Under the pieces are notes generated by a model. That model was not told where the DNA came from. It searched no databases and saw only the letters and a list, made by a program, of their open reading frames with translations. From NCBI GenBank assembly GCA_018901755.1, contig JAHIDZ010000021.1, positions 2,467-66,466 of the forward strand: DNA of 64,000 nucleotides, read 5' to 3'. A program made the translations under genes and the position numbers. Positions within the stretch are counted from its first letter, which is position 1, and each line of letters begins with the position of its first letter. Shown here one piece after another: positions 1 through 64,000 of the stretch. The stretch is from Nanobdellota archaeon (GTDB taxonomy: Archaea > Aenigmatarchaeota > Aenigmatarchaeia > Aenigmatarchaeales > Aenigmatarchaeaceae).

Positions 1-3000
1 AACATTTGTAGAATTGCTGTAAGTCAAATCTGTATCATAATCCGCCAATCCAACATCATTCCTGCTGTAATAAATGTAATACGTTCGATTCTGCGATGCA
101 TTAAGCGACATAAGGAATACAACATTCGCGTAATTCATCGTCGTGTCTGTAATTGTTTGATTGTAAACCTGTGACGGAATTTCAAACACATATGTTCCAT
201 TGTATGCGCCGACTCTAACAGATGAATTGTGCGCTCCAAAATCTGAAAAATTTACCCACGTATCGACAACTTCCCAATATCTCTGCATTGAATTTAATTC
301 TGAAATATTTAATTCAACTCTAAACGGATAAACAACACTAGTTGAATTTCTCCAAGTCGAGTTTGCTATATCGCTCTCGTTTGTATACACCCATGCGTCA
401 CCGCGGTAGAAAAGATTTTCAAATGTTGTATTACCAACAGTAACATTGTAATAACCAATTGTTCCATTTATCTGATAATCATACCACCATTGTCTATTAG
501 TTGTATTTGTAAAGTTTGACATTTCCTGCCTGTCAACAACTCGTGTTCCGCCTGAATCTACAATTGAAATATTCGCAGTATAATCAGATGTCACATTTGC
601 AAATATTCTTACTATTTCGTTTTCAATAAAATGCGATCTCGAATTATTATCTGTCTGATATGTTTCAGCTGAATAAGTTATATAACTTTCTAATGCTGTT
701 GTTGGTGCTAATAATGAAACCGTTGATGTTCCATTTCCAGTCATGTTCCAAATTGTTGAATTTGAATCATAAACAATTGTATCATATGTTCCTGACGCAG
801 ATGTGATTGTGTGCGGTGTGTTTTCAAATATTCCTGTTTTGTTTCTCATATAAGCTTGAACTAATTGGTATCCTGTATCACCGTTTATACTAGCTGTTCC
901 AGAAAAAACTTCTGTAGAATCTACATCATCAATCGTAAGTGTTACTGACGGTACACCAACAGAACTTGTATTGTAAACAGATGTATTAAGATAATATTTT
1001 ACATAAACTTTATCTGTATTTCCTGTTCCAAATAAATAATCTGTATCATCAAAACTACAATTTTCTAAAGTTAAATTTCCTGCACTTGCCCCGACACCGT
1101 AAATATCATTTGTTCCACCAGATATTGTTGAATTAATTATATAATTATTATACGCACCATTGTAAATGGCAACACCATAATTTGTAGTTGATCCACTAGC
1201 ATTCACATTAGTAAAATTATTATCATGTGATCCTGAACCAGAAAGATAGATCGCATATTTACCCGTTACAGTTGTTTCAAACAAATCACCAGTAAAATTA
1301 TTATTCGCCCCTACAACTATTGCACCGGCAGCTGCTGTACCAAGTCCAGTTTGTTTGAATGTATTATTATGAAAGTCGTTTCTAGTACCAGAAATATATG
1401 CTCCTGCAGATGTTGCGCCAGGACCAGTTGATATAAATGTATTATTTATATAAACATTATCATCCGCACCTGATTCATAATACGAATAACCATTATTTGA
1501 ACTAATATTATTATCTATATAAATACAATTGTCAGCACCAGCATTATTAAAATTATAATTTGTTCCAGTAAAATTATTTCCAGTAAAATTATTTGAAGGT
1601 GAAGACGAATATATTAGCATTGATCTAAATGCACTACCATTAACGTTGTTTCCAGTGAAATTATTTGAAGGTGAAGATGTCAAAGTAATTGCATAATCCG
1701 ATGGTGCAAATAAATTGATATTATTATTAACAATTTGTGAATTTGTAGCACTGCTAAAATAAAGTGTGTATTCGCTAGAATCTCCACTAATCGTATTATT
1801 TGTTAGGTTTGTATTATGAGCATAGATGATCATAACTGTACCTAAAAAATATGAATCACTTGCATTAAAATTACCGCCATCATATATTCTAACTAGAAAA
1901 TATGACGCTGGGGTATTTTCATTTGTTAAATTAGATTGGTCATTTGCCCACAATGTTCCACCCGAATTAACATTTAACTGACATGCCCCATCATCTGTTC
2001 CATTGAAAATTAATTTTCCGCCAGAAACATTTAACAAACCAGAAACATCTATTATATTTTCAACTTGTAAATTATAACCATCATTTGCTAATATTGTACT
2101 TGCGGGAATTGAAATATTATAAACATTTGAATTTGTAGTTAAATTTGGTTGATAAGTTGCACTTGCATTCAAAAATACATAATCAATTGAACTTGGTGGT
2201 GTTTTTCTTCCCCAATTATTAAAATCAGACCAATCATCTGATGTTCCACCCTGCCAAACATTTCCAGTAGTTCCAAGATATAAATCTAATGTTCCTGTTT
2301 TATTTGATGTTAAGTTGTATCTCTGATTACCTGGCGCATAACCAGCTACGGTTGCCGAAACCGTGTGTAATCCATTTTCAAAAGTTCCTGTTGCATTGAT
2401 TGTATACGCTGATAATAATTGATAGCCTGTCAATCCGTCTGCTCCACTCGTGTCGCTGAACACTGACGCTCCTGTATTGTCTGTTATTGTTACTGTCGCT
2501 GCGTTTATATCTGAGCCATCATCTGCGCTTAGCACATGAACCTGTTCATTATATTTTATGAAAAAATCTACTGTATTGGATGCAGCAAATACATAATCTG
2601 TTCCATTTACTTCTGGATCAGTGATTGTGCAATTTTCCAAAGTTAGATTGCCGCCGGCAGCACCGATTCCGACCCCAACCAAATCATTGTAAGTTGCAGT
2701 GATTGTTGTATTCACAATATAATTATTATATGTATAATTGTTTGCTGATATTCCATTTGCAGAATTTAATGTGACATTTGTTATGTTGTTATTATACGAG
2801 TGACCTGCGGCAGTGCCAGTAAAAGTTATTCCAAAAGCTATTGCTCCTGGCGCGTTTATTGTTACATTTCTGATATTGCAGTCCTGTGCATATGTAACAT
2901 CTGCTCCGTAATAACTTGAATCTGCCACCGTATCTGTGATATTTGTGAAAGTGCCTGTCAGAAATAAAATCTTATCGTTGGTTACATTAAAATAATTATT

Positions 3001-5148
3001 AGCATATACTTCATATGTTGCTCTGGCAGTTAGGGCGGCATATGTAGATGCGATATTGCTGTATTCTATTCTGTTGTATGCATTTTGAGTATACTGAGAA
3101 TATATCCCATACCTATTAGAAGTAATGTTGCCGTATGTAAAATTATTATAATCATTGTCATAATACATCCAATATGCATAATTATTACTGCTTGAGCTGA
3201 TGAGTGTTAGATTGTTTCTTGTAAAAACATTATAGTCATTGTAACTGTTCATAAAAATTGGTCTTGGATCAGGACCCTGCGCAAGAATATTGCTGGTGCT
3301 TATTGTATTATAATCATTATACGAATTCATGAAAAATGCGTAACGTGTGACAGCAATGGTAAGATTGCTATAATTTCCAACATCAGCACCAGATAAATAT
3401 AATCCATAATAATCCATATCATTTATCGTTACATTATCCATATTGACACTGGCATTGTAAATATCGATTCCATAATGTCCTTTTACAGCTTCATACCCAG
3501 CTCTTCGAATATAAGAATCATTTGCATTAAATACTGAACCTGGTGCTAAATATAATCCATAATTAGCTTCATCTGTATCTCCACTTGTCAAATTAGCTGA
3601 ATCTAATAATAGTAATGTTCCTCCAGAACTTACATTTAATTGACAGTCTCCGTCGTTTGTTCCATTAAAAATCAGTTTCCCTCCTGAAACGTTAAGTAGA
3701 CCTAAGACATCTATATAATTTTGCAATTGTAAATTATATCCACTTGTATTTAACGACGCACTTGCAGGTATTGTTAAATTAAATACATTTGTATTTGCTG
3801 TTAATACTGGTTGATTTGCTGGCGCTGAATCTAATACAACATAATCTATTGATGTCGGCACAGCATTTTGATCCCAATTACTTACAGTCGACCAATCACT
3901 AGAAGTTGTTCCAAGCCATGTAAATGTAAGTCCTGCTGTTCTTGCTTCATAAGAACCAATGACATCATCTATAACTGGTGTATCTGTACCATTTCCATCA
4001 AGATATATCTTTACTTTAAAATCACCAACAATATTATCAAAATCCCCAGAATCTAATCCATTTGCATCTGAATAAGTTACTAATCCAGTTGTTGTTATAT
4101 CTGTTTCATTTGAAGCTAAAATAGAACTATCACTTGATTTAAGCCACTCTATTTTTGTTATATTATAATTAGAATCAGATGTTGTAAGATTAATTGTTGA
4201 ATTAAACAGTTTATTTCCTGCTGTCATTGTTTGTGTTGCACTTGTCCAATTGGCCTGACTTGAACCCCAATTTGTGTCTATGTATTTTGCTCCATTATTG
4301 TAAAGTTCAACTACTTCTGTCGCACTTAAAGAACGATTATAATATCTTACTTCGTCTATTATTCCTGCGAAATGCCTTACTGTCGTACTATCACCGCTTC
4401 CCCAGCCGAGATGATTTGGATTATTATTAGATGTAACTGTGAATGTATATGTCAAGTTTCCAATATCAACTCCGTTTAAATATAATCTCGAATTTTTAGA
4501 ATTATCTGTTGCTACAATATGATTCCATTGATTTAATATTACTGAGGTATTTCCTCCCAAAGCAGCCTGAGTTGCTGTTCCGTCTGCTCTTATAAAACTA
4601 ATACCATTAGTTGTTGCACCCAATAACAGACAATAATTTCTATTATACCCCGTACTAGTTTGTTTACATGCTATATATTGTAATTTAGATACTGTTGGAT
4701 AGACCCAAACTGAAATAGCCATATCTCCAGGTGTGTTTAAAGTGCTTCCTATTCCAACACTAATATCATCATCTACTCCATCGAAGCTATAAGCACCACC
4801 AAACTTTCCTGAAGATGTGAAAGTCGCACCTGTAACTGTTGCTGTATTTGTTCCAACCTCATCGTTTCCATTGTTTTCCAAACGCCAATAACTTACAAGA
4901 TTAGAATCTTTTTTAGCATAAGGAAAATCTAATTCAATTGTATTTGCACTTTGATTATATCTATCTGTAATAGTAGTTATGTTTAATTTAATTGCTGGTG
5001 AATCAAAATCAGCTGTTTCATTTATCACGAAATCAGGAGTTCCAGTCCACCAAACATCAGACATTACTCCAATAGAAAGATAAGCAAAACTAAATATAAT
5101 TACAGATATTAAGAGTATTCTTCCAAGTTTTTTAGTTATGCCTTTCAT
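1..5148 (-). CDS. Giant secreted/cell-surface protein, C-terminus beyond the window start (first 1716 codons): N-terminal signal/anchor helix, LamG (concanavalin-like) lectin domain, two tandem right-handed beta-helix-like modules
   Basis: Absent from the ORF track because no stop lies inside the window. The reverse-strand ATG at 5148 gives MKGITKKLGRILLISVIIFSFAYLSIGVMSDVWWTG. My hand translation stays open in this frame to position 1 (5148 nt = 1716 codons). The frame was spot-checked at 5148-5041, at 4200-4141 (STINLTTSDSNYNITKIEWL) and at 60-1 (NDVGLADYDTDLTYSNSTNV). A LamG-type signature lies at about nt 4280-4900 (LVSYWRLENNGND..FDGVDD..GIIDEVRYYNRSLSATEV). The rest is Asn/Gly/Thr-rich with NNFTG-type rungs. 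No competing long ORF exists in other frames. Confidence 0.8.
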   Translation of the reverse strand, partial: MKGITKKLGRILLISVIIFSFAYLSIGVMSDVWWTGTPDFVINETADFDSPAIKLNITTITDRYNQSANTIELDFPYAKKDSNLVSYWRLENNGNDEVGTNTATVTGATFTSSGKFGGAYSFDGVDDDISVGIGSTLNTPGDMAISVWVYPTVSKLQYIACKQTSTGYNRNYCLLLGATTNGISFIRADGTATQAALGGNTSVILNQWNHIVATDNSKNSRLYLNGVDIGNLTYTFTVTSNNNPNHLGWGSGDSTTVRHFAGIIDEVRYYNRSLSATEVVELYNNGAKYIDTNWGSSQANWTSATQTMTAGNKLFNSTINLTTSDSNYNITKIEWLKSSDSSILASNETDITTTGLVTYSDANGLDSGDFDNIVGDFKVKIYLDGNGTDTPVIDDVIGSYEARTAGLTFTWLGTTSSDWSTVSNWDQNAVPTSIDYVVLDSAPANQPVLTANTNVFNLTIPASASLNTSGYNLQLQNYIDVLGLLNVSGGKLIFNGTNDGDCQLNVSSGGTLLLLDSANLTSGDTDEANYGLYLAPGSVFNANDSYIRRAGYEAVKGHYGIDIYNASVNMDNVTINDMDYYGLYLSGADVGNYSNLTIAVTRYAFFMNSYNDYNTISTSNILAQGPDPRPIFMNSYNDYNVFTRNNLTLISSSSNNYAYWMYYDNDYNNFTYGNITSNRYGIYSQYTQNAYNRIEYSNIASTYAALTARATYEVYANNYFNVTNDKILFLTGTFTNITDTVADSSYYGADVTYAQDCNIRNVTINAPGAIAFGITFTGTAAGHSYNNNITNVTLNSANGISANNYTYNNYIVNTTITATYNDLVGVGIGAAGGNLTLENCTITDPEVNGTDYVFAASNTVDFFIKYNEQVHVLSADDGSDINAATVTITDNTGASVFSDTSGADGLTGYQLLSAYTINATGTFENGLHTVSATVAGYAPGNQRYNLTSNKTGTLDLYLGTTGNVWQGGTSDDWSDFNNWGRKTPPSSIDYVFLNASATYQPNLTTNSNVYNISIPASTILANDGYNLQVENIIDVSGLLNVSGGKLIFNGTDDGACQLNVNSGGTLWANDQSNLTNENTPASYFLVRIYDGGNFNASDSYFLGTVMIIYAHNTNLTNNTISGDSSEYTLYFSSATNSQIVNNNINLFAPSDYAITLTSSPSNNFTGNNVNGSAFRSMLIYSSSPSNNFTGNNFTGTNYNFNNAGADNCIYIDNNISSNNGYSYYESGADDNVYINNTFISTGPGATSAGAYISGTRNDFHNNTFKQTGLGTAAAGAIVVGANNNFTGDLFETTVTGKYAIYLSGSGSHDNNFTNVNASGSTTNYGVAIYNGAYNNYIINSTISGGTNDIYGVGASAGNLTLENCSFDDTDYLFGTGNTDKVYVKYYLNTSVYNTSSVGVPSVTLTIDDVDSTEVFSGTASINGDTGYQLVQAYMRNKTGIFENTPHTITSASGTYDTIVYDSNSTIWNMTGNGTSTVSLLAPTTALESYITYSAETYQTDNNSRSHFIENEIVRIFANVTSDYTANISIVDSGGTRVVDRQEMSNFTNTTNRQWWYDYQINGTIGYYNVTVGNTTFENLFYRGDAWVYTNESDIANSTWRNSTSVVYPFRVELNISELNSMQRYWEVVDTWVNFSDFGAHNSSVRVGAYNGTYVFEIPSQVYNQTITDTTMNYANVVFLMSLNASQNRTYYIYYSRNDVGLADYDTDLTYSNSTNV
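700..2253 (-). repeat. Intragenic module copy 2 of the giant surface-protein gene
   Basis: Partner of 2260-3915 (see that entry). The lower boundary is approximate, judged from ENGLHTVSATVAGY vs ENTPHTITSASGTY and the following segments. Confidence 0.65.
2260..3915 (-). repeat. Intragenic module copy 1 (about 550 codons) of the giant surface-protein gene
   Basis: nt 3617-3915 align to nt 1955-2253 at a constant 1662-nt offset (554 codons). Example: tccattaaaaatcagtttccctcctgaaac at 3661 vs tccattgaaaattaattttccgccagaaac at 1999. Protein level: GYNLQLQNYIDVLGLLNVSGGKLIFNGTNDGDCQLNV vs GYNLQVENIIDVSGLLNVSGGKLIFNGTDDGACQLNV. Further matches (2628-2730 vs 1055-1150; 2400-2520 vs 850-960) sit at about 1560-1575 nt offset. 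Outer boundaries are approximate. Confidence 0.7.
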
Positions 5149-5173
5149 AAAATTGCCTATTCATTTTTTATCA

Positions 5174-6556
5174 TTATTCAGCGCCCTTTCCTCTGTTTTT
5201 ATCATTTTTTACAATCTTCCAATGGCCTCCTTTTGCAGAACCTATTCTTTTTAGAAGGCCTTTTTGTTTTAATTTTAAAATATTCCACTCAACACCCTTA
5301 ATAGTTAAGTTGATTTCCTCTGCGATTTCAGGTATTGTAATAGAAGGATTTTGCCTTATAATATCTATCATTTTTACCCTAGTTTTTACCCTAGTTTTTA
5401 CCCTAGTTTTTATCACCTTTTCGCTGGTCATATCTAAATAATCTTTGCTCTTAAAAAATTCAATTCTAAAATATTTTTCATTTATATCTAATTTAAACAA
5501 TGGTGCATTAACTTCCTTACAATAATTTTTCATCCTGGCAAATCCAGAACCCACCTTTTCAATTAATCCTGTTCTTGAAAGTAAATCCGCGATAATTTTG
5601 TTTCTTCTAAATACATCTTTGCCAACTTCAAATCTTTTGGGCTTTATCCATACATTGACAATACTAATTTTATCTGGAAAAATTTTAAGGAGATTATTAT
5701 GTCCGCCTTCAAAATAATCTCTGTGTGTAACTGAATTAATAACAGCTTCTCTTATTGCTTCTAAAGGATATTCATATATATTTTCTCTTTGCGGTTTCCC
5801 TGTAAATTTATAAGCCACCCTTGTATTTCTAACGACAAATTTCATAACTTCCTCAATAATTTCAATAAGATTTCCAGTAATCTCTTGTCTGTCAATTATG
5901 TCGCTGCCTTCTTTATTCTTAAATGAAACACAAGTAAAAACAGAATGTGAAATAAATCTTTGCGGTTCTTTAGCAAAAAATAATACTCCTGCATTATTGA
6001 ACTTTAAGGGTTTATCTTTTTTAATAATATTTAATTCCGCAAATATTTTTTCATTTGAGATTATTTTTGAAATTTTTGCCAAACTCAGATAATTATTTAA
6101 TTTTTCTCCATCAAAATCATTAGGAAATTCGAATTCATTATTTATTTGTTCATCAAACCTTATTTTTCCCTCACTAATTGAAAAATCTATTATTTCATTC
6201 CTGCTTAATTTTTGAGAATTTGCTCCTTGCCTCAAATAAAATCCAGAAGAACATTTATAAGGTTTATCTTTCTCTTCTTCAACATTTATTATTAAAACCT
6301 TGTTAAATTCTTCTAAATCAATTTTTATTGACGGGTCGCAATTTCTTGCGATATCCTGTATTTGCGATTTCACTCTGTTTGTGATAGCAATGCCTTTAAC
6401 AATTCCATTATCATTAACGCCTAAAAATATCCTGCCGCCTTCTGAATTAGCAAAAGCTACCATTTCTTTAGCTAGGAATTTGTCAAAAGATTCTTTAAAT
6501 TCTATTTTCAAACCTTCTCCTTCCTGTAAAATAAATTTCAATTCCTTTTCATTCAT
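5174..6556 (-). CDS. AlbA_2 (Schlafen-type) DNA-binding domain + ATPase-like middle domain + C-terminal winged-HTH protein (RecG-like putative regulator family)
   Basis: 460-aa ORF. The N-terminus GEGLKIEFKESF..VAFANSEGGRIFLGVNDNG matches the AlbA_2 hallmark (E.LEFK .. aNt.GG.l.iGV.d.G). The C-terminal IIRQNPSITIPEIAEEINLTIKGVEWNILKLKQKGLLKRIG is wHTH-like. Confidence 0.7.
   Translation of the reverse strand: MNEKELKFILQEGEGLKIEFKESFDKFLAKEMVAFANSEGGRIFLGVNDNGIVKGIAITNRVKSQIQDIARNCDPSIKIDLEEFNKVLIINVEEEKDKPYKCSSGFYLRQGANSQKLSRNEIIDFSISEGKIRFDEQINNEFEFPNDFDGEKLNNYLSLAKISKIISNEKIFAELNIIKKDKPLKFNNAGVLFFAKEPQRFISHSVFTCVSFKNKEGSDIIDRQEITGNLIEIIEEVMKFVVRNTRVAYKFTGKPQRENIYEYPLEAIREAVINSVTHRDYFEGGHNNLLKIFPDKISIVNVWIKPKRFEVGKDVFRRNKIIADLLSRTGLIEKVGSGFARMKNYCKEVNAPLFKLDINEKYFRIEFFKSKDYLDMTSEKVIKTRVKTRVKTRVKMIDIIRQNPSITIPEIAEEINLTIKGVEWNILKLKQKGLLKRIGSAKGGHWKIVKNDKNRGKGAE
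5371..5412 (-). repeat. 12-bp tandem repeat, 3.5 copies (tttttaccctag), in frame inside the AlbA_2-family gene
   Basis: Units at 5371-5382, 5383-5394 and 5395-5406, plus a partial unit at 5407-5412. They encode KTRVKTRVKTRVK in the linker before the C-terminal wHTH. Confidence 0.9.
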
Positions 6557-6608
6557 ATTTATCCTCTTTTTGTTTTGGCATTTATAATAACCTCAGTGTT
6601 CCTGTCCA

Positions 6609-6686
6609 CTATACATCAGCGTATCCAACTATAGTTAAATTAAGAAAGATAATCAATCCTAGTAACAAGAATATGCCCCTTTTCAT
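6609..6686 (-). pseudogene. Orphan signal-peptide fragment resembling the N-terminus of the giant surface protein
   Basis: The reverse strand from ATG 6686 reads MKRGIFLLLGLIIFLNLTIVGYADV-TAG-WTGTLRLL-TAA. The giant protein begins with a hydrophobic helix followed by SDVWWTGT. The nucleotide strings gat gta tag tgg aca gga aca vs gat gtt tgg tgg act gga act match at 16 of 21 positions, with TAG in place of TGG. Confidence 0.4.
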
Positions 6687-6793
6687 GCTTATTATTTATA
6701 GTAAGCTTATTTAAATCGTTTATTTTCTTTTTCATTTTTCTAATTCCGATAGAAATTGTTGTTAATCAAAGTTTAACTCACTTGGTTTTTTGA

Positions 6794-6976
6794 CTAATCC
6801 CATTCAGAAAAATGAATTGTTTTGCCAGTTGCATCCCTATATGCTCTGTTTATATCTTCCTTTGGGATATCTAACTTTCCATCTTTTCTAATTGTTGCTG
6901 TAATATGATCTAACCATTTTTGATTTTTTCATCTTAATCGCGAGTTTCTTACCATATTTTTTATCATCTTTTCCAT
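6794..6976 (-). pseudogene. 60-codon reading frame interrupted by one in-frame TGA (codon 16)
   Basis: Reverse strand from ATG 6976: MEKMIKNMVRNSRLR-TGA-KNQKWLDHITATIRKDGKLDIPKEDINRAYRDATGKTIHFSEWD-TAG. There is no in-frame ATG after the TGA. No family was recognised. Confidence 0.3.
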
Positions 6977-6986
6977 ATCATTTTAA

Positions 6987-7673
6987 TCACAATATATCTA
7001 GCAATCTGTTTAATTTTTTCTTAGTGTCCTTAATCATTTTATCCGCGCCTTCTTTCAACTGAAATAGTCCCTTCAATGAGTCAATGAGGTTTTTGTCATC
7101 CAGGTTTTCAATCATTTCCCCAATCTGTTTTTTCAGAATAATCAAATCCCCCCTATTTGTGTGATTCTTAACAGCATTCCAATCAGCGTCCTTCAGCATG
7201 ATAATATCTCTTAAATCAGTCTTGCGACCAGAATGAATCTTAAATGCTAATAATAACTCCTTACTTGGAACCAAACATTCAACAGAACTTTCTATTCCAG
7301 AAATAATGATTTTATCCGAGTTCTTCAGAATATAATCAAAGCTCCAAGAGGCGTTTGTTGTTCTGCAAGTCAGCGAATTAGCCAGTATATCAACACTGAC
7401 AGGAAGGCCGTCTATCTTTTTAACATATCTGATAAATTCTCCGCCATATTCATTATCAAGATTATCTTTGATTATTGATTTTTCAAACCTTTCTTTATCT
7501 AATAATTCGATTATCTTTTCTAAATTATCTTTAGGGATAACAATATCACAATCTACCGAGAAACGATGCTTGGCCCTGGCGCTTACAGCGTATCTGCCGA
7601 CTACAATCATATTAAATTCCGACAATTTTTTTATTATTTTTATTATCTCATTTTCTCTTTCAACAAATTTCAT
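6987..7673 (-). CDS. AbiEii/DUF1814-like nucleotidyltransferase (type IV toxin-like)
   Basis: 228 aa. VVGRYAVSARAKHRFSVDCDIVI resembles the AbiEii GG.AL..R.S.D.D nucleotidyltransferase motif. The ATG overlaps the stop of the upstream wHTH gene (ATGA at 7670-7673), the usual AbiEi-AbiEii arrangement. Confidence 0.55.
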   Translation of the reverse strand: MKFVERENEIIKIIKKLSEFNMIVVGRYAVSARAKHRFSVDCDIVIPKDNLEKIIELLDKERFEKSIIKDNLDNEYGGEFIRYVKKIDGLPVSVDILANSLTCRTTNASWSFDYILKNSDKIIISGIESSVECLVPSKELLLAFKIHSGRKTDLRDIIMLKDADWNAVKNHTNRGDLIILKKQIGEMIENLDDKNLIDSLKGLFQLKEGADKMIKDTKKKLNRLLDIL

Positions 7674-8284
7674 GCTTCTCTGTACCTCGCTTCCATGTCT
7701 AAGCTATACATCTCATTTAACATTTCCAACGCAGGTTCATACTGATATATATTATCTTTGCAGAATTTTATAGTTTCTTTTAATGAATCAACTGAGAAAT
7801 TATCTATTATTTCAGTTTTAAAATCTTCTTCAGGCATCAATATGTAAAAAGCTCCGATATATGTTTCTTTTAATAATTCGCCCTTGATATAAAATTTCAT
7901 ATTTTCAGATTTTAATGCGCCTTTCCATTTTTTCAAATCAGATCTTAATATTTTCAAATAAATTGGATAAAACCCGAAGAATCTTCCGACCTGATATCCT
8001 CCTTTTGTCCATAAGAAAACAGCATCAGGTCCTGTAAAACTATATTTCAATCCAGTTTTCCTAACCAAGTCATACGCCTTTGAAATATTGATCCTGTTTT
8101 CAAACAACTGTTCTGGAGAAATCACCTTATAGTTTCCTCTTTCTGCTTTTTCTATAAATCCCTTCTTATTCATGTCAAACAATATCTTATTTGGACTTGG
8201 CGTCTGAAAAGTCGATATAAATTCCTTTACTGAAAACTCCTTCTTCCATTTCCATAACATAATCCATAATTCATAATATATCAT
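7670..8284 (-). CDS. AbiEi-like winged-HTH antitoxin/transcriptional regulator
   Basis: 204 aa. The N-terminal FSVKEFISTFQTPSPNKILFDMNKKGFIEKAERGNYKVIS fits the AbiEi_4 wHTH pattern ending in rGxY. It is translationally coupled to the nucleotidyltransferase gene downstream. Confidence 0.5.
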   Translation of the reverse strand: MIYYELWIMLWKWKKEFSVKEFISTFQTPSPNKILFDMNKKGFIEKAERGNYKVISPEQLFENRINISKAYDLVRKTGLKYSFTGPDAVFLWTKGGYQVGRFFGFYPIYLKILRSDLKKWKGALKSENMKFYIKGELLKETYIGAFYILMPEEDFKTEIIDNFSVDSLKETIKFCKDNIYQYEPALEMLNEMYSLDMEARYREA

Positions 8285-8286
8285 AA

Positions 8287-8347
8287 TATTACTATAGCGG
8301 TAATAATATATAAAGGCATCTATTATTATTACTATAGTGGTAATAAT
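8287..8347. promoter_or_regulatory. Two 21-bp direct repeats, each an internal palindrome, abutting the AbiEi-like start codon (candidate operator pair)
   Basis: tattactatagcggtaataat at 8287-8307 and tattactatagtggtaataat at 8327-8347 (1 mismatch, 40-bp spacing). Each contains TATTAC-N7-GTAATA inverted arms. The first copy starts 3 nt upstream of the ATG at 8284. Confidence 0.5.
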
Positions 8348-8382
8348 TAAAAATATTGTAATACCATTTAAAGTTTTCTATC

Positions 8383-8440
8383 AAATAACAGTTTTTATTA
8401 ATAAAATGTTAATAATTTTTGTTAAATAACAGCTTTTATT
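8383..8440. repeat. Second pair of 17-bp direct repeats in the same intergenic region
   Basis: aaataacagtttttatt at 8383-8399 and aaataacagcttttatt at 8424-8440 (1 mismatch, 41-bp spacing). Each has AATAA..TTATT arms. The function is unknown, and the AT-rich context lowers significance. Confidence 0.35.
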
Positions 8441-8447
8441 GTTTTTT

Positions 8448-8600
8448 CTATCCTCTTTTTAGTATAACATTATCCATCTGAGAATCTATGACTATATTCT
8501 GCTGTTCACTCCAGTCTTGATCACTGTGAGTTTTGACATAATTGGCCCAGAATCTGACAAAATTTAACCTATCTTCTCTATTATTTTTACCTGGTTTCAT
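8448..8600 (-). CDS. Unlisted 50-aa ORF overlapping the 3' end of the upstream nucleotidyltransferase gene by 14 nt
   Basis: Reverse strand from ATG 8600: MKPGKNNREDRLNFVRFWANYVKTHSDQDWSEQQNIVIDSQMDNVILKRG, stop TAG at 8448-8450. It is below the 60-aa cut-off of the ORF track. The composition is non-repetitive and the overlap suggests coupling. No family was assigned. Confidence 0.3.
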   Translation of the reverse strand: MKPGKNNREDRLNFVRFWANYVKTHSDQDWSEQQNIVIDSQMDNVILKRG

Positions 8601-9204
8601 AAATTCTCTTTCCATACCAATCACTTATATTCTTTATAGCTTCCTTAAGTTTATTAATCTTTTCATAATTCAGCTTATCCTTGAAAAGCTCCTCTATATG
8701 CAAAGCATCTTCAATATCCTTATCAGCTTTAAGGAAATATCTCTTAAATGCTATCTGTCTTTCAAGCGAAGATATTTTTATTTTATTGTTAGGAAGTTTT
8801 ACAGTAATCATATCATCAAATGTCTCATCATCTAACGTTCTTTTTGGGAATTTCATCTCAAAATTTGGAATCGGCCTGTCTTTTATTGAAAATCTAACAG
8901 CAAGACCGTCTTTTAGAAATGAATAAATCTCTTCAGCCTTTTCAGCATTCAGGCACCAAAAATTATTCTCTTCCAAATCAGTATAAAGTTCAGAGAATTT
9001 TTCAAGTGACATTTTCCGTATAAATAAATCCACATCTTCCGTAGCTCTCGATCGTCCAAGTAAAATCGAAACATATCCCGACATTATCACATAATCAGCG
9101 TGCTTTTCTACGATGTTTACAAACTTCATAACCAGCTCATCAAGCTTGCTCAATTTTTTGTCAAGCCTTATCTCTTTTTTATCAGCATTATATTCCATAC
9201 ACAT
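8587..9204 (-). CDS. Nucleotidyltransferase-fold protein (pol-beta superfamily)
   Basis: 205 aa. MSGYVSILLGRSRATEDVDLFI fits the G[SG]-x(9-13)-D-x-D minimal nucleotidyltransferase signature. Confidence 0.55.
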   Translation of the reverse strand: MCMEYNADKKEIRLDKKLSKLDELVMKFVNIVEKHADYVIMSGYVSILLGRSRATEDVDLFIRKMSLEKFSELYTDLEENNFWCLNAEKAEEIYSFLKDGLAVRFSIKDRPIPNFEMKFPKRTLDDETFDDMITVKLPNNKIKISSLERQIAFKRYFLKADKDIEDALHIEELFKDKLNYEKINKLKEAIKNISDWYGKRIYETR

Positions 9205-9295
9205 ATTATCGCTTCCACAATAATTAAAGTTATTGATGCTTCGCAGACATCTATTTCTTAGAAATCTTCTTCATATAAAAACTCAAAAACTAAAA

Positions 9296-9847
9296 TCATC
9301 TTTCGGCCAATATTCTTCTCCTTTCAAATGGCAATTCCCATTCATAGAACAAATCGCGTATCTCATCTTCCTTATCAACTGGTATGAGCAAAACGCCTTT
9401 TCCGAGAGATTTTCCATTTGATTTTTTCAATAATCCGTTTCCGTCGCTTCTGCCGAACAGCGCGTGCGAGAATCTTACTTTATCGATTGTCTTTAATTTA
9501 GCTAGATTGTACCAGAATAACACATAAGATTCAAACCCTAGTTTTTCTGAGATGCTCTTATTATTTATCAGACTTATTCCTTCATGAATAATGGTTTTCC
9601 ATAATGTTTCCTTAAACAATGTTTTTAATTTTAAAACAGTTATATGAACCGGCAATTTCATTTTAGCAAATATTTGCTTTTCCAGTCTGTCTACTTCTAT
9701 GTCATCTGGCAGTATAACAGCGATATCAATATCTTCTGGTTTTTCTTTTTCCCTCGCGAGCGAACCAAATAAAATAATATCAATTACATTTTTATCCTTT
9801 TTAGCGAAATCTTTACAGATTTTCTTTAATATTGAGTATTTTTGCAA
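9296..9847 (-). CDS. Minimal nucleotidyltransferase (MNT) domain protein with about 85-aa C-terminal extension
   Basis: 183 aa. ILFGSLAREKEKPEDIDIAVIL is a canonical MNT motif. The C-terminal part (YVLFWYNLAKLKTIDKVRFSHALFG..GKGVLLIPVDKEDEIRDLF) is additional. It overlaps the upstream HEPN-like gene by 35 nt. Confidence 0.7.
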   Translation of the reverse strand: MQKYSILKKICKDFAKKDKNVIDIILFGSLAREKEKPEDIDIAVILPDDIEVDRLEKQIFAKMKLPVHITVLKLKTLFKETLWKTIIHEGISLINNKSISEKLGFESYVLFWYNLAKLKTIDKVRFSHALFGRSDGNGLLKKSNGKSLGKGVLLIPVDKEDEIRDLFYEWELPFERRRILAER

Positions 9848-10157
9848 GTTCAGCAGCTCCGTCTTGTATTCTTTTCGCGTCTTCTTTAGAAAGTCTCAAT
9901 TTATACGTTCTTCTATAAACATCAAACAAAGAAACATCTATTTTGAATATCTCTGGAAAATTGATTTTCAATATCTTGAACCTATCATCGTGGTTATCTG
10001 GCAAGAGTTTAAGTTTTCTGTAGATAGCCAGATCGCACAATGTTATAAATGCTTTGAAAAATTCGTTCGCGGCAGAATTATATTTTTTTGTTTTAAAGCT
10101 ATCCAAACCTGTTTGGTAATATTCTCTGAAGTTTGCTAGAAGCACTGGCTCGCTCAT
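9813..10157 (-). CDS. HEPN-like helical protein, partner of the MNT gene
   Basis: 114 aa and predicted all-helical. NSAANEFFKAFITLCDLAIY ... DNHDDRFKIL ... YRRTYKLRLSKEDAKRI resembles the PF05168-type HEPN pattern. It sits immediately upstream of the MNT gene. No R-x(4-6)-H RNase motif is present. Confidence 0.45.
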   Translation of the reverse strand: MSEPVLLANFREYYQTGLDSFKTKKYNSAANEFFKAFITLCDLAIYRKLKLLPDNHDDRFKILKINFPEIFKIDVSLFDVYRRTYKLRLSKEDAKRIQDGAAELAKILNIKENL

Positions 10158-10169
10158 ATGTTAATTATT

Positions 10170-10198
10170 AACAGATAAGGTATATAAGCATATCTGTT
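10170..10198. promoter_or_regulatory. Inverted repeat flanking a TATA-like box upstream of the HEPN-like/MNT operon (also downstream of serS)
   Basis: AACAGATA (10170-10177) and TATCTGTT (10191-10198) flank aggTATATAAgca. Imperfect extension reaches 10161-10210. The TATA-like box lies about 24-30 nt upstream of the ATG at 10157, consistent with a leaderless transcript. Confidence 0.4.
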
Positions 10199-10216
10199 GT
10201 TAATGATTAAATAATC

Positions 10217-11494
10217 TTATTTCTTAGAAATCTTCTTTAATCCGCCCATATATGGTTGTAAAACTTTAGGAATATTGATAGAACCATCTTTATTTTGATT
10301 GTTTTCCATGACAGCTATCAGCGCTCGAGGTGTAGCAACTACAGTATTATTTAGAGTATGCGCATAGTATTTTCCATCTTTCCCAGAAATCTTTATATTA
10401 AGCCGTCTGGCTTGAGCTTCTTCCATATTTGTCAGAGAACCTACTTCATAATATTTCTTTTGTCTTGGAGACCACGCCTCGACGTCGCATCCTTTTGCTT
10501 TTAGATCAGCCAAATCTCCTGAACATGATTCGAATATTCTTATCGGAACATTTAATGCTTTAAACACGTCTATGGTATATTTCAACATTTTGTCATACCA
10601 TTTGTAAGAATCTTCGGGTTCGCAAATTATAATCATTTCCTGTTTGTTAAATTGATGAACGCGATAAAATCCTCTTTCTTCAAGTCCGTGCGCGCCGACT
10701 TCTTTTCTAAAACAAGTTGAAAATCCTGTTATCTTAAATGGTAAATCTTTTTTATTCAAAGTCTTATCCATAAATAAACCAATTAAAGGATGTTCTGAAG
10801 TTCCAATCAAATATAGATCTTCTCCTTCTATCTTGTACATCATTGCATCTCTTTCAGCAAAAGACATAACACCTTCTACAACTTTCCGTCTGATCATAAA
10901 TGGTGGTTCCATATATTCGAAACCTTGTTTAATCATATAGTCTCTAGCAAATGCATTCATTGCTACACTTAATCTAGCCAAATCACCTTTCAGAAAATAA
11001 AATCCTTTACCTGACGTTTCTCGTGCTGTTTCAAAATCCGCACCACCTAAACGTTCGGCCAATTCGGCATGATTAAATATTTCATATTTAGGTACAATTG
11101 GTTTTCCTATTTTCTTTATTTCTACGTTATCAGATGCATCTTTACCAATAGGAACTGAAGAATGAATTATATTTGGAATTCTTTTTTGAATATCAAGAAT
11201 ATCTGTTTTAAGCAGCAATGACTTTTTCTCTATCTGAAATATCTGTTCTGGAATATTTTTCGCTTGCATCATAAGTTCAGTTGCATCTTTTCCTTTCTTT
11301 TTTAATTCGGATATTTGTTGGCTAACTTCATTTCGTTCATATCTTAATTTTTCAGCCTGCTGTAAAAAAATCCGATATTCTTCATCTTTCTCAATAATAT
11401 CGTCTACCATTTCAAGCAATTCGTTCTTGAATTTTTTCTTAATGTTTTCTTTTACTAAATCGACATTTTCTCTAATAAATTTTATGTCAAGCAT
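10217..11494 (-). CDS. serS: Seryl-tRNA synthetase
   Basis: 425 aa. It has the N-terminal coiled-coil arm (MLDIKFIRENVDLVKENIKKK..) and a class II core (FRKEVGAHGLEERGFYRVHQFNKQEM; TLNNTVVATPRALIAVMENNQ). Confidence 0.95.
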   Translation of the reverse strand: MLDIKFIRENVDLVKENIKKKFKNELLEMVDDIIEKDEEYRIFLQQAEKLRYERNEVSQQISELKKKGKDATELMMQAKNIPEQIFQIEKKSLLLKTDILDIQKRIPNIIHSSVPIGKDASDNVEIKKIGKPIVPKYEIFNHAELAERLGGADFETARETSGKGFYFLKGDLARLSVAMNAFARDYMIKQGFEYMEPPFMIRRKVVEGVMSFAERDAMMYKIEGEDLYLIGTSEHPLIGLFMDKTLNKKDLPFKITGFSTCFRKEVGAHGLEERGFYRVHQFNKQEMIIICEPEDSYKWYDKMLKYTIDVFKALNVPIRIFESCSGDLADLKAKGCDVEAWSPRQKKYYEVGSLTNMEEAQARRLNIKISGKDGKYYAHTLNNTVVATPRALIAVMENNQNKDGSINIPKVLQPYMGGLKKISKK

Positions 11495-11498
11495 TTAA

Positions 11499-12461
11499 TC
11501 ACTTATTATATAATTTTCTTATTGGAGTTATTATTTCAATCAATTCTACAGTAATACAGTTCTTCAGATCTAAAGGATGGAGTTTTCCTTCTAAATAAGT
11601 TTTCTCAAGTTCTTCATAATTCTTAAATTCGATATTTCCACCAAATTTATCTAAACGCTTAATTGAAATCTTTTTTCTAAGTGGAAAAATTATTAATTTT
11701 GAAATTTGCAACATAGGATTATCTTGAACTATTTTCTCAGGACAGTATGCATTCTTTATTATTTTAGTAATCTCCTCGTCACTATCAACTACAGATATTC
11801 CTGAACCTGGAATCGATTTAGACATTTTTTGACCAGGACCTTTCAATGAAGTAATAAGCGGTGTATGAACTGCAATAAAACTATGTCCTAAAACATCCTT
11901 AAGTTCTCTACCTGCCATATGAATTTTTCTCTGTTCCATTCCACCATAAGCAACATCACATTTAAGATATTTTATATCAGCTATCTGCATTAAAGGATAC
12001 CATAATTGAGAGACTGTTGCATTTTCTATATCTCTTGCTATCTCCTGCATACTTCTTAATCCACGATTTATAGTAATTTCTTGTGCCATGCTCATTACAT
12101 CAGAAACATATTCTTTAGTAAATTCAAAATCAGAACCTAAAACTATTTCAGCATCAAGTCCGATTGCTTTAACTGTTTTTCTCCACGCATCAACATCTTT
12201 TGCTATTTTATCTTCCTGACCTTTTCTATTAAGCAATGCATGAATATCTGCAAGTAAAAACTTTACTTTAAACCCGGCCTTAGCGAAATCCATAAGCTTA
12301 ATTACAGTTACAAAGTGCCCTAAATGCATAGGACCGCTCGGTTCATACCCACAATAAACAATTGGCTTCTTTTTAGTTTTAAGAAGATTAGCCAACTCTT
12401 CATCTGTTACAACTTCTACAACATTTTGTTTTATCAACGCTATCTTATCATCTACGTCCAT
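11499..12461 (-). CDS. tyrS: Tyrosyl-tRNA synthetase, short archaeal/eukaryal type
   Basis: 320 aa. YCGYEPSGPMHLGHF is the HIGH-type motif and KMSKS is present. There is no bacterial C-terminal S4 domain. Confidence 0.9.
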   Translation of the reverse strand: MDVDDKIALIKQNVVEVVTDEELANLLKTKKKPIVYCGYEPSGPMHLGHFVTVIKLMDFAKAGFKVKFLLADIHALLNRKGQEDKIAKDVDAWRKTVKAIGLDAEIVLGSDFEFTKEYVSDVMSMAQEITINRGLRSMQEIARDIENATVSQLWYPLMQIADIKYLKCDVAYGGMEQRKIHMAGRELKDVLGHSFIAVHTPLITSLKGPGQKMSKSIPGSGISVVDSDEEITKIIKNAYCPEKIVQDNPMLQISKLIIFPLRKKISIKRLDKFGGNIEFKNYEELEKTYLEGKLHPLDLKNCITVELIEIITPIRKLYNK

Positions 12462-12500
12462 AACTAAACATTTATTAAGATGAATACATAAAGGTTTCTC

Positions 12501-15062
12501 ATGAAGATAGATTGTTTAGGAGGGTTCAGAGAGGTTGGCAGAAATGCAGTTTTACTAGATTCTACTGAAAAGATACTATTAGACTTTGGATTAAACGTAG
12601 AAGACACAGAACCACCAATTATGCCTAAAAAGGTAGATCATTGTTTTATTGCTCATACGCATTTAGATCATGTTGGATGCGCGCCAATGTTAAACAAATT
12701 TAATTGCCCAATATACGCAACTTCTTGCACCTTTGACCAAAGTGACTTATTACTAAAAGATTCACTAAAGGTTGCTAGATTAAAGAGTAGAGATCTTCTA
12801 TTTAGTGAAAACGATATTCTGAAAATGAAAAAACAGCAAAAAATAATCACATATGGTCAGGAAGTAAAAACAAATAAAGCTAAAATTGAAGTTTATAATG
12901 CAGGACACGTTCCAGGTTCAGCAATATATATCATTAACATTGATGGCAAAAGAATTCTTTATACCAGCGATTTCAATACACAAGATTCAAGATTATTAAA
13001 AGGTGCAAATGTAAAAGATTTTAAGAACATTGATGTTCTTATTATTGAATCGACTTATGCTTCTAAAGAACATCCGGATAGAGCACAAACTGAAAAAGAA
13101 TTATATCGAATGGTTTCTGAAACAGTAGAAAACGGTGGAATCGCTTTAATACCTGCTTTTGCAGTTGGTCGTAGCGCTGAAGTTCTAATGGCATTAAATG
13201 CGTTTAAACCAAAATTCAAAATTTATATGGATGGAATGGCAAGAGCGGCAACTGAAATATATTTGAAATACCCAGAATTATTAAGAAATAAAAAAGATTT
13301 TAACAGCGCGCTAAATAAAGTAGATATGATAACTAATAATGAACAAAGACGTGAAGTAATGAAAGAACCTTGCGCAATAATTACAACGGGCGGATGTTGC
13401 GTTCATCCAGACACGTATATTCAGACAGCGACCGGGGAAATTACGAAAGCTATTGACACAAATACATCGTTTATATCACTTGACATGAAAAATTTCACTC
13501 AGCAATCTGCAATTTCAACAAAAAAATGGAAAAAAATATCTCCTGAAATGTTGTATCTCGTCAGAACAAGAACAAATAATATAAAAATGACAGGAGATCA
13601 CGAATTATTCGCGCTTGATGATCAGCTTAATATCATCTCTAAAAAATGCTCAGATCTTAAGAAAGATGATTATTTTTTAAATGCAAAAAAAATAGAATTT
13701 GTAGGCAAATCGCAACCGCTTGACAATAAAATAATTAATTCTAAAATTGCCAAAAAAATAAGGCTGCCAAATAAAACAACGCCTGATTTCTGTCAATTTT
13801 TAGGATATTTAATAGGAGACGGAAATCTTCACCAAAAGAAAAAAATAAGGCTAACCGATAAAGATATACAGTTGCTAAAATTCTATAAACATTTGGGAGA
13901 GAACATTTTCGGCCTTGCCGGAAAGATAAAAATCGGTTCTAGAAAAAGACTGACATTTTATTCCGTCATGCTTTATAGATTCCTTGAAAAAATGGACATA
14001 CACAAAGGCAGAAACAGAATCATTCCGGAATTCATACATAAATGTCCAGAAAATGAGCTAGCTTCTTTCCTAAGAGGACTTTTTGACGCAGAAGGAACTG
14101 TTGGCGCTGATAATAACAGGTCGATCGCCCTTAGTTCGCATAGCAAGAACATAATCAATATAACGCATATGCTTCTCCTAAGATTTGGAATATTATCAAG
14201 CGTGAATATAACTCATAAAAGGATTAAGAACAAGGTATTCGAAGGTTATATTTTATCAATACAAAACCCAGATTCAATAAGAAAATATAAAAAATACATA
14301 AATTTCAGCTCAAGAAAAAAGAAAGATAAACTTGAGAAATTATCAAACATCATTAAAGACGGCTGGAACCATTTTGACATAGTTCCAGTAAAGAAATATG
14401 CGTTATATAATGAACTGAAAAAATATTATAAGAAAATTCCAAAAAGCAGAATGTTTCATATTCATAAAAGCTGCGATGAATACATAACAAAATCTCAACT
14501 GATAAAATTTATTAAATTCTTTGATAGAAAAAATAAGGAGTTAGACAAATTCATCAATAAATTAAAGATCCTTACGAATAATAATATCTTTTGGAATAAA
14601 ATATTGGAAAAAACTGAATTCCAGAGCGATACTGAATTTGTGTATGACTTTACAATACCCGGCTATTCTAATTATATTGCAAACGGATTGCTTACTCATA
14701 ACTGCGACGGCGGCCCTGCTATACAATATATTAGAAATCTCTGGAGCAACAACAAGAATTCTCTTACCTTTGTCGGTTTTCAAATACCTAAAACAGCTGG
14801 ACGCTACCTGTTAGATACAGGACGTTTCGTAAACGAGGAAACAGACCTAAAATTAAAAATGCAAGTGAACTCATTAGACTTCTCAGCGCATGCTGATCGT
14901 AATGATTTATTCAAATTTATCAATAAAATACAGCCGGAGAAAGTAGTTTGTATGCACGGCGATAATTGCCAGAGATTTGCGCAGGAATTAAGAAGTCGTG
15001 GATTTAATGCAATAGCTCCTAAAAACGGAGAAACAGTAGACACAAACAGATGGAAAGAATAA
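12501..15062 (+). CDS. Metallo-beta-lactamase/beta-CASP ribonuclease (aCPSF2-like, 418 aa after splicing) interrupted by a 435-aa intein
   Basis: HTHLDH (MBL motif 2), IIESTYASKEH (beta-CASP motif A), FSAHADRNDL (motif B) and VCMHGD (motif C). The host sequence is broken at AIITTGGC / CDGGPAIQY. Confidence 0.9.
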   Translation: MKIDCLGGFREVGRNAVLLDSTEKILLDFGLNVEDTEPPIMPKKVDHCFIAHTHLDHVGCAPMLNKFNCPIYATSCTFDQSDLLLKDSLKVARLKSRDLLFSENDILKMKKQQKIITYGQEVKTNKAKIEVYNAGHVPGSAIYIINIDGKRILYTSDFNTQDSRLLKGANVKDFKNIDVLIIESTYASKEHPDRAQTEKELYRMVSETVENGGIALIPAFAVGRSAEVLMALNAFKPKFKIYMDGMARAATEIYLKYPELLRNKKDFNSALNKVDMITNNEQRREVMKEPCAIITTGGCCVHPDTYIQTATGEITKAIDTNTSFISLDMKNFTQQSAISTKKWKKISPEMLYLVRTRTNNIKMTGDHELFALDDQLNIISKKCSDLKKDDYFLNAKKIEFVGKSQPLDNKIINSKIAKKIRLPNKTTPDFCQFLGYLIGDGNLHQKKKIRLTDKDIQLLKFYKHLGENIFGLAGKIKIGSRKRLTFYSVMLYRFLEKMDIHKGRNRIIPEFIHKCPENELASFLRGLFDAEGTVGADNNRSIALSSHSKNIINITHMLLLRFGILSSVNITHKRIKNKVFEGYILSIQNPDSIRKYKKYINFSSRKKKDKLEKLSNIIKDGWNHFDIVPVKKYALYNELKKYYKKIPKSRMFHIHKSCDEYITKSQLIKFIKFFDRKNKELDKFINKLKILTNNNIFWNKILEKTEFQSDTEFVYDFTIPGYSNYIANGLLTHNCDGGPAIQYIRNLWSNNKNSLTFVGFQIPKTAGRYLLDTGRFVNEETDLKLKMQVNSLDFSAHADRNDLFKFINKIQPEKVVCMHGDNCQRFAQELRSRGFNAIAPKNGETVDTNRWKE
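13398..14702 (+). mobile_element. Full-size intein with LAGLIDADG homing-endonuclease domain
   Basis: Block A CVHPDTYIQ starts at codon 300 (TGC 13398). Block B is MTGDHELF. The LAGLIDADG motifs are FLGYLIGDGNL and FLRGLFDAEGTV. The C-terminal block YIANGLLTHN ends at 14702 and is followed by the +1 Cys (TGC 14703). 1305 nt = 435 codons, in frame. Confidence 0.9.
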
Positions 15063-15063
15063 A

Positions 15064-15465
15064 TTATCTACTAAACCTTCTTTCTACTTTCTTTTGCATT
15101 ACAATATTAGCAACGCCATTTTCAAATTTAGCTTTAACAGAATTTGGATCTATTTCGTGTGGAAGTGAAACAATTTTTCTTTCAGCTTCACCAGACATTT
15201 CTTCTTTATAGTATCCGTCTTTTGCCTGAATTGCTCTACCCTCTTTCTGACCAGTTACTTCAAGTGTTTTAGAAGTTGCATTTATTCTAACCTGATCTTT
15301 TCTATAATCACCAAGTCTTACAACAGCTGTTATAAACCCGCCAGCATCTTGAATTTCAATTTCTATTTCTTGTTTCAAAGGTATTTCTATAGCTTCGGAT
15401 TTCTTAAAGAAGTTCTTCATTCCTCTTAGAGGTTTCTCAAACCACAACTTTACTTGGTCTTTCAT
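15064..15465 (-). CDS. hsp20: Small heat-shock protein, Hsp20/alpha-crystallin family
   Basis: 133 aa. The C-terminal alpha-crystallin pattern is RKIVSLPHEIDPNSVKAKFENGVANIVMQK. Confidence 0.85.
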   Translation of the reverse strand: MKDQVKLWFEKPLRGMKNFFKKSEAIEIPLKQEIEIEIQDAGGFITAVVRLGDYRKDQVRINATSKTLEVTGQKEGRAIQAKDGYYKEEMSGEAERKIVSLPHEIDPNSVKAKFENGVANIVMQKKVERRFSR

Positions 15466-15532
15466 ATCTATATTTTAGATTCAGATAGCTTTATATACTT
15501 TCTGGATAAACAGAAAAATAAGACAGAGGTCG

Positions 15533-15670
15533 ATGAAGATGACTAAAAAAAGAAAAATTGTGAAAAAATTTGAAGAAGAAGAACCAGCAATAGATGAAAA
15601 TAGTGAACCGCCAGTAATTGATGACGTTGTTAAAAGTAGCGATGACGACGATGAAGACGACGACTGGTAA
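15533..15670 (+). CDS. Unlisted 45-aa ORF: basic N-terminus, poly-acidic C-terminus ending in Trp
   Basis: MKMTKKRKIVKKFEEEEPAIDENSEPPVIDDVVKSSDDDDEDDDW, stop TAA at 15668-15670. GAGGT (15526-15530) lies 2 nt upstream of the ATG. The ORF fills the otherwise empty hsp20-aglB intergenic space. Confidence 0.4.
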   Translation: MKMTKKRKIVKKFEEEEPAIDENSEPPVIDDVVKSSDDDDEDDDW

Positions 15671-15708
15671 ACCCCTTGTTTTAAATCTTTTTATATTTAC
15701 TTTTGTAA

Positions 15709-17805
15709 TTGTTCATAGGTGTTAGTCTGAATATTAAGAATTTTTTTATTAAGTATTGGTGGGCATTTGCACTTGCAGCAATATTTTTTATATCATATTA
15801 TGTTAGAAGTATAAATATAATACCAGATAGAATACTTTCTTTTGATCCAATGTTTCAGTTTAGATTCACGAAATATTTTGCAGATTGGGGGGTTTTGCCA
15901 AATTGGGATGAATTAACATATTATGTCGGTAGACCAATCAACAGTACTTTACTGGGGCCTCTTATGGCTTACATAACATCAGCAATATACTGGCTAGTAA
16001 AAGGCTTTGGTATAAGTCTTCTTACAGTCTGTTCCTATGCATCTGCAATATATGGAGCGATGATAGTTTTTCCTGCTTTTCTACTTGGTAGAGAAATATC
16101 CAATAAATATGGAGGTCTGCTCGCTGCTGGACTGATTGGAACCGCTCCACAGATACTCATAAGAACATTTGGAAGTTCTTACGATACAGATCAACTGGCA
16201 TTATTTTTCATCGTATTAACAATTTATCTTGGAATTTATGCTCTTAGAAAAAAAACAATAACAAGTTATGCAATGGCATTTACTGGATTTCTTGCATTCA
16301 TGTTTGCATGGGGTCTATTTATCTATTCATTTATCATGGTTGCAATATATACTATAACACTTCTTGTGTTAACAACTCTAATGAGAAAAGAAGATATTAA
16401 AGAAGGTATAAAATCAAAACCGAATTTAAAAGAAAATTTCAAACATGCTATGATTGGATTCAAAAAAGAATTTTTAATATTGACTGGATTGGCGGCTTCA
16501 TTGATAGGCGTAGGTTATCTTCTGAAAACAGACATATTCATTCAATCACTAATTTCCATAATTGGATTTGCTGGAAAAGCTGAATCATGGATAGTAAACA
16601 TATCTATTGCCGAATTACAAGCATTTAATATATTCAACCTAAACGGATGGATGCTTGCAATGGGTCAATTTGTTACAGGGGTGGTCTATATTGACATGGC
16701 AGTATTCTTAACATTTGTGTCATTCATATTTTTCGGATTATACGCAGGATATAAAAAAGATATTAATAAAATATCTATACTATTAACACTTGCACTAATC
16801 GCAGTTGCTACAACTTTCAGAGGAATTAGATTTACAGAATTCTCATCAGCACTATTCATAATAGTTATCGGCGCCGGATATGGTTATTTTGTAGATTGGT
16901 CTAAAAAGAACGATTTCATGAAAGTATTTGCAATCGGTGTTGGTATCTGCATAATGTTTATAGCAGTGGGTGTTTCAATGCAACTAGGTACGCAATTAGG
17001 TCCTGACATGAATTCAAATTGGGATGGTGCTTGGAATTTCATAAAAACACAAACACCGCAATTATCTATAATTGGAACATGGTGGGACCCAGGACATATG
17101 ATAGCTAGTATTGCTGAGCGAAGAAACTTTGCAGACGGAGCGCACTGCCCAGAGCCATGTATGTACAACATTAATGATCGTATAGTAGACCTTGGTAAAA
17201 TAATGGCTACTACGAATGAAGATGAATCATTGCAATTGATTAAAAAATATCAAGGCGATTCTCCTAAAGTCTATTGGATAGCATCAGATGATTTGATAGG
17301 AAAATTCCAGTGGCTACAATACTTTGGAACAGGATGCGACGCTAGATCAGATGCAAGTTGTCCATTGTATTATCAAGCCGCGCGCTCTGATATAAAATAC
17401 GATGAACAAGGACAAGCAAGCGCAGTATACTTTGGAAATATAATAATTTTACCTACAAACATACCAATTCCTATTATAACACAAGGAAAAAGCGCAGCAG
17501 TTGTCAAAGAAGTAATATTTTATGATAACGAAGGAAATATACAAACCATTGATTTATCTGATTCAATAGAAATGATTAAACCTTTCGGGGCTGATTTAAA
17601 ACTAAATATAGTTGATGATGTTGTTCCAATAACAGTCTGGATACAAAAACAATATGGATATGTAATTATAATACCACAGACACTTAGAGAGGCAGTCTTT
17701 ACTAAAATGTATTTCATGCGTGGACAAGGATTAAAATGTTTTAATTTGGTATATGATAATGAACAGGTCAAAATATTTGAAGTAAATACGGCGTGTAAAT
17801 CATGA
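15709..17805 (+). CDS. aglB: Archaeal oligosaccharyltransferase AglB (STT3 family)
   Basis: 698 aa and multi-TM. The first-loop acidic motif is SFDPMFQFRF and the catalytic WWDxG motif is TWWDPGH. The track start is a TTG, so the exact start is uncertain. Confidence 0.9.
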   Translation: MFIGVSLNIKNFFIKYWWAFALAAIFFISYYVRSINIIPDRILSFDPMFQFRFTKYFADWGVLPNWDELTYYVGRPINSTLLGPLMAYITSAIYWLVKGFGISLLTVCSYASAIYGAMIVFPAFLLGREISNKYGGLLAAGLIGTAPQILIRTFGSSYDTDQLALFFIVLTIYLGIYALRKKTITSYAMAFTGFLAFMFAWGLFIYSFIMVAIYTITLLVLTTLMRKEDIKEGIKSKPNLKENFKHAMIGFKKEFLILTGLAASLIGVGYLLKTDIFIQSLISIIGFAGKAESWIVNISIAELQAFNIFNLNGWMLAMGQFVTGVVYIDMAVFLTFVSFIFFGLYAGYKKDINKISILLTLALIAVATTFRGIRFTEFSSALFIIVIGAGYGYFVDWSKKNDFMKVFAIGVGICIMFIAVGVSMQLGTQLGPDMNSNWDGAWNFIKTQTPQLSIIGTWWDPGHMIASIAERRNFADGAHCPEPCMYNINDRIVDLGKIMATTNEDESLQLIKKYQGDSPKVYWIASDDLIGKFQWLQYFGTGCDARSDASCPLYYQAARSDIKYDEQGQASAVYFGNIIILPTNIPIPIITQGKSAAVVKEVIFYDNEGNIQTIDLSDSIEMIKPFGADLKLNIVDDVVPITVWIQKQYGYVIIIPQTLREAVFTKMYFMRGQGLKCFNLVYDNEQVKIFEVNTACKS

Positions 17806-18515
17806 AAAATATAAAGTGTCAACTTTGTAACAAATATACTATGAAAAAAACAGCTGTTATAGTTCCAGCTTACAATGAAGAAAAGAATTTACCAAAATTA
17901 ATCAAACCACTTAAAAAATATGCCAGTATTGTTATAGTTGTCGATGATGCTTCTAAAGATAAAACATCTGAAATAGCTCATAAAGAAGGCGCGATTGTCC
18001 TAAAGCATTCAACAAATAAAGGAAAAGGTGAAGCACTTAAAACAGCTTTTGCTTATATTAAAAATAATACTAAAATAAAATTTATTGCACTAATTGATGC
18101 CGATCTACAGTTTTCACCAAGTGAAATCCTTAAAGTTTTAAAACCACTCAATGGAATAAAATTCGTAATGGGTAAACGCAATTGGAAAGATGTGCCATTC
18201 AGACACGCTCTTGGTAATTTTGTCTGGAGAACATTATTTAATATTCTTTATGGAACAAAATTAAAAGATACAAATTGTGGTCTTGTGGCATTTTCTAGAG
18301 ACATAATTGATAAAATTGAAGTTGGTGGTGGATACATAATAGAAAATATGATGCTTGCGTCTGCAATTAAAAATAATATAAAAATAGAACAAGTTCCTGT
18401 AAATGTAAAATATCATATAATTCATGGCCTTCCAAGAGGAGCACATGTAGTATCTGGAGTATTTTTATTTATTCTAAAAGACGGAATTAAATACAGATTA
18501 TCTAAGCTTTTTTAA
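17802..18515 (+). CDS. GT2 glycosyltransferase (dolichyl-phosphate hexose synthase-like)
   Basis: AVIVPAYNEEKNLPKLI, VVDDASKDKT and DADLQ motifs. The ATG overlaps the aglB stop (ATGA). An alternative start is the second Met at 17841. Confidence 0.8.
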   Translation: MKNIKCQLCNKYTMKKTAVIVPAYNEEKNLPKLIKPLKKYASIVIVVDDASKDKTSEIAHKEGAIVLKHSTNKGKGEALKTAFAYIKNNTKIKFIALIDADLQFSPSEILKVLKPLNGIKFVMGKRNWKDVPFRHALGNFVWRTLFNILYGTKLKDTNCGLVAFSRDIIDKIEVGGGYIIENMMLASAIKNNIKIEQVPVNVKYHIIHGLPRGAHVVSGVFLFILKDGIKYRLSKLF

Positions 18516-19190
18516 TAGATATTCAAAATTCTCTCTATTCTTTGAAAAGTATTTGTCTCCTTTCTTGAAATGGTCTGGATGAAAATTAAACGCTATAATA
18601 CCTTTCATTTTAGCAGCTTCCTTAAGAACCATATCAATATCTTTTTTACTCGGTTCGGAAACAATTGATATCATTGTAATATGTTTGTATTTCTTCGGCC
18701 AATAGAACATAACATGATTTGTTTTATATCCAAAAGACACAGGATCGACAAACATATATTGAATCTTATCTGGTAATTTATTAAGTATCATTGGGTAGAA
18801 ATTAGTTCTCTTTATGGCCACATGTTGTGAATATGATTTAACACCTACGCCAAGATTATCGAAAATCTTCATGTTTTTCTTAAATCGATATGGAAACGTT
18901 TCATGCATACCGACATCTACATTGAATATCTTAGCGTAATACATTGTTTTTCTGAGAACCATTATTATTGATTTGATTTTCTTCTTCCTTTCAAGATCAA
19001 TCATTTCATGCATTTCTTCTTCAAACCCGATATTATCAATATCATGAATTATAATAACTTTTGCTCCTTTGTATTTAGAATACGGTATTGTTAATTTAGT
19101 CAATGCCTCTTTCATCGGATGCTCTACGTGTTTCCTCATTTTGAAATTAGCAAGCTGATACAGATATCTTATCTTATTTGAAATCGGCAT
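18498..19190 (-). CDS. Hypothetical protein, weakly polysaccharide-deacetylase-like
   Basis: 230-aa ORF, last gene of the long minus-strand operon. IIIHDID, VGMHETF and NFHPDHF loosely resemble CE4 metal-binding motifs. The functional assignment is tentative. Confidence 0.3.
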   Translation of the reverse strand: MPISNKIRYLYQLANFKMRKHVEHPMKEALTKLTIPYSKYKGAKVIIIHDIDNIGFEEEMHEMIDLERKKKIKSIIMVLRKTMYYAKIFNVDVGMHETFPYRFKKNMKIFDNLGVGVKSYSQHVAIKRTNFYPMILNKLPDKIQYMFVDPVSFGYKTNHVMFYWPKKYKHITMISIVSEPSKKDIDMVLKEAAKMKGIIAFNFHPDHFKKGDKYFSKNRENFEYLLKKLR

Positions 19191-19203
19191 AATAATTATT
19201 CTC

Positions 19204-20631
19204 TTACTGTTTATTAATCTTTTTTCTAATCACACTATTATAGAAGTATCTCCACGCTTCTCCTGGGTGTGTAGCAGCATATTTCATTACAAACGGTGAG
19301 AAAACATCTTTGATCTTAAAACTAACAGCATATTGATTTCCCTCTATTTGTTTTTTGAAATTATCATATATCTGCAAGAACTCTTCCTTAGGCATTGTTT
19401 TATTTAAATAAATAAATTCTCCTGTTTCCGGAGCCATATCAAGCATACTCCAGTCCATATCATCTGAAACCAAACCTCGTTGCTTTGCGTCTTCCCATAT
19501 TTCTGTTCCAGGATATGGCGCAAGAACCGTTAATGTAATCGTATCTATTTTATTCTCTTTGATAAAATTAAGTGTTTTTAGTATATCGTCTTTAGTTTCA
19601 TCAGGAGCGCCGATCATGAAAAATCCATGAATTTTAATTCCATATTTGTGCGTCAACTCAACTGCTTTTTTATTCATCTCTACTGTAGTTGTATCTCGTT
19701 TAAGATATTTCAAAATTCTCTGTGATCCAGACTCAAATCCGTAATCAATCTGAAGAACATTCATTTCTTTAAGCAGCTTCATCCGTTCTTCATTAATTAT
19801 GTCTACTCTAGATAGACATCCGAAGTCTACTTTTTCTTGTATTTTATCTTGCTTAAGGAGAGAAACTATTTTTCTTAATCTATCAGTATCAGATGCAAAC
19901 AAATCATCAAATAAAAGTATTTCCTCGACTCGATATTTATTGATCAGTTCATTCATTTCACCAACTACGTATTCTGGTGAGAACATTCTAAGCTGTCTTT
20001 CCCAAAAATGAGACGATGAACAAAAACGACATGAAAATGGGCAACCTCGTCCAGAAAACATATGCGTTGCTCGGCTTACTTTACCAGCTGTACCAGCGCG
20101 TCTAGGAACAAGATATTCTTTTTCCATTTTAAACAGATCACGCGCCGGATATGGTATCTCATCTAATGGTCGTATCAATTCACGCCGTGGTGTCATTGCA
20201 ATTTGACCATTATTATTAAACACGATTCCTTTGATTTTATCTAGATTTTCTAATTTATTATCTAAAAGAATTTTTGTCGTCGCCTCTCCTTCGCCTAAAA
20301 CACCGACATTAAAAGAATTATTGAATACTTTTGGCATTATCGTAATGTGATTACCTCCGATTATAACAGGTATATTCAGTTCTGTTTTTATTCTTCTCGC
20401 TAATTGTTCTGCTCGAGCGAATTCTTTAGTTACAGATGAAATTCCAACTACATCTGGCTTTTCTTTTTTTATTGCCTGAAAAGTGTCTTTTGCTTTGTCA
20501 ACAATAGAAACTCTAATATCTGGTGAATATTTTCGAATATATGAACTAAGATACGCAATACCCAGTGGGGGTTGTCCGCTTATTTTTTCTGTACTAATAT
20601 GAGTAAAAACTACTTTCAATTTTATCACCAT
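19204..20631 (-). CDS. Cobalamin-binding-domain radical SAM enzyme (class B), paralogue 1
   Basis: 475 aa. The N-terminal Rossmann-like B12-domain pattern is PPLGIAYLSSY..VVGISS..IIGGNH. The CX3CX2C cluster is GRGCPFSCRFCSS. Confidence 0.8.
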   Translation of the reverse strand: MVIKLKVVFTHISTEKISGQPPLGIAYLSSYIRKYSPDIRVSIVDKAKDTFQAIKKEKPDVVGISSVTKEFARAEQLARRIKTELNIPVIIGGNHITIMPKVFNNSFNVGVLGEGEATTKILLDNKLENLDKIKGIVFNNNGQIAMTPRRELIRPLDEIPYPARDLFKMEKEYLVPRRAGTAGKVSRATHMFSGRGCPFSCRFCSSSHFWERQLRMFSPEYVVGEMNELINKYRVEEILLFDDLFASDTDRLRKIVSLLKQDKIQEKVDFGCLSRVDIINEERMKLLKEMNVLQIDYGFESGSQRILKYLKRDTTTVEMNKKAVELTHKYGIKIHGFFMIGAPDETKDDILKTLNFIKENKIDTITLTVLAPYPGTEIWEDAKQRGLVSDDMDWSMLDMAPETGEFIYLNKTMPKEEFLQIYDNFKKQIEGNQYAVSFKIKDVFSPFVMKYAATHPGEAWRYFYNSVIRKKINKQ

Positions 20632-21343
20632 TTTTAGTATGAATTACCTTATGACATTTTTCACATAAAATTTGACCGTTATCAATATTAAATCTTGATT
20701 CTGGATATTTTGAAAATACTTGCATGTGGTGTGCTTGTAACATTTTGTGGGTTCCGCGCATCTGACAACTATAATGATCTCTCTTAAAAACATTTATTCT
20801 CCACTGTTTATATTCTAAAGAATCTCTGATTAATTCTATCTGAGGTGTTATACCTCCTTTCCATGCACCATTATTTGCACCCTTTAATTTATCACTTATT
20901 TTCTTCCTAACTTCCCATGAACTAGAAGTATTATTATCGGCTGTCATATTCTTATGTATATTTCCACATTTTGAACAAGGTTTACCATTATATTTATGTC
21001 CTTTTGTCTTCTGAACAATTTTTTCTATGACTTCTTTTGAATGTTCAGTTTTATGACCTTTTTTGAATCTTCCATTATTTTCAGAATTTTGAGAAGATAT
21101 GCTCATTTTCTTTCTTGTTTCTTCTGATGGTGTATACAAACCAATTTTTCCTTTGTTCCATACCATTCTACCAAGGTTTGCTTCAGATATTGTTCTTGTT
21201 GGTATTTTGTATTTTATTAATTTTCTATGTATGGTTGTTGGATTTACATTAAATTCTTTAGCTATCTGAGCACAGCTGTTTCTTTCTTTAATATATCTTT
21301 TATGTAAAATTATTTTGTCTAATGGTGTCATTGTAAATTTCAT
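20594..21343 (-). mobile_element. Free-standing HNH homing endonuclease gene with N-terminal HTH and NUMOD3-like repeats
   Basis: 249 aa. HTH: CAQIAKEFNVNPTTIHRKLIKY. Repeated G.H/K..E.R.K.S segments: PSEETRKKMSISSQ, HSKEVIEKIVQ, WEVRKKISDKLKG. HNH core: WRINVFKRDHYSCQMRG..LQAHHMQ..NIDNGQILCEKCHKVIH. The 3' end overlaps the start of the radical SAM gene by 38 nt. Confidence 0.8.
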
Positions 21344-21373
21344 ACTAACTCTTTCGTTTTAAGGTTTAAATGT

Positions 21374-22384
21374 TTAACCGCCTTTCTGCTTTACAAGAAA
21401 TGGACCAATCAATCTAGTTATTAATGTGGGTAATTTTTTCCATATTTTTATGAATGTACCGTATCCAGAAACCTTAACTGAAGGAATAGTAGAATAAACA
21501 GGTATCTGAACACTCTTCGCACCCCAACTTTCCTTAAAATCAAGTAATCCTTTATTATCGCTAGTTCCAAAATTAAAATACTTGTATTTATTTTTACAGG
21601 AATATTTGATAGCTTCCCACACTAAAAGATTATACGGTTTCAAATGTAGATAGTTTTCATTTGCTGCGCCTGAAAAATACAAAATTTCATCTTTATGCAT
21701 AAGCAGGATTATTCCGCCTATAATTTTGCCTTCTAGTTCTGCCACGAATATTTTAATCATGTTCTTTGAATACATTAATGACCAGAGATTTCTATAAAAA
21801 CAAAGTGGTTCAGATGGTATACCATATTTCTTTGCGCTTAATTTCATCTTCAGACTATGGTATGTTCTCAAATCATTTTCATTTCCTTCTCTAACTTTAA
21901 GCCCGTCCTTCTCTGCTTTTCTTATAGCGTTTCTATGTTTTTTATCCATCTTATCCCAGGCATCATCACTGTTAGTTAATTCAAGTATAGACAATTTAGT
22001 TTCTAAATTTTCATTTAACCCATAATCTTTTGCAATATCATCTGGCAATTTTTGACGCATTCTTATTTCAAGATATTTTGAACCTTTAGAAATCTCTTTG
22101 CTTCTAACAAGCATCTCTCTCAGAACTTTGGTATTTTTGTAAATAGGATCTCCTGAAAAAGCAAATGGTAATGATATAAAACGCTTTCCAAAAATAAAAC
22201 TATTCACACAGAACATTGGAAAACACCCCATAATTGATCCGTCATCTCTCGATAACAAATAATACGGCTTATAACCAAACGTATTAACTATCGAATTTCT
22301 CCATTCTATTGTATGGAATATATTAGAAGCATTGTGTCTAATGAAACTGTTCCATTCATCGTCATTAGAAACAAGTTCTATCAT
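21374..22384 (-). CDS. FemAB-family (aminoacyl-tRNA-dependent peptidyl/aminoacyl transferase-like, GNAT fold) protein
   Basis: 336 aa. HRNAIRKAEKDGLKVREG .. FVAELEGKIIGGIILLMHKDEILYFSGAAN..YNLLVWEAIKYSCKNKYKYFNFGTS..GLLDFKESWGA matches the FemAB/Acetyltransf_6 pattern. Confidence 0.65.
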   Translation of the reverse strand: MIELVSNDDEWNSFIRHNASNIFHTIEWRNSIVNTFGYKPYYLLSRDDGSIMGCFPMFCVNSFIFGKRFISLPFAFSGDPIYKNTKVLREMLVRSKEISKGSKYLEIRMRQKLPDDIAKDYGLNENLETKLSILELTNSDDAWDKMDKKHRNAIRKAEKDGLKVREGNENDLRTYHSLKMKLSAKKYGIPSEPLCFYRNLWSLMYSKNMIKIFVAELEGKIIGGIILLMHKDEILYFSGAANENYLHLKPYNLLVWEAIKYSCKNKYKYFNFGTSDNKGLLDFKESWGAKSVQIPVYSTIPSVKVSGYGTFIKIWKKLPTLITRLIGPFLVKQKGG

Positions 22385-23407
22385 TTAATTAATCTCCACG
22401 ATTTCATAATTATCTGAACCAAGTTCAAATTTTAAACCAGCATCTATTTGTTTCAATGGGTTTGATTTTATAATTTTTGCAAACCGACCATTTGATGCTT
22501 TCTGCACCAAATCAAAAGAAGCTTTATCAATCGCAACAATATCATCTGAAACAGCTATTCCAACATTTGGGGATACTATCTTACCCATGTCAGTAGAACC
22601 AAGTGGACAGCAATCGCACATACTTGTGATATCTAACATAACATTAACATAAAGAGATTTGTTTCTAAATTTGTCTACAAAAAATGAACAAACTTCACCA
22701 AGGCCGTTAGCGAGAGAGGTTGTCTTTTCTTTTATAGCTTTTTGCGAACAAAAATCAACGCAGTTGCAACAACCAAAACAATTATCATAATTTATAACTG
22801 CTTTTTTGTTTTTGATTGAAATAGCTTTTCCAAAACAAATGTCTTTACAAATACCACAACCAATGCACTTACTCTGATTGATTTCAGCTTGCGTATCTAT
22901 ATGTAAAGTTTTCTTGCCCGACTTTGGAACAAACCCCATTCCAATATTCTTTATTGCTCCGCCGAATGTTGCAAGATCATGACCTTTAAAATGAGAAATA
23001 ATAACCATACCGTCTGCATCATATGGTTTCTTAGCAATATCTATTCCGTTCTTGAAAAACTTGCTTTTCTTTTTAATGCTTTCATCTGAAATTATAATCG
23101 AACAACCCATCGTCTCTTCAGTAAAACCATTCTTTCTAGCTGTCTCATATGATTTTTCAACCGAATCTCTTCCTCCGGAATATAATGTCAGTGTTTCAGA
23201 TATGAATGGCTTAACTCCGATTTTCTTAAGTTCTTCAACAACAAGACCAACTATTGGCGGTCTTACATAAGCAAGATTGCCATATTCGCCCATATGTGGT
23301 TTAATTACAACAACATCTCCTTTCTTGAATTTCTTTTTTAAATTTTCAGCTAGCGTCTTTCTTAAATTTTGTAGTAAATGATGCTTTATGAAATATACTT
23401 TACTCAT
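22385..23407 (-). CDS. DUF362 domain protein with two 4Fe-4S ferredoxin motifs
   Basis: VVIKPHMGEYGN..RPPIVGLVVEELKKIG is the DUF362 N-terminus. The cluster motifs are CIGCGICKDIC and CFGCCNCVDFC. Confidence 0.75.
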   Translation of the reverse strand: MSKVYFIKHHLLQNLRKTLAENLKKKFKKGDVVVIKPHMGEYGNLAYVRPPIVGLVVEELKKIGVKPFISETLTLYSGGRDSVEKSYETARKNGFTEETMGCSIIISDESIKKKSKFFKNGIDIAKKPYDADGMVIISHFKGHDLATFGGAIKNIGMGFVPKSGKKTLHIDTQAEINQSKCIGCGICKDICFGKAISIKNKKAVINYDNCFGCCNCVDFCSQKAIKEKTTSLANGLGEVCSFFVDKFRNKSLYVNVMLDITSMCDCCPLGSTDMGKIVSPNVGIAVSDDIVAIDKASFDLVQKASNGRFAKIIKSNPLKQIDAGLKFELGSDNYEIVEIN

Positions 23408-24450
23408 TTAATCAACTCTTTGTAAACATTGATTATCTTTGGTATAATTATCTTTGTATCATAATTCTTTCTTATAAAATTTATTGATTTCTTCGATACG
23501 CTCTTGTAGAATTTCTTGTTTTTCATCAATTTATTTATTATCAATTCCGGATCTCCACTTAACATCGTATGTGCTCTAAGTTCCTTATAATGATATCTAA
23601 GTAGACGCGGTGTTGCTTCATTCAGAATTGAAACACATCCAGATGACATGGCTTCTTTCGCAGCCATACCATGTCCAAAGTATACATTTATGTTATTGTA
23701 GAACTTTGGCATTTTATTATGTGGAACTCTTTTCATGTATTTTATTCCATATTTGTCAAACTCGGCTTTCATCTGTTTTGTGCAATAACCAATTGCTACA
23801 AATCTAACATTCTTCATTCTTTTAGCTAAATCAATAAATAAATCCAATCGCTTACTTGGTTCTAATGTGATCTGTGATCCGATTGTAAACTTATTCGGTT
23901 TCGCTTTAGGTTTAAACAATTTCGTATCAATTGGATGTTCTATCAAAACAGATTTATTTTTCAGACCAAGTCGTTTCAGATTGCAAAATATTTCATATGA
24001 CAGTGCAATTATCTTATTGTATGGAAGTTTCAAAATATTCCTTTCCATTATCTTAAAAGCATATGCTCTATATTTAGGATGATATCTAAAATATTCTTCT
24101 AAAAATAAAAAGTGCAAATTAACAACAACTGGTATTTTGAATTTTCTTGCTGCAAAATATGCCGGCACACAAGCAGTAAATGCGTTTGTATGAATTATAT
24201 CTGGCCCAAATCTTCGTATTACTTTTCTTATTTCTTTTATTTTAAACATGAATTCTCTTCTTGTTTTGAAATGTAAACGTTGAACAATAATACCGTTTTT
24301 CTTTTCAACCATATTTGGTCCTTTGGTTCCAGTAAGAACCATTACATTGATTCCTCTCTTATGCAACTCGCCAACTAAATTTTCTGCATAGATTTCTCCA
24401 CCGCCAACTAGTTCTGGTGGATATAATTCATGAATATATAGAACTTTCAT
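23404..24450 (-). CDS. GT4 (GT-B fold) glycosyltransferase
   Basis: 348 aa. The N-terminus is MKVLYIHELYPPELVGGGEIYAENL. The C-terminal part has a GT1/GT4-like E..G......EAM pattern. 4-nt overlaps on both sides. Confidence 0.75.
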   Translation of the reverse strand: MKVLYIHELYPPELVGGGEIYAENLVGELHKRGINVMVLTGTKGPNMVEKKNGIIVQRLHFKTRREFMFKIKEIRKVIRRFGPDIIHTNAFTACVPAYFAARKFKIPVVVNLHFLFLEEYFRYHPKYRAYAFKIMERNILKLPYNKIIALSYEIFCNLKRLGLKNKSVLIEHPIDTKLFKPKAKPNKFTIGSQITLEPSKRLDLFIDLAKRMKNVRFVAIGYCTKQMKAEFDKYGIKYMKRVPHNKMPKFYNNINVYFGHGMAAKEAMSSGCVSILNEATPRLLRYHYKELRAHTMLSGDPELIINKLMKNKKFYKSVSKKSINFIRKNYDTKIIIPKIINVYKELIK

Positions 24451-25403
24451 TGCAGCATCATCTCAAGCAGACCCATTACAATACCAAATCCCCACGCAAA
24501 TGTTCTAACTGAAAATATCATCATATAATAAATGAAATCAGTAACTGTTTTTGACAAATTGTGTGTTTCATATGTAAACATTAAAAATAATATAAAAAAT
24601 AAGAAACTAGACAATCCTGCGAAAATAATCCATTTTGAACCTAGTACTAAGAAGAATAATGATAACATCATTAAAAACATCTCTGATATCATAGTTCTGT
24701 TTGAAACTTCGTCACCAGATATTCTATGCCTATTTCTTTTCGAAAGATAAACCTTTGGAACATTAAGTCCGTAAGTATATTGCTGTTTGAAATAGCTTCT
24801 CCATGTCGCTCGATGATAGTGCCAAACAATTGCTTTTGGTGTAAAAATTGTTTTTCCATATTTATTCAAACGATAGCCCCACTCTGTTTCCTGAGCGACA
24901 TTAAGATTTTCATCAAATCTTTCTAATTTTGCAATCTTAGTTCTAACACAAAGATTCATAGTCGGAAGTCTTGCCACATATTTTGGAAGATTTGAGAAAC
25001 GATACTCTAGCTCTCTTCCAATAAGATCTGGAAGTTTTTTCATTCCGGTTGGATTTTTTATTGTTCCACCTACTGTTACAGCATGTGGTTCAAATGCTTC
25101 TGTCAGTAATTTTAACCAATTCTTATCTACAACTGCATCCGCATCTGTAAATGCAACAAAATCTGATTTAACTTTCTTCAGCATGTGATTGTAAGCAACT
25201 GACATGTTTCCATGAATTTGTTCTAATTGGATTTTTTTTCCATATTTCTTTAGAATCTTAAATGTATTATCTGTTGAAAATGCATCAGTAACATAAATTT
25301 TATAATTTTTATAATTCTGTTTAAGAATTGAATCAATGCATTTACCTATTGTTTTCTCACTATTTCTCACTGTTACTAAAACTGTTACTGAAGGTTGTTT
25401 CAT
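24447..25403 (-). CDS. GT2 glycosyltransferase with C-terminal transmembrane segments
   Basis: SVTVLVTVRNSEKTIGKCIDSIL, TDAFSTDNT and TDADAVVD motifs, with hydrophobic C-terminal helices. Confidence 0.8.
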   Translation of the reverse strand: MKQPSVTVLVTVRNSEKTIGKCIDSILKQNYKNYKIYVTDAFSTDNTFKILKKYGKKIQLEQIHGNMSVAYNHMLKKVKSDFVAFTDADAVVDKNWLKLLTEAFEPHAVTVGGTIKNPTGMKKLPDLIGRELEYRFSNLPKYVARLPTMNLCVRTKIAKLERFDENLNVAQETEWGYRLNKYGKTIFTPKAIVWHYHRATWRSYFKQQYTYGLNVPKVYLSKRNRHRISGDEVSNRTMISEMFLMMLSLFFLVLGSKWIIFAGLSSFLFFILFLMFTYETHNLSKTVTDFIYYMMIFSVRTFAWGFGIVMGLLEMMLQ

Positions 25404-26068
25404 TTCTTCACCTCAAATAAAATAACTACTCCTGTTGACAAATCTAAAATATCAATTGCTTTATTTGCAACTCTTCCTAAAGGATAACCAAGTTTTACAT
25501 AAGGCATATGCATTAATTTCTTCATCTTAACAATTTTCAATTTATGTTTTCTAACAATTATATCGATTTTAGCATTATCAAAATAATGAATATGACCACT
25601 CTTGTGGTATTTCTTTAAACAATGTGGACATACTTCCATTACAACTTTTTCTTTGTATGGAACAGTTATCAAAATATATTTACTTGCAACTCTTCTCAGC
25701 TCTTTCATTGCCCTGTTTAAATCTGGTATATGTTCTAATGTTTCAGAGAAAATAACAACATCAAATTGATTGTCTTTAAATCTGCTTTTCATTATGTCAT
25801 CAGTAACAAAATAATTTCCATAATCTTTCTTAGCAATCTTAATCATTTTACTTGATAAATCAGAACCAATTGTCACAAATCCTCTTTTTCTAATTTCATT
25901 GACCATATAACCAGAACCAGTACCTGCGTCAAGAATCCTATAATATTTAGGAAGATTTCTAATCATTGGCCAAATAAAATATTTGAAACGTATATGAATA
26001 TCGCTGTGCGATTTTTCATTCTTTCTAAAATCTGCATCTTTTTCATAATATGATTTTAGATTTTTCAT
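25400..26068 (-). CDS. Class I SAM-dependent methyltransferase
   Basis: Motif I ILDAGTGSGYM, followed by VVIFSETLEHIPD. Confidence 0.75.
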   Translation of the reverse strand: MKNLKSYYEKDADFRKNEKSHSDIHIRFKYFIWPMIRNLPKYYRILDAGTGSGYMVNEIRKRGFVTIGSDLSSKMIKIAKKDYGNYFVTDDIMKSRFKDNQFDVVIFSETLEHIPDLNRAMKELRRVASKYILITVPYKEKVVMEVCPHCLKKYHKSGHIHYFDNAKIDIIVRKHKLKIVKMKKLMHMPYVKLGYPLGRVANKAIDILDLSTGVVILFEVKK

Positions 26069-26278
26069 TTATTCGTCACCTAATTTAAAAAGTTTTATAA
26101 AGACGATTATACAAATAGATAAAAATATTATCATGGCAATTGATACTATGATTACACTATATAGTCTTGTTGTAAAATCTAAGTTGTTTGGTATTATATC
26201 TATAAAACTTGATGCAATCGCGCCAAGTACGGCTGATAAAACTAACATTATTGTTAACTTTACCTCTTTGGCTTTCAT
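26069..26278 (-). CDS. Small two-helix membrane protein
   Basis: 69-aa ORF, tightly packed between operon neighbours (4-nt overlap upstream, abutting downstream). Two hydrophobic stretches. Confidence 0.5.
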   Translation of the reverse strand: MKAKEVKLTIMLVLSAVLGAIASSFIDIIPNNLDFTTRLYSVIIVSIAMIIFLSICIIVFIKLFKLGDE

Positions 26279-27720
26279 TTCGTTCTCCTTTTTATCAAAT
26301 ACTTCAAATAATCTGTTCCGGCTTTCCCAAGTCTTTTCATTTCTGAAGCGCTCATATTATGTTTAATCGTGTGAGCAATATGTTTCGGTGAAGTATAATA
26401 TCTTATCATTAAACGATCTTTTAATTTACAAATTTCTTCCTTAGTCAAATCAGGATAACTAACTATACAATCAAGCTGACCATTCTTATCTAACCATTCA
26501 TCCCAATCCTTAGCTGTAATGTATTTGTTCATTTTACACCAATTATAAAATTCTGTTCCAGGAAATGGTACAGCCTGTTGGAAAAATACCATATCTGGTC
26601 TAAGTCTTTTAGCAAAAGTAAATGTTTCTTCTATTGTCTCTTTCGTCTCACCGGGTAATCCTATCATGAAACATCCGAATATCTTTAATCCAGCCCGTTT
26701 AGCATCTGCTGTGAAATCTTCAGCCATCTGAATTGTTATTCCTTTCTTTATTGTATTCAGTATTCCCTGGTTTCCAGACTCATAGCCTACGATAACCATT
26801 CTACATCCGGCTTCTTTCATTTTAACAAGAACATCATAAGGTATATCAGCACGTGCATTGCATGACCAATTTAATTTCATATCATACTGTGTTATCAAAT
26901 CGCAAATTCTCATAACTCTTGCTTTGTCTACCGTGAATGTATCATCTTCAATAAATATTTCTTTAACTTTCAAATTCTTGTAAATCCAAGCTAGCTCTTT
27001 TACAAAATCTTCAGCTGAACGTGGTCTAAATGCACGGCCCATTAAAACCTGAGGATATAAGCAGAATGTACACATATTTGGACAGCCTCTACTGCTTAAA
27101 ACCTGAATCATTGGATGCATCGCTAAAGAATATCGATAATCTTCTATTCGCAAAAAACGTTTGTATATTTCTGAAACCATAGGTATGTCGTCTAAATTCT
27201 TTATCATTTCTCGATTCTTATTTGAAGTTATTTTATCTCCTTCTCTCCAAACAAGTCCGTCTACTTGACTTGGTCTCTTTAATCCGTCTAATACTTTTGC
27301 CAGATCAACTATCGTATAATCATATTCGTGCTTAGCAATAAAATCTATCGCCTTAGACATTTTCATAGTTTCGTCAGGTAATGCTGATGGGTGAGTTCCA
27401 ACTAAAACTGTTTTAACTCTTGGATTATCATTTTTATATCTTTCTATAAAAGAAACATCACTCTTTATGCTAGGAGTTGAAGATTCGCAAACCAATATAT
27501 CTGGTTTAAAATTATCAATAAGAGCTATAGTCATATCAAAATCTAAATTACGAGCAATAGCATCAATTAAGAATATTTCATGTCCATTCTTTTCAGCAAC
27601 GCCTGCTGCATAACACAAGAAAATGGGATAATAAATTGTTCCTGACTTGGTCTTTTCAACCCAACGGCTGGCTCTGCTTATTGTAAATTTAAACGGTGGA
27701 TTTACGAACGCGATTCTCAT
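26275..27720 (-). CDS. Cobalamin-binding-domain radical SAM enzyme (class B), paralogue 2
   Basis: 481 aa. CX3CX2C is SSRGCPNMCTFCLYP. The N-terminal B12-domain-like region is ILVCESSTPS..VLVGTHPS. Confidence 0.8.
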   Translation of the reverse strand: MRIAFVNPPFKFTISRASRWVEKTKSGTIYYPIFLCYAAGVAEKNGHEIFLIDAIARNLDFDMTIALIDNFKPDILVCESSTPSIKSDVSFIERYKNDNPRVKTVLVGTHPSALPDETMKMSKAIDFIAKHEYDYTIVDLAKVLDGLKRPSQVDGLVWREGDKITSNKNREMIKNLDDIPMVSEIYKRFLRIEDYRYSLAMHPMIQVLSSRGCPNMCTFCLYPQVLMGRAFRPRSAEDFVKELAWIYKNLKVKEIFIEDDTFTVDKARVMRICDLITQYDMKLNWSCNARADIPYDVLVKMKEAGCRMVIVGYESGNQGILNTIKKGITIQMAEDFTADAKRAGLKIFGCFMIGLPGETKETIEETFTFAKRLRPDMVFFQQAVPFPGTEFYNWCKMNKYITAKDWDEWLDKNGQLDCIVSYPDLTKEEICKLKDRLMIRYYTSPKHIAHTIKHNMSASEMKRLGKAGTDYLKYLIKRRTK

Positions 27721-27793
27721 AATATATCATTATGTATTGCTATTTTTAAAGTTTAAATAACAAAAGTCTACTTAATTAATTAAGGTATCTTAT

Positions 27794-29326
27794 ATGAAAA
27801 TCAACAAAGATTATATTGCAATCGGAATGATACTTTTAGTCTTCGTCCTTTTCTTGAACACTACATTAAAATCCCCAATAGTATTTGGTGATGAAGGATA
27901 CTATTCATATCAAGCAAAATGGATAGCTGACAACGGTATACTTCCGATATATGAAACTTTCAAAGAAACAGACGTATTTCATCCAACAATGAACCGTCCG
28001 CCTTTATTCATTATAACAGAATCATTCTTTTTCATGTTCGGTGAAACTGCTGTAAAATTCATGATACCAATATTCTCAATACTTACTGCATTCATGCTGT
28101 ATATTTTCCTAAAGAAAACCGTTAACGAAAAGGCAGGACTTGTAGCATCTTTAATCTTTTTAGCGGCACCATCTCTAGTAACGTACGCTGTATTAACATA
28201 TGTAGATACAATGTTTTGTCTGCTAGTACTATGTTCATTATATTTCGGCTACCTGGCGCTAGAGCATGATAAAAAGAAAGATACAATTCTTTCTGGTATA
28301 TTTTTCGGTTTAGCTACATTAACTAAAATCACAGCACCAATAATTTTCTTAGCTCTTGGTTTATACTTCTTATATTCAAAATATTACAAAAATGTTAATA
28401 AATGGAAAATCTTAATACTTATCGGAGTTATAGCTGTTCTAGTTGTATCGCCGTGGTTAGTAAGAAATATGATTCTATACAAAGATGTATGCTACGGGCT
28501 TAGTGGATGCCCAGCGGTTGAAGACGTACCAATAGAATATTCAAAAGATTTGCTCAATCAATATGCAAGAACTAGCGGTAGTGGAACTGAAAGCAGTCTT
28601 ATAAAACTCGGAGCTCTTGCATATACTCAATTTGCTTACGGATGGATAATGATATTCTTAGCTTTATTCGGAATAGTCTACGCGATAAAAGATAAGAAAA
28701 AGCCAGAAATGTTAATGATAATGCTGATGATTGCAGTAATTCCGATATTCGTGTTTTATTCGACAAGAGTAGAAGATGCCGCGCGTTATACATTACCAGT
28801 AATAATTGGAATGGCGGCGCTTGGTGGAATATTCTTATCTAAAGCATATGATCAAATAAGAACAAAAAGTTTTATGATTGCAATAATAGTAATACTTTTA
28901 ATTTTACCAGGTGTTTGGTATTTCGGCCAAGATAAATTAAACACAATGCAAAATGTTAAAGCATTCTCAACAGGATTCTTTGATGGATGCAATTGGGTAG
29001 AAGCTAACACACCTAGCGATTCATTACTTTTATCAATATATGCACAGCAAACTGCATACAACTGCAATCGTCGCGTATCAACAGCAATTCCAGACTTCGC
29101 TGAAATAACAATGAACAATAACGAAACATCATACCAACATCTAAAACTTCATGGTTATGATTATGTTTTTGTTCAAGTTAGTTTAATATCTCAAACTCCT
29201 TATCTAGAAAGCATTCCTATAGCATTCTATCAGTATATGGAATCATCATCACACTTTGTTAAAGTTTATGACAATACGGCAACATTTGGAAACGATGGTG
29301 TCCTAATCTACGAAGTGAAGTATTGA
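27794..29326 (+). CDS. GT-C membrane glycosyltransferase, family 39 (ArnT/PMT-like)
   Basis: 510 aa with about 10+ hydrophobic helices. The first-loop acidic motif is FGDEGYYSY. Confidence 0.7.
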   Translation: MKINKDYIAIGMILLVFVLFLNTTLKSPIVFGDEGYYSYQAKWIADNGILPIYETFKETDVFHPTMNRPPLFIITESFFFMFGETAVKFMIPIFSILTAFMLYIFLKKTVNEKAGLVASLIFLAAPSLVTYAVLTYVDTMFCLLVLCSLYFGYLALEHDKKKDTILSGIFFGLATLTKITAPIIFLALGLYFLYSKYYKNVNKWKILILIGVIAVLVVSPWLVRNMILYKDVCYGLSGCPAVEDVPIEYSKDLLNQYARTSGSGTESSLIKLGALAYTQFAYGWIMIFLALFGIVYAIKDKKKPEMLMIMLMIAVIPIFVFYSTRVEDAARYTLPVIIGMAALGGIFLSKAYDQIRTKSFMIAIIVILLILPGVWYFGQDKLNTMQNVKAFSTGFFDGCNWVEANTPSDSLLLSIYAQQTAYNCNRRVSTAIPDFAEITMNNNETSYQHLKLHGYDYVFVQVSLISQTPYLESIPIAFYQYMESSSHFVKVYDNTATFGNDGVLIYEVKY

Positions 29327-29372
29327 TGCATTAACATTAAAAACCTATTCATAGAAGTTATATTGTGATATA

Positions 29373-30407
29373 ATGAACGAATTGATTATTGGATTGTTAT
29401 GCATTGTATTTGCATTTGTATCAAATTTTTGGTTAACAAAAGCTTGGATTAGAGTATGCAAATTTTCTAACTATATGGTAAAAGACATTAACAAATATGA
29501 AAAGCCTCTAGTTCCACTATCAGGTGGTGTTCCACTAATAATGAGTTTCATAGCATCAACTACCTTATATCTTTTCTTCAAAGTATTTTATCTTGGAACA
29601 GAAACTAGTCTAATATTTCTTCTTGCACTAATGTTAACAAGCGTAATGGCTGGATTCGTTGGTTTTTTAGATGATTTTGTAATTAAGAAAAATGTAGAAT
29701 CAATCGGCTTGAGAAAATGGCAAAAACCACTATTAACATTAATATTTGCACTACCATTAGCAGCAGTAAATAGCGGAATGTCAACTATGATTTTTCCATT
29801 AATTGGAACTATAAACTTTGGGATTTTCTATCCAATTATACTAATACCATTAGCAATAATGTTCACTGCAAACGCATTCAACATAATGGCAGGATTCAAT
29901 GGATTAGAAGGTGGTATGGGCACTATTATTTTAACGACAATGGGAATTATATGCTATACAAATAATGTTCTTTGGTTATCTCTTATTTGTTTCATAGCTG
30001 TCGGAAGTCTTCTTGCTTATTTGATATTTAATTGGCATCCTGCTAGAATTTTCCCAGGAGATTCATTTACTTATACTGTCGGAGCATTAATTGGCGCAGT
30101 AGCGGTTCTAGGAAATATGGAAACTATTGCTGTAATCTTATTCATACCTTACTTCCTAGATTTCTTTTTACTAATTCGCCATCAGTGGCACGGAATAAAG
30201 AAACTGAGAGGTGCTCCAGTGATGGCATTTGGTATTCCTGATAAAAATAACAATCTTAGCATGCCTCACAAATATATTTACGATACATGTCATCTAGCAA
30301 TGTTCATAATTGGCAGATTCAAAAAAGTCCGAGAAACAGATGTTGTGTTGTTTATTTTAGGAATAGAAATAATTCTAGCATTAGTGTGTCTAATGCTGTT
30401 TGTGTGA
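29373..30407 (+). CDS. Polyprenyl-phosphate GlcNAc-1-phosphate transferase (MraY/WecA/AglH family)
   Basis: 344 aa and multi-TM. Motifs FLDDFV, NAFNIMAGFNGLEGG and ARIFPGDSFTY. Confidence 0.85.
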   Translation: MNELIIGLLCIVFAFVSNFWLTKAWIRVCKFSNYMVKDINKYEKPLVPLSGGVPLIMSFIASTTLYLFFKVFYLGTETSLIFLLALMLTSVMAGFVGFLDDFVIKKNVESIGLRKWQKPLLTLIFALPLAAVNSGMSTMIFPLIGTINFGIFYPIILIPLAIMFTANAFNIMAGFNGLEGGMGTIILTTMGIICYTNNVLWLSLICFIAVGSLLAYLIFNWHPARIFPGDSFTYTVGALIGAVAVLGNMETIAVILFIPYFLDFFLLIRHQWHGIKKLRGAPVMAFGIPDKNNNLSMPHKYIYDTCHLAMFIIGRFKKVRETDVVLFILGIEIILALVCLMLFV

Positions 30408-30411
30408 TAAG

Positions 30412-32223
30412 ATGTGTGGCATAGCTGGTTATTTTGGAGCGAATGATAAACAGCTGCTCAGGAACATGGCTAAAGCAATAAAACATCGCGGACCTGATGA
30501 TGGGGGATTCTTTTTTCATAAGAATGTTGGTTTAGCTAACAGGCGTCTTTCAATCATAGATATTAAAAGTGGCCATCAACCAATTGTTTGGAAAAATTTA
30601 TCAATTGTTTACAACGGTGAAATTTACAATTATCAAGACATACGAGCTGAACTAGAAGACAAATATGATTTTAAAACAAATTCTGATACAGAAGTCATAC
30701 TTTATGCATATCAAGAGTGGGGCCCAGATTGTGTCAAAAAATTTAACGGAATGTGGTCTTTTGCCATCTATGATAAAATAAAAAACATGTTATTTATCTC
30801 ACGGGACCGCCTTGGAATAAAACCATTATACTATTATTACGATGGAGAAAAAATTGTATTTGCTTCTGAAATTAAAGCTATTCTAGAAGATAAAACTATA
30901 CCAAGAATACCTAATGATGAAATTGTCTACGGGTATCTGCTTTACAATCTTCATGATCATTCTGAAAAAACATTTTTCAAAGGAATAAAATCTCTTCCAC
31001 CAGGCCATTCAATGGTTGTCAGAAAAAACAGCATGAAAATTATGAAATATTGGGGTATTGAAATTAAATCTATTAAAGATTCTGATGAAAAATATGCAAT
31101 AAACACGAGAGAATTGTTAGAAGATTCTATTAAACTGAGATTAATTAGTGAAGTTCCTATCGGAAGTTGCTTAAGTGGGGGTATTGATTCTACATCAATC
31201 GTATCACTAATAAACAATGTCATTAAATCTGGTGGCAATTATGATAATACAATTGGAGAACGACAAAAAACCTTCTCAGCTGTTTACAAAAATAATAAAA
31301 TAGATGAATCGAAGCATATTGAAAATGTCATATCATATACTGGAGCTGAAAAGAATTTCACTTATCCAACTGCAAAGGGGCTGTGGAAAGACATAAGAAA
31401 AATCGTATATCATCAAGATGAACCATTCATCGGACCGAGTATTTACGCGCAATGGGAAGTCATGAAACTTGCAAGCAAAAAAGTTAAAGTTGTTTTAGAT
31501 GGCCAAGGAAGTGACGAAATATTTGCAGGATACATGCCATATCACATTATACACATAATGAATCTAGTTAAGCACGGAAGAATATTGCGTGCTGGTCAAG
31601 AATTCATAAAAAGCGCTGATTTTATTGTTCCGTTTATTTTCAATAAAAGTGTTTTCAAAAAAAGAGATAAAACAATCAAAAGCATGTTAAATAATATTTT
31701 TGTTGATAAATATAACAATATTATTCAAAGCAAATGGAAAGTAAAAAATCTCAATGATTTGTTGTATTTAGAAGTTACAAAACAGAGTATTCCAAAACTA
31801 CTAAGATATGAAGATAGAAACTCTATGGCTTTCTCTGTAGAAGCTCGTGTTCCATTCCTAGACTACAGACTCGTTGAATATGCTTTTTCTATGCCAGAAA
31901 AACAAAAAATAAGAAAAGGTTGGACAAAATACGTCTTGAGAAATGCAATGAAAGGAATAATACCAGAGTCCGTTAGAAAAAGAAGAGATAAAATTGGATT
32001 TGATGTTCCTGAAAAAATATGGTTATTAGAATTAAAAAAACCAGTGAAACAATTATTTGCATCAAAATCATTCAGTGAAATAAAATACTTCGATCAAATT
32101 GAAGTATTAAAAATGTTTGATAAATTCTGTAAAGGAAAATTAGATGATAATTATGCAAGGGTATTCTGGAGAATTATAATACTAGCCATATGGCACGATA
32201 CGTTCATTAGAAAACTCACTTAG
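30412..32223 (+). CDS. Asparagine synthase (glutamine-hydrolysing) family amidotransferase
   Basis: The Ntn glutaminase needs Cys directly after the initiator Met, and MCGIAGYFG begins at ATG 30412. The track start at 30400 is a TTG extension. The PP-loop is SGGIDSTS. Confidence 0.85.
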   Translation: MCGIAGYFGANDKQLLRNMAKAIKHRGPDDGGFFFHKNVGLANRRLSIIDIKSGHQPIVWKNLSIVYNGEIYNYQDIRAELEDKYDFKTNSDTEVILYAYQEWGPDCVKKFNGMWSFAIYDKIKNMLFISRDRLGIKPLYYYYDGEKIVFASEIKAILEDKTIPRIPNDEIVYGYLLYNLHDHSEKTFFKGIKSLPPGHSMVVRKNSMKIMKYWGIEIKSIKDSDEKYAINTRELLEDSIKLRLISEVPIGSCLSGGIDSTSIVSLINNVIKSGGNYDNTIGERQKTFSAVYKNNKIDESKHIENVISYTGAEKNFTYPTAKGLWKDIRKIVYHQDEPFIGPSIYAQWEVMKLASKKVKVVLDGQGSDEIFAGYMPYHIIHIMNLVKHGRILRAGQEFIKSADFIVPFIFNKSVFKKRDKTIKSMLNNIFVDKYNNIIQSKWKVKNLNDLLYLEVTKQSIPKLLRYEDRNSMAFSVEARVPFLDYRLVEYAFSMPEKQKIRKGWTKYVLRNAMKGIIPESVRKRRDKIGFDVPEKIWLLELKKPVKQLFASKSFSEIKYFDQIEVLKMFDKFCKGKLDDNYARVFWRIIILAIWHDTFIRKLT

Positions 32224-34156
32224 CATTTTGTATTTCATCCAGTGCTGATAGATTTTCGATTGAAGATGTGTCACCTAAGTCATTTCCAAGATATTTTGCC
32301 CTAACAGCTCTACGAACTATTTTTGCGCTTCTTGTTTTAGGAAGCTGAGAAACAAATTTGACATCTTGTGGTTTAAGTGATTTGCCCATTACATTAATTA
32401 CTTGCTGTTTAAGTTCATCGCGAAGAGTTTCACTGGCAGAAAACTTTGGCTTTAATACAACAAAGCAAATGACATCTTCACCTTTTATTTCATGTGGCAC
32501 TCCTATTGCAGCTGCTTCTGATACACTTGGATTTTCAAGCAGCGCTGCTTCTATTTCAGCTGGACCAACTCTTCTTCCTGATATTTTTATTACATCATCA
32601 CTTCGTCCGTGCAAAAACCAAAATCCATCTTGATCAATGCTTGCCCAATCTCCGTGATACCAAATGCCTGGCCATCTAGACCAATATGTTTCAATATATC
32701 TCTGTTTATCTTTCCAAAAACCACGAGTCATTGATGGTGCCGGTTTCTTGGCAACAAGATGGCCCATCTGATCTCTAACTGGTTTTCCATTATCATCAAA
32801 GACATCAATGTCCATTGCAAGACCAGGTCCTCTAAGTGTTGTTGGCTTAAGTTCTGTTATTGGTAATGGCGAAAGGAAACATCCAACTATTTCTGTTCCA
32901 CCTGAGATGTTAATAATTGGAAGTTTTGATTTACCAACATTATTGAAAAACCAATTCCAAGATTCTGGATCCCATGGTTCACCAGTTGAACCAAGCAATC
33001 TTAAACTAGATAAATCATGATTAGCCACCCACTCATCGCCATATTTAATCAATAGACGAATTGCTGTTGGTGAAATTCCAAGCGTAGTTATTTTATGTTT
33101 GTCTATAAGTTCCCAGAGTTTGTCTGGTTTTGGATAATCTGGCGCACCATCAAATATAAAAATTGCTCCACCAAATGTCTGCACACCTATTATCATCCAC
33201 GGCCCCATCATCCAACCAATATCAGTTAACCAGAAGAAAACATCATTCTCTTTAACATCAAAAGCATAACCAAGTTCTTTTGCCAACTGTGATTGTGAAC
33301 CACCATGTGTGTGTACAGTTCCTTTTGGCTTTCCTGTTGTTCCTGATGAAAAAAGTATCATACAATTATCTTCGCTATCCATAACTTCTGTTTTACACTC
33401 GTCCGATTGATCTTTTACAAAATCATGCCACCAGATATCTCTTCCTTCTGTCCACGGTACATCCGCGCCAGTTCTTTTGTAAACAATAACATGTTCAAGA
33501 CTTGGAACTTTATCCAATCCTCCGTCTGCTTCTTTTTTTATCTGAATCGTCTTTCCTCTTCTGTATGTTCCATCTGCAGTTAGTAACACTTTAACACCGG
33601 CAATTTCTAATCTAGATGCTAGCGCAATAGAACCAAATCCGCTAAATATAGGAACAGCTATTGCTCCAATTTTAAGTATTGCTAAAAATCCTGCAACAAT
33701 TTCAGGAACCATTGGCATGTAAATCCCAACAGTGTCTCCTTTTCCAACACCAATGTTTCTAAGTGCGTTTGCTAATTTGTTTGTTTCTTTATACAATTCT
33801 AGATATGTTAATTTTTTACTATCTCCTTTCTCATCTTCCCATATGCAAGCGATATTATTTTTCTTAGATCCTTCAGCATGTCTATCAAGACAATTATGAA
33901 TTATGTTTAATTTACCACCGATAAACCATTTTGTCCATTCTATACCAGCAGAATCATCAAGAACTTTTGTATACGGTTTATACCATTCTATGTTAAGATC
34001 TTTCATGGCAGCATCCCAAAACCATTCAATATCATCTATAGAACGCTTTATCAAATCATCATAATCTTTTATTCCATGTTTATCCATAAATCGTTTAATA
34101 TTAGCTTCTTCGATATATTTTCCATAAGGTTTCCATACGATATCCATATTATTCAT
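32216..34156 (-). CDS. AMP-forming acetyl/acyl-CoA synthetase family ligase
   Basis: About 646 aa from ATG 34156 (the track start at 34171 is TTG). AMP-binding motif: FSSGTTGKPKG. Also FWLTDIGWMMGPW, the C-terminal ISGRRVGPAEIE and the lysine motif PKTRSAKIVRR. Confidence 0.8.
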   Translation of the reverse strand: MNNMDIVWKPYGKYIEEANIKRFMDKHGIKDYDDLIKRSIDDIEWFWDAAMKDLNIEWYKPYTKVLDDSAGIEWTKWFIGGKLNIIHNCLDRHAEGSKKNNIACIWEDEKGDSKKLTYLELYKETNKLANALRNIGVGKGDTVGIYMPMVPEIVAGFLAILKIGAIAVPIFSGFGSIALASRLEIAGVKVLLTADGTYRRGKTIQIKKEADGGLDKVPSLEHVIVYKRTGADVPWTEGRDIWWHDFVKDQSDECKTEVMDSEDNCMILFSSGTTGKPKGTVHTHGGSQSQLAKELGYAFDVKENDVFFWLTDIGWMMGPWMIIGVQTFGGAIFIFDGAPDYPKPDKLWELIDKHKITTLGISPTAIRLLIKYGDEWVANHDLSSLRLLGSTGEPWDPESWNWFFNNVGKSKLPIINISGGTEIVGCFLSPLPITELKPTTLRGPGLAMDIDVFDDNGKPVRDQMGHLVAKKPAPSMTRGFWKDKQRYIETYWSRWPGIWYHGDWASIDQDGFWFLHGRSDDVIKISGRRVGPAEIEAALLENPSVSEAAAIGVPHEIKGEDVICFVVLKPKFSASETLRDELKQQVINVMGKSLKPQDVKFVSQLPKTRSAKIVRRAVRAKYLGNDLGDTSSIENLSALDEIQNAK

Positions 34157-35084
34157 CACCTGCAATTTCAATTAACATCTTAGCCTGCTCCAATACTCTC
34201 AATCCGTCTTCTGCACTAACCAAAGGTGTTTTATCGTTCTCAACGCAATCAATAAAATGTTCTAACTCTGTTAACAATGGTTCTTTTTTCTGAACAGATA
34301 TTTTTGTTACTGTACTTTCAATTCCATCACTCTGATAAAAATTAATTTCTTGTGTTATGTAATCAGCTGTATACATTCCTTTCTCGCCTATTATCTGAAT
34401 ATTTCTTATCTTGATTGGTGTCAACCAATTTACATTCATGTTGCATATAGCACCATTACTTAATTTTAACACTGCGCATATCATATCTTCATGATTCTTA
34501 TGTATTTTCTTCGCTATTTCGGCATGAGCTCTAGTAATCTCAGCACCTGTTAAATATCTTATTATATCAAGATCATGAACTGCTAAATCTATAACAACGC
34601 CAACATCTCCTATTCTCTGCGGAAATGGACCCGATCTATTAACATCAATCTTAAAGATTTCCCCAAGTTCATTATTCTCAAGTCTCTTCTTTAATTCAAT
34701 AACAACTGGATTAAATCGTTCAATGTGACCTATCATTATCTTTATTCCATTGTTTCTTGCAAACTCTACCAGCTTCTTACCATCTTCTATTGTTGATGTG
34801 ATTGGTTTCTCTAAAAGAATATTTATTTTTTTATCAATTACATCGAAAGCGACCTGCTTATGATATTCTGTCGGAACTACAACAGATACAATATCAAGTT
34901 TTTCTTTACTTATCATTTCTTTATAATCAGTATAATATTTACATCCGTATTTTTCTGAAATCTCTTTAGCAAGAGCTTCATTCATATCAGATACTGCAAC
35001 CAAATTAACTTTGTCTGATTCGCTGTATATTCTTGCGTGATTTTTCCCCATTGAACCAATGCCGATTACAGCAACATTCAACAT
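34149..35084 (-). CDS. Gfo/Idh/MocA-family sugar-nucleotide oxidoreductase (WbpB/GnnA-like), copy 1
   Basis: [20 protein letters not shown] is the Rossmann start, with the EKP motif in LLEKPI. Confidence 0.75.
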   Translation of the reverse strand: MLNVAVIGIGSMGKNHARIYSESDKVNLVAVSDMNEALAKEISEKYGCKYYTDYKEMISKEKLDIVSVVVPTEYHKQVAFDVIDKKINILLEKPITSTIEDGKKLVEFARNNGIKIMIGHIERFNPVVIELKKRLENNELGEIFKIDVNRSGPFPQRIGDVGVVIDLAVHDLDIIRYLTGAEITRAHAEIAKKIHKNHEDMICAVLKLSNGAICNMNVNWLTPIKIRNIQIIGEKGMYTADYITQEINFYQSDGIESTVTKISVQKKEPLLTELEHFIDCVENDKTPLVSAEDGLRVLEQAKMLIEIAGDE

Positions 35085-36169
35085 TTGAAAACCTCTTCTA
35101 TTGTAGATACAATCTCATCTATATTTTCTTTAGAAACTCCAGGATGAACTGGAAGTGATAAAACTTGATTTGCTATTTTCTCTGCGACTGGAAAATCTCT
35201 TTCCTTATACCTAAATTTAGAAAATAATGGAAATAAATGAAGTGGTTTTGGATAAAATATTCCAAATCCAATTCCTTTTTTCTTGAATGCTTCAATTATT
35301 TTATCTCTATGGTCGGTTTTAATAGTATATTGATGAAAAACATGTTTTACATTAGGAACCACGTATGGTGTTGTTATTTCTTTAATGTTTTTTAACTTCT
35401 CTGTAAACATCTTCGCATTCTCTATTCTTTTTTCTGTAAATTCTTCTATTCTACCAATTTGTGCCAGAGCAATTGCTGCATGCAAATCACTCATTCTGTA
35501 ATTATATCCTAAACTATGATAGTTGTATCTAGCTTCCTCAGATTGTCCATGGTGTCTAAACTTTTTTAAATTGTCAGCATAGTCGGCATTATTTGTCGTA
35601 ACCATCCCACCTTCACCACATGTCATATTCTTTGTTGCATAAAGTGAGAAAGCTGATATGTCACCAAGTGCTCCTGATTTTATTCCATCAAAAGAAGCAT
35701 TAACAGACTGGCATGCATCCTCTACAATTTTTAAATTATGCTTATCAGCAATTTCCTTTATTGGTTTGTAATCATATGGTTGCCCAAATAAACTAACCGG
35801 CATTATAACTTTTGTCTTTTCAGTTATCTTTTCTTCTATTTTTTTAGGATCAATATTAAAAGTATTTTCATCTATGTCAACAAAAACTGGAATTGCGCCG
35901 AGCATCAAAATAGGACTGGCCGTTGCAATGAATGTAAATGGTGTTGTTATTACTTCGTCTCCTAGCCCAACTCCACATGCATTAAGGGCTGCATGTATTG
36001 CAGCTGTACCAGAATTAACAGCAACTGCATATTTCACATTACATAAAGATGCAAATTTTTCCTCAAGTAATTTTACTTTAGATCCTTGTGCAAGCATGCC
36101 TGAGTTTAAAACTTCATTAACTAGTTGTTTTTCGTTTTCACCTATCAACGGTTTTGCTATTGGTATCAT
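35078..36169 (-). CDS. DegT/DnrJ/EryC1/StrS-family sugar aminotransferase (WbpE/GnnB-like), copy 1
   Basis: 363 aa. [13 protein letters not shown].., with the PLP-lysine region [18 protein letters not shown]. Confidence 0.85.
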
Positions 36170-36726
36170 TTTATTACCTCATCATATGAAACATTACATA
36201 TACTACATTTTCCTTCTGTTATTTTCTTTCCGCATTTACAAGCATGCCCTACTGGTCGTGCAGGATTACCAACCACAATACTATAATCAGAAACATCTTT
36301 TGTAACCACCGAACCTGCCCCAACAAGAGCCCATTTTCCAATTGTTATTCCTGGTAGAATTATTGAATTTGCACCAATTGATGCGCCAGTTTTTACAATG
36401 GTTTGATGTATTTCCCAGTCAGAACCGCTCTTTAGTGTTCCGTCTGGATTAACTGCTCTCGGATATTTATCATTTGAAAAACATACATGTGGACCAATGA
36501 AAACACCATCCTCAATTATATTGCCATTATAGAGAGAAACATTATTCTGTATTTTAACATTTTTTCCAATCTTAACTCCGATATCAATATAAACATTTTT
36601 ACTTATGATGCAATTTTCGCCAATCTCTGTATTTTCTCTTACCTGAGCAAGATTCCAAATTTTAACATTTTCACCTATTTTTGCTTTCGGTGAAACTTCC
36701 GCAGTTTGGTGTATAAATATTGCCAT
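36166..36726 (-). CDS. Hexapeptide-repeat (left-handed beta-helix) sugar N-acetyltransferase (WbpD-like) with C-terminal Cys4 ribbon, copy 1
   Basis: Hexapeptide repeats plus [41 protein letters not shown]. The C-terminal ribbon is [18 protein letters not shown] 36726 is preferred over the GTG at 36735. Confidence 0.8.
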
Positions 36727-36814
36727 AACTAGCACCCCTTCTTCTTAGTAATCATAAGATATATTCACGAAATATACTTTTTAAATGTTCAGTACCAGAA
36801 GTCCATAATAGAAA

Positions 36815-38083
36815 TTAGTAAGATTCTTCAAGATATGTTGCTACCTGATCTACAAACACTTTTCCAGCATCTCTTTCAAGATGTGGTGATTTGGTAACCA
36901 TTGGTATTATTTCACGCGAATAATTTATAGCTCTTTTCAATATTGGATTGATTATACTAGTTTCATCCATATTAGGCACCAGATAACCAAGTGAATCATT
37001 CGAATATCCATTCAAAAATGTTACGTTGTAAGGAGATCTGCTTCTAATATCTTTATCCAACTGTGAAAATAATTCAAACGGATGGAACACTAAACAAGTC
37101 TCATCCCCAATATGTAAGAAATTTACATCTCTCTGTAAAACGTCACTAAACGCATCTTCTGCAATACCTTTTATTGTATCTTTTTTCCATTCTTCTAACA
37201 ATCTTTCAAATGCTGGGTTATTTACTGGTAATTTTTGTAAAGTATCATCAACGAATTCTTTAGTTGGAATGATAGCTGGTAATTCAATCTTTATTTTCCC
37301 AAGTCTCATATCTGGGGTATCTATCATTGATGTTGGTGCTGCTAGTATCTTTTCTGCAATAACATGTCCATGTTCTTTAGCTTTCCTGAACACTCCCTGA
37401 TCCAAAATATTAACATCTCCACAGGAACCCTGTAAAAACATTGGTATACATCCGACTTTGTCTGAAAGATAACGATTAGCATATCCTGGAAATCCTGCCG
37501 AAACCCAAAAACTTTCAGGGCCTTGATCTATTTTTGGTGCATTAACTGGATGTGCTGCATAATTATAAATTATTGATTTAATTTTATTCGACTCGGTTTG
37601 CGCCAATATTGCATATATATTATTATTTGTTTCTCCATCAAGAAATGCTCTGTTTTCATTTATTTCTGCTTTTGTTATTGCTGTAACTATATCGACTGCT
37701 TCTACATCTTGATGAGCATAAAGCGCCGCATTAAAAATCTGTTTCTTTAAAAATTCTCGATATTCACTATCCAGCGCACCAACTCCTCTCATATCACATC
37801 CAGCTGGTGCAGAATGTGTGTGCGATGCGCATAAATTTATTTGATCATATCCTGTTTCTTCTAGAAGTTCTCTTGAACATTCATCTATAAACGATCTATC
37901 AAGATTACCAATGTCACAAGATATAGTTAATGCCTTTCTTCCAGAATAATTAAATTCAACTGCCGAAGCATAAAGATCGTCTGCAACTCCTTTTGCTTTT
38001 CGGTCTAAATAAAACCCGTATCCCCAAAGATCTATACCCATGGCTCTTGGTGTTATTTTAGTTCTAGCTACTCCAATTTTCAT
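36815..38083 (-). CDS. Neutral/alkaline ceramidase-like N-terminal-domain amidohydrolase
   Basis: From the internal ATG 38083 (MKIGVARTKITPRAMG..DLYASAVEF..LTISCDIG..CASHTHSAPAG). The 70-codon upstream extension in the ORF track has no such similarity and would overlap the divergent neighbour. Confidence 0.6.
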   Translation of the reverse strand: MKIGVARTKITPRAMGIDLWGYGFYLDRKAKGVADDLYASAVEFNYSGRKALTISCDIGNLDRSFIDECSRELLEETGYDQINLCASHTHSAPAGCDMRGVGALDSEYREFLKKQIFNAALYAHQDVEAVDIVTAITKAEINENRAFLDGETNNNIYAILAQTESNKIKSIIYNYAAHPVNAPKIDQGPESFWVSAGFPGYANRYLSDKVGCIPMFLQGSCGDVNILDQGVFRKAKEHGHVIAEKILAAPTSMIDTPDMRLGKIKIELPAIIPTKEFVDDTLQKLPVNNPAFERLLEEWKKDTIKGIAEDAFSDVLQRDVNFLHIGDETCLVFHPFELFSQLDKDIRSRSPYNVTFLNGYSNDSLGYLVPNMDETSIINPILKRAINYSREIIPMVTKSPHLERDAGKVFVDQVATYLEESY

Positions 38084-38103
38084 AACTATAATTAGAATAG
38101 AAA

Positions 38104-38177
38104 AACTTAAATACCGTATGAATTTCGGGTCTTTTAGAAATGCGAAGTAGAACCATGATTCATTATACTTAAATACC
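38104..38177. promoter_or_regulatory. Divergent promoter region with two identical TATA-like 11-mers
   Basis: ACTTAAATACC occurs at 38104-38114 (about 26 nt from the minus-strand ATG 38083) and at 38167-38177 (about 50 nt from the plus-strand ATG 38226). Assignment as TATA boxes is inference. Confidence 0.3.
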
Positions 38178-38225
38178 TCTCTACTTTTAATAACTTGTAT
38201 AGAGAAACATGAATAGTGATTTAAT

Positions 38226-39035
38226 ATGAATAATGAGCACATTAAGAAAATCAAAGAACTTTTTGGAGAATGTAAAAATTCTTCTGATGGCAACGATATT
38301 TATGATAATGTAATTATTGGGAAAAATGTTAAAATGGGCAAAAATAACCTAATTCTGCCTGGGACCATAATTGTCGGTGATGTTGAAATTGGAAACAATA
38401 ATGTTATAGGACCACATGTAGCAATCGGCACACCCCCACAGCACACAAAATATTACCAAGAAGGCATAGATACTGACTGTAAAATAAAAATTGGTGACAA
38501 AAACGTACTAAGAGAATTTGTTACAGTTCATTCGCCGACGAGCAGAGACACAATAATTGGAAACGAGTGTTTCTTTATGGCAAATTCTCATGTATCGCAC
38601 GACACTCAGATAGGCAATAATGTTGTTTTAGGAAACTCGTGTGCTATTGGTGGACATAGTACAATAATGAATAATGTCTTTGTTGGACTAAACTCTGCAG
38701 TACATCAATTTGCAACAATAGGAGCACATGCAATGATAGGTATGAACTCCACTATTACGAAAGATGTCCCACCTTTTCTAGTATTTCATAATAAATATAA
38801 TTGTTATAAATTAAATGAAGTTGGAATGCTTAGAAATAATTTCAATAAAAATGATTTAAAAATTATATATGATTTCTATAATGCAAATGGAATATCATCT
38901 GACAAACTTGAAAAGAATTTAGAAAGTCTTAATGCTTCTGGGTTTAGCAAAATTGCAAATACTATAAAAGACTTTGGAGTCGCTCGGAAAAGAGAATTAT
39001 ATGAAATAAATATTAAATATAAACCATCTGAATAG
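38226..39035 (+). CDS. LpxA-family acyltransferase (UDP-GlcNAc O/N-acyltransferase-like, left-handed beta-helix)
   Basis: IKIGDKNVLREFVTVHSPT..IIGNECFFMANSHVSHDTQIGNNVVLGNSCAIGGHSTI..SAVHQFATIGAHAMIGMNSTITKDVPPF..KLNEVGMLRNNF aligns with E. coli LpxA. The E. coli string is VEIGDRNRIRESVTIHRGT..AHIAHDC..LAGHV..AVHQFCIIGAHVMVGG..QDVPPY..NIEGLKRRGF. The alignment includes the catalytic-His region. Confidence 0.75.
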   Translation: MNNEHIKKIKELFGECKNSSDGNDIYDNVIIGKNVKMGKNNLILPGTIIVGDVEIGNNNVIGPHVAIGTPPQHTKYYQEGIDTDCKIKIGDKNVLREFVTVHSPTSRDTIIGNECFFMANSHVSHDTQIGNNVVLGNSCAIGGHSTIMNNVFVGLNSAVHQFATIGAHAMIGMNSTITKDVPPFLVFHNKYNCYKLNEVGMLRNNFNKNDLKIIYDFYNANGISSDKLEKNLESLNASGFSKIANTIKDFGVARKRELYEINIKYKPSE

Positions 39036-39045
39036 TTGTGATAAA

Positions 39046-39756
39046 ATGGAAGAATCTGTATTAATAACAGGTGCAAATGGACTGATTGGTTACAATATAG
39101 CATTAAAATTTTTAGAACGTGGAGACCAAGTATTTCTAAGTGATTATTATAACAAAAATAACAGAATAGACGAATTATGTAAAAAATATCCAACACAAGC
39201 ACATAAAATAGAAGCTGACATTAGAAATGCAGAAGATGTCAAAAAAATGATGGAAACAATTGAAACAAAATGCTCCGGAATAGATGTTCTAATTAATAAC
39301 GCTGGTATTGTTAAAGATAAAACATTCATAAAAATGACATATGACGAATGGAATGATGTTATTCAAACGAATCTTTATGGTACAATGTTTATCACTAAAG
39401 GTGTTTTACAGAAGATGATAGATAAAAAATATGGAAGTATAGTGAGTATCGCTTCAATTGTTGGAAAAAATGGAGCCTATGGTCAAACTAATTATGCTGC
39501 ATCTAAAGCTGCACTAATCGGATTTACAAAATCTTTAGCAAAAGAAGTTTCAAAATATAACATAAGAGTAAATGCTGTAACTCCTGGATATGTTGAAACT
39601 GACATGACTGCTAAAATTCCAGAAGATGTAAAGGCAAAGATAGTTGCAAGCTTACCAGCCGGACGCATGGCAAAACCCGAAGAAATGGCTGAAGCTGTCT
39701 TTAATTTAGCAAATGAAAAAGACACCACCGGCGAAGTCAGAGATATTTGCCAGTGA
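39046..39756 (+). CDS. FabG/PhaB-like short-chain 3-oxoacyl reductase (SDR)
   Basis: LINNAGIVKD..EWNDVIQTNLYG..SIASIVGKNGAYGQTNYAASKAALIGFTKSLAKEV..IRVNAVTPGYVETDMT closely parallels FabG. The C-terminus is a few residues shorter than in typical FabG. Confidence 0.8.
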   Translation: MEESVLITGANGLIGYNIALKFLERGDQVFLSDYYNKNNRIDELCKKYPTQAHKIEADIRNAEDVKKMMETIETKCSGIDVLINNAGIVKDKTFIKMTYDEWNDVIQTNLYGTMFITKGVLQKMIDKKYGSIVSIASIVGKNGAYGQTNYAASKAALIGFTKSLAKEVSKYNIRVNAVTPGYVETDMTAKIPEDVKAKIVASLPAGRMAKPEEMAEAVFNLANEKDTTGEVRDICQ

Positions 39757-39887
39757 TAAAATTAAAAAATATATTAAAGAAATTGGGTTTCGGGGCATAT
39801 ATGATTATGGTGATTCTCTTGGTGAATATAAATTTTATGGAACACAGATACTACTATTTTTAATATATCATTTCTCCAATACTTTTT

Positions 39888-41384
39888 ATGAATTTAGATG
39901 AACAAGTGTTGCTCAAAAAAATCAGTAAAGGTGCAATAATAGTATTTGCTGGATTCTTAATTGCATACACATTAGAATATTCCTGCAGAATTATTATGGC
40001 AAGATGGCTTGGTCCGTCTGGTTACGGAATAATAGCATTATGTCTGTCATTTATTGGAATAATTTCTACTCTAACAATGCTATCATTTGAAGATACAATA
40101 ACTCGATATATTTCATACCTGAAGGATGAAGGAAAAAGAAAGTCGCTGCTTAATTTTATATTTAAAATCTCAACTGTATTAAGTGCTATTGCTTCAGTAT
40201 TAGTGTATTACTTTGCTGAGAATATTTCAATGTGGTTTAACAATTCAGAACTTGCAATTCCTTTAAAAATATTTTCCATAAGCATACCTTTTTATGCGCT
40301 CTTGAAAATATCGGTTTCTTGCTTCAGAGGACTACAGCTTGCTAAATACAAATTATATTTCTCAGATATATTCTTCTCTGTTTCCAGAGTTGTGCTCGTA
40401 GTATTTTTCTTATTATTTGGTTACGGAATTGTCGGCGCTGCATTTGGATATGTAATTGCAATAATACTATCTGGAACATTAGCATTTCTTTTCTTGGAAA
40501 GAAAACTGATATCAATCAGAACAAAACAACTTCTAAGTAAAACTGATATGGTAGACATGTTTAGATTTTCATGGCCAATAATGCTGATATCATTATTTAA
40601 TATAAGTTATGCAAATTTAGGAACAATTTTTCTCGGGATATTCAAAATGTCAAGCGATGTTGGGATATATAACGCCTCTCTTCCAACTGCAGGAATTTTA
40701 TCTTTTGTGTTAACATCATTTTTATTTTTATTTATGCCAGTTATTGCTGAATTATATGCAAAGAAAAATATGACAGCCATCTCAAGTCTTTTCGATACAA
40801 TTACAAGATTAACATTCGTGTTAACTTTTCCGCTTTTCTTGATATTTTTAGTATTTCCAGAGAAAATAATCAGCATTATGTTTGGTGATGCTTACGTCGG
40901 TGCCGCGCTTTCTTTAGCCATATTGTCTATTGGTATATTCATTAGTGCTATAACAGGACCGGCAGGAAGCATCTTTATTGCTATCGGAAAAACCAAACTA
41001 GCTCTATTTTATTTTTTGATCATAACAATATCAAATATAATTTTGAGCATTGCTTTAATACCAAGCTATGGTGTTACAGGCGCGGCAATGGCGGCATCAA
41101 TAGCAATAATATTAGGAAATGTTTGGTGTCTTATAGCACTTGGAAGATTTGTTAAAATCAAACCGTTCACAACATATAATATAAAATATATATTTGCCGG
41201 ATTGACATCAATGATTCTAACATATGGAATATATAAATTATTATCACAGTCCAGTATCATAGTATTTGGCCTAATACTAATATTTTATCTGATGGTATAT
41301 CTTATTTTATTGCGTATTACTAAATCATTTACAGAAGAAGACATTTTCTTATTAAATGCAGTTAAAAGAAAAATTCTCTCTTAA
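39888..41384 (+). CDS. Wzx-like oligosaccharide flippase (MOP superfamily), copy 1
   Basis: 498 aa with about 12-14 hydrophobic helices, in a glycan cluster. Confidence 0.7.
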   Translation: MNLDEQVLLKKISKGAIIVFAGFLIAYTLEYSCRIIMARWLGPSGYGIIALCLSFIGIISTLTMLSFEDTITRYISYLKDEGKRKSLLNFIFKISTVLSAIASVLVYYFAENISMWFNNSELAIPLKIFSISIPFYALLKISVSCFRGLQLAKYKLYFSDIFFSVSRVVLVVFFLLFGYGIVGAAFGYVIAIILSGTLAFLFLERKLISIRTKQLLSKTDMVDMFRFSWPIMLISLFNISYANLGTIFLGIFKMSSDVGIYNASLPTAGILSFVLTSFLFLFMPVIAELYAKKNMTAISSLFDTITRLTFVLTFPLFLIFLVFPEKIISIMFGDAYVGAALSLAILSIGIFISAITGPAGSIFIAIGKTKLALFYFLIITISNIILSIALIPSYGVTGAAMAASIAIILGNVWCLIALGRFVKIKPFTTYNIKYIFAGLTSMILTYGIYKLLSQSSIIVFGLILIFYLMVYLILLRITKSFTEEDIFLLNAVKRKILS

Positions 41385-41541
41385 TAATAGCAAAAGATTA
41401 CGCAAATTTGCGATATTAAAATGCTTCCGTACAATGAACTATCAGAAAGATTCAGATTCATAAAATAATCAAAAATAAAGAATTATAGTTCATAAGCTTT
41501 TTAAAGCCTTTTCTAACAATAAGTATTATGGTTTGATTATT

Positions 41542-42036
41542 ATGGCAGGAATAAAAAATGTTAAAATGGGTAAAAGCGTCCGTATAGGCGAGAGTTCCGA
41601 TATATACGGGTGTGAAATCGGAGACAACTGTGTAATCGGAGGTTTAGTTTACATTGAACCTGATGTAAAAATAGGTAAAAATTGTAAAATCAAAGCCGGT
41701 ACTTTCATACCACAATATATTACTATAGAAGATGATGTTTTTATTGGACCGAATGTTACATTCACAAATGATAAGCTTCCTAGAGCAGCTAATCCTGATG
41801 GAAGTTTAAAGGGAAATGATAATTGGACCCCACTAAAAACTCTTGTCAAAAGAGGTGCGACAATTGGTGCAGGCTGTGTGATTCTTCCTGGTATAACAAT
41901 AGGAAAATGCGCAATAGTTGGAGCTGGTGCTGTTGTTACAAAAGATGTTCCTGATTATAAAATGGTATATGGAAATCCGGCAAGAATAGTTTCTGATGTT
42001 CCTGATAAAGAAAAATATATTAAGGGTGATCAATAG
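41542..42036 (+). CDS. Hexapeptide-repeat sugar N-acetyltransferase (WbpD-like), copy 2
   Basis: [41 protein letters not shown] is clearly paralogous to 36166-36726. ATG 41542 is preferred over the TTG at 41533. Confidence 0.8.
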   Translation: MAGIKNVKMGKSVRIGESSDIYGCEIGDNCVIGGLVYIEPDVKIGKNCKIKAGTFIPQYITIEDDVFIGPNVTFTNDKLPRAANPDGSLKGNDNWTPLKTLVKRGATIGAGCVILPGITIGKCAIVGAGAVVTKDVPDYKMVYGNPARIVSDVPDKEKYIKGDQ

Positions 42037-43103
42037 TGTCAATCCCTTTAGCTAAGCCATCATACACACAGGAAATGGAAGACGCAGCGATTAATGCGAT
42101 GAGAAATGAAAAATGGTGTCTTGGCGAAAGTGTTTTTAAATTTGAGGAGGAATTCGCCAAATACTGTGGTGTAAAATATGCTGTTGCTGTAAGTTCAGGA
42201 ACAGACGCACTTACTCTAGCATTGATAAGTATGGGTGTTAAGAAATCTGACAATATTATGACATCTCCTAATTCATTCATAGCAAGTGCTAATGCAATTG
42301 TGCATAGTGGCGCTACACCAGTGTTCTCAGATATAAGAGCTGAAACTGGAAACATTGACCCAGATAAAATTAGTGCAAAAAATCTTCGTGGTATAATACC
42401 TGTTCATATTTACGGAAACATGTGTGACATGGATAAAATAATGGCCCTGAAAGAAAATGGCATGTTTGTTATAGAGGATGCTTGCCAAGCACATGGCGCA
42501 GATTATAAAGGCAAGAAAGCTGGTTCGATAGGAGATCTTGGGTGTTTTTCATTTTATCCTTCAAAAAATATGACCGTCTATGGAGATGGTGGTATGATAA
42601 CTTCCAATAATGAAGAGATAATAGAATATCTAAAATCTCTAAGAGATTGTGGAAGAGTTTCAAGATATGAACACGATAAATTTGGATTCACTTCAAGGAT
42701 GAATACAATAAATGCAGCTATTGGGCGAGTTCAATTAAAATATCTTGACGAATGGAATCAGAAAAGGAGAGCTGCTGCAAAAATATATCAGAAACTTTTA
42801 CCTGAAGAAATTTTATTGAAACCAGAAAATGGTTCTAATCCAATTTATCATATGTTTGTAATTAAAAGTGATAAAAGAGATGATATAATTAAAAATTTAG
42901 ATAAAAATAACATAGGAAATGGTATACATTATCCTATCCCAATACATCTTCAGCCCATTTACAAAAAAACATTTGGATTTAAAGATGGGCTTTTCCCTGT
43001 AACTGAGAAATTTTCTAAGCAAATTATGTCATTGCCAATGTACCCAGAAATAACAGAAGATCAGATAAAAATGGTTGTCGAAAAAGTGCTGGAGGTATTA
43101 TAA
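42036..43103 (+). CDS. DegT/DnrJ/EryC1/StrS-family sugar aminotransferase, copy 2
   Basis: 355 aa. The GTG start overlaps the upstream stop (TAGTG). The PLP-lysine region is CFSFYPSKNMTVYGDGGMI. Confidence 0.85.
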   Translation: MSIPLAKPSYTQEMEDAAINAMRNEKWCLGESVFKFEEEFAKYCGVKYAVAVSSGTDALTLALISMGVKKSDNIMTSPNSFIASANAIVHSGATPVFSDIRAETGNIDPDKISAKNLRGIIPVHIYGNMCDMDKIMALKENGMFVIEDACQAHGADYKGKKAGSIGDLGCFSFYPSKNMTVYGDGGMITSNNEEIIEYLKSLRDCGRVSRYEHDKFGFTSRMNTINAAIGRVQLKYLDEWNQKRRAAAKIYQKLLPEEILLKPENGSNPIYHMFVIKSDKRDDIIKNLDKNNIGNGIHYPIPIHLQPIYKKTFGFKDGLFPVTEKFSKQIMSLPMYPEITEDQIKMVVEKVLEVL

Positions 43104-44062
43104 TGAAGATAGCAATAATCGGTGTTGGATATTGGGGTAACAAACATGTTGAAGAACTAAATGCGCTCGGAATAACTCCAATAATATGCGATGCTAACAA
43201 AGAAAATATTAAAGCATGTATGGAAAAATTCAAAGTTTCCCACGTAGAAGATTTTGAACAAATATTAAATGATAAAACAATTGAAGCTGTGATCATATGT
43301 CTACCAAATGAATTGCATTTCGAATTTGCTAAAAGAGCATTGGAAAGCGGAAAACATGTACTGGTTGAAAAACCAATAACTGTAAAATATAAAGATGGTG
43401 TACATCTTGTTGATATTGCTGAAAAAAACGGAAAAATATTATCTGTTGGCCATATCTTTAGGTTTAATAATGCTATAAGAGAAATTAAGAATTTTATAAC
43501 AAATGATGATTTTGGAGAAATTTACATGGCAAAATTAAGCTGGACCAATCTTGAGTCACCGTTTGAAAGAGATATTATATTTGATCTTGCAACACATCCA
43601 TTTGATATATTATATTATTTATTTGATAAATTCCCAGATGAAATATCTTGCGTTGGAGAGGGTTACAGGGTTGATGGAAAAGAAGCTATATTTATTAATA
43701 GTAAAATTGGCAAGATATTAGTAAATTTTGAACTGAACTATCTTTCACCTGAAAGAAAGAGAGAGCTTATGGTAATTGGAGAAAAAATGTCTGTAAAAGT
43801 AGATTGCATTTCTCAGGAAATCGATAAATATCTTCACACTAATGATATTTCATATGGAAGAACCAGAAAAAGTACAATGAATAAAATTGTTTTGATTAAG
43901 AATAATGCATTGCGAGAAGAATTGAAAAATTTTATTGATTCTATAAATGGTGATGCAAAAAATACAAACTCGGGTAAAGAATGTGCAGAGGTTGTAAGAA
44001 TGCTTCAACTAAGCCGAAAATCTGCGGATGAACGAAGAAAAATAGTCATAGAAAGAGATTAG
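43103..44062 (+). CDS. Gfo/Idh/MocA-family oxidoreductase, copy 2
   Basis: MKIAIIGVGYWGNKHV, with the EKP motif in VLVEKPI. GGAGGT lies 6 nt upstream, and TAATG overlaps the upstream gene. Confidence 0.75.
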   Translation: MKIAIIGVGYWGNKHVEELNALGITPIICDANKENIKACMEKFKVSHVEDFEQILNDKTIEAVIICLPNELHFEFAKRALESGKHVLVEKPITVKYKDGVHLVDIAEKNGKILSVGHIFRFNNAIREIKNFITNDDFGEIYMAKLSWTNLESPFERDIIFDLATHPFDILYYLFDKFPDEISCVGEGYRVDGKEAIFINSKIGKILVNFELNYLSPERKRELMVIGEKMSVKVDCISQEIDKYLHTNDISYGRTRKSTMNKIVLIKNNALREELKNFIDSINGDAKNTNSGKECAEVVRMLQLSRKSADERRKIVIERD

Positions 44063-44072
44063 TGGTGATATT

Positions 44073-45020
44073 ATGAAATGTATTGTGACTGGTGGCGCAG
44101 GATTTATCGGAAGCCATTTAGTAGATCGTTTATTATTAGATGAAACAAATTCTGTAATTGTTGTTGATAACTTTAGTACTGGCAGTTTAAAAAACATCCA
44201 GCATAATATAGAAAATTCGCGTATGATTATCAAAAATAATGATCTTGGAGATTTGAAAAAAACAATAGATGTTTTTCGTGGTGCAGCTGTGGTTTTTCAT
44301 CTCGCTGCAAATGCGGATGTTAGGTATGGACTAAACGATAATTTTCGTGATATTGATAGAAATTTAATCACAACTTATAATGTTCTTGAGGCTATGAGAA
44401 TTAATAATATATCAAAAATAATTTTTATTTCATCAGCAGCAATATATGGTGAACCAGATGTATTTCCAACCCCAGAGTCTTATCATCCGAAACAAACTTC
44501 ATTTTATGGGGCATCTAAAATTGCTGCAGAGGCATTAATTGAAGCTTTTTGTGAGGCATATGGAATGCAAGCATGGATATACCGTCTTGTTTCAATTCAA
44601 GGTGATCGTTACTCTCATGGTGTTACATTTGATTTTTTTAATAAGCTAAAACAATCACCACATAGTCTTGAAATACTTGGAAACGGCACAGCAAGAAAAT
44701 CATTTATTCATGTTAATGATTGCATTGAGGCAATAATGACTGGATATTTGAAATCATCCGAAAAGATTAATATATTTAATGTTGGACATGACGAATCTAT
44801 TAGCGTGACAGATATTGCTAATATGATAGTTGATGAACTCGAGCTTAAAGATGTTAAATATACATATTCTAATAATTCTCGTGGTTGGATAGGTGATTCC
44901 CCACTGGTGTTGCTTGATACAGGTAGAATAAAGTTGCTTGGCTGGTCACCTTCAATATCAATTGCAGAAACCATTAAAAGTACTGTCAGATGGTTAGAAA
45001 ATAATAATAAATTAATTTGA
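44073..45020 (+). CDS. NAD-dependent sugar-nucleotide epimerase/dehydratase (extended SDR)
   Basis: VTGGAGFIGSHLV, and the catalytic YGASK. Confidence 0.85.
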   Translation: MKCIVTGGAGFIGSHLVDRLLLDETNSVIVVDNFSTGSLKNIQHNIENSRMIIKNNDLGDLKKTIDVFRGAAVVFHLAANADVRYGLNDNFRDIDRNLITTYNVLEAMRINNISKIIFISSAAIYGEPDVFPTPESYHPKQTSFYGASKIAAEALIEAFCEAYGMQAWIYRLVSIQGDRYSHGVTFDFFNKLKQSPHSLEILGNGTARKSFIHVNDCIEAIMTGYLKSSEKINIFNVGHDESISVTDIANMIVDELELKDVKYTYSNNSRGWIGDSPLVLLDTGRIKLLGWSPSISIAETIKSTVRWLENNNKLI

Positions 45021-45021
45021 T

Positions 45022-46068
45022 ATGATGAAAATATGTTTTATAGGCAATTTAGAATCTATGCACCTGCGAGCAATGTGCAATTACTTTAAGGGCCGGCATG
45101 ATGTTCATGTTATAACATGGAAAGGTGATATGAAAGGAGTTACTGTGCATAAAATATACAGAAATTTATATGGTTTTTTCATAAATTTGTTCCTAGTAAA
45201 AAAAATTCTTAAAAAAATAAAACCAGATATTGTACATGCGCAATATCTTCCTAACGCTGGAGTCTATGCAGCTTTTTCCGGAGTAAAACCATTTTTCGCA
45301 GATCCGATGGGAGAAGAACTGACTAATAATCCATTAATGCTTATTGCTGATAGATATGTTTTCAGGAAAGTAGATGCACTGATTACACATGAGAATGAGG
45401 CTGCTGAAAGAATTAGAGAAATTGGATATAAAGGCCGCATTATTATAAAAGCGAGAGGAGTTAATCTTGATGTATTCAAGAATAGACATTTGAAGAAAAA
45501 AAACGTTATAACAATATGTAGACATATTCATCAAGAATATAGTACACACGTTTTCTTTAAAGCGATCAAATATGTTCTCAAAGAGTTTCCCGACATGAAA
45601 TTCTTGTGTATTGCCCAATATAGAGATCCAACATATCTAAAAAAAATAGAAAATATCATTAAGGAAGACGGAATAGAAAAAAATGTAAAGATAATGAGTT
45701 TCATAGAAGATTTCAATGAATTTACAAATATAATCGGATCATCTAAAGCACTGATTGACACATATTATTCAGAAGAACGTGGACTTGGTTTAGGATATGG
45801 AAACTTGGAAGCGATGGCTCTTGGAACACCGGTCATATCTGCAAAAAGACCATTACTGTTAAGAAACCCAAAGTGGTTTTACGGTTTGATATATGAAGAC
45901 CATGATGAAAAAGATCTCGCTAATAAAATAATATATTTATTAAAGAATGAAAAATTGCAAAAGAATATTATAAAGAAAAGTGAGGAGAGCGTAAAAAATA
46001 ATTTTGATTTGAATAAGAACATGAAATATATTGAAAAGCAATATGAATCTTATATAAGGAAGGGATAA
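45022..46068 (+). CDS. GT4 glycosyltransferase
   Basis: 348 aa with GT-B-like organisation. The C-terminal part is GLGLGYGNLEAMALGTPVIS. Confidence 0.7.
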   Translation: MMKICFIGNLESMHLRAMCNYFKGRHDVHVITWKGDMKGVTVHKIYRNLYGFFINLFLVKKILKKIKPDIVHAQYLPNAGVYAAFSGVKPFFADPMGEELTNNPLMLIADRYVFRKVDALITHENEAAERIREIGYKGRIIIKARGVNLDVFKNRHLKKKNVITICRHIHQEYSTHVFFKAIKYVLKEFPDMKFLCIAQYRDPTYLKKIENIIKEDGIEKNVKIMSFIEDFNEFTNIIGSSKALIDTYYSEERGLGLGYGNLEAMALGTPVISAKRPLLLRNPKWFYGLIYEDHDEKDLANKIIYLLKNEKLQKNIIKKSEESVKNNFDLNKNMKYIEKQYESYIRKG

Positions 46069-46069
46069 A

Positions 46070-46789
46070 ATGAAAAAAAATCTTAATGACATAGATTATA
46101 ATCGCATAGTATTTGATGGTGAATTTGGAGATAATTATGATAAGCTTACAAAAGATACAAAAATGTTAAATCTTAAACTTAAATGGCTTTATCAAATAAA
46201 AACTAATGATAAAATTAATATATTAGATGTTGGAGGTGGGACCGGATCAGTAACTATAGAGTTGTATAAAATATTTCCAAACGCAACAATATATGCTCTT
46301 GATGTGTCTGAAAAATTGCTTAATATTTTTAAAAGAAAATTAAGTCCAGAAGAATTAAAGAGAACAGTATTTATAGTAAACGACGCCAAAACATATCTAA
46401 ATTCAGTTAATATACATTTTGATTTAGTATTCTTCGCGTCTGTTTTACATCATATTACAGCATATAACGAAGTTGTCGATTTGTGCGCAAAAAAATCCAA
46501 TGCAGTTTATATTGCATTAGAACCATTTAAGCCTAATAATATAGCAAGATTGTTTAGATCAGTAGACTATAGGCTCAATCGTCTTATGAATCCAATAGAA
46601 ATAAAAGGAAACATGAGCCTTATACAAAAAACAGAACTGCCATATATTTCTCCAGAAGACATAATTAAAACTTTACAGAAAAACAATTATAATATTACCG
46701 TATATTATAAACTTGCAGGATATATGAATCGAGTCTTAAGAATGTTTGGACCAAAAACATATTTTCAGATATTAGCTAAAAGAACCTAA
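46070..46789 (+). CDS. Class I SAM-dependent methyltransferase
   Basis: Motif I ILDVGGGTGSV, followed by LVFFASVLHHI. Confidence 0.75.
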   Translation: MKKNLNDIDYNRIVFDGEFGDNYDKLTKDTKMLNLKLKWLYQIKTNDKINILDVGGGTGSVTIELYKIFPNATIYALDVSEKLLNIFKRKLSPEELKRTVFIVNDAKTYLNSVNIHFDLVFFASVLHHITAYNEVVDLCAKKSNAVYIALEPFKPNNIARLFRSVDYRLNRLMNPIEIKGNMSLIQKTELPYISPEDIIKTLQKNNYNITVYYKLAGYMNRVLRMFGPKTYFQILAKRT

Positions 46790-48187
46790 TAGTTTGGTAA
46801 TTTTATAAAGCACAAGTTTAGTTTTCTTTTTCTTTCTAAGAAACTGCGCAAATATTACATACTGATTCAATAGATTGGCAGGAATTATTTTAGAAATGTG
46901 TGAAAGTATTTTATAATGGCTAAAATAGAGCTGCATGAAAATTTGCTGATGTTTTATATAAGAGAATGACACCTCTGTGTTTTTCAATATATATGTATTA
47001 AAAATATTTCTTCCTTTATCTTTACTTTCGTCTATCATATCATATTTTTTATAAATATCTCTCATTTCTGTGGCAGGGAATGGATAAACTATTGATATTT
47101 GGAATAAGTCAGGATTGCATCTTTTGTTTAATTCAAATGTGTCTCGTATTGTTTTTTTTGTCTCAAAAGGCAGACCTATCATATTAAAAGAGCAAGTTTC
47201 AATACCATGTTTTCTACAAATATCAAAAGCATTTATTATCTGTTCGTTGGTCATATATCTGTTAAGATATTTTCTCCTTAGTTCATCATTTCCAGATTCA
47301 ATACCAAAGAATATTCTGGTGCAGCCAGCTTCTTTTAGCGCCTTTGCTACTTCGTCTGTTATCTTTTCAACTCTTGCCATAAAACTGAATGGTATTTTAA
47401 TATTGTTCTCTATGTAGACTTTGCAAAATTCTTTTGTTCTATTTTCAGATATAAGAAATTGCTCGTCAGTAAATATTATTTGAGGCGGATTGTATTTTTC
47501 TTTAATCGTCCTAAACTCTTCCATGCACTTATTGATACTTCTAAGTCTTACATAAGGAGAATCGCACGATTTGTATAGATCAACCATTTTCTTATTACAG
47601 CAATATGTACAATTGTGGGGACATCCGCGTCCTGTGGAGAAATAGAATCTGCCATCTCGGTCTATAAGACTGCTCTTATTGAAAATGTCTCTATCTGGAA
47701 ATGGCAAATCATCGAGACTCCCAAGCTTTCTTGAAGGATTTCTTGTTATAATGCCGTCTTTTTTTGACCATATATTCGCAATCTTATCAGCGTTTTTTAA
47801 TCCAGTTTTATCGAAATCGTTGGCAACATCAAGAGCAGCATATTCTCCCTCTCCTACACATACTAAATCAATAGAAGGCTCATTTATCATTCCTTCTGGA
47901 TCTATGACACTATGCCACCCACCAAATAATATTATAATATCAGGACGTTTACTTTTTACCTGTTTACTCATTTCAAGTATTCTTTGATAAGCCAGAGTGT
48001 GAACAGAGAACATAACTATTTGTGCATCAGATTTAATTATTTCATTTACAATTCCTTTTTCTTTTATATAATAATCATCCCAAAGCACAACCGAGTGTCC
48101 GCCTTGTTTTAACACAGCGCTTATGTAAGCCAGCCCCATGCTTATCTGTGATTCATCTGAAATGTATACAAGACCAATTTTAGCCAT
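46772..48187 (-). CDS. Cobalamin-binding-domain radical SAM enzyme (class B), paralogue 3
   Basis: CX3CX2C is TGRGCPHNCTYCCN. The N-terminal region is IGLVYIS..IVMFSVHT..LFGGWHS. ATG 48187 is preferred over the TTG at 48196. Confidence 0.8.
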   Translation of the reverse strand: MAKIGLVYISDESQISMGLAYISAVLKQGGHSVVLWDDYYIKEKGIVNEIIKSDAQIVMFSVHTLAYQRILEMSKQVKSKRPDIIILFGGWHSVIDPEGMINEPSIDLVCVGEGEYAALDVANDFDKTGLKNADKIANIWSKKDGIITRNPSRKLGSLDDLPFPDRDIFNKSSLIDRDGRFYFSTGRGCPHNCTYCCNKKMVDLYKSCDSPYVRLRSINKCMEEFRTIKEKYNPPQIIFTDEQFLISENRTKEFCKVYIENNIKIPFSFMARVEKITDEVAKALKEAGCTRIFFGIESGNDELRRKYLNRYMTNEQIINAFDICRKHGIETCSFNMIGLPFETKKTIRDTFELNKRCNPDLFQISIVYPFPATEMRDIYKKYDMIDESKDKGRNIFNTYILKNTEVSFSYIKHQQIFMQLYFSHYKILSHISKIIPANLLNQYVIFAQFLRKKKKTKLVLYKITKLLGSFS

Positions 48188-48192
48188 AGTAA

Positions 48193-49650
48193 TCAAGATT
48201 TAATTTTTAATACTTTTCGTAAAATCCACGCATTAAAGATTTTTATATATTCTTTTAGATATTGTAGTTTTCTCTTACTTCGCAAAATTGTTTTAATGTA
48301 AGGTTTGTTCTTTAAGAAACTCGTTCTATATTTAGCAGATATATATTCAGATCTTAGTTCTTCAAGCAGTTTTTTCAAATCTATATTATGTTTAGCAAAC
48401 TTAAATTCGGGTTTAAGTTCAGCTACAGCATTATCATATAATATATATTCTTCTTTCTTTAATTTTTTTATTTTACTATATAAATCGCATCCAGGATAAG
48501 GAGTTAGAATACCTACACTATTTTCATCAGCATTAAGTTCTTTGACAAGATTGAGTGTTTTTTTAACATCATCTTCATCTTCGTCAACTAAATTAAACAT
48601 AAAGTTATTGAATGTTCTCATGTTATATTTTTTAGAAAGTTTAAACGCGTCTTTAATCTGTTGGATAGTTATTCCTTTACTAACACTGTCAAGTGTTTTT
48701 TGAGAGCCAGATTCTACACCGAATTCTATTTGTATGCAATTTGCTTCACTCATAGCTTTAATCATTTCTTCATCGACTGTATTAACTCTCGTTTGACATC
48801 CCCATATTAAGTTTATCTTTCTTCTGTTGAGTTCATTGCAAAAATCAATTACTCTTTCTTTCTGTAAAGTAAAAGTATCATCATAAATAAAGAACGAATC
48901 AATTTTATAATTTTTAATTAAAGATTCTATCTCATCAACAACTTTTTCTACACTTCTAAATCTTACCTTTCTTTTCCAGAGATTTTTGTTGGCGCAGTAT
49001 GAGCAAGAAAATGGACAACCCCTACCAGTAAATATTCCAACGCCAGAAAGTGGCATATATCTTATAATACCCAGATTCGGCCTAAGATAGTAATCCATAT
49101 CGACCATACTCCAGTCTAATAGAGGCAAGTCATCTAAATTCGCAATAAGAGCTCTTTCAGCTGTTCTTTTCATAGTATTATTTTCAAGATAAGCAATGCC
49201 ATCTACATCTTTTGTGCTCTCGTTTTTTAATATAAGTTTAGACAACTCAGCGATTGTTATTTCGCCCTCTCCTATTACTGCAATATCAAACGGAGAATCT
49301 TTAAATATTATTTCTTCAGGTAAGAGTGTTGCATGAATACCGCCTACTATAATTGTTGGGTTATAGGTTTTTTTAATCCTTTCAGCAAGTTTAGTTATCT
49401 CATCAAGCTCAGTTGTAAAACATGACATTCCTATTATTTTAGGTTTATTTTTTTCAAGTTTTTCAATTATAGTGTTTTCAACCCCTTCTTTAGAAAAATG
49501 TTTTTGCAAATAATCTATTTTAACATCTATAATCTCGCAGTTTATTCCAACACTTTTTAGATAAGAGCCAAGATTTAGCATGGTTATTGGTAGCCCTATA
49601 GCATTTGCTCTCGATGGGGGTACTATAAGACTAACCAAATCATTATTCAT
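48193..49650 (-). CDS. Cobalamin-binding-domain radical SAM enzyme (class B), paralogue 4
   Basis: CX3CX2C is TGRGCPFSCSYCAN. The N-terminal region is IIGMSCFT..IIVGGIHAT. TAATG overlaps the upstream gene. Confidence 0.8.
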   Translation of the reverse strand: MNNDLVSLIVPPSRANAIGLPITMLNLGSYLKSVGINCEIIDVKIDYLQKHFSKEGVENTIIEKLEKNKPKIIGMSCFTTELDEITKLAERIKKTYNPTIIVGGIHATLLPEEIIFKDSPFDIAVIGEGEITIAELSKLILKNESTKDVDGIAYLENNTMKRTAERALIANLDDLPLLDWSMVDMDYYLRPNLGIIRYMPLSGVGIFTGRGCPFSCSYCANKNLWKRKVRFRSVEKVVDEIESLIKNYKIDSFFIYDDTFTLQKERVIDFCNELNRRKINLIWGCQTRVNTVDEEMIKAMSEANCIQIEFGVESGSQKTLDSVSKGITIQQIKDAFKLSKKYNMRTFNNFMFNLVDEDEDDVKKTLNLVKELNADENSVGILTPYPGCDLYSKIKKLKKEEYILYDNAVAELKPEFKFAKHNIDLKKLLEELRSEYISAKYRTSFLKNKPYIKTILRSKRKLQYLKEYIKIFNAWILRKVLKIKS

Positions 49651-50411
49651 TACGTATACCCCAAATCTCTCAGTCTTTTCATTATATTCTCTCTTGTTAC
49701 ACCACGGCCTGCTCTTTCGTGTGCATTTGGATCAGTGTTTTTATCTGTGCAGACATAACAACCTAAGGAAGTGAATCCTTGAGCATATAATGGATTTACT
49801 TTAAGATTAAATTTCTTCACATAGTCTAAAATGTCTTTTGATCTCCAAAATACTATAGGATGAACTCTAATATGAGCTGGTTCTTTTCTTTGTGAGAAGA
49901 ATGTTTCTTTTGCTCTTTCTTCATGTTCTACTCCTCTCAATCCAACAAAGAATGCATCAAACTTAAGATCACCAATTGTTTTCATCATCGGCGCTATCTT
50001 ATGATAACCGCAGCATATTTCAGTAAATTCTGGTGTTTTCATTCCAAATCGGTCTGCTATCTTCTGCATTTTGTTTTCGTTAGCCATTACAGCTGTATGA
50101 TTAACTAAATGCCACTCTCTTCTTATTTGTTCTATAAAGTTGTAGGTTTCTGGCAAGTCGTGTTGAGTGTCTACAAATACTGTTTCTATGTCTGGTTTTA
50201 CTTGAAGCATTAAATGTAGTAGAACTAAGCTATCAGTTCCTCCACTAAATCCCAAACCTATGTGTTTATATTTCGTCATTGCTTCTTTCATTATTTCTTT
50301 AGACTTCTCTATTTTTTCATCTAATGATAAATCTAATAGCTCTCTTACTTCTGGTAGCATTAAATCCTCGCAGTTTTTTGTTCTTTTTTCTTTATCAAAT
50401 GATTCTATCAT
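49650..50411 (-). CDS. PAPS-reductase-family (PP-loop ATP pyrophosphatase fold) protein lacking the C-terminal ECGLH redox motif
   Basis: GLGFSGGTDSLVLLHL (PP-loop), CCGYHKIAPM and GFTSLGCYVCT..ERAGRG parallel CysH. The protein ends 20 residues later without ECGLH. Confidence 0.7.
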   Translation of the reverse strand: MIESFDKEKRTKNCEDLMLPEVRELLDLSLDEKIEKSKEIMKEAMTKYKHIGLGFSGGTDSLVLLHLMLQVKPDIETVFVDTQHDLPETYNFIEQIRREWHLVNHTAVMANENKMQKIADRFGMKTPEFTEICCGYHKIAPMMKTIGDLKFDAFFVGLRGVEHEERAKETFFSQRKEPAHIRVHPIVFWRSKDILDYVKKFNLKVNPLYAQGFTSLGCYVCTDKNTDPNAHERAGRGVTRENIMKRLRDLGYT

Positions 50412-50686
50412 ATTTTTACCTCCTTTTGTTTTGATTTATAATATAAAAAAATTAAAATAAAAAATGTTGTTACTATTAGTGCAATAATATATTTTATCTG
50501 TAATGGCGCTTCTCCTATCATTAACGCATAATATAAAGCAATTATGTTACCAGCCAAAAAAATTATATATGTCAATAAACTAACTCCTTCGGTTGTTTTA
50601 GTCTTTAGTGTTTTTATTATTTGTGGAATTAGCATTGAAGAAAATAGTATTGTGGCTATCCATCCAAGTATTTGAGCGTCAATCAT
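50408..50686 (-). CDS. SemiSWEET/PQ-loop three-helix membrane protein
   Basis: 92 aa with three hydrophobic helices. The PQ motif LIPQIIKTLKTKTTEGVS follows helix 1. Confidence 0.65.
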   Translation of the reverse strand: MIDAQILGWIATILFSSMLIPQIIKTLKTKTTEGVSLLTYIIFLAGNIIALYYALMIGEAPLQIKYIIALIVTTFFILIFLYYKSKQKEVKI

Positions 50687-50687
50687 T

Positions 50688-51530
50688 TTATTGATCCTCC
50701 TTTTTTATTATCATATATGGCACTTCCCATATCTCTTTGGTTCTTTTGTTTGTAGCATGAGCATAAATTCCGTGTTCACCGAGGTATTCCCCGTGATCTC
50801 CTATTATTAAAACGTTTCCGTCAAGCATCGGCAGTAATTTGCTCACATATTCTAAAACAAGATTTAAGTTCTCTTCATACGCTTTTCTTATACCTGTTAC
50901 TCCTTCATTCATTCCAATTAATGTTACCGGAGATAATGTTTCGCTATTGAAAATCTTTCCCAGCTTCCACATTATTTGAATACCTACTATTTTCTTTATT
51001 GCATTTCCAAGCTTATTTCTTTTATCATTTTTTATTATAACTTCGTTTTCAGAGTATTCTTTAGTTATATATTTCCGATAGTTTTCTCCGATAAATGGAT
51101 CGTGCGGTTGGAGATAGTGTATAATAATTCTTTTATCCGGGTATTCTTTAATTGTCAGAATGGCTTCTTTATTTACTGTTTCTGGTGGTATTGTTTTAAG
51201 TTCGTCGGACCATTCACAATCTATAATTTTAAAGAAATGTTTTTTGCCATCATAGGTCATATCATATAATTTTGTTTCAGTTACAGAATTTATGTAAGGA
51301 ACTGTAGCCAGGTATATTGTATCATCATAATAACCTGAGAAGTTTTCATTCAGCCAAATCATTGTGTTGTTTGTTGATGATATTCCTTTTTTTAGAACTC
51401 CTGTGAAATACTTTTTATAATTCTTTTCAAAATAATCAAATCTGCATGCGTCTAATACGATCAGATATTTCCAGTCTTCTTTCATAATGTCAATCGTTTT
51501 TCCGTCTACTGTATATTTTTCTTGTTTCAT
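50688..51530 (-). CDS. Alkaline-phosphatase-superfamily (sulfatase/phosphodiesterase-like) protein
   Basis: 280 aa. LIVLDACRFDYF (first-strand metal Asp region) and LIIGDHGEYLGEHGIY (typical superfamily C-terminal motif). The subfamily is not resolved. Confidence 0.5.
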   Translation of the reverse strand: MKQEKYTVDGKTIDIMKEDWKYLIVLDACRFDYFEKNYKKYFTGVLKKGISSTNNTMIWLNENFSGYYDDTIYLATVPYINSVTETKLYDMTYDGKKHFFKIIDCEWSDELKTIPPETVNKEAILTIKEYPDKRIIIHYLQPHDPFIGENYRKYITKEYSENEVIIKNDKRNKLGNAIKKIVGIQIMWKLGKIFNSETLSPVTLIGMNEGVTGIRKAYEENLNLVLEYVSKLLPMLDGNVLIIGDHGEYLGEHGIYAHATNKRTKEIWEVPYMIIKKEDQ

Positions 51531-51536
51531 TTTAAA

Positions 51537-51749
51537 TCACATATATCCAAGTGCTTTTAATTTGTTTATAATTTTTAATTTATCATCTTCTGACAAAGTT
51601 TTTTTGCCGCTTTCAAGAGATAGCATTTCTCTTATGATAAAAATAACATAATCTGATACGCTCTGAAAACCAGTTCCTTTAATGTGTTTCTTTATCTTTT
51701 CTCCGAGTTGTACTGGTATTGATATTGTTGTATATTTTTGGTTTTTCAT
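51537..51749 (-). CDS. Ribbon-helix-helix (CopG-like) DNA-binding protein
   Basis: 70 aa. The TTISIPVQLGEKIKKHIKGTGFQSVSDYVIFIIREML pattern is beta strand plus two helices. It is the first gene of the operon. Confidence 0.65.
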   Translation of the reverse strand: MKNQKYTTISIPVQLGEKIKKHIKGTGFQSVSDYVIFIIREMLSLESGKKTLSEDDKLKIINKLKALGYM

Positions 51750-51755
51750 ATAATT

Positions 51756-51771
51756 ACCTGTAATTACAGGT
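51756..51771. promoter_or_regulatory. Perfect 16-bp palindrome ACCTGTAATTACAGGT 7 nt upstream of the RHH start codon (candidate operator)
   Basis: Read directly: taattACCTGTAATTACAGGTtattt. It also contains a TAATTAC direct repeat. It lies in the divergent intergenic region between the RHH operon and the GT4 gene. Confidence 0.5.
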
Positions 51772-51863
51772 TATTTAAAGTTGATGAACCTCTGGTATAG
51801 AACACTGGATTCTATAAATTTATGATTCATTTAATTTATAAGCAATTTAAACTAACTTTTCTC

Positions 51864-53000
51864 ATGAAAACCTGTATGATAGTTTACTCATATTATCCGT
51901 TTGATGTCAGAGTTAGAAAAGAAGCGGAAGCATTGACTAGACACAAAATTGAAGTTGATGTCATCTGTCTTAAGAAGAAGGGAGAAAAAACTTATGAAAC
52001 TATCAATGGTGTAAATGTTCACAGATTAAACTTTGAAACAAAACGAGGATCTAAGCTAAGATATCTCTACCAATATACGATATTCAACATCATCTCGTTC
52101 TTCAAACTAAATTCTCTTGACCGAAAAAGAAAATATGACACTATCCATATTCATAGTCTTCCAGACTGGTTGGTGTTTATTGCATTTATCCAGAAAATGA
52201 AGGGCAAAAGAATAATTTTAGATCTTCATGAATCGCTTCCAGAAATATTTTTGGCCAGATTTAATAGCAAACCATTAGCAAAACTTCTTGAATTTATAGA
52301 AAATATCTCTGCAAACTATGCTGATCAAGTAATAACAGTAAGCGAAACTCTTAAAAAATTGTTTGTGCAAAGAGGTGTTAGAAACAATATAACCGTTATA
52401 ATGAATGTTCCTGACGAAGATCTATCCGCAATCAAATTTGCACGACCAGCAAATCTAAAAAACAGATTTGTAATAAATTATTCAGGCGGATTGAATAAAG
52501 AACGCGGTTTAGATGTGGCAATAAAAGCAATAAATGAAATTAAAGATGACATACCAAGCGTTTATTTAATGATATTTGGTTCTGGATCAGAAGATAAAAA
52601 TTTAAAAGAATTAGTTAAAGAATTGAAACTTGAAAATTATGTTTTTTTCGGCGGACAAATTTCTAATAAAGAAGTTATGAAATATACTAAAATTGCTGAC
52701 ATTGGAACTATTCCATGGTATAGCAATCCAATAACAGAGGTGGGAATGCCAAATAAATTGTTTGAATCTATCGCTTTAGAAAAACCAATTATATGTGGCA
52801 ATACCAAAGCGATACATGATCTCATGGGAGACAGCATTCTCTTCTTTGAACCAGGAAACTACAGAGACATGGCCAAACAATTACTATTTGCCTATCAAAA
52901 TAAAAATAAATTGAAAGCCATGATAACGAGTGCTTCTAAAATTTACAAAAATATTAACTGGAATATAATGGAAAAAAGATTATACAATCTCTACAAATAA
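51864..53000 (+). CDS. GT4 glycosyltransferase
   Basis: MKTCMIVYSYYPFDVRVRKEAEAL is a typical GT4 N-terminus from ATG 51864 (the track start at 51822 adds 14 residues). The C-terminal part is PNKLFESIALEKPII. Confidence 0.75.
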   Translation: MKTCMIVYSYYPFDVRVRKEAEALTRHKIEVDVICLKKKGEKTYETINGVNVHRLNFETKRGSKLRYLYQYTIFNIISFFKLNSLDRKRKYDTIHIHSLPDWLVFIAFIQKMKGKRIILDLHESLPEIFLARFNSKPLAKLLEFIENISANYADQVITVSETLKKLFVQRGVRNNITVIMNVPDEDLSAIKFARPANLKNRFVINYSGGLNKERGLDVAIKAINEIKDDIPSVYLMIFGSGSEDKNLKELVKELKLENYVFFGGQISNKEVMKYTKIADIGTIPWYSNPITEVGMPNKLFESIALEKPIICGNTKAIHDLMGDSILFFEPGNYRDMAKQLLFAYQNKNKLKAMITSASKIYKNINWNIMEKRLYNLYK

Positions 53001-53001
53001 T

Positions 53002-54438
53002 TTATTTCCTACCTAAAAACAATTTAATTAAATCAAAATCATCTTTACTGAATGTTTTAAACACTAATAACAATCCTAAATATGCCAACATTGCAACTGA
53101 CACGAAAACGATTCCATATTCAAAATTTATGTAATATTTATCTACTAAATAAATTAGACCTGAGAAAATAACAACAGCTGGGATCGCATTCAGCACTTTT
53201 CTAGGGAATCCTATCTGCATCTTCCTCTTACATTCGATGGAAAGATATATCAACATAATTAGCTGCACTAACAAAAATCCATATGCTATCCCAACAGATT
53301 CATAGATACCATACAGAATAAATGACAGTATGGTGCTAAGTATTAGTGAGATTATAATATATTTTATTCTTGAAAGATGCCTTCCGTATGAATACAAAGA
53401 TGTCATAAGTATCATGCTCAATCCGAGAAACATGAAAGCCATTAAAACAGGAAAAAAGAACTTTGATGCAAGTATGTATTTAGGACTGTATAGATGGAAT
53501 ATAATTTGTTTTGAGAAAAATGTTATGAATACGACTGCTGGAAAAAGAATTATGAAAGCATTTTTAAGCATAAGCTCAACAAATCTTCGCGCGCTGCTAA
53601 TATCTCTTCTTGAAAACATCTCTGAAAGATATGGCAACAATATTCCGATCAGTATTAGTGGTAATGAAAGTATTATCTGCCCAAAGACAAGCGCTACTCC
53701 GAAAAGTCCTGCTTCTGCAATATCAAAAAACCCTAATATTAAAAGGCTATTCTGTATCAGCAACCATAAAACCATTGCATATACAGCCGATGATAATCCA
53801 TAATTAATAAATTCTTTTTCTGGTTTTACTGTCTTGTATGTAAAATGCCGAATTAGATATATCATTATCGTTATATCAAAAACAATAAACGTTGCAAACC
53901 AACCGAACAAACCTGCGAGCACACCAACTCCGTATGAAATAAGTATGAATGGAAGGATCAGTCTAAGAGATTGTGATATTACATCTGATACCAAAAGCGC
54001 TGAGAAATTTTTTGTTCCCTGCAAAACTCCTTTCAGAACAATACTAATGCTTCCTGCCAAAATCAACAAAGAAAGAACCATTAAAGGAATTGTCATTGCA
54101 TCATTTGCATAAATATATTTGGCAATGCTTGATGAAAATATAAATATTACAGCTGAAACAGCTAATGATATAATAAACGATTTTTTTAAAGCATATGTCA
54201 TATAAGATCTTGTTCTTGCTTCACCGTGTATTGGCAAAAATCTAGATAGTGTCTCATTGAACCCCAAAGATGTAAATGGTGACACTATTGTATACAAACC
54301 AATTACAGTCATTAGTATTCCATAATCAATCGGAGCAAGAAATCTCCCCATCATTATATAAAATAAATACCCTATAACAGAAACTATTCCCATATCAAGG
54401 AAATAATATTTGAAATCTGAAACTATTTTTTCTCTCAT
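53002..54438 (-). CDS. Wzx-like oligosaccharide flippase (MOP superfamily), copy 2
   Basis: 478 aa, polytopic, with the same overall pattern as 39888-41384. Confidence 0.7.
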   Translation of the reverse strand: MREKIVSDFKYYFLDMGIVSVIGYLFYIMMGRFLAPIDYGILMTVIGLYTIVSPFTSLGFNETLSRFLPIHGEARTRSYMTYALKKSFIISLAVSAVIFIFSSSIAKYIYANDAMTIPLMVLSLLILAGSISIVLKGVLQGTKNFSALLVSDVISQSLRLILPFILISYGVGVLAGLFGWFATFIVFDITIMIYLIRHFTYKTVKPEKEFINYGLSSAVYAMVLWLLIQNSLLILGFFDIAEAGLFGVALVFGQIILSLPLILIGILLPYLSEMFSRRDISSARRFVELMLKNAFIILFPAVVFITFFSKQIIFHLYSPKYILASKFFFPVLMAFMFLGLSMILMTSLYSYGRHLSRIKYIIISLILSTILSFILYGIYESVGIAYGFLLVQLIMLIYLSIECKRKMQIGFPRKVLNAIPAVVIFSGLIYLVDKYYINFEYGIVFVSVAMLAYLGLLLVFKTFSKDDFDLIKLFLGRK

Positions 54439-54446
54439 CTTTTCAC

Positions 54447-55391
54447 CTAAAATATCCAGTCACTATCGAAATATATCCTTTTCGGAACTAAAAATGGTAA
54501 GTTGTTTCCAACAATTACACCTAACTTAGACACTGCCTTTGATGTAAATATTCTTGGTTCGAAAAATTCTTTTAATCCGCGATTATATTTATCTATATCT
54601 GGGAAACATTCAACAAGCATCTTAGCAGACTGAAGCGCCCATATGATTCCTCCTCCTGAGTGAGGTTTTGCAAGCCCTGATGCATCACCTGCTAAAACTA
54701 TTTTACTACTTTTCACCTGAACCAATCCTTCTGGAACCAATGATGATAATCGTTTAGCTTTACCTTTGTATATTTTATTGAACTCGCTAGTTGCATATCG
54801 TGGATCTGCCAAAACACCAATTTCTACTCTTTTACCACGTGGTATTTTCCAAGCAAACCCAGTTTTAATTGGCCATGTTTCAACAACAGATGATTTGCTG
54901 TTCTTATCATTATCATAAGCATAAATGCCTAATCTGAAACTTGGATCTTTGGCTTTCAGTTGATGCCTAACTAAAGAATTTGGGCCGTCTGCACCAATCA
55001 CGTAATCAAATTCGTATTTTTTGCCTTTAGAAATTATAACTGGTCTATCTCCATCTATCACTCTATCAACTGGTGAATTAAGCAATATTTTTGCTTTTCC
55101 TAATGATACCACATATCTATCTAACTTATCGTGGTCGAGAACTATCATCTTAGGATCTAACATTAAATCTATGGTTTTCTTAGGAAAATGTATTTTTATT
55201 GTATCTATTTGATTTGTGATAAGTTTTGTATTCTTCGGTATGAAATCCCATAACCTTTCTGAAATAAGACCAGAACAAACCTCTTTCCCTACACGGTTTC
55301 TAGCTTCAAAAACTGTTACATCGTGTTTCTTTGAAAGTTGCCATGAAATATATGCTCCAGCTATCCCACAACCGACGATGCCAATCTTCAT
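54447..55391 (-). CDS. Geranylgeranyl-reductase-family FAD-dependent oxidoreductase (short form)
   Basis: MKIGIVGCGIAGAY is the dinucleotide-binding start, and GDASGLAKPHSGGGI is the GGR-type motif. 314 aa. Confidence 0.7.
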   Translation of the reverse strand: MKIGIVGCGIAGAYISWQLSKKHDVTVFEARNRVGKEVCSGLISERLWDFIPKNTKLITNQIDTIKIHFPKKTIDLMLDPKMIVLDHDKLDRYVVSLGKAKILLNSPVDRVIDGDRPVIISKGKKYEFDYVIGADGPNSLVRHQLKAKDPSFRLGIYAYDNDKNSKSSVVETWPIKTGFAWKIPRGKRVEIGVLADPRYATSEFNKIYKGKAKRLSSLVPEGLVQVKSSKIVLAGDASGLAKPHSGGGIIWALQSAKMLVECFPDIDKYNRGLKEFFEPRIFTSKAVSKLGVIVGNNLPFLVPKRIYFDSDWIF

Positions 55392-55441
55392 AACATCTAT
55401 TTATAGAGTGGGTTTATAAATTTTAATTTGTAGTGTTATTT

Positions 55442-56266
55442 ATGAAAAAAGACACAATGCAATTACTAATACCAATTATAATACTGGCAATGTGTGTATC
55501 ATACTTACTGATACAGCCTGGCGGACTTAGTTTGGATGTTGATTTTAAAGGTGGAACGCAAATTGTTATCGAATCGTCGCAAGCATTTGATACAACTTCT
55601 ATGGAAAATATTTTAAAGCAATATGAAGTAACTATACGAGTTGCTAAAGGTCTTAGCAGCTATTCAACAATGATAGATTTTGACGCTAGCATCGATCAAA
55701 CTGAAGTTGTAAACACATTAAAAGAAAATGGATTTGTATTTGAAAAATATTCTGTACAATCAGTGAGTCCGATTTTAAGTGCTTCATTCTTTTCTCAAGC
55801 TATCATGGTTTTAATAGTCTCTTTCGTATTCATGTCACTTGTTATATTATACATATTCAAATCTCCAGTCATATCTGCATACATCGCAATATCTCCTGCT
55901 ATTTCGATAATAGAAACATTAGCAATAACACAAATGTTAGGTATCAAATTATCAATGGCTGGATTTGCTGCGCTAATTATGATTGTTGGCTATTCTGTTG
56001 ACGGTGATGTTATCATCGCTACGCGAGCGCTGAAAAGAACAGATATTACAATGAATGAACGATTTAAAGCAAGTTTTAAAACAAGTTTAACTATGCAAAT
56101 CACAACAATTGCAGCACTTACTGCACTTTTAATTTTCTCAGTATCTGGAGTAATAACAACAATCGCAATTTATTTATTAATTGGTTTGATACTTGATTTG
56201 CAAAATACATGGCTATTGAATGCAAACCTACTAAGACGTTATATCGATAAGAAAGGTGTAAAGTAA
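55442..56266 (+). CDS. secF: Protein-export membrane protein SecF
   Basis: DFKGGTQIV and the C-terminal six-helix bundle. ATG 55442 is preferred over the GTG at 55433. Confidence 0.8.
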   Translation: MKKDTMQLLIPIIILAMCVSYLLIQPGGLSLDVDFKGGTQIVIESSQAFDTTSMENILKQYEVTIRVAKGLSSYSTMIDFDASIDQTEVVNTLKENGFVFEKYSVQSVSPILSASFFSQAIMVLIVSFVFMSLVILYIFKSPVISAYIAISPAISIIETLAITQMLGIKLSMAGFAALIMIVGYSVDGDVIIATRALKRTDITMNERFKASFKTSLTMQITTIAALTALLIFSVSGVITTIAIYLLIGLILDLQNTWLLNANLLRRYIDKKGVK

Positions 56267-57987
56267 TGGATCTAAAAATATTTAAAAATTGGAGAATATT
56301 ATTAATGGTTTTCTGTTTAATACTTGCAATTATAGCAATAAATCCTATAGGTCACACTGGTGTTGTTATTAAATCTATTGATCAAGATTCTCCTTTCTAT
56401 GGAAAGGTTTTACCTGGTGAAAAAATAAATTGGGCAAATGAAAAAACTATTAGCAAAATTTCAGATTTCGACGAATTCCAGAATTTTACTGGTGTATTTA
56501 GATTCATGCACAATGACAAATTAGATCTTGTAAATATTGAGACACCTGGACTTGGAATTAGATTTGTAGAAAAAACTGGAAGCAATATTCAACTTGGTAT
56601 GGATCTTGTAGGCGGTACACGAGTTCTGTTAGAACCTACGGAAAATGTTACAGATGAAATAATACAACAGACTAAGATAGCTCTTGAAACAAGAATTAAT
56701 ACTTATGGGCTTGCTGAAGTTATTATTCAGCCAATTAAAGACATTAACGGTAAACAATATATTCAAATTGAAATGGCTGGAGGTTCACGACAAGAAATAG
56801 AAGATTTACTTTCTAAACAAGGTAAATTTGAAGGAAGAATACCTATGGTTGTTGCATTTGAAAGTGGTTCAGGCGTATTGAAAATTGGTGGTAATGAATA
56901 TAGTGTAATTTATCATAACACAACAATTGAATTAAATAATCAATATTTATCTTATAATGAAACTTTCAAATTAAATAACATTGATTTTAAATTAGAAAAT
57001 TTCACTTCTAAAGGAGCTGTATTCATATCAACTGTATTCAGAGGAGATGATATAACTAGCGTCTGTATGCAGAACAATCCAGGAATATGTACATCTACTC
57101 TAACGCAACAGAGTACTGGTTGGCAATTCATGTTCCAAATTTTCTTAACTGAAAAAAGTGCTGAAAAATTCGCAGCAATAACACAAAATATGAAATCTCT
57201 TGTTGATCCTAACAGTGGTGAATCATATCTTGAATCTAGAATATATTTATATTTAGATAATAACGAAATAACTAATTTAGGAATTGCTGCTGATCTTGCT
57301 GGTAAAGCACTAACACAACCAGTCATAACTGGTGGAAGTAAATTAAAAGAAGATGCACTAAATGAAAAATTAAAATTACAAAGTATACTAAAATCTGGGG
57401 CACTTCCAGTTGGTGTAAAAATAATTAGGGCAGATGATATTTCTCCTTCACTTGGTAAAGAATTTGCAGATTCAACAATTAAAACATCTATAATTGCGCT
57501 GCTTGCAGTTGCTATCGTTATTTTCTTAAGATATAAAAAATTCAAAATACTTATACCGATGATGATATGGTCGGTTGCTGAACTTATACTAACTCTTGGT
57601 GTGGCTTCGTCAATACATTGGACATTAGATATGGCATCTATTGCTGGTTTGATTGCTGCAATCGGTACTGGTACTAACGATCAAATCATGATTATAGATG
57701 AGATAATGCTTGGGCAGAAAGAAAAAATCTATACATTAAAACAAAAAGTTAAGAAATCGTTTGGAATAATATTCAGCGCGGCAGCAACAATCATAGCTGC
57801 TATGTTACCACTATTCTTCGTTGGAATCGGTGTTATGAAAGGTTTCGCAATAACTACAACAATCGGTATCTTAATCGGTGTATTCATAACTAGAACCGCA
57901 TTTGCTACAGTTATGGAATATGTTCTTGAAAAAGAATTGAATAAACCAGATAAACCAATTGAAAATAAAACAGTTGTACCTAAATAG
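56266..57987 (+). CDS. secD: Protein-export membrane protein SecD
   Basis: LGMDLVGGTRVLL, a large periplasmic-type loop and the C-terminal helix bundle. The start overlaps the secF stop (TAATG). Confidence 0.8.
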   Translation: MDLKIFKNWRILLMVFCLILAIIAINPIGHTGVVIKSIDQDSPFYGKVLPGEKINWANEKTISKISDFDEFQNFTGVFRFMHNDKLDLVNIETPGLGIRFVEKTGSNIQLGMDLVGGTRVLLEPTENVTDEIIQQTKIALETRINTYGLAEVIIQPIKDINGKQYIQIEMAGGSRQEIEDLLSKQGKFEGRIPMVVAFESGSGVLKIGGNEYSVIYHNTTIELNNQYLSYNETFKLNNIDFKLENFTSKGAVFISTVFRGDDITSVCMQNNPGICTSTLTQQSTGWQFMFQIFLTEKSAEKFAAITQNMKSLVDPNSGESYLESRIYLYLDNNEITNLGIAADLAGKALTQPVITGGSKLKEDALNEKLKLQSILKSGALPVGVKIIRADDISPSLGKEFADSTIKTSIIALLAVAIVIFLRYKKFKILIPMMIWSVAELILTLGVASSIHWTLDMASIAGLIAAIGTGTNDQIMIIDEIMLGQKEKIYTLKQKVKKSFGIIFSAAATIIAAMLPLFFVGIGVMKGFAITTTIGILIGVFITRTAFATVMEYVLEKELNKPDKPIENKTVVPK

Positions 57988-58041
57988 TATAATAAGCATT
58001 TAACCTTTTAGTTTGATTATTGCACAGGCAATGTTTGGTAT

Positions 58042-59286
58042 CTATTTGTACATTCTCGGTTTTGAATTACTGTATATCCAATGATCTACTAAACTCTGTT
58101 TGACGCCCAATTCTTTAGATATTCTAGGTGAGCCCCATCCGGTTTTTTGTCTTAAATCTATAGCTTTGTCGTACATCTTAACTTTTCCATTTTCTATTTT
58201 AATTGCACGCTTCAAAATAACCATCATATTTTCAAATGCCTTGGCCTTATTTGAAGCATAAAGTGCTGGTAACTCATTATGAAGTTTTAGAACATTTATT
58301 TGGTTCGACAATATACGAAATCCGAACCTGTTTTTATCGTACATTTCCCTAACATCACTTATCTGTACACCAAAACTTTCCATACCTCTTTTAAATTCTT
58401 CTAAAAACTTAATATGTGATATTATATATTTATGTTTAGTCATATGAAAAGCGATGGTAGAAGATGTAGCATTTTTGCCACTTTCTAATTTTGGTGTTGA
58501 TATTTCTGACCACAATAAACCTCTACAAAAGTTTCTTAAAATCTCTTCATTAAGCCAAACCCATTTCGGGAACTCATATTTGGCTATTGTCTTTTTTCCT
58601 TTTGGAACTCCTAAACTATATAACAAATGAACGAATGGACTATGAGAAATTTGTAATTCATACCCAACTCCGCATATCCTTCCTTTCTTAGTTATATGAT
58701 CAGTAGATATTTCTCTAATTGTTCCTATTTTATTCAAGTAAATTTCGCATTCTCTGTTGATTGCTTCGAGATCCTGTTTTGTGCCACCAAAACTAACGCT
58801 TTTTAGATCTTTTCTTAGGTGGCCGTCGCCAAAAACAAAACCACAAATACCTGCTAACCACAGGTTTCTTTTTGTTGGTTTTACTATGAATGGTAAAAAG
58901 TTTAATTTTTTGAGTCTTATTACGGATCGAATTGGTATTGGTGCATTATCTCTATTAAACCAATTTTGCAGTCTTGATTTCGGAATGTTTAGTTGTTTTG
59001 ATATGCGTTCATTAGATATTTGTGGGCTTCTACTTCTGTTTAACCAAGAATAAACCATGTAACGAGATATGTTTAGTCTCGCTGCTACTTCTTTCTGTTT
59101 GACTCCCCGTTTAATAAATTTGTCGACTAGTTCTAATTTTGTTTTATTTTCATCCTCTAGTTTCTTCCTAAGAACTTTTGCCTTCAAATATTGAAAACTT
59201 CTGATCTGTGTATCTCTAGAATAGGTTTTAATTATATTTTCGTCATCAACGAAAATCATATTTTTCGAATTATTTAATGTTTTCAT
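58042..59286 (-). mobile_element. Free-standing LAGLIDADG-type homing-endonuclease-like gene with three HTH modules
   Basis: 414 aa. The LAGLIDADG-like helices are LWLAGICGFVFGDGHL and LRNFCRGLLWSEIS. The HTH-like units are QKEVAARLNISRYMVYSWLNR, ISKQLNIPKSRLQNWFNR and ISKELGVKQSLVDHWIYS. Confidence 0.65.
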
Positions 59287-59349
59287 AAATATTTATAATA
59301 TCATTAAACGTATTTAATAACCATGTTACTAAAAACATCGAGTTATAAA

Positions 59350-59700
59350 TTAAACCTTTTTATTCTTTCCGCTTAGTTTTAAAATACTTTCCGCTATATC
59401 GCCAGTCTCTTCCAATACATTGCGTGCTATGTCTTCAGTTACGCCAGTCTGTTCCATTACCATCTTTGCATCTTCTTCAGAAAAACGCTCTGCTGGTTTA
59501 TCTTCAGACTTCTCAGAAACTTCTCCTGTTATTTGGAATGTTTCCTGCCCACCCATCTTTATTTTCATAACTTCTGGATTTTTAATTATTATCTGTTTAG
59601 AACCTGATTTAATTATAACTTCATCTGCTTCTACTTTCTGATTCTGTATACCCATCTGTTTCATCATTTTTTCTATTTGCTTTTGATTCATTGATAGCAT
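59350..59700 (-). CDS. nac: Nascent polypeptide-associated complex protein (archaeal NAC, NAC + UBA domains)
   Basis: 116 aa. The NAC domain is VIIKSGSKQIIIKNPEVMKIKMGGQETFQITGE. The UBA-like C-terminus is EEDAKMVMEQTGVTEDIARNVLEETGDIAESILKL. Confidence 0.85.
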   Translation of the reverse strand: MLSMNQKQIEKMMKQMGIQNQKVEADEVIIKSGSKQIIIKNPEVMKIKMGGQETFQITGEVSEKSEDKPAERFSEEDAKMVMEQTGVTEDIARNVLEETGDIAESILKLSGKNKKV

Positions 59701-59747
59701 AAATCTAATTTGTAGAGAAAGTATAAAAAGGTTTTATTTTTCAAAAA

Positions 59748-59993
59748 TTATGTTCGCATTATTTCCATTGAATTTCTTTCAGAAATCATATCAAATGGAA
59801 ATGGTAAATAGTATGGTGCATATGCACGCAGTCTTGGGAAAGATTCTCCTCTTTCCTCTCTGATCCGAATTTCTTTTTTTAACTGACTTTTTGTATTTGG
59901 GCCTAAACAATAAGCATGTGTTTTGATTCCGTAGTACGCTATTTCTGTCAATGCTATTGTACATAGCAGTGTTCCTTCAGTTAAAGTAACCAT
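59748..59993 (-). CDS. Hypothetical protein
   Basis: 81-aa ORF with no overlap with neighbours. No family was recognised. Confidence 0.35.
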   Translation of the reverse strand: MVTLTEGTLLCTIALTEIAYYGIKTHAYCLGPNTKSQLKKEIRIREERGESFPRLRAYAPYYLPFPFDMISERNSMEIMRT

Positions 59994-60075
59994 AAATATA
60001 ATATCGTAGGAAAGGATTTAAATAACAATTCACTCCACAAATAGGGTTTAAATCTCTTTCTGTCGTAAATTTGTT

Positions 60076-60543
60076 ATGCGATATCCTATAGATGAAGACT
60101 TCAGAGCTATGGAAAAAATTGGTAGAAAAGTAGCAAGTGACCTAGATTTAAAAGTAAAATATGATGAAAAGGTTACACTTTACAAAAAGTTCATTAAATT
60201 ACTTGAAGGTGGTTCTAAAACACACACAATGAAATTCCACCAAGAAAATGGCCAAGATGTCATAAAACTTCCAATAGATAGAAAATTACCGTTATTAAGA
60301 AAAGAATTACAAAACGGACCTAATAATAGAGGTAATGTTCGCTGGGTTGGAGAAATTGTATTTGATTATATTGATGTTACACAATGGGGCTATGTTACCA
60401 AAAAGGATGCTATTAGTGATGGATTCAAAAGTAAGAAAACATTTATTTCTGGAACAGAATCTTTAGCTAAAGATAGAGGATTTAATTTAACTCCTAAAAG
60501 TAATATTTCATTCTATCATATAGAAGATATTATTTGGGGGTAG
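60076..60543 (+). CDS. ASCH/PUA-like domain protein (tentative)
   Basis: 155 aa. KLLEGGSKTHTMKF resembles the ASCH G.KT.E.R strand and YVTKKDAISDGF the C-terminal part. The match is weak. Confidence 0.4.
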   Translation: MRYPIDEDFRAMEKIGRKVASDLDLKVKYDEKVTLYKKFIKLLEGGSKTHTMKFHQENGQDVIKLPIDRKLPLLRKELQNGPNNRGNVRWVGEIVFDYIDVTQWGYVTKKDAISDGFKSKKTFISGTESLAKDRGFNLTPKSNISFYHIEDIIWG

Positions 60544-60599
60544 ATTACTCCACGTATGGGTAAACACAATTTATACTAAACTAACTCTTTCAATTTTCT

Positions 60600-61796
60600 G
60601 TGTTAGATATCATCATCGCAATAGTTGCAGGGCTGGTTTTTGGTGTAGTGGCCGGATTGCTTCCTGGTCTACATCCAAATAACACAATACCGATTATACT
60701 CGGCTTAACATCATTTCTCTCTCCGCTTCAAGCAAGCGTTCTACTCATATCAACCGGTGTATCAAATATATTTGTAAACTTCATTCCGTCTGTATTATTA
60801 GGCGCGCCAGAAGACTCTAACGTATTAGGCGTTTTACCTGGTCATCGATTACTTCTTGAAGGAAAAGGATTTGAAGCAATAAAATTATCTGTAATGGGTG
60901 CATTCTTTGGCATGATGTTTTCAATCGCCGTACTTCCATTGTTCGCATTGTTCATATCAACTGTCTATGAATTCATTCGACCAAATGTTCACTATATTCT
61001 TATTCCGATTGTAATCTATATGATAGCTAAAGAAAAAGGATATGGAAAAGTATTTGCGATTCTAACTTTCTTTTTATCTGGTCTGCTCGGGATTTTAGTT
61101 TTAGACTATTCAGACGCAATGCTATTTCCACTACTATCAGGATTATTTGGTATGCCCACTCTTCTGATATCTATTACAAGTAAAACGTCGTTACCTAAGA
61201 AATTTGAAGATACTGACATAACTATGAAAAATAAAGATTTAATTAAAGCATCTGTTATTGGGAGTCTTAGTGGAATTATTGCTGGATTACTACCAGGTTT
61301 AGGAGCGGCACAATCGACAGCTCTCACACAACAAGTGTTTAAAGAAAATGACGGACGTAAATTTCTAGTGTCTATCGGCGCTGTGGCAAGTTCTGATTTA
61401 ATTTATTCAATTATGGCTCTTTATCTTATTGGCAATCCACGTTCTGGAATAGCAGTTGCTGTGTCGACTTTAATGGAAGTTGGATTTAACGAAGTGTTAT
61501 TATTTCTTTCTATAATTCTAGCTGTCTCTGGAATTAGCGTTGTAATAACATTAAAGATGACCAAATTCTGTTTGCAGATTATGAGAAAAGTAGATTACCA
61601 AATGTTGTGCGCGTCAACAATGGCTCTAATATTTATTATGATTTTTATTTTCTCTGGTCTAATCGGTTTAATTGTTTCAATCATAGCAATGTGCATTGGG
61701 CTAATTCCAAATTATACAAACGTAAGAAGAACACATTCAATGGGATGTTTATTACTTCCAACAATACTTTGGTTCGCTGCGATTCGATTAATTTAA
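60600..61796 (+). CDS. TctA/DUF112-family permease
   Basis: 398 aa and polytopic. It has duplicated GLLPGLHPN / GLLPGLGAAQSTAL motifs. GTG start. Confidence 0.65.
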   Translation: MLDIIIAIVAGLVFGVVAGLLPGLHPNNTIPIILGLTSFLSPLQASVLLISTGVSNIFVNFIPSVLLGAPEDSNVLGVLPGHRLLLEGKGFEAIKLSVMGAFFGMMFSIAVLPLFALFISTVYEFIRPNVHYILIPIVIYMIAKEKGYGKVFAILTFFLSGLLGILVLDYSDAMLFPLLSGLFGMPTLLISITSKTSLPKKFEDTDITMKNKDLIKASVIGSLSGIIAGLLPGLGAAQSTALTQQVFKENDGRKFLVSIGAVASSDLIYSIMALYLIGNPRSGIAVAVSTLMEVGFNEVLLFLSIILAVSGISVVITLKMTKFCLQIMRKVDYQMLCASTMALIFIMIFIFSGLIGLIVSIIAMCIGLIPNYTNVRRTHSMGCLLLPTILWFAAIRLI

Positions 61797-62189
61797 TTTT
61801 GATAATTTTTTACAAAGATCTTCAACTGTATCAAATTTAATTATTTTATCTGAAATTTGTTCAATTAGTTCTGAGCGCACACCGTTCTTAATTGCTAAAA
61901 AGATTTTCTTTCCTTTAGCAACTGCATAACCAACCTCAACCAATATTTCTTCATTTTTCTTATTTGATTTAATAAAAACTAAAACTGCCTCATAGTTGTC
62001 TATTTCCTTCATTGTATCCAAATAACTCTGTTTTCTTGTAAATTTATTTTTCTTATAATATTTTTCTTTTGACAATGAACAAAAACATATATGTTTGGCT
62101 TTCTCTAATGAAGCTATAATTTTATTACATATTTTCTCCAATTTTACTATTTCCTCTCCAGTAAATCGATATATTAAAAATATTTTCAT
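61788..62189 (-). CDS. Nucleoside 2-deoxyribosyltransferase-like small Rossmann protein
   Basis: 133 aa from the internal ATG 62189 (MKIFLIYRFTGE .. AVLVFIKSN..ILVEVGYAVAKGKKIFL). The longer track ORF (to 62327) would overlap the polB 3' end. The gene begins 5 nt after the polB stop. Confidence 0.5.
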   Translation of the reverse strand: MKIFLIYRFTGEEIVKLEKICNKIIASLEKAKHICFCSLSKEKYYKKNKFTRKQSYLDTMKEIDNYEAVLVFIKSNKKNEEILVEVGYAVAKGKKIFLAIKNGVRSELIEQISDKIIKFDTVEDLCKKLSKLN

Positions 62190-62193
62190 GTCA

Positions 62194-64000
62194 TCAACTC
62201 GCGAACTCCACAAACTTACCCATACTTCCATCACAAGAAAAGTATAAACCAGACTTACATTCTGGGCAAACGCCCATAAGCGGTGGTCGTCTAAATTCCC
62301 AGTGGCACTTCTTACATACAACGGCATTATAGTTCTTAAGTGTTGTTCTCTCTGGTGAATCTGCGCCTTTGCTTAATATGTCTCCTAAATTCTTTTGTCT
62401 TGATCCTTCTAGTAATTCAGATGAACTAATACCGCATACTTCAAATATTCTTTCTATCGGTGGCATTACTTGATTTTGAATATAATATACCGGATCAACT
62501 TCAAGTCCTTTTTCTCTAACATATGCTGGATCTTCAGCACGTTTTGATACAAGTTGATTGCCCTTCACTATAACATATCCTAATCGTTCACCGACCATAC
62601 TCCCAAGATTTGGATCGCGCGCTATCATTTTTCTAGCAAGCTCAACATGAGGAACTGTTCCATCATATTTGTCTAAATCTTTAGTCACTGCTTTAATGAT
62701 TGTTAGGTCGTCAAGAACAACCAATCCTTTAGATATGTCATGCGCGATGTCTCTAACATGTCTTGCTGCTTTCGATATGTCTCCTTCCATAAGTATAATC
62801 TCTAAAACTTTCTTCATCGTGCCTGTTGTTAGCTTACACCAGTCTCTTCTGACTGTTTCAATACCTTTCATTATCATCTTATCTTTCCAAACACCATCCG
62901 ATTTTGTAAATGACCAAGCGGCGTATCTTTTCTTAGAAAGTATTAAGAAACGCTTGAAAAGTTTTTCAAATTGTAATTCTAATCCGTCCAACCTATCTGT
63001 AACAAACTTAGCTATCTCATCTCCAAGCAGACTGGCCTGATCTAAATCAGTTATGTCTGTTTTAACAAATACGCTGTCTGTATCTCCATAGATAACTTTA
63101 ACATTAAAATTATCTTCAACTAGTTTCTTAGTCTTAGCAATGTTCTCTCTTCCCCAGGCTGTAATAGATGCAGCTACTTCTGGTACATAAAATTTAGCTC
63201 CCACAAATCCAATATACCCCCACAATGAAACTAACATTCCCTTTAGTGCGTATTGTTTAGCGTCAAGTATTCTAAGCTTCTCTTCGTCTCTTTCGTCTTT
63301 CATTAATTTTTTGATTTCGAATCGAGTATCAAAATAATATCTTGCAACGTGTGGAAAGATTCCTTCTCTAAGATTCTTCCGTGCAAACTTTGCGCCAATT
63401 GGAGATAAATTATAATCAGTAGCAGCAACACTATCATCTTTCACAAGAACAGATGGACAAATATTATAGTGCATAATCATCGAAGGATACATTGACTTAA
63501 AATCTAATACTAAAACACAGCCATCTTTATGCAGACCGACAGTTGGTTCTAATACCGTAGCACCTTTGAATTTAATTTCTCTAGTATCTGAAAATGGTTC
63601 ATGTTTTGGTTTACATGGCATGATTGTATTTTTCTTTTTTAATTCGTGCAACAATGCATTTTCATGACGAGCAGTTTGACCAGACATTAAATCTTCTAAA
63701 ACTAGCCCAGAAAGTTTCGACATTTCAATAAATTTATTCATATCAACAAGTTTATGACTAGTAACTAATTCGAGAGCTAACTCAGAATCAACTCTACAGT
63801 AATGCGCAAATTTTTCTATATCTTCACGTGTTCCTCTCCACAATTTTGCCATTTCTTTCCATGACCCAACCTCAACTTTACCTTTTCCAAGCAAAGCCAT
63901 TGAAACTGTATTAAGATCAAATCTAGCAAGTCTATGTGGTTGATCATAAACAGAAAGATATCTAATAATGTAGTATGGATCAATTATTGTTCTTCCGCTT
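62194..64000 (-). CDS. polB: Family B DNA polymerase, C-terminal part (N-terminus beyond window end)
   Basis: Motif A region LVLDFKSMYPSIM, motif C VIYGDTDSVFV and KKRYA, plus the C-terminal Cys4 CKKCHWEF..CPECKSG. The reading frame stays open upstream of the first Met to position 64000. Confidence 0.9.
   Translation of the reverse strand, partial: SGRTIIDPYYIIRYLSVYDQPHRLARFDLNTVSMALLGKGKVEVGSWKEMAKLWRGTREDIEKFAHYCRVDSELALELVTSHKLVDMNKFIEMSKLSGLVLEDLMSGQTARHENALLHELKKKNTIMPCKPKHEPFSDTREIKFKGATVLEPTVGLHKDGCVLVLDFKSMYPSMIMHYNICPSVLVKDDSVAATDYNLSPIGAKFARKNLREGIFPHVARYYFDTRFEIKKLMKDERDEEKLRILDAKQYALKGMLVSLWGYIGFVGAKFYVPEVAASITAWGRENIAKTKKLVEDNFNVKVIYGDTDSVFVKTDITDLDQASLLGDEIAKFVTDRLDGLELQFEKLFKRFLILSKKRYAAWSFTKSDGVWKDKMIMKGIETVRRDWCKLTTGTMKKVLEIILMEGDISKAARHVRDIAHDISKGLVVLDDLTIIKAVTKDLDKYDGTVPHVELARKMIARDPNLGSMVGERLGYVIVKGNQLVSKRAEDPAYVREKGLEVDPVYYIQNQVMPPIERIFEVCGISSSELLEGSRQKNLGDILSKGADSPERTTLKNYNAVVCKKCHWEFRRPPLMGVCPECKSGLYFSCDGSMGKFVEFAS

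What the first reader, a model, noticed from the sequence alone, without database searches (positions are those of the whole stretch)
12501..15062. Full-size LAGLIDADG intein splitting the conserved glycine-rich motif of an aCPSF2-like beta-CASP ribonuclease
Seen: the host protein has HTHLDH and beta-CASP motifs A/B/C. Between motifs A and B, the sequence TTGGC is followed by a 435-codon insert. The insert carries intein blocks A (CVHPDT), B (TGDH), two LAGLIDADG motifs and the terminal HN, followed by Cys +1 (CDGGPAIQY). Established: inteins home into highly conserved sites of essential, mostly replication/recombination/nucleotide-metabolism proteins. Inference: an RNA-processing beta-CASP nuclease is not among the classic intein hosts I know of, so this may be a rarely or never catalogued insertion point. 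The endonuclease motifs look intact, so it may still be mobile.
Basis: partly seen in the sequence, partly recalled or inferred. Interest (0 to 1): 0.65.

Follow-up and report, generated by a model that had tools for sequence, protein, structure and literature searches.

The report
LAGLIDADG intein in archaeal beta-CASP RNase
The gene really is a CPSF-type RNA-cutting enzyme of a tiny groundwater archaeon, interrupted by a standard self-splicing, mobile protein element (an intein); the element is ordinary, but I found no paper describing this enzyme family as an intein host, although it carries inteins at six different conserved motifs.

Summary
ORF 12501..15062 (+) encodes an 853-aa precursor: a 418-aa KH-less CPSF73/aCPSF-type beta-CASP metallo-beta-lactamase RNase, interrupted by a 435-aa intein (aa 300-734, nt 13398-14702).

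- **Intein features.** It has Cys1, TxxH, two LAGLIDADG motifs with their acidic residues, terminal His-Asn and Cys+1. Pfam, a PDB profile search and an AlphaFold/Foldseek model (best match the TliVMA intein) all agree.
- **Boundaries.** Removing the intein restores a gapless alignment to intein-free orthologues and to PH1404.
- **Site.** It lies inside SGM|LxGGP, one of the two most conserved stretches of the host.
- **Not an artefact.** Both junctions occur in independent contigs of three or four groundwater runs.

The insertion point is not unique. Seven other public alleles, mostly labelled Micrarchaeota, carry a homologous intein (36-42% identity) at exactly this site. They sit in three separate host lineages, interleaved with intein-free genes. 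Archaeal aCPSF-type genes carry inteins at six sites in all. None of the source names I read calls the whole protein intein-containing, and I found no paper on such hosts.

Verdict: a new member of a known kind, of modest interest. Splicing and homing activity are inferred, not shown. The 'aCPSF2' label is unproven.

The parts
12501..13397 (+). N-extein (aa 1-299). It holds the MBL domain with motif 2 HTHLDH (nt 12654-12671), motif 3 NAGHVPGS (12897-12920) and motif 4 YTSDF (12960-12974). It also holds beta-CASP motif A IIESTY (13041-13058). It ends ...AIITTGGC, with the unusual -1 Cys299.
   Evidence: -1 is Met in 112/121 intein-free orthologues
13398..14702 (+). Intein, 435 aa (aa 300-734), 50.9 kDa, class 1.
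   Evidence: Pfam PF14890 E=1.2e-22. AF2 model pLDDT 85.8, pTM 0.88. Foldseek top hits TliVMA intein 7QSS (TM 0.71), PI-PfuI, PI-PkoII and PI-SceI. PDB profile hit 7QSS E=2.5e-34.
13398..13712 (+). N-terminal splicing (Hint) half. It contains block A CVHPDT (Cys1, nt 13398-13415) and block B TGDH (nt 13590-13601).
13773..14357 (+). LAGLIDADG endonuclease core (intein residues about 126-320). Motif 1 is FLGYLIGDG (nt 13797-13823, Asp440). Motif 2 is FLRGLFDAEG (nt 14067-14096, Glu531).
   Evidence: Pfam PF14528 E=7.8e-20. 57/195 columns are invariant among 7 same-site alleles. The model shows alpha-beta-beta-alpha-beta-beta-alpha elements. Foldseek matches to I-DmoI, I-Tsp061I and I-SceI.
14358..14582 (+). 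Poorly conserved, mainly helical region between the endonuclease core and the C-terminal splicing half (intein residues about 321-395). Some related inteins carry an XRE-type HTH domain; by inspection of their sequences it lies N-terminal to the first LAGLIDADG motif, so it is not the equivalent of this region.
   Evidence: PF01381 in P0002/P0011, sequences
14583..14702 (+). C-terminal splicing half. It contains block F VYDFTIPGYSNYIANG (nt 14640-14687) and block G LLTHN (nt 14688-14702; His733, Asn734).
   Evidence: TIGR01443 intein_Cterm at aa 713-735
14703..15062 (+). C-extein (aa 735-853) plus the stop codon. It starts with the +1 Cys735 in CDGGPAIQY. It holds beta-CASP motif B FSAHAD (nt 14880-14897), motif C CMHGD (nt 14949-14963) and the RMMBL domain.

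Best explanation
A canonical class-1 intein carrying a double-motif LAGLIDADG homing endonuclease is inserted in frame into the single-copy gene for a KH-less, CPSF73/aCPSF-type beta-CASP metallo-beta-lactamase ribonuclease. The organism is a low-GC DPANN archaeon from groundwater.

**Inferred mechanism**
1. The 98-kDa precursor is translated.
2. Cys300 makes the N-S acyl shift.
3. The thioester is passed to Cys735 (+1).
4. Asn734 cyclises, assisted by His733 and the TxxH/block F residues.
5. An S-N shift joins ...TTGGC to CDGGP..., giving the 47-kDa active RNase and a free 51-kDa intein.

The intein splits one of the most conserved loops of the host (SGM|LxGGP), so the unspliced precursor is probably inactive and splicing is obligatory.

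The free intein, or its ancestors, cuts intein-less alleles at this motif. It is then copied in by double-strand-break repair. This would explain why homologous inteins sit at exactly this site in three separate host lineages, interleaved with empty-site genes.

**Shown:** the anatomy, the fold, the exact site, homology to same-site inteins, the patchy distribution, and that the insertion is real DNA.

**Inferred:** splicing, nuclease activity, and present-day mobility.
For: - **Domains and blocks:**
- **Boundaries:** gapless alignment of the spliced host to PH1404/3AF5 and to 121 intein-free orthologues.
- **Fold:** AF2 pLDDT 85.8. Foldseek top hits are TliVMA, PI-PfuI, PI-PkoII and PI-SceI. 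The PDB profile search gives 7QSS at E=2.5e-34.
- **Site conservation:** the 10-aa window around the site is in the 1.7th percentile of entropy.
- **Same-site alleles:** P0121/L003, P0270, P0271, P0145, L002, L004/L083 and L082 all read AGM|CLHPD...VHN|C(D/Q)GGP. They are the window intein's best BLAST partners (249-311 bits). The next best, an intein at another site, scores 223 bits.
- **Patchiness:** the window's nearest host relatives (P0002-P0007) have an empty site e and carry inteins elsewhere. The other site-e bearers fall in two other host groups next to intein-free proteins.
- **Endonuclease conservation:** the core is conserved as well as the splicing domain (mean pairwise identity 0.55 against 0.48 and 0.56), and both acidic residues are invariant.
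- **Real DNA:** both junctions lie inside independent contigs of 3-4 groundwater runs.
- **Orthologous locus:** synteny supports it.
Against: - There is no experimental or transcript evidence. No RNA run holds the gene.
- No intein-less allele of this population was seen, but contigs cannot show absence. The intein may be fixed and the endonuclease no longer needed.
- The intein's GC content (30.8%) matches the genome (32.1%), which suggests long residence rather than recent invasion.
- Intein and extein identities to the other alleles are similar (37-40% against 36-44%). Ancient vertical descent with many losses is therefore not excluded.
- The synonymous-codon signal for co-conversion of the flank is weak, because an intein-free relative also has GGCGGCCCT there.
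- Cys at -1 is unusual, and its effect on splicing is unknown.
Confidence: 0.9

Rival explanations
1. The intein is splicing-competent but immobile. It is fixed in this lineage, and its endonuclease is inactive or retained for another reason, so the element is now only an obligatory maturation step.
For: The composition is ameliorated to the host. No empty allele appears in four runs. Extein and intein divergence are similar.
Against: Both LAGLIDADG acidic residues and 57/195 core columns are invariant across seven alleles that are only 36-73% identical. Decaying endonucleases normally lose these first. The distribution across host lineages is patchy.
Confidence: 0.3
2. Conditional (redox-sensitive) protein splicing. 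The three cysteines at the junction (Cys299 at -1, Cys300 at 1, Cys735 at +1) form a disulfide trap, so the RNase matures only under reducing conditions. The intein would then act as a post-translational switch.
For: The -1 Cys is unique to the window allele: it is Met in 112/121 orthologues and in all other site-e alleles. From my own knowledge, disulfide-controlled splicing has been reported for other archaeal inteins.
Against: This is purely a reading of the sequence, and the other seven alleles lack the -1 Cys. The organism lives in anoxic or low-oxygen groundwater. No experiment is available.
Confidence: 0.08
3. An assembly chimera or mis-join places an intein from another gene inside the beta-CASP ORF.
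For: The source is a metagenome-assembled contig.
Against: Independent contigs from runs X1-X4 span the N junction (X1, X2, X3) and the C junction (X1-X4) at 99% identity or more. The frame is open across both junctions. Seven homologous alleles from other assemblies have the same architecture.
Confidence: 0.01
4. It is a non-splicing inserted LAGLIDADG or Hint-like domain that stays as a permanent insertion in the mature enzyme.
For: No observation here favours this.
Against: All the catalytic splicing residues are present and invariant in the same-site alleles: Cys1, TxxH, the block F Asp, His-Asn and Cys+1. The insertion splits the second most conserved stretch of the host, which a permanent 51-kDa insert would probably disrupt.
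Confidence: 0.02

Closest known systems
Archaeal LAGLIDADG inteins of Thermococcales: TliVMA/PhoVMA inteins (PDB 7QSS, 7QST), PI-PfuI (1DQ3), PI-PkoII (2CW7)
   Same: They share the architecture: a Hint splicing domain interrupted by a double-motif LAGLIDADG endonuclease plus accessory regions. They also share the catalytic residues: Cys1, TxxH, HN and a +1 nucleophile. Foldseek TM-score to 7QSS is 0.71, with profile E=2.5e-34.
   Different: The host is different (V-ATPase, RNR, PolB against a beta-CASP RNase). Sequence identity is only 13-24%. The organism is a mesophilic, low-GC DPANN archaeon. Activity has not been tested.
Same-site inteins in Micrarchaeota-labelled beta-CASP genes (for example GenBank MBI5036591.1 'MBL fold metallo-hydrolase'; MDP2717341.1; JGI proteins P0270 and P0271)
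   Same: The insertion point is identical (SGM|C(D/Q)GGP). The inteins are homologous (36-42% identity, best BLAST partners) and share the same blocks and the +1 Cys.
   Different: The host lineages differ: extein identity is 36-44%, and the window's nearest host relatives have this site empty. The residue at -1 is Met rather than Cys. Their genomes are richer in GC (47-52% against 32%).
Multi-site intein hosts such as haloarchaeal MCM (four sites, PMC10643990) and eukaryotic Prp8 (seven sites, bioRxiv 10.1101/502781)
   Same: One conserved nucleic-acid-processing enzyme is invaded at several conserved motifs in different lineages. Some genes carry two inteins at once, such as P0003.
   Different: The host here is a metallo-beta-lactamase/beta-CASP nuclease, not a P-loop ATPase or a spliceosome core protein. 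I found no paper describing it as an intein host.
aCPSF1/FttA (PH1404 3AF5, MTH1203 2YCB, MM0695 2XR1, 9BCT) and the KH-less groups aCPSF1b/aCPSF2 of Phung et al. 2013 (PMC3553952)
   Same: The spliced host aligns over the whole catalytic core (E=2.2e-62 to 3AF5; TIGR03675 positions 176-629). All MBL and beta-CASP motifs and the RMMBL domain are present.
   Different: It has no N-terminal KH domains and is 418 aa long. It scores below the aCPSF1 cut-off. Orthology to aCPSF2 (COG1236) or aCPSF1b was not resolved.

Membership tests
Intein (Hint-domain protein-splicing element, class 1) | Nucleophilic Cys/Ser as the first residue (block A) | tested here: met
   Cys300 in CVHPDT. It is invariant in 7 same-site alleles.
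Intein (Hint-domain protein-splicing element, class 1) | Block B TxxH | tested here: met
   T364-G-D-H367. Both the Thr and the His are invariant.
Intein (Hint-domain protein-splicing element, class 1) | C-terminal His-Asn (block G) followed by a Cys/Ser/Thr at +1 | tested here: met
   His733-Asn734 followed by Cys735. TIGR01443 matches aa 713-735.
Intein (Hint-domain protein-splicing element, class 1) | Hint fold | tested here: met
   PF14890 E=1.2e-22. AF2 model with Foldseek matches to solved inteins: 7QSS, 1DQ3, 2CW7 and 1VDE.
Intein (Hint-domain protein-splicing element, class 1) | In-frame insertion whose removal restores colinearity with intein-free homologues at a conserved site | tested here: met
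   Gapless alignment to 3AF5 and to 121 orthologues. The site is in the 1.7th entropy percentile.
Intein (Hint-domain protein-splicing element, class 1) | Autocatalytic excision and extein ligation | not testable with these tools
   This needs expression and detection of the mass shift.
LAGLIDADG homing endonuclease (double-motif, intein-borne) | Two LAGLIDADG motifs, each with a conserved acidic residue at the penultimate position | tested here: met
   FLGYLIGDG (Asp440) and FLRGLFDAEG (Glu531), invariant in 7 alleles. PF14528 E=7.8e-20.
LAGLIDADG homing endonuclease (double-motif, intein-borne) | Pseudo-dimeric alpha-beta-beta-alpha-beta-beta-alpha fold | tested here: met
   The secondary-structure order in the model fits. 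Foldseek matches I-DmoI, I-Tsp061I, I-SceI and PI-PfuI.
LAGLIDADG homing endonuclease (double-motif, intein-borne) | Site-specific cleavage of the intein-less allele, and homing | not testable with these tools
   There is only indirect support: homologous inteins at the same site in three host lineages, interleaved with empty sites.
beta-CASP metallo-beta-lactamase ribonuclease, CPSF73/aCPSF branch | MBL motifs 1-4 (including HxHxDH) and beta-CASP motifs A (Glu), B (His) and C (His), plus the RMMBL domain | tested here: met
aCPSF1 / FttA | N-terminal KH domains, and a score above the TIGR03675 cut-off | tested here: not met
   There is no KH region. The protein starts at model position 176 and scores 323 bits against a cut-off of 580.
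aCPSF2 (COG1236 group of Phung et al. 2013) | About 420 aa, core domains only, no N- or C-terminal extension | tested here: met
   The spliced host is 418 aa with no extension. The definition comes from PMC3553952.
aCPSF2 (COG1236 group of Phung et al. 2013) | Phylogenetic placement in the aCPSF2 group rather than with aCPSF1/aCPSF1b | tested here: inconclusive
   It is closer to aCPSF1 structures (215 bits) than to the KH-less bacterial beta-CASP RNase TTHA0252 (130 bits); that TTHA0252 belongs to COG1236 is my own recollection, not a tool result. JGI names for orthologues are mixed: 'Cft2 family' and 'predicted metal-dependent RNase'. No reference aCPSF2 or aCPSF1b sequences were to hand.

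The most novel reading that the evidence does not exclude
CPSF-type beta-CASP nucleases of DPANN archaea may be a previously undescribed, heavily invaded intein host: six insertion sites, each beside a catalytic or conserved motif. In the window allele, the unique Cys(-1)-Cys1...Cys(+1) junction may make splicing redox-conditional. Maturation of an RNA-processing or termination nuclease would then be switched post-translationally.
Probability: 0.08. Interest if true: 0.6.

Novelty: new member of a known kind. Interest (0 to 1): 0.38.

Why it matters
Surveys of intein hosts are dominated by replication, repair and nucleotide-metabolism proteins. The top 15 archaeal hosts in PMC4760082 include no nuclease of this family.

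A CPSF73-type RNase invaded at six conserved motifs extends the rule that inteins target catalytic motifs to the metallo-beta-lactamase/beta-CASP fold, and to RNA 3'-end processing and termination enzymes.

It also has practical consequences:
- **Annotation.** These genes are currently named 'hypothetical', 'MBL fold metallo-hydrolase' or 'homing endonuclease'. Their length can mislead orthology calls in DPANN genomes.
- **Tools.** It offers a new set of mesophilic Cys1/Cys+1 inteins and LAGLIDADG enzymes with a defined GC-rich target.

The element itself works like textbook inteins, so the biological surprise is modest.

Tried and rejected
1. **Alternative boundary.** Starting the intein at Cys299 would leave the spliced host one residue shorter than every homologue. 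Block A also aligns with CLHPD, preceded by Met, in the other alleles. Rejected.
2. **Assembly artefact.** Rejected by independent contigs across both junctions.
3. **Co-conversion footprint.** The first 14 nt of the C-extein (TGCGACGGCGGCCC) use codons that are rare for this genome (P about 0.001 from the window's codon usage). They are near-identical in all five DNA alleles. However, an intein-free relative (L084) also has GGCGGCCCT, so only TGC-GAC (P about 0.08) is specific. The signal is too weak to claim.
4. **Intein-less allele in the same samples.** No joint was found, but contigs cannot show absence.
5. **Transcript evidence.** No RNA run holds the gene.
6. **Literature.** Seven full-text searches, plus look-ups inside the 2015/2016 survey (main text; its supplements are not held), gave no paper on inteins in beta-CASP, CPSF or MBL hosts.
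7. **Junction-pattern scan of JGI metagenome contigs.** It returned only two loci, one new (L082) and one already known (L083 = L004). It missed alleles known from other sources, so it is not a census.
8. **The first word-indexed protein search.** It missed all same-site alleles. Only the exhaustive representative search found them.
9. **Other inteins in the window.** None was found by tblastn with this intein.
10. **L017.** It looked like a full-length hit but is an unrelated intein in a SAM-synthetase-like gene next to a bacterial beta-CASP gene.
Full report
**1. Observation**

The window has one long ORF at 12501..15062 on the + strand (853 aa, ATG start). No competing ORF of 80 aa or more lies on the other strand inside it. 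Pfam finds Intein_splicing (E=1.2e-22, aa 306-734), LAGLIDADG_3 (7.8e-20), Lactamase_B_6, Beta-Casp (split into two stretches) and RMMBL. NCBIfam places the intein N-terminal model at aa 300-370 and the C-terminal model at aa 713-735. The insert is 435 codons (nt 13398-14702).

**2. Boundaries and site**

The spliced product (…AIITTGGC-CDGGPAIQY…, 418 aa) aligns without a gap over the junction to PH1404/3AF5 (…IIIASSGM-LVGGPSVEY…, E=2.2e-62). It aligns equally well to other aCPSF1 and CPSF73 structures. An alignment with 121 intein-free proteins of about 420 aa, taken from the exhaustive search, gives these figures:
- Gly at position -2 in 120/121.
- Met at position -1 in 112/121.
- Leu, Met or Val at +1 in 117/121.
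- Gly-Gly at +3/+4 in 119-121/121.

The 10-residue window around the junction is in the 1.7th percentile of column entropy. Only the HxHxDH motif is more conserved. The -1 residue is an unusual Cys, and the +1 Cys replaces the Leu/Met of empty alleles.

**3. The intein itself**

Seven full-length same-site alleles share the following:
- Cys1-(V/L)-H-P-D.
- T-x-x-H.
- FLGY(L/F)xGDG and F(L/M)RGLFDAEG, with both acidic residues invariant.
- A block F Asp.
- SNY(I/V)A.
- (T/V)-H-N followed by Cys.

An AlphaFold2 model built on a 7-sequence alignment has pLDDT 85.8 and pTM 0.88. It shows a beta-rich splicing domain, split into residues 1-105 and 396-435, around an alpha/beta endonuclease core. Foldseek against the PDB returns the following:
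- The homing-endonuclease-associated TliVMA intein (7QSS, E=2e-25, TM 0.71).
- PI-PfuI, PhoVMA, PI-PkoII and PI-SceI.
- Free-standing LAGLIDADG enzymes such as I-DmoI, I-Tsp061I and I-SceI.

A sequence-profile search of the PDB agrees (7QSS at 2.5e-34). This is a textbook class-1 intein with a double-motif LAGLIDADG endonuclease. The endonuclease core is conserved as well as the splicing halves: mean pairwise identity 0.55 against 0.48 and 0.56, with 57/195 columns invariant. This pattern is expected if the nuclease is, or recently was, under selection.

**4. The insertion is real DNA**

The same sequence occurs in Logan contigs of at least four groundwater metagenome runs from several studies. 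Separate contigs span the N junction (X1, X2, X3) and the C junction (X1-X4) at 99% identity or more. A fragment of the same locus is public as GCA_018899515.1 JAHIIB010000017. Cluster mates are labelled 'Nanoarchaeota archaeon'. No intein-less joint was seen, but contigs cannot prove absence. No RNA run holds the gene.

**5. The host**

The spliced protein has all the MBL and beta-CASP motifs and the RMMBL domain. It matches the aCPSF1 model TIGR03675 in one stretch over positions 176-629 of 631. That covers everything except the KH region. The score, 323 bits, is below the 580-bit cut-off.

It is closer to aCPSF1 structures (187-215 bits) than to human CPSF73 (160 bits) or the bacterial TTHA0252 (130 bits). 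Phung et al. define aCPSF2 and aCPSF1b as KH-less proteins of about 420 aa (PMC3553952). By architecture the host fits these groups, but I could not place it phylogenetically. I therefore call it a KH-less aCPSF-type RNase and treat 'aCPSF2-like' as a loose label.

Synteny supports orthology with its nearest relatives. The window reads TyrRS | beta-CASP | Hsp20. L086 reads TyrRS…beta-CASP…RtcA. L085 reads beta-CASP | RtcA | Hsp20.

**6. Relatives elsewhere: the key result for novelty**

The word-indexed search found about ten intein-containing beta-CASP proteins, but none with the insert at this site. The exhaustive search of 1.84 billion cluster representatives found such proteins:
- P0121: 856 aa, one continuous alignment over query positions 1-847.
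- The fragments P0122, P0125 and P0145.

Their cluster mates, the scan of one genome per species and a junction-pattern scan added P0270, P0271, L002, L004/L083 and L082. All of them read …(A/G)GM|CLHPD…VHN|C(D/Q)GGP….

That makes eight distinct alleles, counting the window. The labelled ones are mostly called Micrarchaeota. Source names are:
- 'MBL fold metallo-hydrolase' (MBI5036591.1).
- 'LAGLIDADG family homing endonuclease, partial' (MDP2717341.1).
- 'putative mRNA 3-end processing factor'.
- 'Cft2 family RNA processing exonuclease'.
- 'intein/homing endonuclease' (for two JGI fragments).

These inteins are the window intein's best BLAST partners (249-311 bits, 36-42% identity). The best intein at another site scores 223 bits. 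They therefore form one site-specific intein family.

**7. Distribution**

By distance on a trimmed extein alignment, the window's nearest host relatives are P0003, P0007, P0004, P0005, P0002 and P0006. All of these have site e empty (SSGM|LEGGP) and carry inteins at other sites. The other site-e bearers fall into two further groups:
- P0121, P0271 and L004, next to the intein-free P0146.
- P0270, next to P0131 and P0135.

The pattern is patchy: the same site, homologous inteins, different host lineages. That is what homing with horizontal transfer produces. Ancient presence followed by many losses is not excluded, because intein and extein divergence are similar.

**8. A wider pattern**

Mapping all inserts onto the window's extein coordinates gives six Pfam-confirmed insertion sites in archaeal aCPSF-type genes:

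| Site | Junction | Carriers |
|---|---|---|
| d | HxHxDH\|(C/S)G | KH-bearing aCPSF1 |
| a | AGHxxG\|S | Both aCPSF1 and KH-less forms |
| f | ESTYG\|S | P0136 |
| b | FAVGR\|S | P0003 |
| e | SGM\|C | This one |
| c | DF\|SAH | P0003-P0009, P0131 |

P0003 carries two inteins. All six sites lie in low-entropy stretches, between the 1.5th and 13.5th percentile.

**9. Prior art**

Full-text searches returned nothing that describes such a host. The term pairs were:
- intein with beta-CASP, CPSF, aCPSF or metallo-beta-lactamase.
- inteins with DPANN or Micrarchaeota.

The hits use inteins as purification tags or cite the two topics separately. The large prokaryotic survey (PMC4760082) does not mention these proteins in its main text. 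Its top-15 archaeal hosts do not include them. Its supplements are not held. From memory, not tested, the classic InBase host list has no beta-CASP entry. NCBIfam has 'intein-containing' exception models for RtcB and GyrA, but none appeared for this family.

**10. Mechanism and rivals**

The best explanation is standard four-step class-1 splicing, which releases a 47.3-kDa RNase and a 50.9-kDa homing endonuclease. Splicing is obligatory because the insert splits a core motif. The rivals are:
- A fixed, immobile intein (about 0.3, a sub-case of the main explanation).
- A redox-conditional switch suggested by the unique Cys299-Cys300…Cys735 junction (about 0.08).
- A non-splicing insertion (about 0.02).
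- An assembly artefact (about 0.01).

A tempting co-conversion footprint did not hold up. The first codons of the C-extein are GC-rich and identical across alleles. But an intein-free relative shares most of this sequence.

**11. Verdict**

The call is right and the anatomy is clean. It is a new member of a known kind: an ordinary intein in a host family that the searchable literature does not describe. The site is already present, without intein-aware naming of the whole protein, in several public sequences. Interest is modest (0.38). The six-site pattern across aCPSF-type nucleases is the most reportable by-product.

Noticed in passing
Related proteins P0002-P0011, P0126-P0139, P0192, P0266, L005 (not in the window): Archaeal aCPSF1 and KH-less aCPSF-type genes carry Pfam-confirmed inteins at five further sites: HxHxDH|C/S, AGHxxG|S, ESTYG|S, FAVGR|S and DF|SAH. 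Each lies beside a catalytic motif. P0003 has two inteins in one gene.
   Followed up: partly
window 13395-13400 and 14703-14705: The -1 residue is Cys (TGT). In 112/121 intein-free orthologues and in all other same-site alleles it is Met (ATG). This gives a Cys-Cys…Cys splice junction. All three codon positions differ from ATG.
   Followed up: partly
window 14703-14716; L002, L003, L004, L082, L084: The first 14 nt of the C-extein (TGCGACGGCGGCCC, 86% GC) use codons that are rare in this 32%-GC genome. They are near-identical in all same-site alleles. However, GGCGGCCCT also occurs at the empty site of relative L084, so it is not clearly a co-conversion tract.
   Followed up: yes
P0002, P0011, P0019 (Pfam PF01381 on record); P0127, P0139, L005 (similar inserted stretch by eye): Several related inteins carry an XRE-type helix-turn-helix insertion. 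By inspection of their sequences it lies between the N-terminal splicing half and the first LAGLIDADG motif. The window intein has no such insertion.
   Followed up: no
window 10217-17805; L085, L086: The gene order TyrRS | beta-CASP | (RtcA RNA cyclase) | Hsp20 is shared with relatives. The window has Hsp20 directly after the beta-CASP gene, then an STT3/AglB oligosaccharyltransferase. The RtcA neighbour in the relatives hints at an RNA-end-processing role.
   Followed up: partly
window 1-64000: Neither Rfam (gathering thresholds) nor ARAGORN finds any RNA gene, tRNAs included, in the whole 64-kb window.
   Followed up: no
L017 (CAZYRO010000068.1, labelled Saccharibacteria): A LAGLIDADG intein sits in a SAM-synthetase-like gene directly upstream of a bacterial beta-CASP gene. 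It looked like a full-length match but is an unrelated adjacency.
   Followed up: partly
P0004-P0009, P0131 (site c): The site-c inteins form a different family. They have Ser1 (SVTPETPV…) and Ser+1 and end in GGFGGIFLHN. They share only 20-23% identity with the window intein.
   Followed up: no

What the first reader, a model, noticed from the sequence alone, without database searches (positions are those of the whole stretch)
32216..39756. Bacterial lipid-A-style acylation kit in an archaeon: LpxA-like, FabG-like, ceramidase-like amidase and acyl-CoA synthetase next to a 3-amino-sugar cassette
Seen: the 269-aa protein at 38226 aligns along its length with LpxA, including the SHVSHD catalytic-His region and AVHQF..IGAH.MIG. 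It is followed 10 nt later by a FabG/PhaB-like 3-oxoacyl reductase. Divergently upstream lies a neutral-ceramidase-like N-acyl amidohydrolase. Beyond that are the WbpD/E/B-like cassette and an AMP-forming acyl/acetyl-CoA synthetase. No ACP, LpxC or LpxD gene is present in the window. Established: in some bacteria a Gfo/Idh/MocA oxidoreductase plus DegT-type aminotransferase (GnnA/GnnB) make UDP-GlcNAc3N, which LpxA then N-acylates with a 3-hydroxyacyl chain. Archaea lack lipid A. Inference: this is a horizontally acquired module that attaches a (3-hydroxy)acyl group to a 3-amino sugar of the archaeal glycan or of a glycolipid anchor. In this model the ligase and reductase supply the acyl donor and the amidase remodels it. 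I regard this as the most unexpected biochemical prediction in the window.
Basis: partly seen in the sequence, partly recalled or inferred. Interest (0 to 1): 0.7.

Follow-up and report, generated by a model that had tools for sequence, protein, structure and literature searches.

The report
LpxA-like sugar N-acyltransferase module, DPANN archaeon
A small archaeon carries, inside its surface-sugar gene island, a relative of the bacterial lipid A enzyme LpxA that most likely puts a short (hydroxy)acyl group on a 3-amino sugar, so it decorates a glycan rather than making an archaeal lipid A.

Summary
It is not contamination: composition and codon usage match the rest of the window, archaeal DPANN markers flank it, and a related archaeal contig carries the same module at the same chromosomal site.

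The "lipid-A-style" reading is only partly supported. The protein belongs to a separate LpxA-like clade. That clade is never linked to fabZ. It sits next to Gfo/Idh/MocA plus DegT genes, including in lipid-A-less actinomycetes. It has bulky residues (Leu/Met155, Met173) where canonical LpxA keeps Gly/Ala in the acyl-chain groove, which predicts a chain of about C6 or shorter. One clade member with a solved structure, Pcryo_0615, is described in its PDB entry title as the N-acetyltransferase that makes 2,3-diacetamido-2,3-dideoxy-glucuronic acid.

The window protein differs from Pcryo_0615. It keeps LpxA's three β-hydroxyl-binding residues, and a FabG-like reductase abuts it.

Best reading: ACP-independent 3-N-(short 3-hydroxyacyl)ation of UDP-GlcNAc3N(A). 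The donor would come from an ACS-like ligase that lacks the acetate-pocket Trp, plus the reductase. The main rival is plain N-acetylation. The role of the ceramidase-fold amidase is unresolved.

The parts
38226..39035 (+). LpxA-like acyltransferase (269 aa). Predicted to be a 3-N-acyltransferase acting on UDP-GlcNAc3N(A).
   Evidence: NF003657 201 bits and TIGR01852 185 bits, both below cut-off; PF13720 above cut-off. The model has pLDDT 92.5, and the top 30 PDB fold matches are all LpxA. His125/Asp126/Gly143, Gln72/His102/His122, Leu155 and Met173 are present. It belongs to a clade linked to Gfo+DegT and never to fabZ.
39046..39756 (+). FabG/PhaB-like short-chain dehydrogenase/reductase (236 aa). 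Predicted 3-oxoacyl-CoA reductase that makes the (R)-3-hydroxyacyl donor.
   Evidence: NF009466 226.8 bits (cutoff 222) and TIGR01830 248 bits. The best PDB matches are FabG 2p68 and the (3R)-hydroxyacyl-CoA dehydrogenase 2et6. An Asp after strand beta2 (LSD) suggests NAD(H) use. It starts 10 nt after the LpxA-like gene. SDR genes also abut the LpxA-like gene in L003 and L004.
38084..38225 (.). 142-bp AT-rich divergent intergenic region between the two operons.
   Evidence: The sigma-70 scan is uninformative for an archaeon.
36815..38083 (-). Neutral-ceramidase-fold Zn amidohydrolase, catalytic domain only (422 aa), with no signal peptide. Its role is unresolved. Candidates are a sugar-nucleotide de-N-acylase (an LpxC-like step) or acyl recycling.
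   Evidence: PF04734 28.1 bits, below the cutoff of 32.1. The model has pLDDT 90.9; Foldseek matches only 2zws, 2zxc and 4wgk (E 1e-24 to 3e-26). His178, Glu337, Tyr367 and Tyr388 are invariant and His88/His90 nearly invariant. Only two close relatives exist in 5.8 billion proteins, and one of them lies in the same module of L001.
36166..36735 (-). WbpD-like hexapeptide acetyltransferase (189 aa). It is accessory, because it is absent from the orthologous module in L001.
   Evidence: PF00132 84.5 bits; TIGR03570 104.9 bits, below the cutoff of 160.8. It is 56% identical to the second copy at 41533-42036. L001 has no such gene.
35078..36169 (-). DegT/WbpE-type PLP aminotransferase (363 aa). Predicted to make the 3-amino sugar nucleotide.
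   Evidence: PF01041 415.6 bits. It is 73% identical to the L001 orthologue.
34149..35084 (-). Gfo/Idh/MocA oxidoreductase (311 aa). Predicted UDP-GlcNAc(A) 3-dehydrogenase.
   Evidence: NF040723 (archaeal UDP-GlcNAc 3-dehydrogenase) 350.6 bits, below the cutoff of 450. It is 72% identical to the L001 orthologue.
32216..34171 (-). ACS-related AMP-forming acyl-CoA ligase (651 aa) with a non-acetate pocket. Predicted supplier of a short acyl-CoA.
   Evidence: NF001208 673.6 bits (cutoff 657); TIGR02188 663 bits, below 725. The acetate-pocket residues Val310/Thr311/Val386/Trp414 of S. enterica Acs are Met/Met/Thr/Gly here. The L001 orthologue (81% identity) has the same residues. It belongs to a broad subfamily with this pocket. 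It overlaps the Gfo gene by 23 nt.
39888..41384 (+). Wzx/MOP-type flippase in the same transcription direction (context).
   Evidence: PF01943 110.5 bits and PF13440 83.4 bits.
41533..44062 (+). Second hexapeptide/DegT/Gfo cassette, distinct from the first (context, and a possible alternative source of the acceptor sugar).
   Evidence: Gfo1 vs Gfo2 27% identity, DegT1 vs DegT2 39%, WbpD1 vs WbpD2 56%.

Best explanation
This is a glycan-decoration module of a DPANN archaeon, not a lipid A pathway.

Proposed steps:
1. Gfo1 and DegT1 convert UDP-GlcNAc (or its uronic acid) into the 3-amino sugar nucleotide UDP-GlcNAc3N(A).
2. The LpxA-like enzyme acylates that 3-amino group with LpxA chemistry: a His125/Asp126 base and a Gly143 oxyanion hole.
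3. Its acyl groove is blocked one and two coils earlier than in E. coli LpxA (Leu155, Met173), so only a short chain of about C6 or less fits.
4. It keeps the three residues that bind the β-hydroxyl of the acyl chain in LpxA, and a FabG-like reductase abuts it. The donor is therefore most likely an (R)-3-hydroxyacyl thioester such as 3-hydroxybutyryl.
5. The donor is probably a CoA thioester, because no ACP is encoded nearby. The ACS-like ligase with an enlarged pocket activates the acid, and the NAD(H)-type reductase sets the 3-hydroxyl.
6. The modified sugar is then built into a lipid-linked glycan, flipped by Wzx and used by AglB.
7. The cytoplasmic ceramidase-fold amidase removes an N-acyl group from an intermediate. 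The best guess is the 2-N-acetyl group, by analogy with LpxC.

Shown here: family, fold, conserved residues and gene linkage.
Inferred: the acceptor, the donor, the chain length, and above all the role of the amidase.
For: Family and fold:
- LpxA HMMs at 1.6e-59. The model has pLDDT 92.5, and the best 30 PDB fold matches are all LpxA.

A separate clade:
- An NJ tree splits short LpxA-like proteins from canonical LpxA.
- In 80 GTDB loci, all 20 genes with Leu/Met155 plus Met/Thr173 have DegT nearby and no fabZ, while fabZ-linked genes have Gly/Ala/Ser155.
- Across 201 sequences, the clade has L48/M13 at position 155 and M61 at 173. Canonical LpxA has G126/A9 at 155 and G88/A27 at 173.

Chain length:
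- G173M turns E. coli LpxA from C14 to C10, His191 caps C14, and both residues line the channel (PMC6408518, PMC6286764).
- Position 155 lies exactly one 18-residue coil below 173.

Acceptor:
- The clade member Pcryo_0615 (PDB 8e62) is titled an N-acetyltransferase needed for 2,3-diacetamido-2,3-dideoxy sugar acid.
- In L001, L002, L006 and at least 10 GTDB loci the LpxA-like gene is the only hexapeptide transferase beside Gfo+DegT.

Hydroxyacyl donor:
- Gln72/His102/His122 correspond to Gln73/His99/His122, which hold the β-OH in LpxA. Pcryo_0615 has Glu/Asp/Tyr at these positions.
- An SDR abuts the gene in the window, L003 and L004.
- Loci with Tyr122 have no SDR (0 of 4). Loci with His122 have one within 3 kb in 13 of 24.

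Dedicated donor supply:
- Ten actinomycete loci carry LpxA-like, ACP, SDR, AMP-ligase, LuxE and LuxC in a row.
- The ligase pocket has Trp414 replaced by Gly in both the window and L001.
- The window has no ACP.

Native module:
- L001 has the same genes at the same site next to SecDF/TctA. Composition and codon usage are uniform.

Product precedent:
- GlcNAc3N(3-hydroxybutyryl)A is reported in a bacterial O-antigen (PMC3210612).
- N-3-hydroxybutanoyl amino sugars are common in capsules (PMC9676051).
Against: - The only characterised clade member uses acetyl, and Leu/Met155 is compatible with acetyl as well as C4-C6. The ruler argument therefore says "short", not "hydroxybutyryl".
- Several clade members with the same Gln/His/His/Asn/Leu/Met signature have no SDR in the sequence available (L002, L006, L009, L012, L015, L091).
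- The SDR of the orthologous module in L001 is disrupted.
- The window has three hexapeptide transferases for two Gfo/DegT pairs, so the pairing of enzyme and acceptor is not fixed.
- The substrate of the ligase is unknown.
- Only 64 kb of the genome was searched for ACP.
- The groove geometry was inferred from the 18-residue periodicity, not measured on a trimer model.
- Nothing tested here assigns a substrate to the amidase.
Confidence: 0.5

Rival explanations
1. The LpxA-like protein is a plain N-acetyltransferase. It would be a functional equivalent of WbpD/Pcryo_0615, making UDP-GlcNAc3NAc(A) from acetyl-CoA. The ACS-like ligase would only supply acyl-CoA or acetyl-CoA to a metabolically poor DPANN cell. 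The SDR and the amidase would serve other steps of glycan synthesis.
For: - Pcryo_0615 (8e62) shares the Met155/Met173 clade signature and is titled an N-acetyltransferase for the diacetamido sugar acid.
- Many clade members lack any SDR nearby.
- The L001 SDR is broken while its LpxA-like gene is intact.
- The ligase passes the acetate--CoA ligase subfamily cut-off (673.6 vs 657).
Against: - The window already has two WbpD-type acetyltransferases for its two Gfo/DegT pairs.
- The protein keeps Gln/His/His where Pcryo_0615 has Glu/Asp/Tyr.
- The FabG-like gene is 10 nt away, and SDR genes abut the gene again in L003 and L004.
- All four acetate-pocket residues of the ligase are changed, including Trp414 to Gly.
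- The actinomycete cassettes dedicate an ACP, a ligase and a reductase to this kind of transferase.
Confidence: 0.28
2. The enzyme attaches a long (C10-C16) 3-hydroxyacyl chain and makes a lipid-A-like glycolipid anchor in an archaeon. The amidase acts as LpxC and a hexapeptide transferase acts as LpxD.
For: - The LpxA fold, the C-terminal domain and the β-OH triad are retained.
- The order amidase / acyltransferase / hexapeptide transferase recalls LpxA-LpxC-LpxD.
- DPANN archaea are thought (own knowledge) often to lack their own lipid synthesis.
Against: - Leu155 and Met173 fill the groove where every fabZ-linked LpxA has small residues. Met at 173 alone limits E. coli LpxA to C10 (PMC6408518).
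- The window has no LpxB/H/K, KdtA, ACP or fatty acid synthesis genes.
- The genes sit in an AglB/Wzx/glycosyltransferase island.
- The same clade occurs in actinomycete polysaccharide loci.
Confidence: 0.05
3. The enzyme keeps the canonical regiochemistry and O-acylates the 3-OH of UDP-GlcNAc, or of another sugar nucleotide, with a short acyl group. It would act independently of the neighbouring amino-sugar cassette.
For: - All UDP- and GlcNAc-binding residues of LpxA are kept (Lys75, His144, Gln161, Asn197, Arg203).
- Each of the two Gfo/DegT pairs in the window already has its own WbpD-like partner.
Against: - Linkage of this clade to Gfo+DegT is near universal, and the gene is often the only acyltransferase present.
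- The structure-titled relative is an N-acyltransferase.
- Acylating O-3 would block the C-3 oxidation carried out by the neighbouring enzymes.
Confidence: 0.07
4. The segment is bacterial contamination or a chimeric assembly.
For: Most relatives of the LpxA-like protein are bacterial.
Against: - GC content is 0.31-0.36 throughout, with no step at 36.8-39.8 kb.
- Codon-usage distance of the seven genes is 0.190, against 0.190 +/- 0.041 for the rest.
- Archaeal genes lie on both sides: AglB, an intein-bearing beta-CASP gene, PolB, and a SerRS 67-72% identical to Nanoarchaeota/Pacearchaeota proteins.
- An independent contig (L001, GC 0.31, with a NAC gene) has the same module beside the same SecF/SecD/TctA genes.
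Confidence: 0.01

Closest known systems
Pcryo_0615 of Psychrobacter cryohalolentis (PDB 8e62), an LpxA-like N-acetyltransferase of the UDP-2,3-diacetamido-2,3-dideoxy-glucuronic acid pathway
   Same: - Same LpxA-like clade signature (Met/Leu155, Met173, His125/Asp126, His160/Gln161).
- Matched by sequence (80.9 bits) and by fold.
- Its nearest relatives in the set (43-44% identity) include LpxA-like genes beside Gfo + DegT (L024, L038, L047, L013, L021, L026). Pcryo_0615's own locus was not examined.
- Presumably the same acceptor, the 3-amino group of UDP-GlcNAc3N(A).
   Different: - Only 34% identical in the beta-helix core.
- Pcryo_0615 is 189 aa and its match ends at window residue 220. 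The window protein is 269 aa and has the PF13720 domain.
- Pcryo_0615 has Glu73/Asp99/Tyr122, whereas the window protein keeps LpxA's Gln/His/His.
- The window gene is coupled to a FabG-like reductase and an ACS-like ligase.
- Archaeal host.
LpxA of bacteria with GlcN3N lipid A (GnnA/GnnB + LpxA, e.g. Leptospira interrogans LpxA, PDB 3hsq)
   Same: - LpxA fold and catalytic dyad.
- β-hydroxyl-binding triad.
- A Gfo-type oxidoreductase and an aminotransferase make UDP-GlcNAc3N (PMC7663294).
- The acyl group goes onto the 3-amino group (own knowledge: Sweet et al. 2004; Robins et al. 2009).
   Different: - Scores below the curated LpxA cut-offs.
- No fabZ/lpxD/lpxB/lpxC context.
- The groove is blocked at positions 155 and 173.
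- One beta-helix coil is missing at the N-terminus.
- No ACP nearby.
- The product is a glycan sugar, not a lipid.
WbpB/WbpE/WbpD (WlbA/C/B) pathway, and its archaeal counterpart in Methanococcus N-glycan synthesis
   Same: The logic is the same: 3-oxidation, transamination, then N-acylation of UDP-GlcNAc(A) by a left-handed beta-helix transferase (PMC10622841). The window carries two such cassettes.
   Different: The N-acylating enzyme proposed here is of the LpxA type, not the WbpD/WlbB type. The module also adds a ligase, a ketoreductase and an amidase.
Dedicated acyl-donor cassettes of bacterial O-antigen loci (own knowledge: Vibrio cholerae O1 rfbKLMNO for the tetronate on perosamine), and the actinomycete LpxA-like/ACP/SDR/ligase/LuxE/LuxC cassette found here
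   Same: An AMP-forming ligase plus a reductase, encoded beside the sugar N-acyltransferase, supply an unusual short acyl group.
   Different: The archaeal version has no carrier protein and no LuxC/LuxE. It uses an ACS-type ligase, which implies a CoA thioester, and adds a ceramidase-fold amidase.
Neutral ceramidase (P. aeruginosa 2zws, human 4wgk)
   Same: Catalytic-domain fold (TM 0.70-0.72). Conserved His, His, Arg, His, Glu, Tyr, Tyr pattern, which matches the Zn site as I remember it.
   Different: - 14-16% identity.
- Below the Pfam cut-off (28.1 vs 32.1 bits).
- No C-terminal Ig-like domain and no signal peptide.
- The host has no known sphingolipids.
- The gene is the first in an amino-sugar operon.

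Membership tests
LpxA (acyl-ACP--UDP-GlcNAc O-acyltransferase, lipid A step 1) | Left-handed beta-helix plus the LpxA-type C-terminal helical domain | tested here: met
   PF00132 87.7 bits; PF13720 29.0 bits (cutoff 24.5). The AlphaFold model has pLDDT 92.5, and the top 30 Foldseek PDB hits are LpxA (TM 0.56-0.72).
LpxA (acyl-ACP--UDP-GlcNAc O-acyltransferase, lipid A step 1) | Catalytic His125/Asp126 dyad, Gly143, and β-hydroxyl-binding Gln73/His99/His122 | tested here: met
   The window protein has His125, Asp126, Gly143, Gln72, His102 and His122. Residue roles are from PMC6286764.
LpxA (acyl-ACP--UDP-GlcNAc O-acyltransferase, lipid A step 1) | Score at or above the curated cut-off of the equivalog models | tested here: not met
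   NF003657 201.2 bits vs 226; TIGR01852 184.9 bits vs 231.05.
LpxA (acyl-ACP--UDP-GlcNAc O-acyltransferase, lipid A step 1) | Open acyl-chain groove (small residues at 155 and 173) that accepts C10-C16 | tested here: not met
   Leu155 and Met173. In 138 canonical sequences, position 155 is Gly126/Ala9 and position 173 is Gly88/Ala27/Met13.
LpxA (acyl-ACP--UDP-GlcNAc O-acyltransferase, lipid A step 1) | Lipid A gene context (fabZ, lpxD, lpxB, lpxC) and an ACP donor | tested here: not met
   None of these genes is in the 64-kb window. Most canonical genes (about 53 of 60) have fabZ about 500 bp upstream, and the clade with Leu/Met155 never does. The rest of the genome could not be searched.
LpxA-like 3-N-acyltransferases of UDP-GlcNAc3N(A) (Pcryo_0615 clade) | Bulky residue at 155 plus Met at 173, with the catalytic dyad kept | tested here: met
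LpxA-like 3-N-acyltransferases of UDP-GlcNAc3N(A) (Pcryo_0615 clade) | Linkage to Gfo/Idh/MocA and DegT genes, without fabZ | tested here: met
   In the window, DegT is about 2.1 kb and Gfo about 3.1 kb away in the divergent operon. The same linkage holds in L001, L002, L006, L007 and 20 GTDB loci.
LpxA-like 3-N-acyltransferases of UDP-GlcNAc3N(A) (Pcryo_0615 clade) | Acetyl-CoA as donor | not testable with these tools
   Pcryo_0615 has Glu/Asp/Tyr at positions 73/99/122 and the window protein has Gln/His/His. This hints at a different donor but does not show it.
Acetyl-CoA synthetase (AcsA) | Curated HMM cut-offs | tested here: inconclusive
   It passes the subfamily model NF001208 (673.6 vs 657) and fails the equivalog TIGR02188 (663.4 vs 724.95).
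Acetyl-CoA synthetase (AcsA) | Acetate pocket Val310/Thr311/Val386/Trp414 (S. enterica numbering; residue roles from own knowledge: Ingram-Smith et al. 2006) | tested here: not met
   These positions are Met321/Met322/Thr396/Gly424 in the alignments to 2p20 and 8rpk. The L001 orthologue has the same residues. The subfamily is widespread.
FabG / PhaB 3-oxoacyl reductases | Classical SDR with the Ser-Tyr-Lys triad, and HMM cut-offs | tested here: met
   PF00106 193 bits; NF009466 226.8 bits vs 222. It is below the equivalog cut-offs of TIGR01830 (248 vs 297.75) and TIGR01829 (225.5 vs 302.1). The YAASK motif is present. The thioester carrier (CoA or ACP) and the cofactor are not testable here.
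Neutral/alkaline ceramidase | Catalytic-domain fold and Zn-site residues | tested here: met
   Foldseek gives 2zws at E 2.7e-26 and 4wgk at TM 0.72, with no other significant fold. The His/His/Arg/His/Glu/Tyr/Tyr pattern is conserved. Its correspondence to the Zn site rests on memory.
Neutral/alkaline ceramidase | Pfam gathering score, C-terminal domain, and a sphingolipid substrate | tested here: not met
   PF04734 scores 28.1 vs 32.1 and covers the N-terminal 100 residues only. The protein is 422 aa against 630-670 aa for the ceramidases. The substrate is not testable.
WbpB/WbpE/WbpD-type diacetamido-sugar cassette | Gfo/Idh/MocA 3-dehydrogenase, DegT aminotransferase and hexapeptide N-acetyltransferase in one operon | tested here: met
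   The three genes are at 34149-36735, with overlaps of 7 and 4 nt. NF040723 350.6 bits (below 450), PF01041 415.6 bits, TIGR03570 104.9 bits (below 160.8). Activities were not tested.

The most novel reading that the evidence does not exclude
The module could be a CoA-based, ACP-free miniature of the first three Raetz-pathway steps, working on a glycan sugar in a DPANN archaeon. The LpxA-like enzyme would put a 3-hydroxyacyl group on N-3 of UDP-GlcNAc3N(A). The ceramidase-fold Zn amidase would act as an LpxC analogue of unrelated fold and remove the 2-N-acetyl group. A hexapeptide transferase, or the LpxA-like enzyme again, would then re-acylate N-2. The result would be a di-N-acyl diamino sugar with hydroxyacyl chains. 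If the chains are longer than the ruler analysis suggests, the product could also serve as a membrane-anchoring glycolipid.
Probability: 0.12. Interest if true: 0.75.

Novelty: new variant of a known kind. Interest (0 to 1): 0.45.

Why it matters
- LpxA is treated as a marker of lipid A and of diderm bacteria. This case, together with 62 other sequences collected here that share its signature, shows a separate LpxA-like clade that works on glycan amino sugars in monoderm actinomycetes and in archaea. A simple two-residue signature (positions 155 and 173) plus gene context separates it from true LpxA. That matters for annotation, because several close homologues of this clade are labelled UDP-N-acetylglucosamine acyltransferase in their source records.
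- If the donor is a 3-hydroxyacyl-CoA, this would be an LpxA-family enzyme that works without ACP. I found no report of an N-hydroxyacyl amino sugar predicted for an archaeal surface glycan. The glycan would belong to a DPANN organism whose cell-surface chemistry probably governs attachment to its host.
- The ceramidase-fold amidase in a sugar-nucleotide operon is a lead to a new activity for that fold.

Tried and rejected
- The GTDB representative-genome scan with the clade alignment found neither the source genome nor any close archaeal relative. The best hit was 47% identical, and the only archaeal hit was a solitary Nitrosopumilaceae gene. It was still useful for the context statistics.
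- Literature searches for LpxA in archaea or DPANN, for "LpxA-like/LpxA2", and for 3-hydroxybutyryl-transferring sugar N-acyltransferases found nothing specific. The two "LpxA-like" papers I read refer only to the beta-helix superfamily. The Pcryo_0615 paper is not in the library, so only its PDB title is used.
- The sigma-70 promoter and terminator scan of 36.7-40 kb was at background level and is not suited to an archaeon.
- There are no tRNA or Rfam hits in the window.
- Distant homologues of the amidase (26-27% identity) lie in bacterial loci with sulfatases, a heparinase and Gfo genes. This is suggestive of glycan chemistry but too remote to transfer a function.
- The apparently short C-terminus of the SDR is not a frameshift artefact: a double stop follows and no alternative frame continues.
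- I considered and dropped the idea that the amidase scavenges acyl groups from external N-acyl compounds for the ligase. Nothing tests it.
- A full-length ML phylogeny with taxon labels was not possible. The NJ tree and identity ranking show that the window subclade is about equally distant (47-48% identity in the core) from other clade members and from fabZ-linked LpxA of Thermodesulfobacteriota. The direction and donor of any horizontal transfer therefore remain open.

Full report
**1. What is there**

Window 32216-39756 holds seven tightly packed genes in two divergent operons.

Minus strand, in order of transcription:
- a 422-aa amidase (38083-36815)
- a WbpD-like hexapeptide transferase (36735-36166)
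- a DegT aminotransferase (36169-35078)
- a Gfo/Idh/MocA oxidoreductase (35084-34149)
- a 651-aa ACS-like ligase (34171-32216)

These genes overlap by 4, 7 and 23 nt.

Plus strand, after a 142-bp spacer:
- the 269-aa LpxA-like gene (38226-39035)
- 10 nt later, a 236-aa short-chain dehydrogenase/reductase (SDR) (39046-39756)
- a Wzx flippase
- a second hexapeptide/DegT/Gfo cassette (41533-44062)

The LpxA-like protein matches the LpxA equivalog models along its length (1.6e-59 and 1.6e-54). It scores below their curated cut-offs (201 vs 226 bits; 185 vs 231 bits). It passes the cut-off of the LpxA C-terminal domain PF13720.

Its AlphaFold model (pLDDT 92.5) finds LpxA structures as the 30 best PDB matches.

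The amidase reaches only a sub-threshold Pfam ceramidase hit. Its model (pLDDT 90.9, pTM 0.92) matches neutral ceramidases and nothing else (2zws E 2.7e-26; 4wgk TM 0.72). Its family alignment keeps a His, His, Arg, His, Glu, Tyr, Tyr pattern, which fits the ceramidase zinc site as I remember it.

**2. Whose genome, and is the segment native?**

- The window carries AglB/STT3, an intein-bearing beta-CASP gene, a family B polymerase and SecDF.
- Its SerRS is 67-72% identical to proteins named Nanoarchaeota, Pacearchaeota or Nanobdellota. The host is therefore a DPANN archaeon.
- Positions 15.7-55.4 kb form one glycan island. It holds glycosyltransferases, two flippases, four B12-radical SAM enzymes, methyltransferases and a FemAB-like gene.
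- GC content is flat at 0.31-0.36.
- The seven genes have the same codon usage as the rest of the window (distance 0.190 vs 0.190 +/- 0.041).
- The closest relative of the LpxA-like protein (P0002, 55% identical) lies on an independent metagenome contig, L001. That contig has GC 0.31 and a NAC gene.
- L001 carries the same module: SDR, ACS-like (81% identity), Gfo (72%), DegT (73%), amidase (53%), then the divergent LpxA-like gene. It sits beside the same NAD_binding_8/SecF/SecD/TctA genes.

**3. A separate LpxA-like clade**

- Beyond five relatives at 39-56% identity, the hits are a sea of LpxA at 32-40%.
- A neighbour-joining tree separates short (200-260 aa) LpxA-like proteins, including the window protein, from canonical LpxA with E. 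coli.
- I scanned GTDB representative genomes. I then mapped the window's proteins and E. coli FabZ onto the 88 loci collected so far.
- Most canonical genes (about 53 of 60) have fabZ about 500 bp upstream.
- The other kind never has fabZ. It has Gfo and DegT genes within 0.1-3 kb.
- This second kind includes loci in lipid-A-less actinomycetes: Saccharothrix, Kibdelosporangium, Prauserella, Amycolatopsis, Micromonospora, Cellulomonas and a Microthrixaceae MAG.
- In L001, L002, L006 and at least ten GTDB loci, the LpxA-like gene is the only hexapeptide transferase next to Gfo+DegT. It must then be the enzyme that caps the 3-amino group.

**4. The ruler**

E. coli LpxA binds its acyl chain in a groove. 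G173M shortens the preferred chain from C14 to C10, and His191 caps C14 (PMC6408518, PMC6286764). These two positions are 18 residues apart, which is one coil of the beta-helix or roughly four carbons. Position 155 is one coil closer to the catalytic His.

| Position | Glycan-linked clade (63 sequences) | Canonical LpxA (138 sequences) |
|---|---|---|
| 155 | Leu48 / Met13 | Gly126 / Ala9 |
| 173 | Met61 | Gly88 / Ala27 / Met13 |

These counts come from 201 aligned sequences. Among loci with known context the split is perfect. Twenty of 20 genes with Leu/Met155 have DegT and no fabZ, and no fabZ-linked gene has a bulky residue at 155.

The window protein has Leu155 and Met173. By extrapolation the groove closes at about C6. 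This is an inference from periodicity, not a measurement. It argues against a lipid-A-type C10-C16 chain.

**5. A characterised relative, and the main rival**

- The fold search and the sequence search both pick up PDB 8e62.
- That entry is Pcryo_0615 of Psychrobacter cryohalolentis. Its title calls it an N-acetyltransferase required to produce the 2,3-diacetamido-2,3-dideoxy sugar acid.
- Its sequence has the clade signature Met155/Met173. Its nearest relatives in my set are clade members (43-44% identity).
- This supports the predicted acceptor, the 3-amino group of UDP-GlcNAc3NA.
- It also shows that the clade can simply transfer acetyl.

The window protein differs from Pcryo_0615 in ways that matter:
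- It is only 34% identical to Pcryo_0615.
- It keeps the C-terminal domain.
- It keeps Gln72/His102/His122. These are the counterparts of Gln73/His99/His122, which hydrogen-bond the β-hydroxyl of the acyl chain in LpxA. Pcryo_0615 has Glu/Asp/Tyr there.
- The four loci with Tyr122 have no SDR. Thirteen of the 24 with His122 have one within 3 kb. The numbers are small, so this is a hint only.

**6. Donor supply**

- A FabG-like SDR abuts the LpxA-like gene in the window (10 nt). SDR genes do the same in L003 (4-nt overlap) and L004 (4-nt overlap).
- L001 has an SDR 5 kb away, but it is disrupted.
- The window SDR has an Asp after strand beta2. Besides FabG, it resembles the (3R)-hydroxyacyl-CoA dehydrogenase 2et6.
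- In ten actinomycete genomes the LpxA-like gene is followed by a conserved 80-aa carrier protein (PF00550 above cut-off), an SDR, an AMP-binding ligase, LuxE and LuxC. That is a dedicated acyl-donor line.
- The archaeal module has no carrier protein. None is found in 64 kb or in L001.
- Instead it has an ACS-type ligase in which the acetate-pocket residues Val310/Thr311/Val386/Trp414 are Met/Met/Thr/Gly.
- The L001 orthologue has identical pocket residues.
- This pocket is shared by a broad subfamily: 73 of 108 full-length representatives among the best 150 hits have Gly at the Trp414 position.
- Loss of this Trp opens the pocket to longer acids (own knowledge).

**7. Best explanation**

Gfo1/DegT1 make UDP-GlcNAc3N(A). 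The ligase and the SDR make a short (R)-3-hydroxyacyl-CoA, with 3-hydroxybutyryl the simplest case. The LpxA-like enzyme transfers it to N-3. The sugar then enters a Wzx/AglB-dependent glycan.

The product has a bacterial precedent. GlcNAc3N(3-hydroxybutyryl)A is reported in an O-antigen (PMC3210612), and N-3-hydroxybutanoyl amino sugars are common in capsules (PMC9676051).

My confidence levels:
- about 0.75 that the enzyme N-acylates a 3-amino sugar nucleotide
- about 0.5 for the whole statement, including the hydroxyacyl donor
- 0.28 for the plain N-acetyltransferase rival

The amidase is the weakest point. It is cytoplasmic and looks catalytically intact. It has only two close relatives among 5.8 billion proteins, and one of them lies in the same module of L001. 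An LpxC-like 2-N-deacetylation is attractive but untested.

**8. Comparison and novelty**

The module works like the Wbp/Wlb diacetamido-sugar pathway, with an LpxA-type enzyme in the WbpD position, as in Psychrobacter. It recalls the GnnA/GnnB/LpxA route to GlcN3N lipid A (PMC7663294).

It fails three LpxA membership tests: the curated score, the open groove, and the lipid A context. It should not be annotated as LpxA.

The following are new:
- the archaeal host
- the ACP-free ligase + reductase arrangement
- the retention of the β-hydroxyl triad in a short-groove enzyme
- the ceramidase-fold amidase

I rate it a new variant of a known kind, of moderate interest.

Noticed in passing
L013, L016, L020, L021, L041, L045, L047, L069, L079, L084 (e.g. 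L084 7735-15433): Ten actinomycete genomes share a conserved cassette. DegT and Gfo lie nearby, adjacent and divergent in L084. Then come LpxA-like, an 80-aa carrier protein, SDR, AMP-binding ligase, LuxE and LuxC, followed in L084 by an LPG_synthase_TM protein. This looks like an uncharacterised pathway for an unusual N-acyl diamino sugar in lipid-A-less bacteria.
   Followed up: partly
window 12501-15062 (+): A beta-CASP/metallo-beta-lactamase RNase (aCPSF-like) gene is interrupted by an intein with a LAGLIDADG homing endonuclease domain.
   Followed up: no
window 19204-20631, 26275-27720, 46772-48196, 48193-49650 (all -): Four B12-binding radical SAM genes lie inside one glycan island, which suggests unusual C-methylation or other radical chemistry on the glycan.
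   Followed up: no
window 30400-32223 (+): An AsnB-type glutamine amidotransferase converges on the ACS-like gene and overlaps it by 8 nt. It may form an amide or amidine on the diamino uronic acid, as WbpG/AglXYZ-type enzymes do.
   Followed up: no
window 21374-23407 (-) and 20594-21343 (-): A FemAB-like/GNAT transferase and a DUF362 Fe-S protein lie in the glycan island, next to an ORF with a NUMOD3 (homing-endonuclease-type) motif.
   Followed up: no
window 49650-51530 (-): A PAPS-reductase-domain protein and a sulfatase-like protein lie in the island, hinting at sulfur or sulfate chemistry on the glycan.
   Followed up: no
L037 9953-10705: A Nitrosopumilaceae MAG has a solitary LpxA-like gene (41% identity, Gln155/Met173, PF13720 present). 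It sits beside IS66 and DDE transposases and has no sugar genes within 10 kb.
   Followed up: partly
L011, L014, L019, L022, L029-L033, L036 and others: Many canonical fabZ-lpxA loci of Thermodesulfobacteriota, Acidobacteriota, Nitrospirota and relatives have a Gfo/Idh/MocA gene 0.7-1.9 kb downstream of lpxA. This gene is a possible GnnA.
   Followed up: no
L001 2867-3534: The SDR of the orthologous archaeal module is broken: about 35 residues are missing and the frame changes. The LpxA-like, ligase and amidase genes of L001 are intact.
   Followed up: partly
window 32216-34171 (-) and representatives P0263-P0313: The ACS-like ligase belongs to a large, apparently unnamed subfamily. Its pocket reads M/M/T/S/G where acetyl-CoA synthetases read I/T/V/W/W.
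   Followed up: partly
L089 8001-9245; L090 8001-9320: Distant (26-27% identity) small ceramidase-fold proteins of bacteria sit among sulfatases, a heparinase-like lyase and Gfo/Idh/MocA genes. This suggests a glycan-related role for this short form of the fold.
   Followed up: no
window 5174-6556 (-): A Schlafen AlbA_2 / HATPase_c_4 / winged-helix protein lies upstream of the island.
   Followed up: no
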